Origin: Scyliorhinus canicula
Lineage: Eukaryota
Assembly (NCBI RefSeq): GCF_902713615.1
Contig: NC_052154.1
Coordinates: 92,387,030 to 92,451,029 of the forward strand
Direction: 5' to 3'
Length of the DNA: 64,000 nucleotides
Below the pieces are notes generated by a model. The model was not told where the DNA came from, searched no databases, and saw only the letters and a list, made by a program, of their open reading frames with translations. The position numbers were made by a program, and so were the translations under genes. Every line of letters begins with the position of its first letter. Position 1 is the first letter of the stretch. Below are positions 1-64,000 of the stretch, piece after piece.

Positions 1-595
1 TGGAAGGAGTTCTTCGTGTCCTTGTGTGCGGTTAATTTTGTTGTTGATTCCGAGGCTTCAAGTTGTATTGGGCCCTGGCCTCGGACACGGTGAAGCTCGG
101 GGACCGGCCGCTTTCCCGCCGCAGACCGGACTCGCTCCGCTGATAGATGCAACGGTGAGCAGGAATGTGAGGCTCGGTGCGGAGTGGGCAAAGAATTTCC
201 TTTGTGTTGATCACATTTCCGCGATGTGGATCCGGGATCTGGGCTGAGACACGGTGCTGAAGGCAAACAGGAGTGAGTGTGCCGGGAGTGAGTCTGAACT
301 CAATGGGATAAAGGTATGAGGCAAGGATGGGGAAAAAGGAATGGGAAGTGAGACCGGAATTGGGAATCGGACCTGGGACTGGGACAAAGCTACAGTTAAG
401 TCCTGTTGCTCTGTTATTGTCACCCGGCTGGTTTAGTGCTCTGGGCTGGCCTGAGAGAGGGATAGGGCTGGAAAGGGCGCCTGCCCCTGGATACTATAGC
501 CTAGGGGAACCCATTGGATGTTCGCTCATTCATGTGTTTTTTGTGCACAGTTTCGCAAGTCGAAAATTGTTCAAATACTCTCGGACTAAATCAAC

Positions 596-1627
596 ATGGA
601 AATAGTGAAAGAAACTGAAGTGGGAGCGAATGATTATCCTGGCTCTGGAACAGCAGAGATTCCTACACCTGGAACAGCAGAGAATCCTACACCTGGATCA
701 GCAGAGATTCCTGGACCAAGCCATCAGCGATTAACCGATGAGGAAGTTGGAGGTTTTCAATGTCAGGTGTGTGGGAGTAGCTTCAGGTGGGCAAGCCGCT
801 TAAAAAGGCATGAGCGCATTCACACTGGAGAGAAACCATTTGAGTGTAACGTGTGCAATAAACGATTTTACACATCCAGTGACCTGATCCAGCACCAACG
901 CATTCATACTGGGGAGAAACCATTTGCATGCTCTGTGTGTCAAAAGCGGTTCTCCTTGTGCAGTGTATTGAAAATCCATCAACGAATTCATACAGGAGAA
1001 AAACCATTTGAATGTCAAGTGTGCAGAAAAAGATTCAGTGCATCCAGTGACCTGACTGTACATCAGAGAATTCACACCAGACAGAAACCATTCAAATGCA
1101 CTGTGTGTATAAAACAGTTCTGCACATCCAATGACCTAATAGTGCATCAACGAATTCACACTGGAGAGAAGCCATTCACCTGTGCAGTTTGTAAAATGCA
1201 GTTTTACACATCCAGTCACTTGACGGTACATCAACGAACTCACACAGGAGAGAAGTCATATGAGTGTACAGAATGTAAAAAGCGGTTTTACACATCTAGC
1301 AACTTGTTACAACACGAGAGGATTCACACTGGAGAGAAACCGTTTGAATGCTCGGTTTGTAAAAAACGATTTTGTTTAGCCAGACACCTGAAGTTGCACC
1401 AGCGAAATCACACTGGAGAGAAACCATTTCAATGTTCGGTATGTAAAAAGAGCTTCGCCCAATCCAATACGTTGTTAGTTCATCAGAGAATTCACACTGG
1501 GGAGAAACCATTCCAATGCTCTGCCTGTGCAAAGACATTTTACACATCCAGTCACTTGATGCGGCATCAACGGCTTCACACGGGAGATCGGCCGCTTTCC
1601 CGCCGCAGACCAGACTCGCTCCGCTGA
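596..1627 (+). CDS. C2H2 (Krueppel-type) zinc-finger protein, 343 aa, 10 tandem fingers; no KRAB/BTB/SCAN domain visible
   Basis: Open ORF with 10 C-x2-C-x12-H-x3-H units joined by TGEKP-type linkers. The N-terminus has ~3 copies of a 24-bp unit (GTAEIPTP-like). A splice acceptor (ttttttgtgcacag) ends at 550, and a candidate upstream donor (caacg|gtgagc) lies at 155. Confidence 0.9.
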   Translation: MEIVKETEVGANDYPGSGTAEIPTPGTAENPTPGSAEIPGPSHQRLTDEEVGGFQCQVCGSSFRWASRLKRHERIHTGEKPFECNVCNKRFYTSSDLIQHQRIHTGEKPFACSVCQKRFSLCSVLKIHQRIHTGEKPFECQVCRKRFSASSDLTVHQRIHTRQKPFKCTVCIKQFCTSNDLIVHQRIHTGEKPFTCAVCKMQFYTSSHLTVHQRTHTGEKSYECTECKKRFYTSSNLLQHERIHTGEKPFECSVCKKRFCLARHLKLHQRNHTGEKPFQCSVCKKSFAQSNTLLVHQRIHTGEKPFQCSACAKTFYTSSHLMRHQRLHTGDRPLSRRRPDSLR

Positions 1628-1630
1628 TGG

Positions 1631-2579
1631 TGTAGCCATGCTGGCCACGCAAAATGGACACTGAGCCAAACTAAAATGGAAGGCTGCTGGGAAACAGACA
1701 GTTCAGCCAGAACAGCAGTCTGCAAAGAGCAGTTTGCATTCTGCAGCAGCAGAAACCAGTTTGGGCTCAGGTGAAAAGACCTTAGCTAGGTGCAAATGGC
1801 AAAACGCTTTGCATGCTAATGAGGCCATCAGACTTGAACACCCACACAATAGATACATTTGGTTCTGAATGGACACATTCCAATCAAGACCCAGACATCG
1901 AGGCACCAGAAACCTCCGAACAAAAGGACATAAGAAACGCCCCCTCCATCACGGAGACCCCCTCGCATTGGGGAATTAATCCAGTATCGATAAGAAATTG
2001 ATCCAATAGGTAGAGCCCGCCCGGGAAGAGGGAAGGACAACGGAACCCCTATAAAAGATAGGGACCTCGTGTTGTCCGGTCTGTTAAACCCGTGCTCCGG
2101 CCCCGACTGACACCTGGTATCCTGACTCCAGCCGTTGAGCACCAGCCGCCGAAACCGTAAGTTCAACGCTCGCTACGCGATCCAAGCCCGCTAGACTCCC
2201 AAGTGCCAGAGCGCTTGCTGAAGGCTGCAGACAAAACCAGGACGAAGGCCTCGTTCTCTGACCTTGCCTGTTCCTGTTAGATAAGTATTCTGTTTGCTTA
2301 TGTTTAGTTGTAGCTTAGTCTCTTAGTGTGTGCATGAGTATTTATTATTAACTGTATAATAAATATTGATCGTTTGAACTTGACTAATCGGTGTATCGTC
2401 TTTATTACTTTGAACTTGACCTTGGAATACTTGTGACGTTGCCTATACGGCAGCTGGCGACTCCAGAGCTAAATAATTACATAGAACAGAGCCTAGCAGT
2501 GTTAAGCACACGTCGAACTCGGAGGCGTGTTAATACACTCCAATAAACGCGTTTTACGCCCATAGTAAAACGTGCAACA
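1631..2579 (+). mobile_element. Solo LTR (949 bp; ERV- or Gypsy-type)
   Basis: TG...CA termini and a 4-bp TSD ATGG (1627-1630 and 2580-2583). TATAAAA at 2050; AATAAA at 2358 and 2542. Removing it restores a sequence matching 138-180. Confidence 0.85.
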
Positions 2580-2617
2580 ATGGGTACAACGGTGAGCAAG
2601 AATGTGAGGCTCGGTGC

Positions 2618-2860
2618 AGTGTGTTCACATGTACATAGTGTAAGATGCGGTTTTTCACATCACGTGATCTGTCTGTACATCAGCGAACTCACACTGGGGA
2701 GAAAGCGTTTGAGTGCAGTGTGTAAAATACACAAGAGTCAATCTAGTTCATTGACATTTCATGAATGAATTCACGCCGGAGATGAACCATTTAAGTTTTC
2801 AGAACATTTTCACACACCCATTCATTTGATGCAACACTAGCAGATTCACACTGGAGAAAC
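2618..2860 (+). pseudogene. Degenerate continuation of the zinc-finger array
   Basis: Reads CKMRFFTSRDLSVHQRTHTGEKAFECSV, then stops and frameshifts, with further HTGE-like remnants. Confidence 0.75.
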
Positions 2861-3859
2861 TGAGAATTGTATTTTATAAGAAACTCAACTTGGTGAATGT
2901 GTGAATTCCCACTGGAAAGGTACTGTTGAATTTACTGGATTAGATTGGCTTGGATTTTTCCAACTTTTTAGTTTTCTGGTGTTCATGCTCGGTTGTGTTG
3001 CAGCAGCAAGTTTGTCTCTTGCAAATTGAAATATGTCACAAATTCTGGGAAGATGATATTGACACTGTTAGGCTATTTGATTACACACAGTCTCCTGGTA
3101 GTGAGGTGATTTTGATGCAACATCAGAAAGAATATGTAGCTGATATTGATGGAGGTTTGGATTTGTGTTCAGAACTTTGGCATAGGGAAAGTTTAGAGTT
3201 GATTTCAGGTGTGGAGCTGAATGGCAGTGTCCAAAGCTGAGTTTACGTCGTAAACTCCCACTGCTTCTGTGGAAACCATTACTTGCCTTCCCTCTGGAAA
3301 AAGCATCACCTAATGCTGGTCAGAGAGTTCAATACACAAATGGAAATTATTATTAAATAATGCGCAAGACCAACAATCCCACAAACTTCCATTTTAAATG
3401 GGCCTAACTCAAGTGATGTGTAGTGGACCATGGTCAGCATTATCATAACTGTGGTTGTGGCATCAATGAGTGGTAAGTTTCCCCCTCCTGTTTTCAGGTG
3501 TGACTGCACTGCAAGGCAAAGCTGAAAACTGAGCCTATTGATGGTGGAATTCACCTTACGTTGTCAATGCGTGATAGAGGTTCTGGCTCCATGTTGTGCC
3601 CAGTCAGATATTTATTTTTTTAGTGGGGGTTACTATCTGTGTTGTGAAGTAGCAGGATACGGTTCATTTTCCTGGAAAATGGAGACATCTTTTAGCTCCC
3701 CATCTCACCAATGTTCTGTTCCTTTGTGTTTGGGAAGATGAACATTGGAATGCCAATCTGCTCCTGCTGGATTTGCCATCCAGCTGCAGTTAAATCCATA
3801 CCCAGAACTTCCACCATAACTTGGTGGTGGTGATTGTCTCTTGATTTGAGAATGATGTC

Positions 3860-4150
3860 TACTTGAGGTTGTGAGTTTCTGCCATGGGTCTTCATGTGAG
3901 TGAACATGCTGATTCTCAGCTTGCAGGTCTTTGCGCACATTGGGCTGAATATCCCAAGAGATACTGGAGTCTAGACTGCAGAATGTGCTTTTTCTTTCCT
4001 TCTTTGCCACTGTTCGGCCTCATCACAAAAGCATTTGGACTCAAAGCATCATGTAGAAGTTGTCACCATTTTCAGTAATTGATAGCAAGCTCCTCCCCTC
4101 CTCCCAATCATTAATGTCAATTCTGCTGCACTTTTCAAGGAGAACTTGCG
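3860..4150 (-). mobile_element. Degraded RTE-like LINE 3' end
   Basis: Minus-strand CAKTCKLRISMFTHMKTH resembles the C-terminal CCHH motif of RTE-clade ORF2 (recalled). Confidence 0.45.
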
Positions 4151-5212
4151 AGAGTCTTTGTACTGTTTTCTTTGTCCTTTGGCTCTGTCTATATATATGT
4201 TTCTGGAACCCACCTCTTCATTCACCTGAGGAAGGAGCAGTGCTCCGAAAGCTAGTGATTTGAAACAAACCTGTTGGACTTTAACCTGGTATTGTAAGAC
4301 TTCTTACTGTGCTCACCCCAGTCCAACGCCGGCATCTCCACATTTTAAAAGTAGTTGACTTTGCATGGATTTTGTTCATGGAACTTCCTTCAAGAGGGAC
4401 ACTAGCATTTATTTGTTGGTACTTCCATTGTACCTGGAGAATGCGGTGAAGAATGCTGGTGGAATTGTCCAGCGCTGATACACAGTCAAAGTCTCATTGT
4501 GCTGGTTACAACTGCTCTGTACACAAAATAACTTTGTTGACTTTCTGAGATCTACTGCCTCTGGTGTGAATATTAAATACTGACAAGAAGGAAAATTCTT
4601 TAACCTCAGTTCCTTTGTGCCAAACGAAACTGACCTTCATAAACACACATGATTAACAGTTTCTGGGTGACTGCAGTGTCATTGCACAGTGTACCAGATG
4701 CAAGCCACTCTCAATTTCTTCAATTCTGCCAACTAGATGTTTGGCCTGTCCTTGAAAGTTGCCAAGTAAAAACTCATAAATCGCACACGTGGACAGAAAA
4801 GTATTCGGCCTTCATGTATACTGAAGGAGAGACTCTGAAGGAGAGTTTCAGCTCTTCCAACTCAGCTTTCTGTGAACTACAGTGGTGAATGATTGACAAG
4901 AAATCTTAATATTACAACAGTGACCCAGAGTTGCATTTCACCAATCAGTTGTTTATTGTACATACTTTGATTTCCAAATTTAAAAAAAAGGAGTCAATAA
5001 AATTGATATTGGAAATTATCATTTTTTGTTCTCTTTGTTGTTAGGTTTTATTTAAATATTCCTGCTAAATGGGAAGAGGTGATTGAATTTGCTTTTTCAG
5101 ACAGGACTGGTTCTCAGTGACCCCGAGTCAGCAGCAGTGGGGAATGAATTTGGCGTGGTAGCTGAGTTAATGTAGCCCTGGATGTTTGGTGTTCTGTTAT
5201 TAGATTACCCAA

Positions 5213-5410
5213 TTATTTTTTCCAATTAAGGGGCAATTTAGCGTGTCCAATCCACCTACTCTGCACATTTTTGGGTTGTGGGGGCAAAACCCACGCAGAC
5301 ACGGGGAGAATGTGCAAATTCCACACGGACAGTGACCCAGAGCCGGGATCGAACCTGGGACCTCAGCGCCGTGAGGCGGTTGTGCTAACCACTAGGCCAC
5401 CGTGCTGCCC
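5213..5410 (-). mobile_element. HE1/V-SINE-like tRNA-derived SINE
   Basis: Reverse GGGCAGCACGGTGGC...GGTTCGATCCC A/B-box head plus the conserved TTCTCCCCGTGTCTGCGTGGGTTT core. Confidence 0.85.
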
Positions 5411-5469
5411 TTGGTGTTCTGTTATAAGGCTGAAAGCATTTGTCCTCAGCATCTCTTCGGAATTCTCGA

Positions 5470-5650
5470 GCGGTACGGTGGTGCAGTAGTTAGCACTGCT
5501 ACCTCACGGCGTCGAGGACCCGGGTTTATCCCATTCCCGGGTCACTGTCTGTGTAAAGTTTCCACATTCTCCCCGTGTTTGTATGGGTCTCACCACCACA
5601 ACGCAAAGATGTGCAGGGTAGGTGGATTGGCCATGCTAAATTGCCCCTTG
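5470..5650 (+). mobile_element. HE1/V-SINE-like SINE
   Basis: Same head and core; lies head-to-head with the previous copy. Confidence 0.8.
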
Positions 5651-5944
5651 AGTGGGAGAAAAATTTACTAATCTCTTCGGAATTAGCACCTCTACTCAAA
5701 CATAACTTCTTTTATTCATATCACCTAGTTATTTTTTTATCAAGGTAAGTGTCTTAATCTGTTTAGTTGCCAAAGATTTGCATAAGCAAACCTGAAGAAG
5801 ACAAAAAAACATTGACCTGAAATAAGCAGATTCCAAATGTCCACAGGGAATGTTAAAAATTCCCAAACCACAGTTTGCAAGGCAGTAATGAATTCAGACA
5901 ATCTGCAGGATTATCTGAAATGAGAAACATCTAAAAACAGGAGC

Positions 5945-6500
5945 AGAGACATAGAATTACGACAACAGAGAAGGAGGTTATTTGGTCCTTCAAGTCTGTC
6001 CCTACTCCCCGCAAGAGCAAGTCAGCTCGTCCCACTCCCCTGCCTTTTCCTCATAGCCCTGCTATTTCTTTCTCTTCATATAGTTTTCCAATACCCTTTT
6101 CAAAGCCATGCCTGAATCTTCCTCAACCATATTCTCAGGCAGTGCACTCCAGATTTTAATCAAGGTTAAAAAAGATTCTTCCTCGTGTCATCTTGGTTCT
6201 TTTGCCGCTCACATTAAATAGGAAGCCTCTAGTTCTGATTGCTGCCAGTGAGAAGTTTCTCCCTACCTACAGCATTCAGACCATTCATGACTTTGACACC
6301 TCCAACAAATCTGCTCTCAGCCTTTGTGCTCAAAGGAGAACAGCCTGAGTTTCTCCAATCAATCTACATAACTGAGGTCCCTCAATCCCACAACCGCTTT
6401 TCTGAATCTTTTCTTCAATCCTCTACCAATGCTTTCACATCCTAAAGTGCCAGTCCTGGAATTGGACACAATAGTCCAGATAAGGTCAATGTGTTTTATA
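5945..6500 (-). mobile_element. Degraded CR1 LINE 3' fragment
   Basis: Diverged similarity to the CR1 3' ends seen elsewhere in the window. Confidence 0.55.
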
Positions 6501-6639
6501 AAGGTTCATTATACATTGCTTGCTTTTGTACTCCAGGGGCTGGATTCTCCATTTTTGGGACTATGTCCCCACACCGTCGTGAAAACTGTGATCTTTTGTG
6601 CCAGGAAAACTGGCGTCAAAAGGCCACAGTTTCACTGTC

Positions 6640-6925
6640 TTGCAGGGGGCTAGCAGGCATCTGTCGTGGAGCTCGCAGCTCTAGCTGCCGATACGGCACC
6701 CTGCACTTCCGGGTTAAAGGCGCACGGTGGCGGCCTCCAGCAGCTGTGCCATACTCCATGGCAGACTCAGCCCGCGGACGACGAACGCCGAAATAGTGCC
6801 CCGCATCGGTCGCTCGCCCGTCACGGACCACCCGCGCACATAGCCTCCAGTCCCGAATGAAGCCCCCCTTGCCCTCCGATCAGCCCTCCCCCGACTGTGG
6901 CGACCCCGGACTGAGTCTTTTTACA
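6640..6925. mobile_element. GC-rich MITE-like fragment
   Basis: Shares gcagctc(c/t)agctgccgatac with the 10246-10930 element. Confidence 0.5.
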
Positions 6926-7261
6926 GGCGATATGGAATGTAGATTTTTTTTCTGAACACAATGCACATCGTTATCATATATATGATGCATTGCCATGAAC
7001 AATGATCAGAGGCATTTCACAAATGGAAACAATTAGATCTCCAAGGGTTTTTGAGAATGGTCAAGATTGAAGCAGTGAGATCTGGGGCTGTGCTGATTGT
7101 AGGGGTCAGACTGGGAGATTGCAGTCCAACTGGGCTATCACAACGTAATTTTGAAAAATGAATTGTAGGTGTTGCTCAGTAACATGTTGCAACTTCAGAG
7201 GCCGGTGGAGTTTGTTGGTCAGAAAGACCCCAGTCGTCTCCAGTGGTGACATTGGAAATGA

Positions 7262-7415
7262 GGGCGGCACAGTAGCACAGTGGTTAGCACCTTTGCTTCA
7301 CAGCGCCAGGGTGCCAGGTTCGATTCCCGGCTTGCATCACTGTCTGTGTGGAGTCTGCATGTTCACACCATGTCTGCGTGGGTTTCCTCCGGGTGTACCG
7401 ATTTCCTCCCACATG
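7262..7415 (+). mobile_element. HE1/V-SINE-like SINE (partial)
   Basis: gggcggcacagtagcacagtggttagcac...ggttcgattccc head and core. Confidence 0.8.
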
Positions 7416-7469
7416 TTCTTTTGTGGTGTTATTGACCAATCACCGCAGCGAAGCTTTTTTTTATTTTGC

Positions 7470-7863
7470 TATAGGATATGACCGTCATTGGCAAGGCCAG
7501 CATTTGTTCCCTTAACTAATTGCCTCTAACTGCCAGGCCAATTTTGAAGGCAGTTACACCCTTATTAAATTTTCACCGGTCTTGAGTCACATGTAGGCGA
7601 GACCAGATATGGAACGCACATTTCCTTCCCAATAAGGACATTATTGAACCACACAGGTTTTAATGACAATCGATAATAGTTTCATGGTACCATTACGAAG
7701 AATAGCTTCCAATTCCAGATGTTGTATTAATCAATTGAATTTTTTGCTAATTGTATTTGAATTCTACCAGCTGCAAAGGTGCATTTCAAACCCATGTCAC
7801 CAGGGTAATAGCTTGGTCCTTTAGATTATTCATCCAATCACATTACCAGCACACCATCTCCCA
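7470..7863 (-). mobile_element. Second tRNA-derived SINE family (MetaSINE-like middle domain, name tentative)
   Basis: Homologous along its length to 63655-63982. Confidence 0.65.
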
Positions 7864-8429
7864 TATGATACAATCAGAGGATTTAGAATTAAACATGGGC
7901 AGTTAATCGTGAGCTCTGGGTCAGCTGTGGATCAGTTGGCAGCAGTCGCACCTCTGAATCTGTGATTCATGTGTGTAAAGGTCTGTTACAGTTGGGCTAG
8001 ACATCACTGAAGACTGTCCCATTGTCACTTCATCTGGAAAATGCTGTATTTCACCCACACTGATCAATGAACCCCTAAATGTTTGTGGCTCCAAACGCTC
8101 TGCATCAAGAACTGATTTGTGCAGTCCATAATATACCTTCAGCTGGTCGTCTAAATTTACAAGATTCTCCTGTGCATCTCAAAACTGAGACAAGGTAGAC
8201 TCAGTCAAGGACCACTTTGACAATTGTCTCTCCTGGACACAGTAATCCTCCCTTCTGAAGGGAAACAGCTTTATTCCTTAGTCAATCTCCGATTGGACCT
8301 TGGGAACCATTGCAGACGAGCTACAAAGGAAAATTGCCTCCAGTGGTATGGTCAAATAAATATTTTTTGCTGTCAAACCTTTCATGAAATATGTGAAAGT
8401 TATTCCTCACAGTACTTCAAATCTTTCAT

Positions 8430-8735
8430 GAAGGATCTCACAGAAATTTACAAAACCCTTAACGGGATTAGGTAGGATAGATTCAGAAAGAATGTTCCCG
8501 ATGGTGTGGTGGTCCAGAACTAGGGTGCCATGGTTCGAGGATAAGGGACCTTTTAGGACTGAGGTGAGGAGAAATGTCTTCACCCAGAGAGTAGTGAATC
8601 TGTGGAATTTACTTCCACAGAAAGTAGATGAAGCAAAAATGTTGTGTAATTTCAAGAGGAATTAGATGTAGCTTTTGGGGCTAAAGAGATATGGAGGCAG
8701 GAGGGATCAGGGTATTGAACTTGATCAGCCATTAT
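8430..8735 (+). mobile_element. CR1 LINE 3' fragment
   Basis: ttcacccagagagtagtgaatctgtggaatt (FFTQRVVNLWN-like) plus 3' UTR. Confidence 0.75.
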
Positions 8736-8744
8736 CTTTTTGTT

Positions 8745-8934
8745 TAAATGTTTCCAATTAAGGGGCAATTTAGTGTGGCCAATCCACTTACCCTGCACAT
8801 CTTTGGGTTGTGGGGGTGAGACCCATGCAGACACGGGGAGAATGTGCAAACTCCACACGGGCAGTGACCCGGGGCCGGGATCGAACCCGGATCCATGGCA
8901 CCGTGAAGCAGCAGCGCAAACCACCATGCCACCC
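8745..8934 (-). mobile_element. HE1/V-SINE-like SINE
   Basis: Reverse head and core. Confidence 0.85.
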
Positions 8935-9154
8935 AATTAGCTATTATCATAATTAATGGTGGGGCAGGCTCAGAGGGTTGGATGACATCCTTCTGCTTCT
9001 ATTTTCTATGTGTGTTTCTAAGTGGCCAAAGTTACTCCTCACAGTACTTCATTAACGATTGCAAAAATATTGTTGAACAATTCTTTCGTGTTTCGATATG
9101 TCACAGGTGATAGACCAAGGCAATTGAGCAGAATACAAAGATCAGGCAACAAAA

Positions 9155-9620
9155 AAAATAATAATTAATAATCGGTATTACTTTCACAAGTAGGCTTACA
9201 TTAACACTACAGTGAAGTTACTGTGAAAAGCATGTAGTCGCCACACTCAGGCACCGGTTTGGGTACACAGAGGGAGAATTCAGAATGTCCAATTCACCTC
9301 ACAATAATAATAATAATCACTCGTCACAAGTAGGCGTCAATGAAGTTACTGTGAAAAGCCCCTAGACGCCACATTCCGGTGCCTGTTCGGGGAGCCGGTC
9401 CGGGAATTGAACCCGCGCTGCTGGCCCTATTCTGCATTACAAGCCAGCCCCTTTAAAGCACATCTTTGGGGACTTGTGAAAGGAAACCGCAGCACCCGGG
9501 GGAAACACAAGCAGACACGGGGAGAACGTGCAGACTCCACACAGTTACCCAAGCGGGAATCGAACCTGGGACCCTGGCACTGTGAAGCAACTGGGCTAAC
9601 CACTGCAACCTTGCCGCCCT
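9155..9620 (-). mobile_element. Cluster of SINE pieces: (ATT)n-tailed SINE tails plus an HE1-type head
   Basis: Two copies of the tail tcacaagtaggc...gttactgtgaaaagc...gccaca next to AATAAT microsatellites; HE1-type head at 9465-9620. Confidence 0.7.
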
Positions 9621-10245
9621 ACCATGATATTGAGTGTAAGCCAAAATAATTCACATTCTGTAATGGGCACAGGAGTCAGGAAAGGTGAGAGAGAGAAAGT
9701 AGCACTGTTAAAACCATTTTGGGTGAGGAGATTACAGATATCAGGAAAAAATGATGATTGAAAGGTATCCCTGATCAAAGTTGTAATCTGGGCTGGGTGA
9801 ATGTCGCCTCAAGTATAGGGATATAACACCTTTTGAGGCAGTGGCAGGCAGAATAATATGGCTCCAGGTGTACAACCAGGACACAACTATGGGAGACAGT
9901 GTTGATTACACAGTGGCTGCAGTACATGTTGAGGAAATACACAGTCAGGTACCAGGTGTGAGTGATCAGATTCTGGCTAAAATAGAGGTGTATTTTAATA
10001 AGGGTGTTTTTTTTCTTGTTCATTCAGAGAATGTGAGATTCGCTGGCTAGGCCAGTGTTCACTGCCCATTCCTGATTGTCCTGGAAAGTAGAAAATCATG
10101 CAGTGGTTTCTTTTCCCAACCAAAATGGGAGGGCCTCAGTGTTATTGTACATGTGCGACCACCCCCCCCATCCTATTCCGCTCCCCCATGGCCACCTCTC
10201 TCCCCCTCCCAACACCACCCCCCCCCCCGCCGAGCGAAACACCTT

Positions 10246-10930
10246 GGGCGGGATTCTCCGATCCTGGGGCTAAGTGTTGACGCCGTCGTAAACGCCGGAG
10301 CCTTTTACGACGGAGTCATCTGGCTCCTAGGAGCAGCGATCCTGCACCGCACAGAGGGCCAGCATGGCACTGGAGCGTCTCACGCAGCTCCAGCTGCCGA
10401 TACAGGCACCAGCACGGGCGGCGCGAGTCTGCGCCACGGCCGGCGCAAGTCCGTGCATGCGCGTGGGTTGCCTTCTCTGCGCCGGCCCCCAGGCAACATA
10501 GCGGAGCCCTACAGGGGCCCAGCGCGGAGGAACAAAGGCCCTCCCCGGGATTAGCCTACCCGCGATTGGCCGATCGCGTCCAGGCCAAAGTGGAGGCCCC
10601 CCCAGAGTCGAATCCCCCCTCCCCCACACCAGGATGGCCCCCGCAGCATGAACGGCGTGTATCCGCCGTGTAGGATCACCCGCGGACGACGGCGGCGGGA
10701 CTCGGCCGAACTTGGTGGGTACTTGGCCCAACGAGTGCAGAGAATCATCGGGGAGCCTGACCGGCGCCGCGGCGACCGAGTTGGCTCCAATGGCGCCGAT
10801 TCTCCGGTCGCCGGAAAATCGGCGGAACGGCGTCGCGAGAGTCACGCCCCCCCCCCCCCCCCCCTCCCTCCACCCCCCCCCCCCCCCCCAGTGATTCTCC
10901 GACCCAGCACGGGGTTGGAGAATCTAGCCC
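10246..10930. mobile_element. Harbinger/PIF-like MITE
   Basis: Imperfect TIRs (gggcgggattctccga / ttggagaatctagccc) and a 3-bp TSD CTT. CpG-rich, non-coding interior with poly-C tracts. Confidence 0.7.
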
Positions 10931-11749
10931 CTTCATCTTGTGCTGCTAGAGAATGGCAGGTCAGTCACTGATAAGATGGCATCACAGGATACAGGTAAAA
11001 GTATTTTAGGTTATCTAGACTAAACTCAGCAGGTGCTCTCGTGGCTGAAGGTTTTTCTTTTAGTCTCTTTCAGACAGTTATGAGAATATTCTTGTCCTCA
11101 GAGCATCTGGATATTATAGAATCAGAGTCTCAATCATTATCACAGGACAGAAGGAGGCATTCGGCCCATCAAGTCTGCACCTGCTCTTTCAAAGAGCGAT
11201 CCAGTTTGTTCCCTTGCGCTTTCCCCATATCCCTACAATTTTGGTTTCTCTCAAATCCTTATTCAACTTGTCTTTTGAAGGCTATTAGTGAATCTGCATT
11301 CACCATCCTACCAGGCATTACACTCAAAATCCTGGCCGCACTTGTTGATGATTCTTTTGCAAACATGCTTAAATCTGTGCGCACTGGTTACGTTTCTCAC
11401 CATTGGAGGTAATTGATCTTCATTTACTTTGTCTAAACCATTCATAGTTTCAAACATTCAGTTAAATTGTCTCTTTGCCTTCCCTGCTAAGGAGAACAAC
11501 CACAGGATTTTCTGCCTACTTCGGATTGTCCCATGCTCTTCTCAGTCACTAATCTAAACTGTATGCTACAATTATCACTCTTACCCAAATGTTTCCCCAC
11601 AGACCGACTTGGTCCACCTCATTTTACAGCAGTAGATCCAGCAATGCTTCCTTCCAAATGGGACCAGATGGATTCTGCCTTTGCCTTTTGGACTTCTGGA
11701 CAATATGAAGATTTCAGTATGGTGCCTGGAACTCGCTGCTGGAGGTGGT

Positions 11750-11915
11750 GGCAGCAGGTAGGATCGTGACATTTAAGGGGCGTCTTGACAAATACAAGAA
11801 TAGGATGGGAACAGAAGGACACGGACCCTGGAAGTGTGGAAGGGTTTAGGTTAGATGGGCAGCATGGTCGGTGCAGGCTTGGAGGGCCGAAGGGTCTCGT
11901 TCCTGTGCTGTACTT
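11750..11915 (+). mobile_element. CR1 LINE 3' end
   Basis: 3' UTR gggccgaagggtctcgttcctgtgctgtac like other copies. Confidence 0.7.
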
Positions 11916-12105
11916 TTCATTGATATATTCTAGAACTCATCCTGGACATAGTGAGCACAGGCCAGGTGCTGCATTCCCGACAGCCAGTTGGTGAAGGAGG
12001 AGACCAGAAGTCATCTTCATTCTGTTTTGCATTTGTTCATAAAGCAAAATCTTACAATATAGCTTCTGAATCTACAACCCAACAGCAGAGTCGTGTGTCT
12101 TTATT

Positions 12106-12420
12106 GGGCAGCACGGTAGCACAAGTGGTTAGCACTGTGGCTTCACAGCGCCAGGGTCCCAGGTTCGATTCCCCGCTGGGTCACAGTCTGTGCGGCATCT
12201 GCACGTTCTCCCCGTGTCTGCGTGGGTTTCCTCCGGGTGCTCCGGTTTCCTCCCACAGTCCAAAGACGTGCAGGTTAGGTGGATTGGCCATGATAAATTG
12301 CCCTTAGTGACCAAAACGGTTAGGAGGGGTTACGGGGATAGGGTGGAAGTGAGGGCTTAAGTGGGTCGGTGCAGACTCGATGGGCTGAATGGCCTCCATC
12401 TGCACTGTATGTTCTCTGTT
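12106..12420 (+). mobile_element. HE1/V-SINE-like SINE, full length
   Basis: Head, core and CR1-like tail (gggctgaatggcctcc...ctgcactgtatg). Confidence 0.9.
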
Positions 12421-12689
12421 TATCTGTGCCCTAGTAATTATCAAATTAATGCCCTCCATCTGTATACATGTAACATTTGTACAATTATCACCAGGGGAAA
12501 TGTTTGTCCTGGATTCCGTTCTGGGGAGAGTCACTGTAGGAAAGGAACCAATTGTTATTATCAAAATGCTTACATCACAGGGAGAAACCAGTTTAGAGAA
12601 TAATTCATGCAAGAGATTCCAGAATCTCCAACCTAATCCATGACATTCAACAAATTTCTGACCAAGTCACTCTCCTGTGCACATAATAA

Positions 12690-14968
<2,279 letters not shown>

Positions 14969-15829
14969 CTGAACACACAGAACATGGGAATCAATAATCA
15001 CCTTTCTGGTTCTCTAGTACAACAAAGCCCCGACACTGTTGACACCGGGCTCAAATCAGCATTTACTGTTATTGATTAACAGCTCTTGGAGATAATCCAA
15101 GGGCTTTACTCACACTCCAAATGTGAGGCAAAGTTGCCATAGTCCCAGATGACCAAAGGCTGTTTCCCCTTTTCATGGAGAGAGCTAACTGATGGTGATT
15201 GGAACACCACACCTCAGGCGAGGGCAAGATAAGAAGGCAGGGCCTTCATGAATAACCTCAGCTGGTACGGGAATTAAAATCATGCTGTTGGCCTCGCTCC
15301 GCATCACGATCCGGCTGTCCAGCCAATTGAACTAAACCGGTCCTGTAATTGTAGGTTGTGTGTGAAGCAATACCTGAAGCTGGAGTCTGGGTTCACCTGA
15401 GAGCTGAGTTACCTGAAAGAGTTCATTCAGCTTTGCTTCAAAGTCAGTTTGGGTCATAATCTCCAATTTATATTCCAAAGCTTGGCACTGGAGTGTTGCT
15501 AAAGCTGATGTGCACAGATGCTGTTTTTCAGTATGACTGCATCCTGAAAGACTAATTGTGTGAAATCAGTTCTGTAAAATTCACCTGACTTTGGGTTGTG
15601 ACTTCACAAGCACTGGGGGAATGACTCAAATTCAGTTCAAGTAACAGGTGAACAGAGGTTGACCAATCGCCACATGGGGCTGAATTTGTATTTGGGACCC
15701 AAAGGTGAAAGCCCGACTGGTACCTTCCCAAAGACTCTGAAACATTCAACTTTCAAACATTGCGTCCCACAAAACACGTTAACCTTTAAAATATCATCAG
15801 AATTATTCTTAGATCACAAAACCAAACAA

Positions 15830-18055
15830 AACCCTTGTTAAACCGTTTCAAGCAGCTTGCTGTCCCGAATACCCTTCCCCCTAGTATTTCTTCACATCTC
15901 CTCTAAACGTCCTGCCCATTACCTTCAATCTAAGTCCCCTGGTTATTGACTCGACCACAAGAGGAAAGGTACCTTCCTATCCACCCTTTCTATGCCCCTC
16001 ATAATTTTATACACCTCAATCCGAACCCTCCTCAGCCTTGTATATTCCCTTGCCACCTGAGTCCACCCAAAATGCATTACGTCTTTTCATGGTTAAACTA
16101 CATTTTCCACTCTTCTGCCCATCTAACCAGCCCATCTATATCATCCTGTAATCTGAGGCCTTTCTCCTCACTATTTACACCACCAATTTTTGTCTCATCT
16201 GCGAACTTACTTATCGTACCTCCTACATTCACATCCAGATCATTAGTGTACACTACAAACAACAAGGGACCCAGCACCGATCCCTGCAGAACACCACTCC
16301 CAGTCAAAAAAACCTTCAACCATCACCTTCTGCCTCCTACCACTAAGCCAGTTTTGGATCCAGTTTGCCAAATTGCCCCGGATCCTATGGGCTCTTACTT
16401 TCTTCACCAGCCTCCCATGCGGGACCTTGTCAAAATCCATACTAAAGCTTATGTAGTCTACATCAACCATACTATCCTTATCTACACACCGAGTCACCTC
16501 CTCAAAAATTTCAATCAAATTTCTAATAAATGATCTCCCCTTGAGAAAACCATGCTGACTACCCTTGATTAATCCTTGACTATCGAAGTGCAAAATAATT
16601 GTCTTCTGATTTTTTTTCCAGTTGTCTCCCTACCACTGAAATGACACTCACTGGCCTGTAATTTCCTGGTTCATCCCTACTTCTCTTGTTGAATAATGGC
16701 ACCATATTAGATGTCCTGCAGTCCTCTGGAACCCCTCCTGTGGCCAGAAAAAAATGTAAAATGTTTGTCAGAGCCGCTGCAATCTCCTCCCTTGCCTCCC
16801 ACAGCAACCTGGGATACATCTCATCTGGCCCCAGGGATTTATCCACTTTTAGGCCCACTAAAGCTGTTAATACCTCCTCCCTCTCAATGTTAAGTCGTTC
16901 AAGTAAATTACAATACACCTCCCTGATTTCTCTGCTGACATCATCCTTCTCCATAGTGAACATGTGCAAAATACTCATTTAAAACCTTACCAATATCTTC
17001 CTGTTCCGCACACAAATTGCCATGTTGGTCCCCTACTCTTAACCTGCTCAACCTTAATACAGTATACTTCTAAAACACCTTTGGACTTTCCTTTATTTTA
17101 CCTGTCAATGCTTTTTCACCACCCCCCCTCTTCACTCCCTAATTTCTTTCTTCAATAATCCCCTGCACTTTCTATATTCTTCTAGGGCTTCTGCTGTTTT
17201 GAGCCCTCGGTATCTGCCACAAGACTCCCTTTTTTCCTTATCCATCCCTGGATATCCCTTGACATCTAGGCTTCTCTGGACTTATTGCTCCCTCCCTTCA
17301 CTATCAGGGGAACATATTGGACCTGTATTCTCTCTATTTCCTTTTTGAATGAATCCCACTGCTCTGATGTAGATTGGCCTACAAGTAGCTGCTCCCAGTT
17401 AAATTTGGACACATCCTATCATATTGTATTAAAATTTGCCCTCCTCAGTGCGGTACGTGACACAGGGGTTAACACTGGGACTGGTGCGCTGAGGACCCAG
17501 GTTCGAATCCCGGCCTTGGGTCACTGTCCATGTGGAGTTTCCAAATTCTCCCCGTGTCTGCGTGGGTTTCACCCCAACAACCCAAAGATGTTCTATGTGC
17601 AGGTTAGGTGGATTGACCATGCTAAATTGCCTCTTAATTGGAAAAATAAATAATTGGGTACTCTAGATTTATAAAAAAAAATTGGCCCTCTAATTAAGAA
17701 CCATAATTTCTGGTCTATCTTTGTCTCTTTCCATAATTACCTTAAATGTTACTGAGCTATGGTCACTGTTTCCAAAATGTTCCCCCACTGAAACGTCATC
17801 CACTTGCCCGGCTTCATTCCCTAAAACTAGATTCAACACTGCCCTCTCCCTTGTCGGATTTTCTACGTATTGGCATAAAAAGCTCTCCTGGGTGCATTTT
17901 AAGAATTCCGCCCCCTCGAAGCCTCTGACACTTTGACTATCCCAGTTAATATTGGGGAAGTTAAAATCCTCTACTATTAGTATCCAATTTTTCTTCCAAT
18001 TCTCAGAGATTTGCTGACATATCTGCCTTCTATCTCTTGCTGGAAATGAAAACAT
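15830..18055 (-). mobile_element. CR1 LINE ORF2 remnant (endonuclease + RT), disrupted
   Basis: DFNFPNINW and GNSDH (EN), NYRPVS, QHGF, QGSVLGP and FADE motifs; SINE inserted at ~17448. Confidence 0.85.
17448..17682 (+). mobile_element. HE1/V-SINE-like SINE
   Basis: B-box ggttcgaatccc, core and A-rich end. Confidence 0.8.
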
Positions 18056-18686
18056 ATCAGAAAAGATTCAACAATGACAGTGGCCCGGATGAGAAGATTC
18101 TTTGGAGTGGAGGATAGGTGCACAAAATATGCGGAAGGACCGGCAAACCATGTCCATATGTTTTTGATATGTCCAAAGCTTAGGGGATTTTAGCAGGGGT
18201 TTACAGACATCATGTCCACGGTGTTAAAAACAAGGGTGGCGCTGAGTCCACAGGTGGCGATTTTCGGGGTGTCAGAAGACCCGGGAATCCAGGAGGAGAA
18301 AAAGGCAGACGTTCTGGCCTTTGCTTCCCTGGTAGCCCGGAGACGGATACTATTAGCATGGAGGGGCTCAAAGTCCCCGAAGTCGGAGACCTGGCTATCG
18401 AATATGGCTAACTTTCTCTGTTTGGAGAAAATCAAGTTCGCCTTGAGAGGGTCACTGTCAGGGTTCAACCAGAGGTGGCAACCGTTCGTCGACTTCTGTG
18501 CGGGAAATTAATCGTCAGCAGACGGGGAAGGGGAGTAGTTTAGATTGGTGTAGAGGTCAATGAAGGTGAGACCTGTACGACAGGTAAATGGCTTTTGCAC
18601 TACGTTTATGGTTTCATGTATATTGTTTATTTTGTTGTTGTTACTATACCAAAAATACCCCAATAAAATGTTTACTTAAAAAAAAA
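18056..18686 (+). mobile_element. L1/Tx1-like LINE 3' end with poly(A)
   Basis: ORF2 C-terminus (ARRRILLAW...WLSNM...LEKIKF...WQPF), then AATAAA and an A-run. Confidence 0.7.
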
Positions 18687-18689
18687 GAA

Positions 18690-19045
18690 AAGATTCAATA
18701 AAATGTTTCCAGGGATGAGGAACTTAAGTTGCATAGTAAGATTGGAGAAATGTTGACTGTTTTTCTTGGACAAGGGAAGTTGAAGAGGATATTTGATGGC
18801 GGTATTCAAAATCATGAGGGATGTGGACAGAACAATTTGGGAGAAACTGTTCCCATTGATCGAAGGAACAAGAACCAGTGGGCTCAGACTTAAGGGAACT
18901 GAACTGAAAAAAGCAAAAAGCAATAACATGAGGAAAAGCTTTTTCATGCAGCCACTTATTTGAATCTGGAATGCACTGTCTGGCAGTCTGATGCAAGCAG
19001 GGTCACCTGAAGCTTTCAAAGGGAACTGGATCATTATTTAAAAAA
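18690..19045 (+). mobile_element. Degraded CR1 3' fragment
   Basis: Similar to other CR1 3' ends. Confidence 0.6.
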
Positions 19046-19551
19046 CAACAAAAACTGCAAGGCTTTATTTTAAATGTACCTTTACATCCACACTGATTTT
19101 CCTTTTGGAGAATAGGGCGGTTGTGGTGGAAGGATTCCTGAATTGATTATCATCCATTCAGTTTTGTTATGAAGGTTCCTTCCATGACCAGTAAGTCCTG
19201 GCAATGCACTTGTACCCGGAGCTCCTGGTCCAGACGTAGGGGCGCTACCACTGTGCCACAAGACTTCCTTGAAAGGCTAATGGGGTGGGGGGGAAAGAGA
19301 GATAAAGGGACAAGGCGAAATGCTCCTTCATAGGACCAGCACAGACACAAAGGTCAAAATAACTGTACATGATTCTATGACTTATATGTATTCAAGTTTG
19401 TTGACAATGCAAAACCAGATGGGATAGTAAGCTGCAATGATGAAGCACACAAGAACCTGGCAGAATATAATGCAGAGAAACATGGATTTATCCAACCAGC
19501 AAAAAAAAAATTGAACAGCAGAATATTTAAAAACAATTAGTATCATTGATC

Positions 19552-19896
19552 ATAGAATTTACAGTGCAGAAGGAGGCCATTCAGCCCATCGAGTCTGCAC
19601 CGGCTCTTGGAAAGAGCACCCTACCCAATGTCAACAACTCTACCCTATCCCCATAACCCAGTAACCCCACCCAACACTAAGGGCAATTTTGGACACTAGG
19701 GGCAATTTATCATGTCCAATCCACCTAACCTGCACATCTTTGGACTGTGGGAGGAAACCGGTGCACCCAGACGAAACCCACGCACACACGGGGAGGATGT
19801 GCAGACTCCACACAGACAGTGACCCAAGCCGGAATCGAACCTGGGACCGTGGAGCTGTGAAGCGATTGTGCTATCCACAATGCTACCGTGCTGCCC
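19552..19896 (-). mobile_element. HE1/V-SINE-like SINE, full length
   Basis: Reverse head, core and tail; near-identical to 36213-36563. Confidence 0.9.
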
Positions 19897-20009
19897 TTTA
19901 CAGTTACAGTTCAGAATTATCCTTATATATGAATCACAGAAACAATTAGGAAAACACATAGAACATATCAGTTGTTGCAAAGGAATTGGAGTATGCTTTT
20001 ATTAGGACC

Positions 20010-20270
20010 ACGTGCGGAGTCTGCACGTTCTCTCCGTGTCTACATGGGTTCCCTCCGGGTGCTCCGGCTTCCTCCCGCTGTCCAAAGATGTGCAGGTTAG
20101 GTCAATTGACCATGCTAAATTGTCCTTAGTGTCCAAAAAGGTTAGATAGGGTTACTGGGTTACGGGGACAGGATGGAGGTGTGGGCTTAATTAGGGTGCT
20201 CTTTTCAAGGGCCGATGCAGATTCAATGGGACGAATGGCCTCCTTCTGCACTGTAAATTCAATGATAGAA
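20010..20270 (+). mobile_element. HE1/V-SINE-like SINE, 5'-truncated
   Basis: Core and tail present. Confidence 0.8.
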
Positions 20271-20289
20271 TTCCTACAGTGCAGAAGGA

Positions 20290-22900
20290 GGCCATTGTAC
20301 TGAGTTGAGCAGTAACAGTGTCCTTCATGGGCAGAGTTGTACCATGTCGTACCAGTGGTAGTTCCATTGGTGTAGTCTTTGTCGTGCTTGCTGTCGGCAA
20401 TGTTGCCTTTGGTACGCGTCGTGTCGTTGTCTTTGATGTGGTTTTCATAGGTTGTGATGTTGTGTCGGTTGGTTTTGTTGCCGTGGTTGCTGCGCTGAAG
20501 GATCACACTCTGTGGATAAAACGAGTCCTTCACACAGTTACTCGTGTCAGCGTGCTTTTTGGCATCTGCTGTTTTCTTGAGTGTGCCGTCACTGAGTTTG
20601 CGGCGCTCCCCATCTGAAGTCATGTCCGGCTTACTTGAATCAGCTTTGGCGTTTGGTTGATCCCCATCTGGAGTCTGGTCTGTTTCACCTGAGTCAGTGT
20701 TGGTTTGTCGATGCTCCCAGTCTGGAGCCTGGTCTGTGTCACCTGAGTCAGTTTTGGTTTGTCGTTGCTCCCCATCCGGAGTCATTTCAGGTTCACTTGA
20801 GTCAGCTCCATTTCAGGAGTCAAAAGATTCAGGAATGCATTTGCTTGTGGAGAGGCTCGAGCGAATGAGGTTTGAAGTAACGTGGTGTTACCGGAGCCAC
20901 CAGTGGTCTCACTTTGATCGTCGAGTGCCTCTGTACACACTAGCTGAGGTCTGTCACATTGTACATCTTGTATGGGAAGTGGGATGCTGTCGTCACTTGT
21001 CTCACATACAGTGGGTCGAGCCTCAGTAGCTTCTTGGTTCACTTGAGCTGGGTAGACCATCAGAGTCTTCAAGTGGCTCAAACAATGTGGGTGGACTGTC
21101 ATAGTCGCTTTGTTGTTCACTGGAGCATGGTAGACTGTCATAGTCTTTCTGTTGTTCAGTTGAGCGTGGCAGACTTGTATCGTCTGCTGCTGATTGCTCA
21201 GAGGAGGTTGCTAGACTCTCATGTTCTTGTTCATGCAAGGACTGTGCTTTGGAGTCTTGCGTTGCTTCTGACGTGGAGGCTGTCCACGAGCTCGCTGTGG
21301 AGGCTTGTGTCACTGGAGTCACTTTCTGTGTGGAGACGTGCAGTTGTCTCACTGTGGAGTCTTTCATCGCTTTCTGTGTAGAGGCTGGGACCCTTTGTGG
21401 TGCGTGGACCACTTTCTGTGTGGCAGCAGGCCACTCTCTGTGGGTTTATACTGCTCTCTGTTTCTTGGTCTCAGGCCGCAGTATAATCCTGCACTCACGA
21501 GTCAGGATGTCATATATGCTGGGCTGAAGATCCTCAAATCCGAAGAACACATCCGCGTCTGTGTTGGATTCGGTACTGGGGTCGCCATCTCGAATGATGA
21601 AACCTTCGTCTGAGTCGTAGTCTTCCAGGACCATATCATCACTTTTTGTCTCGGGCTCGTGATATCCAAAGAAGAAATCAAGGTCGGAGTCGTTGTATTC
21701 AAGGACTGTATCATCTCTTTGGGCGGGGCTAACTGCTTGTTGCAGGGTTCTGCGGAGGTTAATTTCAGCTACTGATCGAATTTCAGGCATTCTGCTGTCG
21801 CTCCAGGTGAAAGAATCTTGTTTTACCGCTTTAATTTTTTTTTCCATGTTTTGGGACATTTCCCCTTTAAGTGGGTGTGGTCTGGGGCCTCTGATGTCAT
21901 GACGCGTGTGACGTAGGTCGTAGGAAGTGATTGGGCATGCTCAAATCGCTGTTCCTTTACTTGGGGCCTTTTTCACCACTGCGCATGTGCAGCACCTTTA
22001 CTAAGCTGGCTGCAATTAAAAACTGCAGATTTCTGCTGCACCTTGTGGTGAGTTTTGGTGCTTCTTTTACCGTTTTTTCTTGTATTCTCCTCGCAGAATT
22101 CTTGGAATTTGTCCAGGACTGCCTGGAAATTGCTCTTGTTTTGCCCCTTTGAGTAGTTGAAGGTCTGGAAGATTTTAGCTGCTTCTGGATCCGCGATGGT
22201 GAGTAGAAGCTTTATTTTCTCTGCATCCGCCACACCATCTAGGACGGACGCTACCAGGTAGATCTCGAATCTCTGCCTGAACCAACACCAGTTTTCACTG
22301 AGATTGCCTTGGTACCTGAGCTGTTGTGGAACCGGAATCCCGAACATCCTCTTGCCTGACTGTTGTTGCTGGTTGTCACTGCTTGCTGAGTTGTAACTAT
22401 ATGGATTGAAACAGCCACTCCTGTGTACCATGTCTCGTTATGCTCTTGGCGTAGCATAAGTGGCTTCCTTGATGTGCACTCTGAAAAAGGAAGGTTCAGA
22501 CGTGGAGATATCTTCAACACGTTTATTGTTCTACTTACAATTCTCCTACTCGGGTTCGTCACTACTGTTAATCCTTCTATAGCTACTCAGACTGACAAAC
22601 CAGTCTGCTACAATCCACGTGGTGGATGTGATCAACCCTGTGTCTGTACACACTGAGTATCTCCACTGGAAAGAGGAAGATCATGTGTGCTGTGTCCTTT
22701 ATATATGGGTTGGTGTAATGCCCCCCTGTGGTCGTGTCACCTCTGTGTGTATCGTGAATGCCCATTGGTTGTGTCCTATCTAACTGACCTATTGGTTGAG
22801 TTTCTGTGTGTCATGTCTCTGGTGCTCCCTCTAGTGTCTAGCTAGTCTACATGTACTTACATTAACCCCTTGTGTATCTACAGTGATGCATATCACCACA
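20290..22900 (-). mobile_element. Truncated, pol-less Gypsy-like LTR element (5' LTR 22431-22900, PBS, gag N-terminus, repetitive ORFs)
   Basis: LTR has TG...CA ends, TATATAAA (~22700) and AATAAA (~22525). The PBS TGGTAcACAGGAGTGG (22415-22430) matches the tRNA-Leu(UAA) 3' end with one extra base. Gag-like peptide PQQLRYQGNLSENW..FRQRFEIYL. Confidence 0.75.
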
Positions 22901-23599
22901 GTGACATGGGCAAGACTGGGGATCTGTCTATAATAAAGGCAAAATACTGCAGATGAGCACCTTCAAACAGTCCACAAGCAAGACTGCAGCCTTCTTGTTA
23001 CTTGCCATTTCAACTCACCATCCTGTGCTAATGTTCACATGTCTATCTTTGGTTAGCTGCAATATTTCAATGAAGCCCAGCACCAAATAAAGGAGCAGCA
23101 CCTCATCTTCTCATTTGGGGCAGTGCGGCTCATGGGACTCAAATTGAGTTCAACAATTTTAGATTATGACCTGTCTTGTCCATCTTGACCTCTTTTTCTC
23201 AATGCAAAAATGTGTTTGACCCAATGCAGCCCCCCTTCCCAACTGGGCCACCTTCCACATGTTCAAAAAAATGTCTTTCACCCAGCACAAACATTTGCTC
23301 TCCTTTAGCACATTCTGCTGTTTTACCTTTAGTTACTATCAACGATTTTTATAATTCTTCACATTGCCATTAACATTCCTTTGTATACAGCCCTGCACAT
23401 CTTTGTTTCAATCTTTCACTGATCAGTGACCTTCTACTTAGCCCCACTCACTCCACATATTCTTGTACAAATCCATCACATTTCTCCCTCTATTTAGCTC
23501 TGAGTAAGCATCATAAAGACTCGAAACATTAACTCTCCACAGTTCTCTCTCCACAGATGCTGCCAGACTTGCAGAGGCTTTCCAGCTTTTACTGTTTTT

Positions 23600-23990
23600 A
23601 TTGCAAGGGATCTGTCTGAATTAGCATTCATGTCGAGAGGGCTAGAATACAAGAGCAGGGATGTACCTCTGAGGTTGTATAAGGCTCTGGTCAGATCCCA
23701 TTTGAATAGGGTAGTTAAGAAGGCATATGGGACAGTTGCCTTTATCAGTCATGGCATAGAATATAAGAGCATGGAGGTTATGTTGGAGCTGTACAAAATG
23801 TTTGTTAGGCTATAGCTGGAGTACTGTTTGCAGCTCTGGTCACCTCACTGCGATTGAATTGGAGTGGGTACAGAGGAGATTGACAAGGGTGTTGCCTGGG
23901 GTGGAGCATCTGAGCTATAACAGGAGGCTGGATAGGCTTGGACTGTTTTCTTTAGAGCAGACAAGGTTGAGGGGGATATGATTGAGCTGT
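23600..23990 (+). mobile_element. Degraded CR1 RT C-terminal fragments
   Basis: LYKALVRSHL and LELYKMFVR motifs. Confidence 0.7.
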
Positions 23991-24559
23991 TTTTGTATTC
24001 TTGAATAGTTTATTTCATATTCTATTTTCCTCTTTCGATCAGCTTTGTTGGTTTGCATAACACCCCATCCTCATTCTTACTACTATTCTTTGCAACATTA
24101 TAAAATTCTTCTTTTAATCTAGTACTATTATTACCTTCCGATTAGGGCAAGATGAATATTTATTGCTGATTTTTTGTATTTTAATGGATTGTATTTCTGT
24201 TGAATATTTTGAATTGTTTTTTAAATAATATACAGAGCGATGAGGTCTTACATTGTCAAACTGTTAGAGGATTTTTGCAGCATTGTAGGCATGCGCTGAG
24301 GGGCAGATCGGAAAATTTACTGCAACCATTTTTACTCACTCAGTAATTAACTTGCAGACTCATACTCTGATAACTTTGCCTTTTTTTGCTCTGCGGCCAG
24401 TAATTTCATTTTAAACCTGTGTGTGTTTGTTTCCTCCTTTTTTCATCAGCATTCTTGCTGCTTTGAACTTCACTGTGTTCCTGTGTCCTCAGTGCCCTCT
24501 CTGCTCTTTTTGAAAGGTTCAAAAATCTATATTTACCCACTTCTATATACTATGTTTCA

Positions 24560-25480
24560 AGTAAAGGTAAAGCTACCATAGTCTCAGATGACCATAGGTC
24601 AGATTGAGAAGGCAGCTGTTCCTGAATAACCTGGATGTTGTCGAGCTTCTTAAGTTTGTTGGAGCTGTATTCATCCAGGAAAGTGAAGAGTGTTCCAATA
24701 CACTCCTGACTTGTGCCTTGTAGATGGTGGACAGCCTTTGTGGGGTCAGGAGATGAATTACCCGCTGTAGTATTCCTGGCCTTTGACCGGCTCTAGTAGC
24801 CACAGTATTAGTATGGCCAGTCTAGCTCAGTTTCTGGTCAATGATAACCCACAGGGTGTTGATTGTGGGGATTCAGCAATGGTAATGCCATGGAGCGATA
24901 GTTAGATCCTCTCTTGTAGGAAATGGTGATTGCCTGGCACTTGTGTGGCGCAAATGTAACTTGCCACTTGACAGCCCAAGCCTGGATATTATCCAGGTCT
25001 TGCTGCATTTGGACATGGGCTGTTTCATTATCTGAGGAGCCGCGAATGGCACTGAACATTGTGCAGTCATCTGCAAACTTCCACACTTCTTGACCTTATG
25101 ATGAAAGGGAGGTCATTGATGAAGCAGCTGAAGATGGTTGGGCCTTGGACAGTACCCTGGGGAACTCCTGTAGTGCCGTCCTGTTGCTGAGATGATTGAC
25201 CTTGACAGCCGCAGCCATCTTCCTTTATGCTAGATAGGACTTCAACCAGCGGAGAGTTTCCCCTCTGATTTCCATTGACTCCAGTTTAGCTAGGGATTCT
25301 TGATACCATATTCGGTCAAATGCTGAATTGGGTTCAAGGACAGTCACTCTCACCTCACTTCTGGCATTCAGCTCTTTTGTGCCTAATTGAACCAATCCTC
25401 AATGTGAAGATGGGGGTTCCTCTCCACAAAATGGTCACTTCTACTGATACTATCATGGAGATGCATCTGCAGCAGGATTT
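24560..25480 (-). mobile_element. CR1-group LINE RT fragment (same family as 32071-35384)
   Basis: FADDCT...QQDLDNIQAWAVKWQVTFAPHKCQ. Confidence 0.8.
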
Positions 25481-26559
25481 TTGGTGAGTGAAGATCACAA
25501 TTTGGACATCCATAAATATTAGATAGTATACTGCAACCATCTTAAAACCTACAGTTCCACCACTTTACCAGGGAAGTTAAATTCTTCAATTCAGACTATG
25601 AAATTGCCACGTCTTACAGATATTGCAGGGACACAATGTGTCTGTGAGAAACCAGTTGTCAGGCAGAGAAACTGCATATGTTACAATTCAAAGTCTATTC
25701 TACGATGTGTAACAAGGTACCATTGTGATGACCCCAGTATGTCTGCTGATAGAAATAGGGGGGGAAATGAATGATGGTGAACCCCAGATATTGGACTACT
25801 GATATCTCTAATTTCGAGAGAACATACATGCCTTTGTAATGATTGGATAGTTTAGTTAAGCATGCAGACCTTAAATATGATTGGTTATTTACTTCGACAT
25901 ACTAATCATGATATGACCTTAATCAATAGTCGTGATTGGACATACATAACTAGTAACAAATTATTGGTGTATGCTAATTTCTTGTAATTGAATCCTGAAG
26001 GATAACTGTCTGTATTCTGATTAAATATGCACTTCTCTGATGTCCCACTTGGAATGCCAGGAGCCCTAGCTATAGCTTGTAATAAAACTGAATCCTTTAC
26101 TACAAGAGTCTTTGTCTGATTTCTCATGAGTGTATGACTGAAGCACACTACGGTCGAATCATTGTATTTTACTCTGCAACAAAAGGCATCAACTTTGTAA
26201 ATCTTTATGTTCAGAATAATTCATACAAGGAACACAGGAAGGTGGCATGCAGCTACAACGAGCAATGAGGAAGGGCAAATGGCATATTTGTTTTTATTGC
26301 CTTGCGATCTTGTGCAAGAACAACAAAGTCTTAATAAATTGTATAGGACCAGACCTGCAGTACTGTGCAGTTTTGGTGTTCATATGTAAACAAGAATATA
26401 CTTCCCCTGGATGTGAAGCAGCAAAGGTTCACTGTATTCACTTCTGGGTTTGGACAGTTTTCCAATGATGAAAGACTTTTAAAATTGGGCCAAACTTTCT
26501 GGTATTTAGAAGAATGAGAGACAATCTCAGTTAAACACACACAATTCTGAATGGTATTT

Positions 26560-27500
26560 TTGAAAAAATATTTTTAAAGAAGAAATGTTTCATTATGACA
26601 AAGTAACACCACACTTTACCACCAATGCATAGAGGTACATTTCAAAAATAACAATCAATACTGAACAACTCCACAAAGCCCAACCCTTCAAACAAATAAC
26701 TAAAAAAAATACAAACAGTAGATGGTGACTACCCCTTTGCAAAAGGAAATGAATAGCTGTCATCAAAAATAGAACACTTCTATTGACCCCTAACAAATGT
26801 ACAGATATAAGATATCCAGATATAAGAACTCCATAAGCCCAACCAGGCTGTGGCACTGGGTGGAGTAGGAGATCTCCACCCAAGCAGAACTCTCCTCCAG
26901 GCTATCAATGAGGCAAAGGTGAGGACATCTGCCTTCAGCCCACTCTGCAGCACCGGTGTGTCCAAAACCCTGAAATGGCCACAAGAGGACAAGGCTCCAG
27001 CTCGATATCAAAAATCTCTGACATGGTGTTCAAGAAGGAGACCCAGAAGCTTTCAAGCTTAGGACATGACCAGAACATGAGTATGATTTGCTGGCTCATA
27101 TCTATCCTGCACCTCCAGGAAAACAAACACATCCTCGCCTTGGTCATTTGTGCACTGTGAGCCACCTTGAACACTCACGTTGAAGTTCCAAGCACATTTT
27201 CAAATTTGCCTGTGGCAATCAAAACACCACTGCTCCAAAGGGGGACCTTTTTTCCAATTTCTCTCTTTACTTAAGGTCAGCTCCTCATAGATTTTTCTTT
27301 AACTTGGAACCTGTTTCTCCGCTCCTTTCTTTTAACAGCTTAACGGAACTTCCACCTGTTCCTGGCTCTGTGACACTTGCTGGCTGATGTGCTCAAACTG
27401 ACTCAATCTGAACTCTATTGCTCTCTGACCGTTGAACTGATCATGAGAAAGATGGAACTTCAGTGAGATTGGTTGGTTCACAATGTGAAAACCATCTGAG
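26560..27500 (-). mobile_element. Degraded L1/Tx1-like LINE 3' region
   Basis: ADVLTFASLIAWRRVLLGW is homologous to 18212-18511. Confidence 0.65.
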
Positions 27501-28064
27501 TGGGTTGTTGAGAAATCCATGGAATCTGTTTTAGTCGCATCTGTGATCTATTTTGTAGTTTGGTGTGTCTGATCATAGTTTTCCTTTTAATTCACATACG
27601 CCTCATACATACCCGAAATGTTACAATATGATACATGCTATAAATAGGTTTATCTTTCCGAACATGGATAGTAAAGATTTTTCTTTTGGCTATTCAAACC
27701 CTATGTAATCTTGTAGTTTGATTAGCTTGGTCGGCACATACCTGTGGATTAAAATTACCCATAATTACTTTGGAGCAGTGGTGTTTTGATTGCCACAGGC
27801 AAACTGTCTTTCTTCTCACACACTTCCTGTATGTGCTGTTCTACAGTATACCTGCTGGGGGGTGGGGGGTAGAGAATGGGAATGTAAATCAAACCCACAA
27901 AGGACTTCTTTCATTATTACTTGTTTCTGATCTGATTTTACATTTTGCTCTCACTCTCACTGCTATTCTAATAGCATTCTTAATGAACACAGCTACCCCA
28001 TCACATTTTTCTAGATATCTCTCTTTTCAAAATGTCAGGTATCCTTCAGTATTCAGGTACCAGT

Positions 28065-30155
28065 CATCAGACCATAAGTCATAGGAGCAGAATTAGGCCA
28101 CTCGACCCATCGAGTCTGCTCTGCCATTCAATCATGGCTGATATTTTCTCGTCCCCATTCTCCTGCCTTCTCCCCATAACCCCTGATTCCCTTATTGATC
28201 AAGAACCTATCTATCTCTGTCTTAAAGACACTCAGTGATTTGGCCTCCATAGCCTTGTGCGGTAAAGAGTTCCACAGATTCACCACCCTCTGGCTGAAGA
28301 AATTCCTCCTGTTTTAAAGGATCGTCCCTTTAGTTTGAGATCGTGTCCTCTGCTTCTAGTTTTTCCTACAAGTGGAAACATCCGCTCCATGTCCACTCTA
28401 TCCAGGCCTCTCAGTATCTTGTAAGTTCCAATAAGATCCCCTCTCATCCTTCTAAACTCCAATGAGTACAAACCCAGAGTCCTAAAACGGTCCTCATATG
28501 ACAAGTTCTTCATTCCAGGGATCATTCTTGTGAAGCTCCTCTGAACCCTTTCCAAGACCAGCATATCCTTCCTTAGATACGGGGCCCAAAATTGCTCACA
28601 GTACTCCAAATGGGGTCTTACCAGAGCCTGATACAGTCTCAGAACTACATCCCTAGTCTTGTATTCTCGCCCTCTTGACATGAATGCTAACATTGCATTT
28701 GTCGTCTTAACTGCTGACTGAACCTGCACATTACCCGTAAGAGAATCGTGAACAAGGACTCCCAAGTGCCTTTGTACTTCTGATTTTCTAAGCATTTCCC
28801 CATTTAAAAAATTGTCTATGCCTAAATTCCTCCTTCTAAAGTGCATAACCTCAAATTTTTCCACATTGTATTTCATTTGCCACTTCATTGCCCAATCTCC
28901 TAGCTTACCCAAGTCCTCCTGCAGCCCCCTTGCTTCATCAAGACTACCTGTTTCTCTACAGGTCTTTGTATTATCTGCAAACTTAGCAACAGTGCCTTAA
29001 GTTAAGGGCAGCACAGTAGCACACGTGGCTAGCACTGTGAGCTTCACAGCGCCAGGGTCCCAGTTTCGATTCCCCGCTGGGTCACTGTCTGTGTGGAGTC
29101 TGCACGTTCTCCCCGTGTCTGAGTGGGTTTCCTCTGGGAAGTCTGGTTTCCTGCCACAGTCCAAAGACGTGCAGGTTAGGTGAATTGGCTTTGCTAAAAT
29201 TGTCCTCCGTGTCCAAAATGTTTAGGAGGGGTTATGGGGGTAGGGTGGAAGTGAGGGCTTGTGTGGGTCGGTGCAGACTCGATGGGCCGAATGGCCTCCT
29301 TCTGCACTGTGTGTTCTATGTATCTATGTATAAGTTCCTTCTTCCAGATCATTAATGTATATTGTGAAAAGTTGTGGTCCCAGCACAGACCCCTGAGCCA
29401 CACCGCTACTTACCGATAGCCATCCTGAAAAAGACCCTTTTATCCCCACTCTCTGCCTTCTGCCAGTCAGCTAATCCTCTATTCATGCCAGAATCTTACC
29501 CTTCACACCATGGGCTTTTAACTTATTTAACAGTCTCCTATGCGGCACATTGTCAAAGACCTTTAGGAAATCTAAATAAATCACGTCCACTTGTTCTCCT
29601 TTGTCTAACTCCCTTGTTACCTCCCCAAAGAACTTTAACAGTTTTATTAGACACAACTTCCCTTTGAGAAAACTGTGCTGACTCAGTCCTATTTTACCAT
29701 GCACCTCCAAGTACTTCGCGATCTCATCTTTAATAACACACTCTAAAATCTTACCAATGACCAAAGTCAGGTTGACCGGCTTATGGTTTCCCATCTTCTG
29801 CCTCTCTCCCTTCTTAAATAGGGACCCTTCCCGCCTCCAGTTATTCCTGAAAGATCATCACTAATGCCTCCACAATTTCCTCAGCTATCTCTTTTAGGAC
29901 CCTGGGATGTAGTCGATCTGGTCCAGGTGACTTATCCACCTTCAGACCTTTCAGTTTCCCCAGCACTTTCTCCTTAGTAATGATCACTGCACTCACCTCT
30001 GCCCCCTGGCTCTCCTGGAGGTCTGGCATCCCACTGGTGTCTTGCACCATGAAGACTGATGCAAAGTAACTCTTCAGTTTGTCTGCCATTTCTTTGTTTC
30101 CTATTATTACTTCTCCAGCCACATTTTCCAGTGGTCCAATGTCTAGTTTTGCCTC
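28065..30155 (-). mobile_element. CR1 LINE ORF2 (RT) remnant with inserted SINE
   Basis: KSPGPD, YLDFLKVFD and PHLEYCEQFW motifs plus 3' UTR. Confidence 0.85.
29006..29332 (+). mobile_element. HE1/V-SINE-like SINE
   Basis: Full head, core and tail inside a CR1. Confidence 0.9.
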
Positions 30156-30619
30156 TCTTGGAGATATTTTTCTGAAATGGCTATCATGTCATACATATTC
30201 ATTTCTATTTATGCTTGCAATTCATCCATTTTGTTACAAATGTATTATTCAGTGACAGAACCCGTAACTTTTTTAAATCACTCCTGTAGTCACTAGATGT
30301 ATCTGCTTCTGTTGATTGATTGTGCACTCCCTGGTCTCTTCCTGCCTCCCAGGCCAAGGAGACGTGAACCCGGAAGAAACCCTATCCATAACTTTTAACG
30401 CACCCCCACCTTCACCCCACCCTCAGAACATGGTGGGGGGGGGGGGGGGGGTTGGGAGTGGGGGTGAAGGTCAACATGGATTAAATTCCTGAACAGGCTG
30501 AGTTATCGATGAAGACCTGCCTTCTCAACCTTGCCTCTTGCTTTAGGTGTGGTGACACTCAATTTATATCACCGCCAGTCAGCTCTTTCTCAAAGCTGGA
30601 GAGCAGTTATGGTCCTTGG

Positions 30620-31190
30620 GGTGATGCGACTTTCATGGGAGATGGTTAGGTTATGTCGCTTTTATATCCCTTCTGTTGGCTCCCTCTAACTTGCCATATG
30701 GCCAGTCTTCCAGATATGGCTTTAAGGGCTTGACCAGAATTGTGGTGGATATTGAAACACTGCACCCGGATTAGCTTTTTCACCCTTGCTGCCTTCAGTA
30801 TTTTTTCCACTTGTTGTTCAACCCAGAAGAGTGTTGATTCATCAACTGAGAGAGAGTTGTAGTGGTAATCATCAGGGTGGTTCTTGTCCAGGTTTGACCT
30901 GAGCCATCAGGGCTTCATGTAATCTGAAGTCCAAGTTGACAACTCCACCAACCATTGTATTCTGACTAAACCGTCTTGCCAGCCACTGGTGGACCTCTCC
31001 AAATAATGGACTAAGATATGCATGGGAATAGCAATAGAGGGTCCTGAGATGATGGTTTAAGATGCTGTGTGTATAACCACATCTGGATTGTACTACCCAG
31101 TTGTTTGGGATAACTGTAATAATTTGACACAATGACACAACTTCCATTTGCCCTTCTCCTGCCCGAATCCGATACCTAGATCGATGTTGG
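30620..31190 (-). mobile_element. Degraded endonuclease region of a CR1-group LINE
   Basis: Similar to 34720-35100 and 40700-41150. Confidence 0.5.
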
Positions 31191-31718
31191 GCGTCGGTTG
31201 TATTCTTATGCACTATGTTATGAAGGGCTTTAATTCTGTCTGGAAGCTTATAACTGAGGTCTTATAACAGTTAATGGTCATTATAAGATACCAGAGTTAA
31301 AGCACTGCTCAAATTGATATTGCATATATCCCTAAGAAAGCACATTGGAGAGGTGCAATTAAAAGCAAGGTGTCAATTGAAAGCTTTGACTTTATTTTGT
31401 ATCCAAATCTACTGTTTTAACATGGAGCGCACCCAACAGCAGAAGGAATTGGATTATATCACCATGTAGTGCATAATTAAGGGCGCAAATAGTTCCCAGT
31501 TCTGTTGTTCAACTCCAAAACCTTTTGCAGATAAAATATATCTGTGGTTTAGCACAAGTCTTGATTCCATTCAGGTTATTTATAGTTTAGCCATTTTCAG
31601 TATTACAGGTTACTTTTTATTAACGCATTACTGTTTTGGTCAAACGCGATAACTCGACATGCACAGGTCAGTCAGTATCCCAAGAATTAATCATTTTAAA
31701 AGTTCATTTATGGGATGT

Positions 31719-32070
31719 GGGCAGCACGGTAGCCTTGTGGATAGCACAATTGCTTCACAGCTCCAGGGTCCCAGGTTCGATTCCAGCTTGGGTCACTGTC
31801 TGTGTGGAGTCTGCACATCCTCCCCGTGTGTGCGTGGGTTTCCTCCGGGTGCTCCGGTTTCCTCCCACAGTCCAAAGATGTGCAGGTTAGGTGGATTGGC
31901 CATGATAAATTGCCCTTAGTGTCCAAAATTGCCCTTAGTGTTGGGTGGGGTTACTGGGTTATGGGGATAAGGTGGAGGTGTTGAACTTGGGTAGGGTGCT
32001 CTTTCCAAGAGCCGGTGCAGACTCGATGGGCCGAATGGCCTCCTTCTGCACTGTAAATTCTATGATATCT
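31719..32070 (+). mobile_element. HE1/V-SINE-like SINE, full length
   Basis: Head, core and tail. Confidence 0.9.
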
Positions 32071-35000
32071 ATGTGGGCATCACTGGTTAGGCGAGCATTA
32101 ATTGCCCATCCCTAGTTTCTTTTCAAAAAGTGATGGTGAGTTGCCTTGTTGAACGGCTGCAGTCACTGAGATGTAGTTACATCGTAGTGCTGTTAGGGAG
32201 GGAGTTGCAGGATTTTGGCCCAGTAACAGTGAAGAAATGGCAATATATTTCCAAGTGGGGGTGGTGAGTGACTTCAAGGGGAGCCTCCAGATGGTGGGGT
32301 TCCCAGATATCTGCTGCTCTTGTCCTTCTAGATGTATGTGATCGTGGGTTTGGAAGGTGCTGCCTTACGAAACTTGTTGAGTTACTGCAGTGCATCTCGT
32401 AGATGGTACACACGGCTGCTGCTGTTTGTTGTTGGTGGAGGGTTTGAATGTTCGTGAAAGAGGTAGCAATCAAACGGGTTGCTTTGTCCTGATGGCGTTG
32501 AGCTTCTTGAATGTTGTTGGAGCTGCACTCATCCAGGCAAGTGAAGAGTATTCCATTACACTCCTGACTTGTGTCTTGTAGATGGTGGACAAATTGTGCG
32601 GAGTTACTCACCGTAGCATTCCCAGCCTTTGATCTGCTCTGGTAGCCACAGTATCAATATGGCTAGTCCAGTTTCTGATTAATGGTCACCTCCAGGATGT
32701 TGACTGTGGGGGATTCAGTGATGATAATGCCATTGAATGGCAAGGGACGATGGTAGGATCCTCTCTTGTCAGTGGTGTGGCACAAATGTTACTTGCAACA
32801 TGTCAGCCCAAGCCTGGAGATTGTGCAGGTCTTGCTACATTTGGACATGGAGTGTTTTATTATCTGAGGAGTCGTGAATGGTGGCAAACATTGACAGTCA
32901 TCAGTGAACATACCCAGCTCTGGCCTTACGTTGGAAGGGAGGTCATTGATGAAGCAGCTGAAGATGATTGGCCTTGGACATTACCCTGAGGAACTCCTGT
33001 AGTTATGTCCTGGAGTGGAGATAATATGCCTCCAACAACCACAACCAACTTCTTTAGTGCCAACCAGTGGAATGTTTTCCCCCTGATTACCATTGACTCC
33101 AGTTGAGCGAGGGCTCCTTGATGCCATACTCTGTCAAATACTGCCTTGATGTGAAGAGCAGCCACTCTCACCTGACCTCTGGCAGTCAGCTCTTTCGTCC
33201 ATGTTTCAACCAAGGCTGGAATGAGGTCAGGAGCAGAGTCACCCTGGCAGAACTCACATTGAGCGTCTGTGAGCAGGTTGTTACTAAGTAAGTGCCGCTT
33301 GATAGCTCCATTGATGACTCCTTCCTTCACTTTGTTGATGATGGAGAGCAGATTGATAGGGTGGTAATTGGCGGGGTTGGATTTTTCCTGTTTTCGGTGT
33401 ACAAGACACACCTGGGCAATTGTCTACACTGCCCGGTAGATGCCAGTGTTGTAGCTGTACTAGAAAAGCTTGGCTAGGTGTGAGGCAAGTTCTGAAGCAC
33501 AAATCTTCAGTACTATTGCCAGGATATTGTCAGGGCCCATAGCCTATGCTGAATCCATTGCCCTTAGCTGTTGTCACATGGAGTGCTGAAGAATGACATC
33601 TGTAATGTTGGGGACCTCCTGAGGAGACCAAGATGGATCATCCACTCGCCACTTCTGGCTGATGATTGTTGTGAATGTCTTGTCTTTTGCACAGACGTGC
33701 TGGGCTCCTCCATCATTGAGGATGGGGATATTTGTGGAGCCTCCTCCAGTGAGTTCATTAATTGTCTACCACCATTCACAACTGGCTGTCGCAGGTCTGC
33801 AGAATTTAGATCTGATTTGTTTGTTGTAGAATTGCTTAGCTCTGTCCATTACTTGCTGCTATGCTATTTGGCACACAAGTAGTCCAGTGTTATAGCTTCA
33901 CCAGGTTGACATCTCATTTTTTTTTAGGCATGCCTAATGTTGCTCCTGACATGCTTTCCTGCACTCTTCATTGAACCAGGGTTGATCCCCTGCTTTTTGT
34001 TATGGTAGAGTGGGTGATATGCTGGATCATGAGGTTGCAGATTGTGGTTGAATACCATTTTGCTGCTGATGATGTCCCACAGTGCCTCATTGATGCTCAG
34101 TCTTGAGGTGCGAGATCTGTTTGAATTTTATGTCATTTAGCACGGTGCTAGTTCCACACAATACATTGGGGAACATCCTCAATGTGAAGAAAGGACTTGG
34201 TCTCCATAAGGACTGTGCTTTGTTCACTTCTACTGATACTGTTATTAACAGATGTATCTGCAGCAGGTAGATTTGTGAATATGAAGTCCAGTATGTTCTT
34301 CCCTCTTGTTGGTTCCCTGACCACTTGCTGCAGTCCAAGTCTAGCAGCTATGTCCTTTAGGAGCCGGCCAGCTCGGTCTGTGGTGGTGCTACCGAGCCAC
34401 TCTTGCTCAGAGCATATTCTGCACCCTTGCCACCCTCAGTGCTTCCTCAAAGTGGCGTTCAAGGCGCAGCATGGTGGCACAGTGGTTAGCATTGCTGCCT
34501 ACGGCGCTGAGAACCCAGGTTCGAATCTCAGCCCTGGGTCACTGTCCGTGTGGAGTTTGCACATTCCCCCCGTGTCTGCGTGGGTTTCACCCCCACAACC
34601 CAAATATGTGCAGGATAGGTAGATTGGCCACACTAAATTGTCCTTTAATTGGAAAAATAATTGGGTACTCTTAAAAAAAAAATTTTAAATGTGGCATTCA
34701 ATATCGAAGATTACCGATTCATAAGCTGATGGTGGACTATGTGGTAATCAGCAGGAGGTTTCCTTGCCTATGTTCAACCTGATAAACCATGAGACTTTAT
34801 GGTGTCCAGGGTCGATGTTGAGGACTCCTAGGGCAACTCTTTCCTGAATGTATACCACTGTGCCACCACTTCTGCTGGGTCTCTCTTATTGGTGAAACCG
34901 GACATACCCAGGACATATCACCATCGTAGTGGGGTCTGGGGCATTGTCTGCATGATTCTCCAAGTATGACTCTGTCAGTCTGTTGCTTGACTACTCTGTG

Positions 35001-35384
35001 AGAGAGCTCTCCCAAGCTTTGGCACAAGCTCCCAGACCTGATGTTAATCAGGAGAACTTTGCAGGTTCAACAGGGCTGGGTTTCCATTGTTGTTTCTGGT
35101 GCTTGGGTGGAAGCTGGGTGGTCAATCCAGTTTTATTCCTTTCTCATGCTTTTGCAGTAGTTGAGTACTTGCTAGGCCATTTAGGAATCAACCACATTTC
35201 TTATGGGTCTGTGGGCCAGATGAGGTAAAGGTAAGGATGGCAGATTTCTTTCCCTAACAGACTTTTAATTCCAGATATTTTATTGAGTTGAAATAATCAG
35301 GGATTCAAACCCAGGACCCCGATCATTACCCTGGGTCACTGGATTACTTGTCCAGCGACATTACCATTATGCCATCGCCTCCCC
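32071..35384 (-). mobile_element. Degraded near-full-length CR1-group LINE with a tRNA-SINE-like 5' head
   Basis: EN and RT remnants (NYHPINLLS, VFDRVWHQG, GVPQG). The 5' end and 3' tail match the SINE at 63655-63982. Confidence 0.75.
34464..34685 (+). mobile_element. HE1/V-SINE-like SINE
   Basis: Head and core, inserted in the LINE. Confidence 0.85.
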
Positions 35385-35499
35385 TGTGAAAGCATCCATG
35401 AAAGGAAATTCAGATCAACACAATTTGTATCTACGACCATCCTTGCATTACTTCTGTAGCGAATCACGTTGCACCACCAAGACTTTGCCGTGGTGGCGA

Positions 35500-37930
35500 T
35501 CTGACGGAATCTGCCACTTTTCAGCCCAGCTCTGCATCCTATCAATATCTCTTTGCAGCCTACAACAGCCCTCTATATTATCCACTACTCCACCAATCTT
35601 GGTGTCATCAGCAAATTTACTAACCAGTAAATTTACTCAAATTTACTAATTTACTCAACTCCATCATCCAAGTCATTGATAAAAATCACAAATCGCCCAA
35701 GACCCAGCACTAATCCCTGTGGTACACCGCTGGTGACTGGGTTCCAGGATGAAAATTTACCATCTACCATCTACCATCTGTCTTCTATGTGATAGCAAGT
35801 TACTGATCCAATCGGCCAAATTTCCCTCTATGCCATGCCTCCTTACTTTCTGCATGAGCCGACCATGGAGCACCTTATCAAGCACCTTACTAAAATCAAT
35901 GTATACGACATCAACTGCTCTACCGTCATTTATGTACTTAGTTACCTCCTCAAAGTATACAATCAAACTTGTGAGGCAAGACTTACCCCTCACAAATCCG
36001 TGCTAACTATCCTGGATTAAGCTGTATCTTCCCAAATGATCATAAATCCTATCCCTCAGGACGCTTTCCAATAATTTACCTATGACCGAAGTGAGACTAA
36101 CCGGCCTATAATTCCCAGGGTTATACCTATTCCCTTTCTTGAACATGGGGACAACATTCACCTCTTTGCAGTCTTCTGGCACTGTTCCTGTAAACAGTGA
36201 GGACATAAAGATCATAGATCATAGAATTTACAGTGCAGAAGGAGGCCATTCGGCCCGTCGAATCTGCACCAGCTCCTGGAAAGAGCACCCTACCCAAGGT
36301 TAACACCTTCACCCTATCCCCATAACCCAGTAACCCCACCCAACACTAAGGCAATTTTGGACACTAAGGGCAATTTATCATAGCCAATCCACCTAACCTG
36401 CACATCTTTGGACTGTGGGAGGAAACCGGAGCACCCGGAGGAAACCCACGCACATACGGGGAGGATGTGCAGACTCCGCACAGACAGTGACACAAGCCGG
36501 AATCGAACCTGGGACTTTGGAGCTGTGAAGCGATTGTGCTATCCACAATGCTACCGTGCTGCCAAAGGCTCTGCAATCTCATCCCTCGCATCCCGAAGAA
36601 TCCTAGGATATATCCCATCAGGCCCAGGGGACTTATCTATCCCCAGGCTTCTCAATTTCTAACATATCTTCCTTCCAAATATCTACCTCATCCAGCCGAC
36701 CAGCCTGTATCGCACTATCCTCCTCAACAACATGGCCCCTCTCCTTTGTGAACACTGAAGAAAAGTATTCATTTAGGGCCTCTCCTATATCTTCAGTCTC
36801 CATGCACACGTTCCCACTACTGTCCTTGACCGGCCCTACCCTCACCATGGTCATTCTTTTCTTCCTCACGTAAGTGTAAAAAGCCTTGGGGTTTTCCTTG
36901 ATCCTACCTGCCAAGGACTGCTCATGCCCCCTCCTAGCTCTCCTAAGCCCTTTCTTGAGCTCCTTCCTAGCTATCTTGTATCCCTCAAGTGCCCGAACTG
37001 AACCTTGTTTTCTCATCCTTCTTCCTCTTAACAAGACATTCAACCTCCTTTGTAAACCTGGTTCCCTCACTCGACCATTTCCTCCCTGCCTGACAGGGAC
37101 ATACATATCAAGGACACGCAGTATTTGCTCCTTGCACAAGCTCCACATCTCAATTGTGCCTATCCCTGACAGTTTCCATCTTATGCTCCCCAGTTCTTGC
37201 CTATTCGCATCACAATTACCCTTCTCCCAGTTATAAACCTTGCCCTGCTGTATATTCCTATCCCTCTCCATTGCTATAGTGAAAGTCACCGAATTGTGGG
37301 CACTATCTCCAAAGTGCTCTCCCACAACCAAATCTGACACTTGGTCCGGTTCATTACCCAGTACCAAATTCAATGTGGCCCCGCCTCTTGTCGGTCTATT
37401 CATATATTGTGTGAGGAAACCCTCCTGCACACACTGGATAAAAACAGCCCCATCCAAACTATTCGAATTATAGTGGTTCCAATCAATATTTGGAAAGTTA
37501 AAGTCACCGACGACAACTACCCTGTGACTACCCTGTGACTCCAAAATCTGCATTGCAATCTTTTCACCCACATCTCTGGTACTGTTTGGGAGCCTATAGA
37601 AAACTCCTAACAAAGTGACCGCTCCTTTCCTATTTCTAACTTCAGCCCACACTACCTCAGTAGACAGATCCTCCTCAAATTGTCTTTCTGCAGCCATTAT
37701 ACTATCCTTGATTAACAATGCACCTTCTCTAATCTTACTGAAACATCTAAACCCTGGAACCTCCAATAACCATTCCTGCCGCTGTTCTATCCATGTCTCC
37801 GAAATGGCCACAACATCGTAGTCCCAGGTACCAATCCATGCTTCAAGCTCACCAACCTTATTCCTGATGCTCCTCGCATTGAAGTAGACACACTTCAAAA
37901 CATCTTCATGCCTGCAGGTCCACTCTTGTG
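35500..37930 (-). mobile_element. CR1 LINE ORF2 with a 421-codon open endonuclease segment (36633-37898) and disrupted RT
   Basis: YFNARS, ISETW and GDFNFPNIDW (APE endonuclease), then NYRPVSLTS and DFSKVLD. Confidence 0.9.
36213..36563 (-). mobile_element. HE1/V-SINE-like SINE, full length
   Basis: Reverse head, core and tail, inserted in a CR1. Confidence 0.9.
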
Positions 37931-38019
37931 ACCTTGGTACCTTCCTCAGTACTGCACTACCCTCAACTTCCTGAACTCCAGCAACGCCAGCTGTTTACCA
38001 TCCCCCTGCCAAATTAGTT

Positions 38020-39385
38020 CGGTAGTAGGGAAGATGCTGGAACCTATCATCAAGGAAGAAATAGTGAGGCATCTTGATAGAAATTGTCCCATTGGGCAGA
38101 CGCAGCATGGGTTCATAAAGGGCAGGTCATGCATAATTAATTTAGTGGAATTGTTTGAGGACATTACCAGTGCGGTAGATAACGGGGAGCCAATGGATGT
38201 GGCATATGATTTCCAGAAAGCTTTTGACAAGGTGCCACACAAAAGGTTGCTGCATAAGATAAAGATGCATGGCATTAAGGGTAAAGTAGTAGCATGGATA
38301 GAGGATTGGTTAGTTAATATAAAGCAAAGAGTGGGGATTAATGGGTGTTTCTCTGGTTGGCAATCAGTAGCTAGTGGTGTCCCTCAGGGATCAGTGTTGG
38401 GCCCACAATTGTTCAGAATTTACATAGATGATTTGGAGTTGGGGACCAAGGGCAATGTGTCCAAGTTTGCAGACGACACTAAGATGAGTGGTAAAGCGAA
38501 AAGTGCAGAGGATACTGGAAGTCTGCAGAGGAATTTGGATAGGTTAAGTGAATGGGCTAGGGTCTGGCAGTTGGAATACAATGTTGACAAATGTGAGGTT
38601 ATCCATTTTGGTAGGAATAACAGCAAACGGGATTATTATTCATGTGATAAAATATTAAAACGTGCTGCTGTGCTGAGAGACCTGGGTGTGCTAGTGCATG
38701 AGTCACAAAAAGTTGGTTTACAGGTGCAACAGGTGATTAAGAAGGCAAATGGAATTTTGTCCTTCATTGCTGGAGGGATGGAGTTTAAAACTAGGGAGGT
38801 TATGCTGTAATTGTATAAGGTGTTAGTGAGGCCACACCTGGAGTATTGTGTTCAGTTTTGGTCTCCTTACTTGAGAAAGGACTTACTGGAACTGGAGGGT
38901 GTGCAGAGGAGATTCACTAGGCTAATCCCAGATCTGAAGGGGTTGGATTACGAGTAGAGGTTGAGTAGACTGGGACTGTACTCATTTGAATTCAGAAGGA
39001 TGAGAGGGGGATCTTATAGAAACATATAAAATTATGAAGGGAATAGATAGGATAGATGCGGGCAGGTTGTTTCCACTGGCGGGTGAAAGCGGGACTAGGG
39101 GGCATAGCCTCACAATACGGGGAAGTAGATTTAGGACTGAGTTTAGGAGGAACTTCTTCACCCAAAGGGTTGTGAATCTATGGAATTCCTTGCCCAGTGA
39201 AGCATTAGAGGCTCCCTTTAAGATAAATATAGATCGTTTTTTGAAGAATAAAGGGATTTAGGGTTATGGTGTTCGGGCCGGAAAGTAGAGCTGAGTCCAC
39301 AAAAGATCAGCCGTAATCTCACTGAATGGCGAGCAGGCTCGAGGGGCCAGATGCCCTCCTCCTGCTCCTAGTTCTTATGTTCTTA
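38020..39385 (+). mobile_element. CR1 LINE RT + 3' UTR (5'-truncated)
   Basis: [20 protein letters not shown] and YIDD/FADD motifs; (TTCTTATG)n-like tail. Confidence 0.9.
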
Positions 39386-39419
39386 TGTGACCAATTTTCC
39401 TTGGAAATAAACAATATAA

Positions 39420-39715
39420 TGACAGTACTGTCGCATCGTGGTTAGTACTGTTACCTCACAGCGCCAGGGACCTGTGTTCGATTCCAGCCTTGTGTAACAG
39501 TCTGTGTGGAGTTCGCATGTTCTCCCCATTCCTGTGTGGGCTTCCCCTGGGTGCTCTGGTTTCCTGCCACTGTCCATAGGTGTGCAGGTTAGGTGGGGTT
39601 TAGGGGATGGACAGGGAAGAGGGCCTCGGTTTGGTGCTCTTTCAGAGTGTCGGTGCAGACCCAGTAGGTGGAATGGCCTTCTTCTGCATTGCCGGGATTC
39701 TATGGGATTATATGA
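39420..39715 (+). mobile_element. HE1/V-SINE-like SINE (diverged)
   Basis: Head, core and tail. Confidence 0.75.
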
Positions 39716-40589
39716 AACCAGAAGTTAACTAGAAGGATTCGTAGGTCAGTCGGTACAATTTTATGTTTAATGATTTTGGGTTTAGCTTCGAGCAAACTTG
39801 CGAAGAGAGAACATTTATTTCAAGCAGGATTCAGTTTAAATTCTGTGCATTCTGGCAAAAGTGTTAGAAAGCTATGATAATGTAAAGACTCCACTGACAG
39901 TGCGTTGGATTTCTGGACGACCAATCTGAGAAAAAAGAGAACTCGTTCAGAGACACAACAGGCCATTGTAACCAGTATAGTTCTGATCCAATGTGCTTAC
40001 GTTTAAAATGAATCCACAACTGTGAGACAGTTGAAGTGTATTTGAATGGAAAACATTGCCACAATAAGATCCAAGAACTCTAATTTCCTACAGCAGTGTT
40101 TGAAAGAACACTAAGAACAAGGCGTGGCTCTGTAAATTTTTGACTTGAGTGATTAGTGGCATATGTCAAATCGGTGTAGAAGGAGAGTTGTGTTGAGAAG
40201 TTTGATTTACTGAATAAGTAAGTGTTCATTGCACATTTAATATTTTTAAGATTGTGTATTATTAATATTATTTGTATTTGTACATTTGATTTTTGTGGAG
40301 TACAATTTTTTTTAAACTAGGTACCTTGTGGCTTCATGCTTTTGGTCATTATCTGTAATTTCAGGTTTTAAAAATAACTTCACTGGTTGCTACTGAGATC
40401 ATAGAAGAGGCACTGCAAACCTATCTTTGTATTCCTTGTAGACGATTTTACACCTCTCCTATGTAATACACTACTTCCTTTTCTAGTACTATGCAACCAG
40501 TCTCAATCCTTTATTCCCCTTTTGCACTTTCATTTGATGATGCCCATTGCTCCCAGTCCTGTTGAGATGCAACCCCATACTTCTGACAG

Positions 40590-42375
40590 AGATTGACTCT
40601 TAAATGCCATCTGAAGTGGCTTAGCAAACCATGCGACTTTACAGAACCTCGACTAAAGTCATAAAGGAATAAAATTGGATGGGCCACCCGGCATCGACTT
40701 AGGCAACAGAACCAATCGTGCACACTACATCCTGTTGATACTGCAAAATCGAGCTGACTAACCTTTGGGACCTATGCCAAAATTGGCACAGCTGTCCCAC
40801 AGGTCAGTTAAGCTATAATTTGACATAGTCAGAATCATCAAATCAGCCTCTTATAGCCAGCGCTCCACGCACAATCACCACTATCCCTGTATATACCCTG
40901 CCCATTGACAGGACTGGCTCACCAGAGGTGGCAGCACAGTAGTATATAGTCAGGAGGGAGTTGTCCTAGAAGTCCTCAAAATTGGCTCATGACAGTAGGA
41001 CAAATATGAAAACCTCCTGTTGATTTCCACCCTCAGTTGATGAATCACCAGACCAGAATGTTGAACACCACTTTTAAGAGTAACCAGGGATAGTAAGGCA
41101 TAGGATGCATTCTACTTAGGGGAACGTGAATGCTCATCTCCAAGAGTGACTCAGGTACATCATTACATCATTTGGGGGCAGCAGGGTAGCATGGTGGTTA
41201 GCATAAATGCTTCACAGCTCCAGGGCCCCAGGTTCGATTCCCGGCTGGGTCACTGTCTGTGTGGAGTCTGCACATCCTCCCCCTGTGTGCGTAGGTTTCC
41301 TCCGGGTGCTGCGGTTTCCTCCCACAGTCCAAAGATGTGCGGGTTAGGTGGATTGGCCATGCTAAATTGCCCGTAGTTTCCTAATAAAAGTAAGGTTAAG
41401 GGGGGGGGGGGGGTTGTTGGGTTACGGGTGTGGGGTGGATGCGTGGGTTTGCGTAGGGTGATCATGGCTCGGCGCAACATTGAGGGCCGAAGGGCCTGTT
41501 CTGTGCTGTACTGTTCTATGTTCTATTACCAAATGAATGACCACGTCCTAAAGGACATACCTGCAGCAGGTGTTGAGCAATCCCTAAAAGGGAACTCCAA
41601 CTTCAACTTGCCCTCTTCATGTTGTAGATGTGCCTGTCTGTGACAGTATTGAGTGACCATCATATAGTCTTGTGGAGGCAAGTTCAGTCTTCACACTGAG
41701 GATGTATTCCATCATGATGTGTGGCACTGCAAACATGCACAATGCCAAATTTAGGCCAAATCTAGCAATGCAAGACTGGACATCCATGATGCACTGAGGA
41801 CATAACTGCTTTCAACCACGATCTGTAAATTCATAGAACTTTTCACTGATTGGAATCCTGCATATTGCCAAGTAAGGTGGTTGTGGTTGTTGGAGGTTAA
41901 CATCTCAGACTCAAGACATGGCTGCAGGAGTTCCTCAGGATAGCATCCAAGGCTTAAGTGGCTTCAACTGCTTCATCAATGATTTTGCTTCTGTCACGAG
42001 GTCAGACGTGCGTATGTTTGTGCATGATTACACAATGTTCAGTGCAATTCATGACTCCTCTGATACTGAAACCATCAATGTCCATACATAGAATGACCTG
42101 GACAACATTTGGGCTTAGGTTATTAAATGGCAAATACTTTGCATGCCACATAGTGTCAGATTAAACTACATACAACAAGAGAGAATCTAATCATTTCCCC
42201 TTGACATTACCATGGCACAATTCCCTTCATCAGTATCCTGGGGTTTACAACATGCCAGAAACTTAATTGGACCAGCCATATCAATACAATGGCTACAGGG
42301 AAGATCAGAGTCTGGGACTTACTTGGCGATTAACTCACTTCTTTACTTCAGAAAATCTGTCCACCATCCATAGAC
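40590..42375 (+). mobile_element. Second degraded copy of the SINE-headed CR1-group LINE
   Basis: 40600-41050 aligns by eye to the reverse complement of 34720-35220; RT remnants at 41850-42370. Confidence 0.65.
41177..41525 (+). mobile_element. HE1/V-SINE-like SINE
   Basis: Full length; near-identical to the reverse of 54428-54790. Confidence 0.9.
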
Positions 42376-42389
42376 TGGGAAGTGTGTAA

Positions 42390-42572
42390 TGAAATGAAAT
42401 GAAAATCACTTATTGTCACGAGTAGGCTTCAAATGAAGTTACTGTGAAAAGCCCCTAGTCGCCACATTCAGGGAGCCTGTTCGGGGAGGCTGTTACAGGA
42501 ATCGAACTGTGCTGCTGGCCTGCTTGGTCTTCTTTCAAAGCCAGCGATTTAGCCCTGTGCTAAACAGCCCCT
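42390..42572 (-). mobile_element. Short SINE with (CATTT)n tail
   Basis: Matches the reverse complement of 63455-63600. Confidence 0.75.
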
Positions 42573-43059
42573 TTTGAGAATGGAACAATTCACAATCTAG
42601 TTGTATGGGACACTTGGGATGAGCGGCGTTAATATGATACAATTTTTCATCAAGATGCAGAGTGAAGTAGTCAGGAATGTGGTGGAATATTCTCCACTTG
42701 CCAGGATGGGTGCAACTCCAAGAATACTGAAGAAACAAAGGAGTCTGGTTGTCTTGACCCTATGTTTTCTCAACATTTATATTTTAATTTCTGTGATTGA
42801 TCTTACATTGACTTAATTATTCTAAAATGTAATTCCCATTTAGAACTTGTGTGGATTAAGTGATATCGCCCTAAAAGAACCATTGCAATTCTAAACTGCG
42901 TTCCTGGCACAGAATGTTTGCTGCACACCAACTTCATGCTCTGAGACTGGTGATCATTTTCTTCATGCGCTGACAAAACATTAGTGATTATCGTCTATAG
43001 ACACTCAAACTACAATGGTGATGTTGCTGGTGGCATAAACAGGAAATCAGAGATGCATC

Positions 43060-46000
43060 TGATGCGCTATCAATTGCATTTAAAGACTCAAATCGGTACA
43101 AGAGAGGCTTTATTACAGTTAGATGTTTATCCTCCGACTGCAGCTGGTAGAATGTCAGCTCAGGAGAACGTATACATATTTATAGGGCTCCCTGTGGGCG
43201 GAGCTAGTCGGTAGGGGCTACCGGCGAACCTGTAGTACAGGTACTGCTGTACATCCCCTAATACAGGCACACACACAATTACACAGTGGTGGATCACCAC
43301 ATTCGCCCCCTGTTAAAAATGAGTCCGGCGGGGGTGACGTGGAACTATATACAGAATCCGTGAATTATTTACAGAGGGGAGGGGAAAAAAATTATGTGTC
43401 CAGCTTGTAACCCGGTTCCCGTCAGAGGTTAAATCTGTCCGGCGGTCTGATGGTTCGCTGGGAGCGACGCAACAGTGGTGGTGATGTCTGTACAGGCGGT
43501 GTCGACGGCGTCGGTGCTAGTGGTGTTGGTGCTGGCGGTGTTGGTGCTGGCCAGTTGCTGGATGACTCCGGGAGTGTGCCACAATCTTCCTTGTCCTCTA
43601 GCGTGGGCAGGGGAAGGAGGGATGGACCTGGTGGGGCTGGTGCTGGGAGCGCGGGTGGCGTATGGGTGGGGAGGTGTGTGGGAGTGGGATTCGCACCCGA
43701 AGGAGCCAGGTCCCTGAGCGAGACCGTACCCTGGCGGCCGTCGGGGAACTCCACATAGGCATACTGGGGGTTTGTGCGGAGCAGGCGAACCTTGTCCACC
43801 AAGGGGTCCGCCTTGTGGAGTCGGACTTGCCTACGCAGTAGAATCCGCCCTGGAGCTGCGAGCCAAGTCGGGTGCGACACCCCGGATGTGGGCTTCCTAG
43901 AGAAGGTAAAAACACGTTCATGGGGTGTGTTATTTGTGGCAGTGCACAGTAGAGACCGGATGGAGTGCAATGCATCCAGGAGGACCTGCTCCCAGCGAGC
44001 GGCTGGGAGGTTTCTGGACCATAGGGCCAGCTGGATGGCCCTCCAAACTGTCCCGTTCTCCCTCTCTACCTGCCCGTTTCCCCGAGGGTTGTAGCTGGTC
44101 ATCCTGCTGGAGGCGATACCCCTGCTGAGCAGGAACTGACGCAGCACATCGCTCATGAATGAGGATCCCCTGTCGCTGTGGATGTAGTCGGGGAAACCAA
44201 ACAGAGCGAATAAGGAATCAAGGGCCTTGATGACGGTGGCAGACATCATATCCGGGCATGGGATGGCGAATGGGAACCTAGAGAATTCATCGACCACACT
44301 AAGAATATACGTGTTGCGGTCGGTGGAGGGGAGGGTCCCTTTGAAATCCACACTGAGGCGTTCAAAGGGGTGGAACACTTTCACCAGTCACGCGCGGTCT
44401 GGCCGGTAGAAGTGCAGCTTGCACTCCGCACAGACCTGGCAGTCTCTGGTGACTGTCCGTACTTCCTCGACAGAGTAGGGCAGATTGCGGGCTTTGATGA
44501 GGTGGTACAACCAAGTGACCCCCGGGTGGCAAAGGCTGTTGTGCAGGGCATGGAGCTGGTCCACTTGTGCGCTGGCATATGTACCTCGGGAGAGGGTGTC
44601 TGGGGGCTCGTTGAGCTTGCCAGGGCGATACAAAATCTCATAATTGTAGGGGGAGAGCTCGATTCTCCACTGCAAGATTTTATGATTTTTGATCTTGCCC
44701 CGCTGCGTGTTGTTGAACATGAAGGTTACCGACCATTGGTCAGTGAGGAGAGTGAACCTCCTGCCGGCCAGGTAATGCCTCCAGTGCCGCACCGTTTCAA
44801 CAATTACCTGGGCCTCCTTTTCAACAGACGTATGTCGAATTTCAGAGGCATGGAGGGTGCGGGAAAAGAATGCCATGGGTCTGCCTGCCTGGTTTAGAGT
44901 GGCGGCAAGGGCGACATCTGAAGCGTCGCTCTCTACTTGAGAGGGCAGTGTCTCGTCTACTGCACGCATCCCGGCCTTGGCTGTGTCCGATCTAATACGG
45001 GTGAAGGCATGTTGTGCCTCGGCCATGAGGGGAAATTGAATGGACTGTATCAGTGGGCGGGCTTTGTCCGAGTATTGTGGGACCCACTGGGCATAGTAGG
45101 AGAAGAACCTCAGGCAGCGTTTGAGGGCCTTGGGGCAGTGGGGAATTGGGAGCTCCATAAGGGGGCGTGGCATGTGGTCGGGATCGGGCCCCAGGAGTCA
45201 GTTTTGAACTATGTAGCCGAGGATGGCTAAGCGGTTAGTGCTGAACACACACTTCTCCTTGTTGTAAGTGAGGTTGAGGAGAGATGCGGTGTGGAGAAAT
45301 TTGGCACGGTTGTCGTTGTGGTCCTTCTGGCTCAAGGCCGCAGATGGTGACATTATCTAAGTACGGAAATGTGGTCCGCAGTCCGTACCGGTCAACCATT
45401 CGGTACATTTCTCTTTGGAATACCGAGACCCCATTAGTGACGCCGAAGGGAACCCTAAGAAATTGATAGAGGCGACCGTCCGCATCGAAGGCAGTGTATG
45501 GACGGTCCGATTTGCGGATGGGGAGCTGGTGGTAGGCAGATTTAAGGTCAATCGTTGAGAAGACCCGGTACTGTGCAATCTGATTGACCATATCAGATAT
45601 GCGAGGGAGGGGGTACGCATCAAGCTGCGTGTACCGATTGATGGTCTGGCTGTAGTCCACAACCATCCTGTGTTTCTCCCCAGTTTTAACCACCACCACT
45701 TGGGCTCTCCAGGGACTGTTGCTGGCCTCGATAATACCCTCCCGAAGCAGCCGCTGGACTTCGGACCTGATGAAGGTCCTGTCCTGGGTGCTGTACCGTC
45801 TGCTCCTGATGGCGACGGGCTTGCAACCTGCAGTCAGATTGGCAAAGAGGGAGGGAGGGTCAACCTTGAGGGTTGTGAGGCCGCAAACGGTGAGTGGGGG
45901 TAGGGGCCCGCCAAATTTGAGGGTGAGACTCTGGAGGTTACATTGGAAATCCAGGCCCAGTAATAGTGTTGCACAGAGATTGGGGAGAATGTACAGGCAG

Positions 46001-47622
46001 AAACCGCTGAATTCAATGCCTTGTATGGTGAGGTTGACCACACAGAAACCCCGGATCGGGACAGAGTGGGATCCAGAAGCCAGGGAGATCCGCTGATGGT
46101 GGGATGGACCACAAGGGAGCAGCGCCTTACCATGTCCGGGTGGATGAAGCTATCGGTGCTCCCGGAGTCCAGTACGCAGAAGGTCGCGTGGCCATTGATT
46201 AGCACCGTCGTCAAAGCGGTAGCCAGGTTTTGAGGACGGGACTGGTCCAGCATCATGGAGGCGAGCAGCGGGCGATCGTCCGAGGAGTCCGATGAGGAGA
46301 GGCAGCGGTCCGGGTCCAGCGGTCCAGTCCCGAGGGGAAGATAAAATGGCGGTGTCCGAGGGACCTGTGGGGGAGAAAATGGCAGCGCCCATGCAGTGCA
46401 TGATGCGGGGGCGGGGCAAGATGGAGGCGCCCATGGTGCGCACAATGTGGGGGTGGGGCAAGATGGTGGCGCCCACTGGCCACACGTGGACCTGGGGGAG
46501 ACGATGGCGGCACCCACTGGTCGCACGTGGCCCCAGGAGCAGAGGATGGCAGTGCCCATTTTACGATCAGCTGAGGGAAGGGAGAGAAGTCGGGCGTGAT
46601 AGCGGTAACCGAGTGGGCCTGGCGCACCGCCGCAAAGTGGCCCTTCTTACCGCAGGATTTACAGGTGGCGGCGTGGGCTGGGCAGCACTGGCGGAGGTGC
46701 ATCTGATGGCTGCAGAAGTAGCAGCGGGGACCCCCAGAGTGCGCAGTGTGGCGAGCAGCGCAGGCAAATTGTGCGGGAGCGGCCCCAGTCGAGGGGGTCA
46801 GTTGCGGGGTCCATGAGGGGTAGGATGGGTGAGCCGCGCGGCGAGAAGCAACCATCATGGAGAGCGCTAAAGTTTTTGTCGCCGTTAGGTCGAGCGTGGC
46901 CCCTTCCAGCAGTCATTGCTGGATGGGGTCCGATGCAATCCACGTCACGAATGCATCATGCATGAAGAGATTGGAATGTTCCGTGACTGTGACGGCCTGA
47001 CAGTCACAGTCCCGTTCGAGAGGGATTAGGGCCCACCAGAAGTCTTCAATCGACTCACCAGGTAGTTGTACGCGAGTGGCGAGTACGGCCTTGCAAATAG
47101 AGTGTTCATCTTCTGGACGTAGTTTTCTTGAAGGAGTTCCATGGCACCTGCGTAATTTAGCGCATCCTGTATCAATGGGAACACGCTGGAGCTCAACCTT
47201 GAGTAGAGAAGTTGGATTTTCTGAGCTCCTGTCGGCTCGGGATTTGCTGAGTTGATATAGGCCTCGAAGCAAGCCAGCCAGTGATTAAAGTCTTTTCTGG
47301 TGTTTGGCGATTGCGGATCCAGCTGCAAGCAATCTGGTTTGATCCTGATGTCCATGATGCGGAAAATCTAACTGTAATAAATTGATGCGCTATCGAGCAC
47401 TTAAAGACTCGAATTGGTACAAGAGAGGCTTTATTACAGTTAGATGTTTATCCTCCGACTGCAGCTGGTAGAATGGCAGTTCAGGAGAACTCATACATAT
47501 TTATAGGGCTCCCTGTGGGCGGAGCTAGCCGGCAGGGGCTACCGGCAAATCTGTAGTACAGGTACTGCTGTACATCCCCTAATACAGGCACACAAACAAT
47601 TACACAGTGGTGGATCACCACA
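43060..47622 (-). mobile_element. Full-length Gypsy/Ty3 LTR retrotransposon (4563 bp), frameshifted
   Basis: LTRs 47383-47622 and 43060-43301 have TG...CA ends and differ by ~13 substitutions plus a 2-nt indel. Imperfect 5-bp TSD GCATC/GCATG; PPT just inside the 3' LTR. Domain order gag, CCHC, PR (LDSGS), RT (YPLP, PFG, YLDN), RH, IN (HHCC, DDE). Confidence 0.95.
43422..47355 (-). pseudogene. gag-pol of the Gypsy element, broken across several frames
   Basis: ORF pieces 47026-47355 and 46913-47272 (gag), 46253-46858 (zinc knuckle), 45834-46559 (PR), 45235-46041 (RT), 44388-45173 (RH + HHCC), 43422-44384 (IN core). Confidence 0.9.
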
Positions 47623-48469
47623 GCATGCAAGAAAGGAAAATCTGTAATTTGGGGGATTTCGCACACTAATGTTCTCTGCCAAACATTCTTCCCTCCGTAC
47701 ATCGACCATGTATTAATAAATGCAGCAAGGAACCTGCAGCCGCTTTCTCCTACTGCACACGTGTCCGTGCTTATTTTTCTACAAACCTTATTCGTCGCAA
47801 GTAGTGATTATTTGCCTGTGTCCCGGCTGATTGAAGCTGCAAGTCATTAAAATCTGCAGCTAGTGTCAACCGCTCTTATGCCAAACTGAACAACAGAGGC
47901 GTTTCATTTGGGTGAAGCATGTGAATGGTCCGTATTGCTGAGGCTATTGATAGTGGAAGCACGAACGTTATCGAACAGTATTTATTGTCTACCTGGTTAC
48001 TTTTAGCAATTATCAAATCTACAAGTGACGTAAAGAAACAACATGAACACCCAGGTATTGTCCTCCGCCTGGTTTACGTTGGGTACGGAGCAGTCTCCCA
48101 GGCCACAGCCGGTGATGTAGAGATTATCAATGAAATGATGGGTCACTGAGCTTGGAATCTTCAGAATTGTCCACATTGGGGTTCGAAACATTAATCCGTC
48201 TCATCATGGGGAAATTGTACGCACATGCCACTTTTCATCCCAGCTTTCCTCAGGGCAAGAGTTCCTGAGGCGAGTTCGGCATGGTTGAATTTAAACTCTT
48301 AAATTGTTCTCCATGGCCTCGTGTGGCAAATGGACAACTGTTTTGTTAAATCTCACCAAAGAGAAAGGAAAGGCATGTTCGCGGCTCAAAGACAGGATGT
48401 TGCGCCTTCATGGTGACATTTTAGGACCTCCGCCTTCTGACAGCAATCAGTCTGATCAAGTGGTTCAGG

Positions 48470-48524
48470 ATGTTGGTCAGTGTTAGAATTCAGTGCATTG
48501 CTGTTCTGGCGATCATTTTCACAG
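48470..48524 (+). CDS. Exon 1: signal peptide [18 protein letters not shown](G)
   Basis: Hydrophobic leader; phase-1 donor g|gtacct; 158-bp intron. Confidence 0.8.
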
Positions 48525-51500
48525 GTACCTGCTCCTATTATACACTATTTTCTCATTGAACCGTGTAGTTACGTTACCTTTTCTTGATACATGTGGCATT
48601 ATCTTTACAGATGTTTCCTGACCCGCTCGCCCTCGGTCTTTCCCTCCAATACTACCATATAATTATTCAATTTTCCCCATAGGCCCGGGTGGAACTTCAG
48701 TCAAAGTCAGTCAACTCCCTGATAGGACGACCTCAATCACCGGTACAAACGTTTCCTTTCATTGCTCGCTTCCCTTATTTCAACGCGGCCCACGTGTGAA
48801 TGTAAACTGGTGGAAAAAGGGCGATGATAACTATCTAAGATCGAGACAAAATGACAGGATGATAACTGGCTTCAAAACTAAATTCAGCGGCTTCCTTCAG
48901 ATAATCAATGTCACTGTGCAGGACTCAGGAGTGTACTATTGCACTGTCACCCATGAAGGCAAAACAGCTGGAAATGGAACCGGGTCTCATTTAGAAGTAT
49001 GGGGTACGTATCAGAAAAAGGTGAACGAGATTCCTGTAACTGTGATATTCCATAATTCGAAACATTTCAACGTTGTGCTTTGAAAGATTCCAATTGTAAA
49101 TTCAGTTTCACGATTAATATATAGACATGCAAATTCCACTGATGATTGTTACATGCTGATGCATGTTACGATATTTGACAAATATTGATCAAGACGAACA
49201 TTATCCGTTAACTGATCTCAACGTGTACTCAACAGGCTATTGAAGTAAAAAATCCCATATTGATTACAGTCCAATTTCCACAGTAATGGACAGTAGCGCA
49301 TATCTGAGAAAGATAACGCGCAACTCTTGTCCTATGTCATGGTTTGATTTTCCTACGTTGCTTACGGACGACCGAGCGCTTCTAATAGGATCAGATAGTC
49401 CATATTTATAAGTTAGTGGTCTATATCTTAAGCGTATATTTGTAATAGTTGAAGTTCACAACGTGTCATTTTGAACCTACCCCTCCACATATTTTCCCTA
49501 TCACTGACTTCTTGTAAATATGAGATCATCCAGGATCGTGGGGACGAACTCTCCCTGACTTGCTTAAGTATACTTTCCAATCCGTTTTCAGATTCAACTG
49601 GATGGCATTGGCGCGCAGCGGAACAACCATTCAGAATAGAACATTTGGCGAGATTTTAACCGCGTGGGCCATCGCTTTCATCTGCGTGCTTTTCTTTTGC
49701 CTGTTGATTATAGTTTAAATTATGACCGAAATAGTAGCAACACAAGTGAGCATGTCACTTAGGATGTAACTACTCATAATACAATATATATATTTATCCT
49801 CCCACCACCCTACTCCAGTATGCGACCAGCAATGGGTTGGAACACAACATTTATCTGGTAACCTAGCTTCACGGTATTAGCTGTGGCTGGGCTAGCATCA
49901 CACTCCTCCTCCTCTGAGGCACACGGATCTTGGTTCAAATCCCACTCCAGGAGTTGAGCATGAATATCAAGGCCGACATTCCTGTGCAATACCCCAGGAG
50001 TCCAACATTGTCGGAGGTGCCGTTCTTCGGATGAGAATTTAGGCTGAAGCCCACTCTGCCGTCCGGGTTGATGTGTAAATCCCATAACACAATTCTGAAG
50101 AAGGGAAGGGAAATGATTCCCGGTATCCAGGTCAATATTGCTCCCTCAATCAATATCACAAAAACGGATGATCTGGCCATGGTCACATTGCTGTTCACAG
50201 ATTGGCTGCCAAATGTTCAGTATTACAACAGTAACTCCAATTCCAATGTTCTGCATTGGCTGTGAAGCCCGTTGAGATGTCCGGTAGTGGTGAACAGTGT
50301 TATATAACCACCAGTATTTCTATTCTTTGTTGTTCTAGTTCCACCAACTCCACTGAAAATTAACTCTCAGCCAACTGAAAAGGATTCATCTGCACGTCTG
50401 ACTGTTCTGTGTGCCACAGCTCATTTTTCCCTGGAGAATATCAGCTTCACTTGGTATAAGGATGGCATCAAAACTGCAGCAGGGATAAATACCATCATTA
50501 AACCCAACGCCAATGGACTATATGAAGCTTCTAGCCGGTTGCAAGAGACGCAACCTGCCCACACCCCAACTGTTTATACCTGCCTTGTCTCTCACAGTAC
50601 GCTGCAAATTCCAGCTATAGCCACTCATGTTGTCACCTCTCCCAACACAGGTAAGACGTTCGATATCATGATGGAAGTGTACAGGATTGGAAATGGTTAT
50701 TTAGCTCAGCCTTCCTGTGCAGCCTCTTTGTTTCAGCTGTCAAATACATTTTCCCCAAAGTAACATTTCCTACACAACACAGAAATCAGTCTCCTTAACC
50801 CTCATATCCGATTATCTTTGAAAATTCCAATACTGTATATGTCATTCAAAACAAGCTTTCAGATAATAAAAGAGTTATGCAGACTCAAAACGTTAACTCT
50901 GTTTTTCATCAGAGATGCTACCAGAGCTCCAGAAATGGCAGCTCACCGTCCTGTTCTCATGTCCGCATGTCCATCCTTGGCCTGTTGCAATTTTCCAGTG
51001 AAGCCCCATGCAAACTTACAATTAGGTACGTTACAGCCTTTCGGACTTAACATTGAGTTCAACAACATCACACTTTGAACTCTCTACTCCAGCGTGGCCA
51101 CACTTTTTTTCTATCAATGTATTTTTATTTTCATTCCTTCCATTGATCTGTTTTTCCCTCACCACTGACCCCCCACTACCACTCAACTTGGCCAACTGTT
51201 CCCAGTTGCTCTTTAACACACTGCTCAACTTTGTTCTGCCATTCACACATTTTAATATCTTTATGTGCCACTATCAGCACCCTTCTTAGCCTTAATCATC
51301 CCCATTGATATTCCTTTTGTCTTCTGTCCTTGACATCTTTGTCTATCTCCATCTATCGCTGCCCCCTAACCAGCCCCACCACTCCACAACCCCCCCCCCC
51401 CCCCCCCCACCGCCACTACATTCTAAATCTGATACCATTTCCAACTGTCTCTAGCTTTGACACAGAGTCATCCAGACGTGAAGCATTCGTTCCCTTTTCT

Positions 51501-54500
51501 CTCCACAGGTGCTGTTAGGCCTCTTGGGATTGCCCAGTATTTTCTGTTTTTCATGGAGTGCCATAGGGATTAGTGCTGGGGCCTCAGCTATTTACAAATT
51601 AATTCAATTACTTGGATCAATGGACCGAACATACAGTCGCTGAATTTGCTAATTTCACAAAGGTAGATCAGAGTAAGTCGTAAAGAGGATAAAAGATGCC
51701 TGCAGATGGATATAGGCAGATTAAATGTGTGTGAAAAAACATGGCAGATGGAAATAATGGGAGAAAACGTGAACTTGTCCCCTTTGGCAGGAAGGACAGT
51801 AAAGCAGAAATTATTTAAAGGGTGAGAGATTACAGAACACTGCAGTACAGAGGGATCTGGGTGCCCTGGTACATGAATCACAAAAGTTTAATATGCAGGC
51901 ACAGCAAATGATTAGGAAGACAGATTGAATGCTGTAACTCGTTGCAAGGGGAGTGCAACATAAAAGAATATGGGCTGGATTCACTGATCACCGACGCCAA
52001 AATCGTGTTCAGCGATCGGCCGGAAAATCCCCTTTGAGGCGGCATCATTATTGCGATGCTCCGCCCCCTCAAAAATGGTATACTCATGTGGACGGCCTCA
52101 GGAAGGCACCTGAGGCACCACCCCCCCCAATTCTCCGCCCCCGGTGGGCGTGTTCCCGATAGTGGAGGACACATGTGCTCACAGTTACTTGAGACCTCGT
52201 TTGGCAGCTGCGGACTGAGTCCAGCGCAGCCACTGTCGGGGAGTGTGGGGGGGGGGGGGGGACCTGTTATCCTGCCAGGGGGGGATTCAGCGCGGGTGGG
52301 GGGACTGGTTCACAGGTGGTCCAGGGGAGACAAGGCTGGTTACAGGGGGATGGTTTTTGACAGGCCGGGTCCGTGCGCAGGCCACGACTGTGAGCATGTG
52401 CGGTCATGGACCCAGGAGCTTTATGCTGCTAGCTCCCCACTGGACGGAGGATCGGTGCAGGGTGGTGCTGACTTTATGGCCTTAAGACCAGACAGATCCT
52501 GCGGACATAGTCACAGGATCAGAGAATCCAGCCCTATATGTTTTGTTTAGGTTGTACAGGGCGTTGGTGGGACCACATCTGGAGAACTGTGTACAGTTAT
52601 GGTCTCCTTATTTATGCAATAACCCCCATCTGTAATTCTGGGAATTCAGAAGGAGACCAATTTGAATCATCCATTCGGCACTTCAGGAAAAACATTGTTT
52701 CAAATGCTGGAGCTTTATCTTTTGCACTTAAAATCTAGTTTCCCCACACAATTAAGGATACATAGATACATAAAAGATAGGAGCAGGAGGAGGCCTTTTG
52801 GCCCTTTGAGCCTGCTCCATCATTCATCACGATCATGGCTGGTCATCCAACTCAATAGCCTAATCCTGCATTCTCTCCATAGCCTTTGATCCCATTCTCC
52901 CCAAGTGCTATATCCAGCCGCCTCGTGAATATATTCAAAGTTTTAGCATCAACTACAAAGAACATAGAACAAAGAACAAAGAAAATTACAGCACAGGAAC
53001 ATGCCCTTCGGCCCTCCCAGCCTGCGCCGATCCAGATCCTTTATCTAAACCTGTTGCCTATTTTCCAAGGATCTACTTCCCTCTAATCCCCGCCCGTTCA
53101 TATATCTGTCCAGATGCATCTTAAATGATGCTATCGTGCCCGCCTCTACCACCTCCGCTGGCAACTACTTCCTGTGGTAATGAATTCCACAGGATGGGGA
53201 AATGTGTTCAGACTCTTCCTCTGTTCAGTCATTTAATTGCCCTCCACCATTCACAATGATTGTGGGAGGGTTACAAAACTTAAGTGTGATCTATTTGTTA
53301 TGAATCAGTTAGCTAAGTGAATCAAATGCTGCTTTCAACATTTGGGATGTGAGTGGAACCGTGTTATAGTTTCTCCATGTTTTCACCTCATTTGTACATA
53401 TGCCTGGTGCAGCTCCTGGCATACCCTGCTGCAATCTTCATTGAGATTTCATCGCGTAGTTTGACAGTACTACCAAGAACAAAGAACAAAGAACAAAGAA
53501 AATTACAGCACAAGAACAGGCCCATCGGCCCTCCCAGCCTGCACTGATCCAGATCCTTTATCTAAACCTGTTGCCTATTTTCCAAGGTCTACTTCCCTCT
53601 GTTCCCCACCCGTTCATATATCTGCCCAGATGCATCTTAAATGATGCTATCATACCCGCCTCTACCACCTCCACTGGCAAAGCATTCCAGGCACCCACCA
53701 CCCTCTGCGTTAAAAACTTTCCACACCCATCTCCCTTAAACTTTTCCACTCTCACCTTGAAATCGTGACCCCTTGTAATTGACATCCCCACTCTTGGAAA
53801 AAGCTTGTTGCTATCCACCTTGTCCATACCTCTCATAATTTTGTAGACCTCAATCAGGTCTCCACTCAACCTCCGTATTTCCAATGAAAACAATCTTAAT
53901 CAACTCAACCTTTCTTCATAGCTAGCACCCTCCATACCAGGCAACATCCTGGTGAACCTACTCTGCACCCTCTCTAAAGCATCCACATCCTTCTGGTAAT
54001 GTGGCGACCAGAGCTGCACGCAGTATTCCAAATGTGGTCTAACCAAAGTCCGATACAACTGTAACATGACCTGCCGACTCTTGTACTCAATACCCCATCT
54101 GATGAAGGCAAGCATGCTGTATGCCTTCTTGACCACTCTATCGACCTGCATTGCCACCATCAGGGGACAATGGACCTGAACTCCCAGATCTCTCTGTACA
54201 TCAATTTTCCCCAGGACTCTTCCATTGATCATATAGTCTGCTCTTGAGTTAGATCTTCCAAAATGGATCACCTCGCATTTGCCTGGATTGAACTCCATCT
54301 GCCATTTCTCTGCCCAACTCTCCAATCTATCTATATTTTGCTGTATTCTCTGACAGTCTGCCTCGCTATCTGCAACTCCACCAATCTTAGTATCATCTGC
54401 AAACTTGCTCATCAGACCACTTATACATAGATAGAACATTACATAGAACAGTACAGCACAGAACAGGCCCTTCGGCCCTCAATGTTGTGCCAAGCCACGA

Positions 54501-57500
54501 TCACCCTACTCAAACCCACATATCCACCCTATACCCGTAACCCAACACCCCCCCCCCCCCCCCCCTTAACCTTACTTTTATTAGGACACTACGGGCAATT
54601 TAGCATGGCCAATCCACCTAACCTGCACATCTTTGGACTGTGGGAGGAAACCGGAGCACCCGGAGGAAACCCACGCACACAGCGGGAGGACGTGCAGACT
54701 CCACACAGACAGTGACCCAGCCGGGAATCGAACCTGGGACCCTGGAGCTGTGAAGCATTTATGCTAACCACCATGCTACCCTGCTGCCCCTAAGCTTCGT
54801 CCAGATCATTTATGTATATCACAAACAACAGTGGTCTGAGCACGGATCCCTGTGGAACACCACTAGTCACCTTTCTCCATTTTTAGACACTCCCTTCCAC
54901 CACTACTCTTTGTCTCCTGTTGCCCAGCCAGTTCTTTATTCATCTAGCTCGTACACCCTGAACCCCATACGGCTTCACTTTTTCCATCAACCTGCCATGG
55001 GAAACTTTATCAAATGCTTTACTGAAGTCCATGTATATGACATCTACAGCCCTTCCCTCATCAATTAACTTTGTCACTTCCTCAGAGAATTCTATTAGGT
55101 TTGTAAGACATGACCTTCCCTGCACAAAAGCATGCTGCCTATGACTGATAAGTCAATTTTCTTCCAAATGTGAATAGATCCTATCCCTCAGTATCTTCTC
55201 CAACAGTTTGCCTACCACTGACGTCAAGCTAACAGGTCTATAATTCCCTGGATTATCCCTGCTACCCTTCTTAAACAAAGGGACAACATTAGCAATTCTC
55301 CAGTCCTCTGGGACCTCACCCGTGCTCAAGGATGCTGCAAATATATCTGTTGAGGCCCCAGCTATTTCGTTCCTCGCTTCCCTCAGTAACCTGGGATAGA
55401 TCCTATCCGGTCCTGGGGACTTGTCCACCTTAATGTCTTTTAGAATATCCAAAACCTCCCCCTTCCTTATGCCCACATGACCTAGAGTATTTAAACATCC
55501 ATCCCTAGCCTCAATATCCATCATGTCCCTCTCCTTGGTGAATACCAGAGTGGAGATATGTCCATCCTGGCTGTTGGAGATTGTGGTTGAATCTGACTGT
55601 TTGTGTTAATGACACATATGCTTTATGGATGCCGTGTCATGAGGGTTTTTTAAAATTCATTCGTGGGATGCCGCTGTCAGTGACAAGGTCAGCATTTATT
55701 ACCCTTGCAGTCCCTGTGATATCGGTACACTCACAGTGCTGTAAGGGAAGGGGGTTCCAGGACTTTGACCCAGTGACAGTGAATGAAGGACAATATACTT
55801 CCACATCAGGCTGGTGAGTGGCTTGGAGAACTTTTAGGTGTTCCTAGCTCTGGTGAAAATCAATCTCATCCAGCACGATGGTGGTGCCTGACAATAATGT
55901 GAAGTCAGGACTGTGTCTCCACAAGGACTGTGCAGTGATCTGTACCAATATTGTATTTTACAGATGCATCTTTGTCAGGTGGAATTGCGAGGACAAGGTA
56001 ATTCATGATATTTTCCGCTAATGAATGTCATGACCGCAGGCTGCTGACTCAGCCCAGCCTGCTATGTCCTTTAGGCATTCACTAGGATTCCTAGATTACT
56101 AGTTCAGTAATATCATGTGAAAGGTACGAACAAGGTGGTCGCGGAAATAATGCTCCCATTTGTGGGTCAGTCCGGCACATGGGGAACTGCTTTAAAATAA
56201 GACGTTGCCCTTTTAGTGCAGAGGTAAGGATTTTTTTTGTCTCAGAGGGTTGTACGACTTCGGAACTCGCTGTCTCAGAAGGCGATGGAGGCGGGTTCAT
56301 TAAATATTTTCAAAGTGGAGGGAGATAGACTATTGTTAGACAAGGGAATCAAAGTTTATCAGGTAGTTGGGAATGTCGAATTCATAATAATCTTTATTTT
56401 TGTCACAGGTAGGCAATTAAGTCACTGTGAAAAGCCCCTAGTTGCCACACTCCAGCGCCTGTTCATGTGCATTGAGGGAGAATTAAGAATGTCCAATTTA
56501 TCTAACAGCACTTCTTTTGGGACTTGTGGGAGGAAACTGGAGCACCCGGAGGAAACCCACGCAGACACAGGGAGAACACGCAGAACAAACAGTGACCTAA
56601 GCCAGGAATTAAACCTGATACCCTGACGCTGTGAAACAACAGTGATAACAACTGTACCGCCCAATTTGAAACACAAGCAAATCAGCCTTGATCATACCGA
56701 ATGGCGATGCAACCTCGAGGGGATGAATGGCCTACTACTGCTCCTATGCCTTGCCTTCACACCATTACACTGCATTAATACAAATGATTGGACTGTTTGA
56801 ATATTTCCAGTGCTGCAGGGTTTGGCCCTATTTTATTGAATGAACTGTGTACGGTTTTTCATTTAAATATTTTATTTTATTCTTGCAGATGGTCACATCG
56901 CACGTTTCTTACTGATTTATGCAACTGCAGGAGGCGGATTTGTATCTCTGGTGCTGGGTCTCATTATTGTGAAGTGTTGCGTGACAAACAAAAGAAACAG
57001 TATGAAAGACTTTTTCCTTCTCGCTAAAATAAGCACAGCCCTTAACAAGAGTGGGAGAGCGAGCAAACAAAATCATGTTACATGTAAAGAGGGAGTTCGT
57101 TGATTGCAACTGAACAGTTCAAACAATCGCCTATATCACAGGAACAGAGATAATTGGGAATATTTCCTGAGATTTAGAATGTCAGATTTACTCCTGTAAA
57201 CTTCATTTACACATATTTCAACAATGATTTAGTGAATATGTTTTTTAAATCATTATCGATGTAACATTGATTTGATCAAGGTGTGACCTGATAGAAATCT
57301 ACAAGATTATGAGAGGCATGGATGGAGTGGATGGGCAGGCACTCTTTCCCAGGGTGGAGGGGTCAGTCACTATGGGGCATAGTTTTAAGGTCTGTGGGGC
57401 AAAGTTTAGAGGAGACGTGCAAGGCAGGCTTTTTACAGAGAGGGTGGTGAGTGCCCGGAAGGCGTTGCCAGGGGAGGTTGGCAAAGCAGATATATTAACG

Positions 57501-60500
57501 GCATTCAAAAGTCATCTTGACATGGATAAGATGGGTATAGAGGGATATGGCACTAGGAAATGCTGAGGGTTTTGGCCAACGGTGGCATCATGACCGGTAT
57601 AGGCTTGGAGAGCCGAAGGGCCTTTTCCTGTGCTGTATTGTTCTTTGTTCTTTGAATTTTTAATTTGGGTATAATTTTCCACGACCCTCCACCACCCCTG
57701 CAGCCAAACGTTCAATGTGTGCTTTATTGTAAAATCTCCTATCATTGCCTGCAAACTTACCCTTATAGGCCACTGAGTGTAAAAGTGTTTATTCTGCCCA
57801 TGCAATTTAAGAAGCACCCTCTCACTGCCAGGCCTGCAACAGAGCAATAAGGCTCAGATTGTGAAAAACTGATTGGAAATCACACAATTCCAAACGTGAT
57901 CTGGAGTTAATTTTATGCTTTACACTGAATCTACTAGAAATGTCCTTCTGAGCTCTGTAAATGTTCATTCTAAAGTCGTGAACTTCATTAATTTCCAGGT
58001 GTGCAGAGAGATGGTGAAAGATCCGATTATTCCGGACATCAGGTATGTTTCCACAATCGATTCTAATGCACTTCAAATGTAAATATAAATATACGCACAG
58101 CAATGATTTAACCTATTTAAATAGGGCAGCATGGTAGTACAGTGGTTAGTACTGTTGTTTCACAGCTCCAGGGTCCCAGGTTCGATTCCTGGCTTGGGTC
58201 ACTGTCTGTGCAGAGTCTGCACATTCTCCCCATGTCTGCGTGGGTTTCCTCTGGGTGCTCCGGTTTCCTCCCACTGTCCAAAGATGTGCAGGTTAGGTGG
58301 ATTGGCCATGATAAATTGCCCTTAATGCCCAAACAGATTGGGTGGGTTGCTGGGTTATGGGGCTACAGGGATAGGGTGGAGTTGTGGGCTTAAATGGCAT
58401 TCTCTTTCCAAGTGCCGGTGCAGACTCGATGGGCCAAATGGCTTCCTTCTGCACTGTAAATTCTATGTAAATTGCTATGTTTTATTCTTGCGTTCAAAAT
58501 TCAGAAGAAATGAAACAGTGTGAATTCTGCAGTTGATCTGTAGAAGCGGTCATTGTCAATAGATCAAAGGCACCTGATTTATAACTCTATCTGGCTGTGA
58601 AGAAGCATGTTGCATAAAACTTAACATCCATTGAATAGTAATGGGGAAACCTACTTCTCCCTCCTGTGCACAGTGGGCAATGTGATGACGGCTGTACCAT
58701 ACCCATTCAGCAATTTTAAACCAGAGCGCACAATTTCAAATCCTACCACGATATTTTGATACTTAAGTTCAGTTTCAAAAAATTTATCTGATCAAAATAA
58801 GGTAGATATGCAAAAATACCCGTGAATTTGTCATGTTTCTGCAAAAGCACAACTGGTTAATTAATGTCTGACAGCACGTCTACCTTCTTGAAATTATGTG
58901 TTCTTGACTCAAGTCCATAATGCCTGGTCTAACTCTTAAATTAATTCTGAAATTTCCTGACATGCCCATCACCGCTTTCTCAGGGCATTGACTGTTAGAA
59001 CTGATTGTTGGCCTTGTCAGGAAGGTCACAGCGTGAGAGAGTACAAGATCCTGCAGGATATCACAAGCTGAAGATACCAGATTTGCTGTTGAATGTTTCT
59101 GTGGGTGCTCAGGCAATGGAAGTGGAACTTTGGATCAAGTTGCTGCAGTGCGAATAACCACAAGGAGACAGGTGCCGAGAAATTTGTATTAATTCCCATT
59201 GCCTTATTCTCCAATCAGGTATTCCAAATGAATTTGGAACAATCCCACCCAACCCAAGTAAGAGTATTATCTAATTGGTTATTGGGATGTTTGGATGTAC
59301 AAAGGGATCTGGGTGTCCTTGAACACCAGTCAATGAAAGTGATGAGGCAGATGTAGCAAGTAATTTTGAAAGCAAATGGTATTTTGTTCTTCATTGCAAG
59401 AGGATTTTAGTTCCGAAGACGGGAACTCTTACTACAGTCATATAGGGCCTCGGTGAGTCCACACCTGGAGTACTGCGTGAAATTTTGGTCTCCCTTCCTA
59501 AGAAATGATACACTTGCCATAGGGCGAGTGCAGAGGAGGTTCACTAGGCTGAGTCCGGGGTTGACGGAACTGTTCTAAGAAGAGACATGGGTTCGACTGG
59601 CCCTATAATGATCAGAGCTTGGATGGATGAGAGGACATCTGTTTGAAACCTGTAAATTTCTAACAGTGCTGGACAGACTAGATGCTGGGAGAATTATTTC
59701 CCTGGTGGCACTCTAGAACTCGGAGACACAGTCTCAGGATATAGGGTAGACCATTTAGGACTCAGATGAGGGAAATTCGGTAGAATTCTCTACTACAGAA
59801 GGTTAAGGAGGCCAAGTAAACAAATGTACTCAAGTAATAGAAATTTAGATTTCAATGGCACCAAGGGGCATAGGAAGGAAGTGGGGATATGACAGTGAGA
59901 CAGAGAATCAGCCATGTTCGTATTGAATGGTGGAGCACTCTCTACGGGCAGAATGGTGCACTCCTTTTCCTAGTTTCTCTGTTTCTATGTGTTTGCCTTG
60001 AACACAATTGGATGGGGTGGGATCGTGGTATGGGATTTGTTGCCACACAGGCCATGAGGCCAACCAGGCACCATAAAGCTTGTTGGAACACAGTGCCATG
60101 GACCCTGGTTTGGGTCACTGTCTGTGTGGAGTCTACACATTCTCCCCGTCTCTGCGTGGGTTTCCACCAGGTGCTCCAATTTCCTCCTACAAGTCCCAAA
60201 AGATATGCTTGAAATGAAAATGAAATGGCATGTTAGGCGAATTGGACATTCTTAATTCTCCTGAACAGCTGCCGGAGTGTGGTGGCAACGGGATTTTCAC
60301 AGTAATTTCATTCCATTTCAAAGTAAAAATAATAATCTTTATGAGTGTCGTAAGCCTACTTGTGACACTAATAAACATTATTATTATTATTACTTTGCCG
60401 CTATTTTCCATTTATTGACTTCAATTGACAGAAATATGTTGCCATTTACTCAAACATTTGCAATACACTGGCTTTTTCATCAACTTTCTGGTCAGGGCAG

Positions 60501-63136
60501 AGAGTAACATCCTTGAATATCACCCCGTCAACAGCTGAATTCAGTAAGATCTGTTTTCTGTGATAAATGTTCACATTTACTTTCCATTTGTATCTGTGTT
60601 TCTAATTCTTCCCAGTGCTCATCAGAGTGTACCTTAGTGCAAGAGCCATGGAAGTAGATATTACTGAGAAATATTGATATATTGCCGGCGACCAGAGTTC
60701 AACTCCGGTCTTGGATGCCTGTCTGTGTGGAGATTGCCCCGTGCATTCTCCCCATGTCTGTGTTGGATTCCACCGAGTGCTCCGGTTTCTCCCCAGCGTC
60801 CAAAGATGTTCAGGTTAGGTGGTTTGGCCATGCTAAAAAAAATGGCCTTAAGATGTGCAGGTTAAATGAGGTTATGCGAATGGTGTCAGGGAGAGGGCCG
60901 AGGTAGAGGACTCTTTTGGAGGGTTGGTGCAAACTCGATGGGCCAAATCGTAATCTTCTGCACTATATGGATTCCATGGAATATAACAATTCCTGTTTCA
61001 TTGCACAACACAGTTAAAAATATATATAATTTGATACACATTATACATGTAGACGTGGATATTGCGACATTATGGATGAATAGAAATATGGTGGTGCGTG
61101 TAGTATGGCATTTCGCGGTCATGTTGTAATGTAAACTCGTTTGCTCCATGATTGCGGATTACTCTTTGCGGGTTGTCTGAACATCAGAACTGATCTGATT
61201 ACCAGCCACGCTCCTCTCTGGGTTAATTCAATTCCTTCCAGTCTATAATTGCTGCAGAAATTTTCCAATCATGCCTCGCGTTCAATTTCATAAAACCATC
61301 TCAATGGCATCCCTACTTTTGCTGTAGCATCCGTATGAATTCAACCAGCGACTCCCATTAATGGCATGCAAGGATCAAGCGTGATCCCGCATTCTCTATT
61401 TTGGGAATTTCTCGGGATTTCATTAACTTCGACTGAATATTCGCAGCAATCCCAGACAACCAAATGGAAGAGCATCTTCAGCTCTTTACACCGGTTCTCC
61501 TAGAATTCTGGTAGCCACGCAGTCATGTATGATCAGGAGAGCGGTTGTCGCTCTGAAACGGTGAACGCAGATTTCCGCTTTTCCCGCCCGCTTGTTCATG
61601 AAGCAATGTTTGGGCGGAGCATCCAAATGGAAATCCGGTGGGTGAGATACACCTACCCAGGAACTTTCTTCGGGTTGATTTCAGTGCTAGGAAAATAGGC
61701 CAGATGTGGTTTCCATCAGTGCCTCCTCCAGATTTTCCATTCCTCGCTCTCCGCTGACGATGCCTTAAACCCAGGCGGTAAACTCTTTCGTCACTACCCC
61801 AGAAACCCGACTCAGTCCGTTCGCTGGGCGCTGGTGACGCAGAGATGGGAGTCAGGCGAGATTCAACGAATAATAGTCACTGGCACCCATTCATTTAATT
61901 CTGGATGCTGGAGCTACAGTTTAGGGATCTGCTTGCATTGTTGCTTGAAGCATCCGGTCGAGATTATTCGTCCCAACGACATGACAAGAGATGTTTTTCT
62001 TTGTCTTTCCGTCCGTTCAGGGGGATATCCAAACGTTGGCGCCTTATGCCGGACGAGATGCGACTGACTCCCAGAAGGCCGCAATACGTAAAGAAAGGAC
62101 AGCATATATGCAGGTAGGCTTAAAGAGTCGATCAAAAGATGCTGAATAACAGTCATTAACAAATATAACGGTGTATTGAGAAACATCTCTTTAATACTGC
62201 TTTGGTACTTTGGTCGGCTTTAAAACTAATCGGAATGGCAACTACAGCTCTGTTTGTCCTCGGGGTCGCTACGTGAGAATTGAGAACAATGTATACACTG
62301 ACACTCTAGTGCAATCGTAAGGGTCGTCTGCATTGTCTAAAGTGCCGGCTTTCAGGTGATAAGTTTTCACAGCATCCCTACAGTGCAGAGAGAGGCCATT
62401 TGGTCCATCGAGTCTGCACCCACCCTCTGAAACAACACCCTACCTAGACCCACTCCGCTACCTGCACGTTTTTAAACACTGAGGGGCAATTTTAGCATGG
62501 CCAATCCATGTAACCTGCACACATTTGGACCCAGAAGAAATCTACGCAGACACGCAGAAAAAGTGAAAACTCATCACTGATAGTGACCAAGGCGAAATTG
62601 AACCAGGGTCACTGTGCACCTGTGCCGCCCTGAGACCATATTTACCTGGTAAAGTGGATCTAATGCCACTTATTTGGGAGATGACCAAGGCTTATCTTCT
62701 GTGGCCTGATCAGTGACTTGGTCGTTATCACTGAAACAAAACATTACCACCATCTTGCTGTTAGTGGAATTTTACTGTGAACATTTCCGCTGTCAGGCTT
62801 GCCCCAGTGACTAGCTGCACCACAACAAGTACTTCATTGATTGTAAAACACGTCACGAGGTCGTGACATGCAAGGTTTTGTTTTTCCATTTCAATGACTG
62901 AGTTTAACTTTAGAGTATAAACAAGTAAAATATGAAACTAATTATATTCCCAAACATTGATTTCACAGACCAAACCAAGACGACCTGACAATGCGCTGAC
63001 CTACGCTGCTCTAGATATGTCAGGGTCAAAGAAATCAGCAAATCCTAATTATAAGCATACAAGCACGGAGTATGCTCAGCTAAGGATTGAAAAACAAAGA
63101 GCAGATGTTATCCACACGGAACCGAAAGCGACGTGA
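48470..63136 (+). CDS. Ig-superfamily receptor, leader-V(J-joined)-C1-TM-ITIM/ITSM, 336 aa predicted; CDS join(48470-48524,48683-49003,50339-50650,56889-56999,57999-58042,62969-63136)
   Basis: All five introns are GT-AG with phases 1,1,1,1,0. The joined CDS is 1011 nt and open from ATG to TGA, and the domains fall in the order expected of a type I receptor. Confidence 0.85.
48683..49003 (+). CDS. Exon 2: V-set domain with integral J-like G strand
   Basis: [10 protein letters not shown]...NVSFHCS...VNWWKK...[37 protein letters not shown]; acceptor ccccatag, donor g|gtacgt. Confidence 0.92.
49860..50320 (+). mobile_element. DeuSINE (SacSINE1/AmnSINE1-like), diverged
   Basis: tRNA-like ggttcaaatccc followed by tgtcggaggtgccgttcttcggatgag...gtcacattgctgtt...attggctgtgaagc, matching the recalled Deu domain. 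Confidence 0.75.
50339..50650 (+). CDS. Exon 3: C1-set Ig domain
   Basis: VPPTP...[23 protein letters not shown]...[10 protein letters not shown]...[10 protein letters not shown], with the C1 hallmarks C, F-x3-I-x3-W and YxCxVxH; phase 1/1, donor g|gtaaga. Confidence 0.92.
51560..52615 (+). mobile_element. Degraded CR1 RT fragment interrupted by a MITE
   Basis: LGPQLFT- and PHLE-like remnants on both sides of 51972-52534. Confidence 0.6.
51972..52534. mobile_element. Harbinger/PIF-like MITE (563 bp)
   Basis: 18-bp TIRs GGGCTGGATTC(A/T)CTGATC with one mismatch; 3-bp TSD TAT. Confidence 0.85.
52760..53175 (-). mobile_element. Nested CR1 3' ends
   Basis: Two 3' UTR types, (ATAC)n- and (AAGAACA)n-tailed, one inside the other. 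Confidence 0.75.
53470..55545 (-). mobile_element. CR1 LINE RT + 3' UTR with inserted SINE
   Basis: [26 protein letters not shown] and [10 protein letters not shown] motifs. Confidence 0.9.
54428..54790 (-). mobile_element. HE1/V-SINE-like SINE
   Basis: Full length, reverse orientation. Confidence 0.9.
56385..56662 (-). mobile_element. SINE with HE1-type head and (ATT)n-type tail, inserted in a CR1 3' fragment
   Basis: Head and core at 56515-56662, tail at 56385-56510. Confidence 0.75.
56889..56999 (+). CDS. Exon 4: transmembrane segment (D)[36 protein letters not shown]
   Basis: Strong acceptor attttattttattcttgcag; ~22 hydrophobic residues then a basic stop-transfer; phase-1 donor a|gtatga. 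Confidence 0.85.
57275..57655 (+). mobile_element. CR1 LINE 3' end
   Basis: [10 protein letters not shown]...FTERVV peptide and ctttgttcttt tail. Confidence 0.8.
57999..58042 (+). CDS. Exon 5: short cytoplasmic exon (S)[14 protein letters not shown]
   Basis: Acceptor ttaatttccag and donor cag|gtatgt; converts phase 1 to phase 0 as needed to join exons 4 and 6. Confidence 0.7.
58122..58480 (+). mobile_element. HE1/V-SINE-like SINE, full length
   Basis: Head, core and tail. Confidence 0.9.
59270..59985 (+). mobile_element. Degraded CR1 RT C-terminus/3' UTR
   Basis: ccacacctggagtactgc (PHLEYC) and 3' UTR similarity. Confidence 0.7.
60680..60980 (+). mobile_element. Diverged HE1/V-SINE-like SINE
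   Basis: Core and tail recognisable. Confidence 0.65.
62360..62630 (-). mobile_element. Diverged HE1/V-SINE-like SINE
   Basis: Reverse head, core and tail with deletions. Confidence 0.65.
62969..63136 (+). CDS. Exon 6: terminal cytoplasmic exon [55 protein letters not shown]
   Basis: Acceptor tgatttcacag, phase 0. ITIM LTYAAL (62996-63013), ITSM-like TEYAQL (63065-63082), TGA at 63134-63136. Confidence 0.85.
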   Translation, partial: TKPRRPDNALTYAALDMSGSKKSANPNYKHTSTEYAQLRIEKQRADVIHTEPKAT

Positions 63137-63454
63137 TAATGGGGTCCAGTGCGGAACGCGCGTTTTATTTATGTTCATTGTTAATGGCCGAACTGCTGCA
63201 TAACATCGAAAATGACAAACTAATAACCAGTGTTCTGGGGTTGGGTGGTTTAATAATAGGCCACCGCTAACCACAAACATAGATTTAGAAGCTGTCGCTA
63301 TCCTTCACTTGATTTAAGATGCTGTAATGAAATGGATTGTAAAATCACAAGATCTGATCAAACAGGCGATCACCAGGCATCTATCTGATTGGTGTTTGCA
63401 TTTGTATTTGTTACTTGTTGTTTAAGCTTTCTGAAGTTTTTGAAGCTGGCTTTT

Positions 63455-63600
63455 AAAGCAGACCAAGGCAGGCCAGCTGCACGGTTCAATTCCCGCACCA
63501 GCCTCCCCGAACAGGCGCCGGAATGTGGCGACTAGGAGCTTTTCACAGTAACTTCATTCGAAGCCTACTTGTGACAATAAGCGATTTTCATTTCATTTCA
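63455..63600 (+). mobile_element. Short SINE with (CATTT)n tail
   Basis: cacggttcaattccc...ggaatgtggcgactagg...ttcacagtaacttcatt...ttcatttcatttca. Confidence 0.8.
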
Positions 63601-63654
63601 AATTTTCACTTCACCTTGGCCAGGGGTTGGATTTAGTGCTGTTTTTTAATTTGT

Positions 63655-63982
63655 CCTTGGGATGTGGGCATCACTGGCTGGGCCAGCATTTGATGCCCAA
63701 ACCTAATTGACCTTGAACTCAGTTGTTTGCTAGGTCATTTCAGTGTGTGTGTAGTGTCCAGGTGAGGTCGGCAGAATTCCTTCCCTGACCGACATTAGTG
63801 AACCAGATGGGTTTTTACAACAATCAGCAATGGTTTCATGGTCATCATTCGACTTCTATTTTCATATTTTTATTGAATTCCAGTATCACCATCTACCGTG
63901 CCGGGATTCGAACCCGACACCACAGGCCATTACCCTGGGTCTCTGGATTGCTCGTTCAGTGACAATACCACTGAGCCACCGT
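63655..63982 (-). mobile_element. tRNA-derived SINE (family of 7470-7863)
   Basis: Reverse A box ggtggctcagtggt and B box ggttcgaatccc; tail shared with the LINE at 32071. Confidence 0.75.
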
Positions 63983-64000
63983 ATTCTCATAAAACATCCT

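Follow-up and report, generated by a model that had tools for sequence, protein, structure and literature searches.

Scyliorhinus canicula, known as small-spotted catshark, carries on the plus strand of the 64,000-nucleotide stretch analysed here (the window) a real and intact gene for a protein with one V-set and one C1-set domain, belonging to a SIRP-like V-C1 family. We consider it likely that the locus encodes an intact type I receptor of this family, with a cytoplasmic tail that contains an ITIM and an ITSM-like motif and is predicted to be inhibitory. The sequence record of the gene is LR744038.1; the catshark MHC chromosome is given as NC_052158.1 in PMC10751288. The coding exons, including a candidate additional one, are the following (slashes mark exon/intron boundaries here and below):

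48470..48524, plus strand: exon 1, 18 codons and 1 nt, with the start codon and the greater part of the signal peptide
48683..49003, plus strand: exon 2, end of the leader, V-set domain and J-like G strand, phase 1 to 1
50339..50650, plus strand: exon 3, C1-set domain, phase 1 to 1, donor CAG/gtaaga
56889..56999, plus strand: exon 4, short stalk, transmembrane helix and stop-transfer residues, phase 1 to 1, donor ACA/gtatga
57999..58042, plus strand: exon 5, 44-nt cytoplasmic exon, phase 1 to 0
62021..62113, plus strand: candidate exon 5b, 93 nt, 31 aa, phase 0 to 0
62969..63136, plus strand: exon 6, last coding exon, with the ITIM LTYAAL (Y293), the ITSM-like TEYAQL (Y316) and the stop codon TGA

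The six-exon V-C1-transmembrane-tail model, put forward in an earlier note on this DNA, is confirmed: the rebuilt exons give an open frame of 1011 nt and 336 aa, closed by TGA, and the product is ordered as leader, V domain with a J-like strand, C1 domain, transmembrane helix and tail with LTYAAL and TEYAQL. The GT-AG sites are canonical and the intron phases are 1,1,1,1,0; a pyrimidine tract followed by AG is found at each acceptor and GT at each donor, the weakest donor being that of exon 4. Exon 1 ends on CAG/gtacct in phase 1, with the split-leader layout; the NCBI models P0001 and P0151 begin with exactly the residues that it encodes, and it is also matched in tblastn by residues 1-18 of P0163, the 335-aa orthologue from Heterodontus. 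Indeed, this orthologue is colinear with the whole model, since a single blastp alignment covers residues 1-336 with 64% identity, and in tblastn it recognizes the V exon (E 1.5e-36), the C1 exon (1.6e-40), the transmembrane exon (6e-6) and the last coding exon (1.7e-22, 77% identity). More generally, tblastn matches to relatives are found for every exon, in order, along the window. Of ten open 44-nt AG..GT candidates, the one taken as the short exon 5 is flanked by the best splice sites, and it is included in the end-to-end blastp alignment of the model with P0163; in an alignment made by eye it lies opposite GVKNDGERSSSPEQQ of P0163 and GMQKDGERCHYPEQQ of P0004.

A further exon, 5b, is absent from the model of the earlier note and is probably the seventh exon of the gene. 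It is well formed, with an acceptor composed of a pyrimidine tract and cag/GGG and a donor CAG/gtaggc, and its translation is similar to P0164, P0004, P0008 and P0161 (tblastn, E 4e-4 to 2e-3, 39-44% identity); its counterpart is an extra cytoplasmic exon present in several relatives. The tyrosine motifs of exon 5b have decayed to APYAGR and TAYMQ. With this candidate exon included, the predicted product would be 367 aa long.

The transmembrane helix encoded by exon 4 is uncharged and is followed by KCC and basic stop-transfer residues; in tblastn this exon matches P0004 (E 2e-9) and, at about 6e-6, both P0163 and P0164. In the tail, the ITIM and the ITSM-like motif are separated by 23 residues, and the SIRP-alpha tails of turtle, bird and crocodile match this region in their C-terminal ITIM pair, with z values of 6.4-8.2; the score against these sauropsid tails was reached by 0 of 2000 shuffled sequences. 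A precomputed Pfam family, PF27946, is common to tailed turtle SIRP-alpha-like proteins and to the shark relative P0174. Tails that combine an ITIM with an ITSM-like motif are known in other inhibitory receptors, for example in CD33-type Siglecs; thus, the likeness to SIRP-alpha could be due to convergence. If the tail works as its motifs suggest, binding of a ligand by the V domain would bring it near Src-family kinases, and the two tyrosines, Y293 and Y316, spaced as in SIRP-alpha, once phosphorylated could engage the tandem SH2 domains of SHP-1 or SHP-2. Recruitment of these phosphatases would then dampen the activation of the cell carrying the receptor, presumably a leukocyte.

Two NCBI models of the locus, the SIRP-alpha-like isoforms X2 and X3 (XP_038663088.1 and XP_038663089.1), both end after the C1 domain, with neither a transmembrane segment nor a tail. 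Their ends map in the window as follows:

50651..50763, plus strand: read-through end of NCBI isoform X2, tail of P0151, 100% identity
56505..56597, plus strand: alternative last coding exon of NCBI isoform X3, tail of P0001, 100% identity

Isoform X2 (P0151) has 266 aa, no transmembrane segment and a C-terminus derived from intron read-through; isoform X3 (P0001) has 259 aa, again no transmembrane segment, and its end exon lies within an interspersed repeat that occurs in the window at least 12 times, the P0001 tail being found also at 11 other places, on both strands, with 56-72% identity. Thus, the gene can be called hidden, as in the earlier note, only in part: the transmembrane and tail exons are missing from the two public models, but the V-C1 portion was already public.

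The truncated products raise the question of whether the locus mainly or only makes a soluble V-C1 protein, in the form of X2 and X3, with disused transmembrane and tail exons and a role as a secreted decoy or opsonin-like factor. The public products found for the locus, all ending after C1, by read-through in one case and within a repeat-derived exon in the other, would fit such a protein, as would the 6.2 kb of intron 3, which contains reverse-transcriptase-like open reading frames on the minus strand, and the outcome of the protein searches, where no catshark protein with the transmembrane segment and this tail was found either by whole-protein search or by a tail-directed search of 5.8 billion proteins. 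However, exons 4, 5, 5b and 6 are open, with canonical sites, correct phases and conserved motifs, and have 52-77% identity to Heterodontus, and unspliced or mis-spliced RNA typically gives rise to ends of the read-through or exonised-repeat kind. Moreover, P0001 is absent from a gene index that keeps only the longest product of each gene, so that a product longer than X2 and X3 probably exists. One run, X1, marked 'RNA?', covers 0.52 of the sampled words of 62969-64000 and 0.23 of the words of 48470-50700, where exons make up 0.31, and in both regions this is weak evidence. A purely or mainly soluble product is rather improbable in our judgement, and we infer that the transmembrane and tail exons are used in catshark transcripts.

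The ectodomain is composed of two beta-sandwich domains in the AF2 model (pLDDT 88.1, pTM 0.78). Exon 2 is recognized by Pfam as a V-set domain (E 1.4e-9) and is matched in tblastn by P0161 (E 2e-47). The domain encoded by exon 3 starts with VPPTPLKI, contains YTCLVSH and is assigned to the C1-set (PF07654) with 36.7 bits and E 5.6e-9, the Pfam cut-off for this family being 21 bits; Ig_2, which comes second, reaches only 21.6 bits and Ig_3 19.6 bits with the same exon. The best ten named atlas neighbours of exon 3 are all C1-set domains, and DSSP analysis of the AF2 model identifies strands A, B, C, a short C', D, E, F and G. The C1-set nature of the second domain, already claimed in the earlier note, is thus established by Pfam, by the atlas neighbours and by the strand order, and a C2 or I-set assignment is ruled out by the C1-set score. 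A second copy of the C1 domain, or paralogous exons, could not be found in the window by tblastn with the C1 exon and its relatives.

The V and J-like parts are contiguous within exon 2. In 48400-50400, no heptamer is paired with a nonamer at a spacing of 12 or 23 bp, and a CACTGTG heptamer at 48912 stands alone, with no nonamer. A rearranging gene is excluded by the lack of recombination signal sequences (RSS) in or beside the V exon; accordingly, the description of the locus as a germline-joined V(J-like)-C1-transmembrane receptor with an ITIM and an ITSM-like motif is borne out.

Exhaustive HMMER search with the C1 exon gave 263 matches at E<=0.001, 96 of them at E<=1e-10. The catshark gene is part of a multigene family of V-C1 receptors, which comprises about 100 clusters when grouped at 50% identity. 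The single-C1 members whose source was checked are all from sharks, rays or chimaeras, and many are named SIRP-alpha-like or SIRP-beta-like; other automatic names in the family are Ig lambda-like, tapasin-related-like, CD276 and NCR3LG1-like. Most relatives contain one C1 domain, and in the skate protein P0002 this domain is present twice, in nearly identical form; tails of the LTYAAL/TEYAQL type are present in many members and short tails in others. The nearest matches outside the chondrichthyans include SIRP-like proteins of lungfish, coelacanth and turtle. Thus, the locus is not a new kind of gene but a member of a family already labelled SIRP-alpha-like in the databases, and the idea of a singular relic is not supported, the gene being one of many chondrichthyan paralogues. 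A literature search found no paper that pairs SIRP with sharks or describes a chondrichthyan V-C1 family, although this does not prove that there is none. It is conceivable, but in our view doubtful, that the family represents a paired inhibitory/activating system undescribed in the literature, a counterpart of teleost NITRs or of mammalian SIRP/KIR, with a V-C1 form near the ancestral state of SIRPs and antigen receptors and a functional transmembrane/ITIM isoform in the catshark.

Phylogenetic analysis of the C1 domains, in a tree drawn without TCR, MHC, tapasin and PRARP sequences, groups those of the family in one clade (support 100/99), which is found in a polytomy with SIRP d2, SIRP d3 and IgH; one of the tree proteins, P0132, is a lungfish SIRP-gamma-like protein. 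UrIg-like (P0098), UrIg2-like (P0006, P0009 and P0010) and IgL-like C1 domains are placed across the midpoint from the family with weak support (34/84), the first two labels being derived from architecture and not from names. A special link to a pre-RAG antigen receptor, proposed in the earlier note, is not shown by this analysis, which leaves the family in a polytomy with SIRP and IgH domains and, weakly, apart from UrIg, UrIg2 and IgL.

The fold search against Swiss-Prot has rat SIRP-alpha as its top match (E 3.8e-14, TM 0.63, 23% identity), and the first 16 include mouse, bovine and human SIRP-alpha and SIRP-beta1. In the comparison of the family profile with the PDB, SIRP-alpha scores 70.3 bits for the colinear d1-d2 and 48.6 bits for d3, Ig lambda V-C 77.3, Ig kappa V-C 72.5 and UrIg2 V-C1 61.7 bits. 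The two light chains thus have the top profile scores, and they also lead the fold matches in the PDB. When the scores of its three domains are added up, UrIg2 is the first sequence match of the C1 exon in the PDB, and the single-exon VJ, split leader and one C1 domain are arranged as in an Ig light chain or a TCR chain. Together with the inconsistent automatic names of the family members, these data could indicate a family unrelated to SIRPs and akin to UrIg, UrIg2 or PRARP, which descended independently from a non-rearranging precursor of antigen receptors and acquired its SIRP-like tail by convergence or exon shuffling. However, the PDB fold search is biased, since antibodies dominate the PDB; SIRP-alpha tops the search of reviewed proteins with the highest identities, and its d3 is the best single C1 match in the PDB, the other separately scored C1 domains shown having at most 37.3 bits. 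Considering also the position of the family in the C1 tree, where the separation from UrIg-like, UrIg2-like and IgL-like domains is weakly supported, we regard such a descent as unlikely and retain a SIRP-like receptor as the preferred reading. The earlier note had named clear orthology to a well-known gene such as SIRPA as a refutation: the SIRP-alpha-like name, fold and tail go part of the way towards it, but the C1 tree gives no one-to-one SIRP orthology.

The locus is useful as a correction of the annotation. The model extends the public catshark models by the exons for the transmembrane segment and for signalling, and probably by a seventh one; with these exons the predicted product is no longer soluble but an inhibitory receptor of the membrane. 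A systematic description of the family would help to date the SIRP lineage and would show how common non-rearranging V-C1 receptors were at the base of jawed vertebrates; the question of the origin of antigen receptors is not answered by a single catshark gene by itself.

Among known systems, UrIg and UrIg2 are non-rearranging VJ-C1 genes of elasmobranchs; the number of C1 domains is three in UrIg, which is secreted, and nine in nurse shark UrIg2, which has a transmembrane segment, no ITIM being mentioned for either in the text of the paper (Flajnik et al., PMC12227049). The catshark gene shares with them the germline-joined VJ exon, the split leader, a C1-type constant domain and the occurrence in cartilaginous fish, and UrIg2 (PDB 9dmx) is a strong sequence match. 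However, UrIg and UrIg2 have at least three C1 domains and the catshark gene a single C1 exon, and in the C1 tree the UrIg-like and UrIg2-like domains do not group with the catshark family, with weak support. Ig light chains and TCR chains have the same two-domain V-C1 ectodomain and rank first both in PDB fold matches and in profile scores; conversely, the catshark gene has no RSS, no separate V and J segments and no interchain cysteine in the stalk, and it has its own ITIM tail, whereas Ig and TCR associate with signalling partners. PRARP genes (Fu et al. 2019, cited in PMC10751288) belong to chicken and other non-mammals. They reportedly have a non-rearranging VJ, one C domain, a transmembrane segment and an ITIM tail, and by this description they would resemble the catshark gene. 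Teleost NITRs, which have a VJ-type first domain, and KIR/LILR are lineage-restricted multigene families comprising ITIM members and short-tailed, putatively activating ones. The catshark gene likewise belongs to a lineage-restricted multigene family with ITIM and short-tailed members; however, its second domain is C1-set, while in NITR and KIR/LILR this domain is I-type or C2-type.

The nearest well-studied relatives of the family are the SIRPs, here compared as those of tetrapods and lobe-finned fishes. They differ from the catshark gene in having two membrane-proximal C1 domains instead of one, and SIRP-alpha has two tyrosine pairs, whereas the catshark protein has one ITIM/ITSM pair, besides the decayed one of exon 5b; identity with the SIRP-alpha ectodomain is only 21-25%. 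Conversely, they share the N-terminal V-set domain with a J-like strand, encoded by one exon in the catshark gene, the C1-set domain or domains and the single transmembrane segment. In SIRP-alpha the ITIM-type tyrosine pair has similar sequence and spacing (DN-LTYA-LDM ... S/TEYA), and, as for SIRP-alpha and SIRP-beta, the chondrichthyan family includes both long- and short-tailed members.

The gene under study (48470-63136, + strand) is a SIRP-like, automatically annotated member of a large chondrichthyan family. The earlier note had proposed a hidden, non-rearranging V-C1 inhibitory receptor; its observation is upheld and extended, while its interpretation is upheld in part, since a non-rearranging V-C1 receptor with an ITIM tail is indeed encoded, but not as a singular relic. 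The six-exon open coding sequence that had been claimed was recovered in the same frame when rebuilt from the raw sequence, giving 1011 uninterrupted nt, 336 aa and a TGA stop from these exons:

48470-48524, + strand: exon 1, leader
48683-49003, + strand: exon 2, V with J-like strand
50339-50650, + strand: exon 3, C1
56889-56999, + strand: exon 4, stalk and TM
57999-58042, + strand: exon 5, cytoplasmic
62969-63136, + strand: exon 6, tail and stop

All acceptors have a pyrimidine tract and AG, all donors have GT, and the five introns are in phases 1,1,1,1,0; the weakest splice site is the exon 4 donor, ACA/gtatga. Of ten open 44-nt AG..GT candidates for exon 5, homology singles out 57999-58042. 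P0163, a 335-aa relative from Heterodontus, aligns end to end with residues 1-336 of the model (64% identity), including exon 5, whose 15-residue peptide lies opposite the P0163 segment GVKNDGERSSSPEQQ in an alignment made by eye. In tblastn searches family relatives match every exon of the gene in order, with P0163 giving E-values of 1.5e-36 for V, 1.6e-40 for C1, 6e-6 for TM and 1.7e-22 for the tail (77% identity); thus, at the level of sequence, the TM and tail exons of the earlier note are supported by relatives.

Several other relatives (P0164, P0004, P0008 and P0161) have additional cytoplasmic sequence between the parts that match exon 5 and the last exon; tblastn places it at 62012-62140, and this points to a candidate exon overlooked in the six-exon model:

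62021-62113, + strand: candidate extra exon, 93 nt, phase 0 to 0

Its splice sites are well formed, with a long pyrimidine tract and a cag/GGG acceptor, and a CAG/gtaggc donor; with it the model would grow to 1104 nt and 367 aa. A clear ITIM and an "RTVYAQ" motif are present in the corresponding segment of more distant family members; the catshark candidate displays the decayed motifs APYAGR and TAYMQ. P0163 represents a predicted form without this segment in another shark.

Exon 2 encodes a V-set domain (Pfam, E 1.4e-9). The proposed C1-set nature of the second domain is confirmed, since exon 3 scores 36.7 bits against the C1-set Pfam profile (cut-off 21) and far lower, 21.6 bits, against Ig_2, and its best named matches in an atlas search are all C1-set clusters. 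An AlphaFold model of the ectodomain, obtained from a family alignment of 40 sequences (pLDDT 88.1, pTM 0.78), consists of two beta-sandwich domains, the second containing a D strand, as in C1-set domains. The gene also proves to be non-rearranging, as had been claimed: V runs directly into its J-like part, and no recombination signal (heptamer and nonamer with 12 or 23 bp spacing) is found within 48400-50400. The stalk lacks cysteine. The TM helix has no charged residues, which leaves it without an obvious means of pairing with a charged adaptor. The tail bears two tyrosine motifs spaced 23 residues apart (Y293 and Y316). If the receptor works as SIRP-alpha and other ITIM receptors do, both tyrosines would be phosphorylated by Src-family kinases; the phosphorylated tail could then bind the tandem SH2 domains of SHP-1 or SHP-2, which would damp activation signals.

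The gene is hidden only in part. Its V-C1 portion is already annotated at NCBI as SIRP-alpha-like: isoform X3 (P0001, XP_038663089.1, 259 aa, Scyliorhinus canicula) is the top match of a HMMER search with the C1 exon, at 100% identity, and isoform X2 (P0151, XP_038663088.1, 266 aa) falls in the same cluster. Both models end shortly past C1 and lack TM and tail. In X2 the exon 3 donor is left unspliced and the reading frame continues into intronic sequence (50651-50763). X3 splices to 56505-56597, one of at least 12 copies in the window of an interspersed repeat; its last coding exon is therefore an exonised repeat.

56505-56597, 60119-60208, 12179-12265, 7341-7412, 9446-9541, 58197-58283, both strands among the copies: interspersed repeat
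31797-31877, 54631-54711, 29086-29166, 41254-41325, 36415-36492, 39499-39579: further copies

P0001 is missing from the gene index, which retains the longest product per gene only, so a longer NCBI isoform X1 probably exists. A tail-directed search of a 5.8-billion-protein collection found no catshark protein with the tail of this gene. A read set marked 'RNA?' (run X1, distinct from the isoform) contains 0.23 of the sampled words of 48470-50700 and 0.52 of those of 62969-64000, shares that are compatible with expression and say nothing on splicing. AATAAA and ATTAAA are absent between the stop codon and the window end (63101-64000), and the 3' UTR probably extends beyond it.

Apart from the gene, the window contains a zinc-finger ORF and remains of retroelements:

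596-1627, + strand: intact C2H2 zinc-finger ORF, 343 aa (zf-H2C2_2, E 1.5e-79)
36633-38810: LINE-type endonuclease ORF (-) adjoining a reverse-transcriptase ORF (+)
43422-46041, - strand: Gypsy-like run of integrase, RNase H and reverse-transcriptase ORFs
53558-55524, - strand: long ORFs resembling reverse-transcriptase fragments, inside intron 3

Of the neighbouring zinc-finger cluster previously suggested, a single ORF of at least 150 aa is present in the window, composed almost wholly of C2H2 fingers. No further Ig-type exon occurs in the rest of the 64 kb. Intron 3 (6.2 kb) separates the C1 and TM exons, and its 53558-55524 region is 91% identical to L001, the catshark paralogue locus encoding P0005; L001 and the window have repeats alone in common. 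Exon order in L001 is the same (V, C1, TM, tail), and a V exon without annotation, 52% identical to that of the gene, lies upstream of the P0005 model:

L001:7713-8018 (LR744038.1, ~92.04-92.06 Mb): unannotated V exon

The 221-aa P0005, publicly named 'HLA class II histocompatibility antigen, DO beta chain-like', is a truncated and misnamed model.

Searched exhaustively with HMMER, the C1 exon retrieves 263 proteins at E<=0.001, 96 of them at E<=1e-10. The relatives have a V-C1-TM layout in which a J-like GNGTGSxLxV, the VPPTPLKI start of C1 and YTCLVSH are conserved. Long tails bearing LTYAAL-type ITIMs and TEYAQL-type motifs occur in about half of the members inspected; in others the tail is short (5-40 residues), and at least two of the latter (P0065 and P0013) have an arginine in or adjoining the hydrophobic segment, a pattern that, judged from the sequences, recalls paired inhibitory and activating receptors. 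All single-C1 members whose source was looked up are from sharks, rays or chimaeras. Among the members listed, most per species map to one chromosome-sized record; in catshark P0005, P0065 and the gene under study share LR744038.1 (198.79 Mb). Automatic names are inconsistent, ranging over SIRP-alpha-like, SIRP-beta-like, Ig lambda-like, tapasin-related-like, CD276, NCR3LG1-like and MHC class II beta-like. P0002 of Amblyraja radiata (493 aa) has two near-identical tandem C1 domains, which look like a recent exon duplication yielding a SIRP-like V-C1-C1 layout. A literature search, with several key papers outside its reach, found no description of this shark SIRP-like V-C1 family. The gene matters chiefly as an annotation correction and as a pointer to a family that merits systematic description.

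Concerning known receptors, the last exon aligns with the C-terminal ITIM pair (DN-LTYA-LDM ... S/TEYA) of turtle, bird and crocodile SIRP-alpha, with z of 6.4-8.2 and the observed score reached in 0 of 2000 shuffles. CD33-type Siglecs have a similar ITIM and TEYSEV motif; therefore, tail likeness to SIRP-alpha alone is no proof of common descent. Precomputed Pfam lists PF27946 for tailed turtle SIRP-alpha-like proteins and the shark relative P0174. Against PDB, the ectodomain profile scores 77.3 bits with Ig lambda V-C, 72.5 with Ig kappa V-C, 70.3 with SIRP-alpha d1-d2 (plus 48.6 with d3) and 61.7 with UrIg2 V-C1; SIRP-alpha d3 is the best among the separately scored C1 domains in the alignments shown, the others reaching at most 37.3 bits. 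Fold matches in PDB, an antibody-dominated library, are Ig lambda chains. In reviewed UniProt the first fold match is rat SIRP-alpha (E 3.8e-14, TM 0.63, 23% identity), with mouse, bovine and human SIRP-alpha and SIRP-beta1 close behind, followed by PD-L1, B7H6, CD276, tapasin-related protein and butyrophilins. In a tree of 76 C1 domains (103 columns; TCR, MHC, tapasin and PRARP domains left out), the shark family forms a single clade (support 100/99) within a polytomy with SIRP d2, SIRP d3 and IgH domains, and IgL-like domains, together with domains labelled from architecture as UrIg-like and UrIg2-like, lie across a weakly supported split (34/84). UrIg and UrIg2 are the non-rearranging shark VJ-C1 genes of Flajnik, Ohta and colleagues (PMC12227049); VJC1-type precursors are discussed, with PRARP cited, by Verissimo et al. 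2023 (PMC10751288), and a relationship of V-C1 SIRPs to an antigen-receptor precursor was argued by Hatherley et al. 2009 (PMC2785349).

Follow-up and report, generated by a model that had tools for sequence, protein, structure and literature searches.

Whether a V domain that carries its own J-like G strand was never split or was joined in the germline, and what kind of protein uses it, is the question raised by an exon at positions 48683–49003 of a 64,000-nucleotide stretch of the catshark Scyliorhinus canicula (NC_052154.1, positions 92,387,030 to 92,451,029, forward strand; hereafter, the window). Antibodies and T-cell receptors are thought to derive from V domains that do not rearrange, carry a J strand of their own, and are joined to C1 domains, and recent work singled out shark UrIg and UrIg2 as surviving relics. 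The first-pass annotation had proposed two origins for the exon: a descendant of the unsplit ancestral V that the RAG transposon interrupted, or a germline-fixed VJ join. We consider it about 80% probable that this exon codes for the ligand-binding domain of a germline, non-rearranging VJ-C1 inhibitory receptor, with a V of the never-split kind, belonging to a paired-receptor family.

The exon belongs to a real catshark gene that is transcribed, and it encodes the V domain of a membrane receptor with the build of a single antibody or T-cell-receptor chain. Its translation was 100% identical to the S. canicula RefSeq protein XP_038663089.1 ("SIRP-alpha-like"; RefSeq name, 'tyrosine-protein phosphatase non-receptor type substrate 1-like'), and Pfam assigned it to the V-set with an E-value of 1.4e-9. 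The gene was modelled with seven exons, namely leader, VJ, C1, transmembrane (TM), and three cytoplasmic exons (Table 1), all of which are open, have canonical splice sites, and together encode 367 amino acid residues without internal stops. A model with six exons was rejected for a phase clash between the TM exon, which ends in phase 1, and the following exon, which begins in phase 0; a 44-nt exon resolves this clash. This small exon and the last two exons were placed by homology, not by RNA reads. The tail encoded by the last exon was 70% identical to the Heterodontus tail, and the full-length identity to Heterodontus homologues was 57–61%. The gene is surrounded by retroelements.

Table 1. 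Features of the catshark VJ-C1 receptor gene (positions in the window)
Feature	Position	Strand	Details
Leader exon	48470–48524	+	Start ATG 48470; encodes most of the signal peptide; GT donor in phase 1; split leader; residues 1–19 of RefSeq protein P0001
V-set exon with J-like G strand	48683–49003	+	Phase 1 at both ends; AG acceptor 48681–48682; GT donor 49004–49005; Cys27 48763–48765, Trp42 48808–48810, Cys86 48940–48942; residues 20–125 of P0001, 100%
J-like motif N-G-T-G-S-H-L-E-V	48973–48999	+	Family conservation; DSSP break at 98–100; sole J-like motif in the window
C1-set exon with YTCLVSH	50339–50650	+	Phase 1/1; Pfam C1-set E 5e-9; family C1 HMM 137.7 bits; RNA joint
Stalk and TM exon, juxtamembrane Cys-Cys	56889–56999	+	tblastn with Heterodontus homologue; RNA contig
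Small cytoplasmic exon	57999–58042	+	Phase 1 to 0, restores frame; inferred from splice sites and homology to Heterodontus peptide GVRNDGERS...
Cytoplasmic exon 2	62021–62113	+	Phase 0/0; homology
Last coding exon	62969–63136	+	ITIM LTYAAL 62996–63013; ITSM-type TEYAQL 63065–63082; stop 63134–63136; homology
Alternative far-upstream 5' exon	126–154	+	GT donor at 155; single exact match in the window; loose end of run X2 contig 7

RNA contigs were spliced from the leader through V and C1 to the TM exon. The joint between V and C1 (49003 to 50339) was present in contigs of three runs from two studies. A contig of run X1 started at 48449 and joined 48524 to 48683, and a contig of run X2 passed from 50650 directly into the first 30 bases of the TM exon. 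Within the V exon, the contigs showed two synonymous differences and a single conservative one (L11V). The FG loop and J region showed no sequence variation among the spliced contigs, which carried the germline junction.

Recombination signal sequences (RSSs) were sought on both strands as heptamer and nonamer pairs with spacers of 12 or 23 ± 1, and the scores were compared with those of dinucleotide shuffles. No RSS above chance was found in 47500–51500, where the best match (13/16 at 47603) was reached by 18% of the shuffles, and no score of 12 or more occurred inside or beside the V exon, so the earlier statement that the exon lacks an RSS held. A six-frame family-HMM search of all 64 kb revealed no second V, second C1, or separate J-like motif. 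Nearby RSS-flanked V or J segments, which the first-pass annotation had named as a finding that would indicate a secondary join, were absent from the 64 kb, which contained only one V and one J-like motif. An RSS-like match in the leader intron of Callorhinchus (14/16, reached by approximately 1% of shuffles) was treated as a chance match because it overlaps the leader splice donor and is missing in the catshark gene. Rearranging Ig and TCR genes have separate RSS-flanked V and J segments, whereas here a single exon holds both the V and the J-like strand. These results support the view that the gene needs no DNA rearrangement and that its V exon has a built-in J-like G strand in the germline.

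The exon bounds, translation, Pfam match, and motif agreed with the initial description of a V domain and a J-like G strand in a single exon followed by a phase-1 donor. The features of a VJ-type V-set, namely the Cys-Trp-Cys core, YxC, a GxG bulge in the G strand, and an L-x-V end, were all found. On the other hand, the register of the J-like strand had to be revised. The catshark N97-G-T-G-S-H-L-E-V aligns with F-G-x-G-T-x-L-x-V, and the motif N-G-[TS]-G-[ST]-x-L-x-V is conserved across the V domains of 71 relatives, in which C27, W42, and C86 are invariant. In these relatives, G98 and G100 are near-invariant (67/71 and 69/71, respectively), whereas G96 is present in only 38/71, and DSSP placed a break in the G strand exactly at residues 98–100 in two AlphaFold models (pLDDT for the V domain, 88). 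Therefore, the equivalent of the J-segment F/W is Asn97 and not Ala95, as first assigned. The di-glycine bulge is retained as a predicted strand break at G98-T99-G100, while its first register, with Ala before G-N-G, was off by two residues, and the CDR3-equivalent stretch comprises 10 residues instead of 8. The motif was in frame in 65 of the 71 predicted family V domains, and 60 of these 65 have a 10-residue loop; in the comparison of the loop across paralogues, proposed earlier as a check, its length was thus near-fixed.

Asn97 opens an N-G-T sequon, and Asn occupies the F/W-equivalent position in 57 of the 65 motif-matching relatives, usually within an N-x-S/T sequon. Judging from the sequence, the residue that replaces the J-segment Phe is a conserved Asn that is probably glycosylated. 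The C strand reads NWWKKG, in line with the WWKK reported previously in place of WYxQ, and Lys45 takes the position of the interface Gln. Because the interface F/W is replaced by a usually glycosylatable Asn and the interface Gln by Lys, the V domain is unlikely to pair in the manner of an antibody Fv, which is consistent with the atypical pairing surface suggested at first. The V-C1 ectodomain is present, and its homodimer prediction scored 0.13, a value that carries no weight either way.

The catshark gene is not unique but is one copy of a large, automatically annotated family of sharks, rays, and chimaeras, with dozens of paralogues per genome. All sources looked up for the V-C1 relatives were chondrichthyan, and the scores in the profile search were at least 142 bits for the chondrichthyan family and then fell to 52 bits or less. 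A word-indexed V-profile search for V-only reference proteins gave three matches. In the tree, the gene was placed with sequences of the horn shark, carpet sharks, and four rays with a clade support of 100/98. Clear paralogues bear inconsistent automatic names in the databases (lambda, tapasin-related, CD276, B7-H6, MHC II beta, and TCR beta), and one ray paralogue, P0007, has two C1 domains. The homologue of the chimaera Callorhinchus likewise has VJ in a single exon, with an almost identical FG loop; therefore, the joined form is likely to pre-date the split between elasmobranchs and holocephalans. No publication on this family was found in the literature searched on SIRP-like, VJ-C1, and PRARP genes in cartilaginous fish.

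Among the 95 predicted family proteins (isoforms included), 40 had ITIM/ITSM tails, and 12 had Arg or Lys in the TM segment and no ITIM. Related ectodomains are thus carried both on ITIM tails and on short, charged-TM types, as in paired inhibitory/activating IgSF receptors, and the catshark gene is of the inhibitory type. Its product is predicted to be a 367-residue type I membrane protein with one short V-set domain, one C1-set domain, a TM segment, and a tail that bears a single ITIM and a single ITSM. The V domain would bind a putative ligand, and Src-family kinases may then phosphorylate both tyrosines of the tail. By their sequence, the motifs LTYAAL and TEYAQL are candidate recruiters of SHP-1/SHP-2, and SH2 phosphatases of this type, once recruited, would damp cell activation. 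The family may work like SIRP, KIR, and other paired receptors, to which it was likened because its members include inhibitory types and, with a charged TM and a short tail, activating types. An atlas search with the family cytoplasmic tail was uninformative (best score, 0.82). The exon shows that the VJ-C1 layout also serves a large, expressed family of inhibitory/activating receptors in sharks, rays, and chimaeras.

The RefSeq name points to a true SIRP-alpha orthologue, that is, the catshark counterpart of the CD47 receptor after loss of one C1 domain. Tetrapod SIRPs (alpha/SHPS-1, beta, and gamma) have a non-rearranging single-exon V with a J-like G strand and a hydrophilic residue for the J Phe, followed by C1-set domains, a TM segment, and an ITIM-type tyrosine tail, and they include inhibitory and charged-TM activating members. 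The catshark gene has the same VJ-type V and C1 and the same ITIM plus TxYxx[VIL]-type tail motifs, and its LTYAALDM and tail spacing appear to resemble the LTYADLDM motif and the spacing in the human SIRP-alpha tail. The C1 exon matched SIRP C1 domains (2wng, E 1e-5), and the V-C1 model showed its highest identity (23–24%) and its highest TM score by query (0.65–0.69) against SIRP-alpha/beta. However, the margin over B7, BTN, and Ig lambda proteins is small, since CD276, PD-L1, B7-H6, and Ig lambda reached 20–21% identity with similar E-values. SIRPs also have two C1 domains after V and two ITIM/ITSM pairs, whereas the catshark gene has a single C1 exon and one pair. SIRP was missing from the 30 best V-only structural matches, and no tetrapod SIRP appeared in the profile search, which was word-limited. 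The naming of clear paralogues is inconsistent, and the family is not a small conserved locus but a large expansion specific to its lineage, which in this analysis was seen only in cartilaginous fish. Kinship to true SIRP thus appears weak, and orthology is unlikely.

In the V-only structural search, the nearest proteins were CD79b (E 4e-9 over 106 aligned positions), CD8beta, and NKp30 (TM score 0.77), level with TCR and Ig V domains. CD79b, CD8beta, and NKp30 (NCR3) share the single-exon V with a J-like G strand, but they have no C1 domain and differ in their tails (an ITAM in CD79b and adaptor use in NKp30), and the identity is 20–24%. Two-domain fold searches and the V-only VIA search were also tried for family assignment; they confirmed the fold without assigning a family, with many unrelated Ig proteins tied (Fab light chains, B7, nectins, IgNAR V, and NCAM).

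PRARP genes are non-rearranging VJ-C1 genes of chicken and other bony vertebrates, and their TM proteins are discussed as relics of an antigen-receptor precursor. By their description, the catshark gene resembles them in its non-rearranging VJ and C1 transmembrane layout. PRARP is cited in PMC10751288. UrIg and UrIg2, like the catshark gene, are elasmobranch genes with a split leader, a single-exon VJ followed by C1-type domains, and no RSS. Nurse shark UrIg2 has nine C domains, forms disulfide-linked homodimers, and has a V without the G-strand bulge; expression of UrIg and UrIg2 is highest in liver, with UrIg2 also in gill, and UrIg protein occurs in extracellular matrix (PMC12227049). The catshark gene differs in its number of C1-type domains (one C1, against three or more), in its ITIM/ITSM tail, and in the bulge predicted at G98–G100. 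The family C1 profile gave its top score to an Ig lambda constant domain (51.7 bits), and UrIg2 (PDB 9dmx) ranked first among PDB entries for the C1 exon when scores were summed, with per-domain scores of 12.6–17.7 bits; only the per-domain scores are usable because multi-domain proteins dominate the PDB profile rankings. The family could be an independent relic of a pre-RAG VJ-C1 antigen-receptor precursor beside UrIg/UrIg2, nearer to the C domains of Ig light chains and UrIg than to SIRP and retained in cartilaginous fish alone as a large family of paired receptors, a reading that we consider quite doubtful. If true, a V with a glycan at the J Phe site would show an unsplit, non-pairing ancestral V, and the claim of UrIg/UrIg2 as the sole such relics would be weakened.

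We regard as improbable an ancient secondary germline join, in which RAG joined a rearranging Ig/TCR-type gene, such as a light-chain-like cluster, in the germline before the split between elasmobranchs and chimaeras and the gene then gained a TM segment and an ITIM tail and expanded as an innate family. Germline joining is common in sharks, where the lambda light chains are entirely germline VJ-joined (PMC12227049). These Ig genes share with the catshark gene the contiguous V and J, the phase-1 intron, and one C1 domain. An Ig-derived origin keeps some weight because the C1 domain scores best on Ig lambda and shark lambda genes are joined in this way; the rank of UrIg2 for the single C1 sequence, the label 'Ig lambda-1 light chain-like' given by NCBI to many members, and the phase-1 donor typical of J segments also favor it. 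However, germline-joined shark Ig genes have RSS-bearing relatives and a canonical FGxGT, and their products are secreted and paired with heavy chains, whereas the catshark gene has Asn for Phe and is membrane-anchored and of the inhibitory type. No split or RSS-bearing family member was seen, and the window holds no RSS or extra V or J. The near-fixed loop length and the shared departures from the motif (Asn for F/W and Ser for Thr) suggest one conserved design, unlike junctions, and the V-only model is as near to CD79b, CD8beta, and NKp30 as to TCR and Ig V domains. An exhaustive HMMER search of 1.84 billion representatives, judged by family-HMM scores and, for a subset, by source names, identified no Ig or TCR V among the short proteins of its 150 best matches. 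Of the two origins proposed initially, the never-split VJ lineage fits better because the chimaera shares the single-exon state, the motif and loop are near-fixed, and no Ig or TCR V was identified among the short proteins of these best matches. We favor the interpretation that the VJ exon is a V that was never split, broadly of the kind seen in CD79b, CD8, NKp30, and SIRP, and not a product of V(D)J joining. This support does not extend to equating it with the very ancestor interrupted by the RAG transposon; the gene is a single member among the many paralogues of a paired-receptor family specific to its lineage.

One RNA contig (run X2 contig 7) joined the far-upstream exon to the V exon and skipped the leader; the resulting transcript is probably non-productive. 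It is scarcely credible that the gene is a copy in decay or without function, with transcripts that amount to noise, as the retroelements all around it, this out-of-frame upstream start, and the RefSeq isoforms ending without a TM segment might suggest, given the seven open exons with canonical splice sites encoding 367 residues, the spliced contigs in three runs of two studies, the full-length identity to Heterodontus homologues, and the nearly silent V-exon differences. The seven-exon model presented here is complete. Both RefSeq isoforms retrieved (X2 and X3) lack a membrane anchor, and one of them ends inside a repeat-like exon; therefore, part of the gene output may be secreted or aberrant.

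The V exon, with AG acceptor, GT donor and phase 1 at both ends, encoded a domain of 106 residues with the core Cys27-Trp42-Cys86, the motif DSGVYYC and the end ...[20 protein letters not shown]. Pfam classed this domain as V-set (E 1.4e-9) and that of the following exon as C1-set (E 5e-9). The single-exon V domain with a J-like G strand is real, subject to one correction of register. When 1.84 billion representative proteins were searched exhaustively with HMMER, the matches included a protein 100% identical to the V exon. Cluster look-up identified it as Scyliorhinus canicula XP_038663089.1, annotated as [quoted passage not shown]; the receptor gene is a RefSeq prediction already on record. 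Homologue-guided tblastn and splice-aware search gave a seven-exon model with a stop-free ORF of 367 aa, in which the internal splice sites were all AG/GT, the leader exon ended at a GT donor, and the last exon was preceded by an AG acceptor. The six-exon model lacking exon 5 was rejected because it would join a TM exon ending in phase 1 to an exon beginning in phase 0, a mismatch that exon 5 resolves. Two tyrosine motifs, the ITIM LTYAAL and the ITSM-type TEYAQL, lay in the tail, their tyrosines separated by 23 residues. RefSeq isoforms X2 and X3, both retrieved, terminated without a TM segment; the present model is an improvement on the existing one.

Exons of the VJ-C1 receptor gene in the tblastn/splice-aware model
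Exon	Content	Position	Strand
1	Leader	48470-48524	+
2	V	48683-49003	+
3	C1	50339-50650	+
4	TM	56889-56999	+
5	Cytoplasmic, 44 nt	57999-58042	+
6	Cytoplasmic	62021-62113	+
7	Cytoplasmic and stop	62969-63136	+

Among 71 distinct aligned V domains of relatives, G98 (67/71), G100 (69/71), L103 and V105 were near-invariant, position 97 was Asn in 61, and position 101 was Ser or Thr in 70; position 96 was Gly in just 38, and position 95 was merely hydrophobic. Both AlphaFold models broke the G strand exactly at 98-100 (pLDDT 88). Conservation and this break together point to N-G-T-G-S-H-L-E-V as the J-like motif, matching F-G-x-G-T-x-L-x-V, and its distance to the exon end equals that in a lambda J. 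The residue in place of F/W, given as Ala in the first-pass annotation, should therefore be Asn97. An N-x-S/T sequon began at this position in 52 of 65 motif-matching sequences. The J-encoded F/W and the Gln of WYxQ are core Fv interface residues, and their equivalents here are Asn97 and Lys45, respectively, which argues for the atypical pairing surface proposed earlier more strongly than was claimed.

Heptamer/nonamer pairs with spacers of 12 or 23 ± 1 were scanned on both strands against dinucleotide shuffles. The best score, 13/16 at 47603, was equalled by 18% of shuffles, and none of 12 or more occurred within or beside the V exon, in agreement with the reported lack of an RSS. When the entire 64 kb was searched in six frames with HMMs, the only hits were a single V (142.6 bits), a single C1 (137.7 bits) and a single J-like motif, each of them part of the receptor gene. 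Therefore, over 48 kb upstream and 13 kb downstream, no RSS-flanked V or J segment that could splice to the same C1 was found. A perfect minus-strand heptamer CACAGTG (plus strand, CACTGTG) inside the V exon at 48912-48918 overlapped the V-T-V-Q codons of the E-F turn, not the CDR3 position, and had no nonamer (best 4/9); it is cryptic and at chance level. In the leader intron of the Callorhinchus milii homologue, an RSS-like match at 10056-10093 of the DNA record scored 14/16 (8/9 for the nonamer and 6/7 for the heptamer, with a spacer of 22 nt) and overlapped the leader splice donor. It was judged to be chance rather than a real RSS, as about 1% of shuffles equalled its score and the catshark gene lacked a counterpart.

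The C. milii homologue (P0157) had the same layout, namely a leader, a single V exon, C1, TM and small cytoplasmic exons. Its V exon ended ...[16 protein letters not shown], followed by a GT donor, and its FG loop and J-like strand were nearly identical to those of catshark. In 60 of the 65 relatives the loop from Cys to the F/W position was 10 residues long, and FG-tip residues varied among paralogues (entropy 2.7 bits) at constant length. By these comparisons, the FG loop and J-like strand look like one old conserved design, unlike recombination junctions. No Ig/TCR V was identified among the short proteins in the best 150 HMMER matches. Because the V exon is single family-wide, has no RSS and carries a conserved non-canonical motif, and because no Ig/TCR V appeared among those short proteins, we favor a VJ lineage that was never split. 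The same pattern would result from one germline join predating the chimaera/elasmobranch split, an option that the lambda-like C1 keeps alive but that we consider improbable. The earlier proposal of either an unsplit ancestral V or a germline-fixed join held in part, with the unsplit lineage favored.

RNA-like contigs from three runs of two studies were compared with 48300-51300. The leader-V joint (48524 to 48683) was present in contigs of one run and the V-C1 joint (49003 to 50339) in contigs of all three; a 1415-nt contig of RNA run X2 was joined at 50650 to the TM exon, of which it covered the first 30 bases. V-exon differences comprised two synonymous changes and L11V, with none in the FG loop or J-like strand, and no junctional diversity was found in the contigs of the three runs, which lose rare variants. 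In the 1415-nt contig, an exon at 126-154 (+), with a GT donor at 155, was spliced straight to 48683, 48.5 kb away, skipping the leader, and its ATG at 147 was out of frame with V. Probably this exon is either a non-coding alternative first exon or a product of read-through from the zinc-finger gene upstream. RefSeq isoform X2 read through the C1 donor at 50650 (50651-50763), ending ...SNTFSPK, and the short alternative C-terminal exon in which isoform X3 ended encodes a peptide that looks like a repeat-derived frame. In the bin spanning this donor, RNA word depth dropped to about 3 from about 12, so read-through there seems minor.

Word-indexed searches with a Heterodontus homologue and a 32-sequence profile recovered dozens of shark, ray and elephant shark proteins, which represented at least 20 species and were inconsistently named in databases (SIRP-alpha-like, Ig lambda-like, tapasin-related, CD276, B7-H6-like, MHC class II beta-like and TCR beta-like). 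Family members scored at least 142 bits, followed by salmonid butyrophilin-like proteins at 52 bits or less. The V-C1 relatives whose source was looked up were all chondrichthyan, and the closest V domains outside the family were those of multi-V reptile proteins labelled "pIgR-like/titin-like" and of one toad protein that lacks a C1. In an IQ-TREE phylogeny of 63 V-C1 ectodomains, the catshark gene and six horn-shark paralogues belonged to a clade (100/98) that also held two carpet sharks and four rays; sharks and rays were mixed in several other clades, and other catshark paralogues lay elsewhere. Among 95 predicted family proteins (isoforms included), 40 carried ITIM/ITSM tails and 12 had a TM Arg/Lys and a short tail without ITIM, a split that is the signature of a paired inhibitory/activating family.

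The V-only model was nearest to CD79b, CD8beta and NKp30, which are classic VJ domains that do not rearrange, followed at similar E-values by TCR beta, Ig kappa and IgW V. VIA-align tied IgNAR V, NCAM d1, basigin and CD79b (Z 13-14). The domain is a short V that structure assigns to no rearranging family. The V-C1 model aligned with CD276, PD-L1, SIRP-alpha/beta, B7-H6, tapasin-related protein, butyrophilins, Ig lambda and TCR beta, with SIRP leading by a narrow margin (TM by query 0.65-0.69, identity 23-24%). The top PDB entry for the C1 exon by summed score was shark UrIg2 (three domains, 12.6-17.7 bits), SIRP-alpha d3 gave 29 bits, and the family C1 profile scored best on the Ig lambda constant domain (51.7 bits). 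UrIg and UrIg2 are published shark non-rearranging VJ-C1 genes (PMC12227049; PMC10751288), and the UrIg2 protein of nurse shark contains nine C domains and forms disulfide-linked dimers (PMC12227049); the catshark gene is neither. The SIRP family has two C1 domains, whereas the catshark gene does not. Given the narrow SIRP lead and the C1 matches to UrIg2 and Ig lambda, we file the gene as one that would work like SIRP-type paired receptors, with membership in the SIRP family proper unproven.

Many chimaera members and others (including P0018, P0019 and P0014) ended the G strand with ...L-T-V-C, so that an additional Cys stands at the V/C1 boundary in the place of catshark Trp106; through this Cys, two chains could be linked by a disulfide in the manner of UrIg2. 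A long open frame at 590-1624 (+) with about ten tandem C2H2 zinc fingers and HTGEKPF linkers is predicted to be a ZNF gene adjoining the receptor's far 5′ exon. Directly upstream of the receptor gene, a Ty3/gypsy-type retroelement occupied 43400-47400 (-), with integrase, RT/RNase H, protease and gag-like frames, and the receptor introns were filled with LINE RT fragments and SINE-like repeats.
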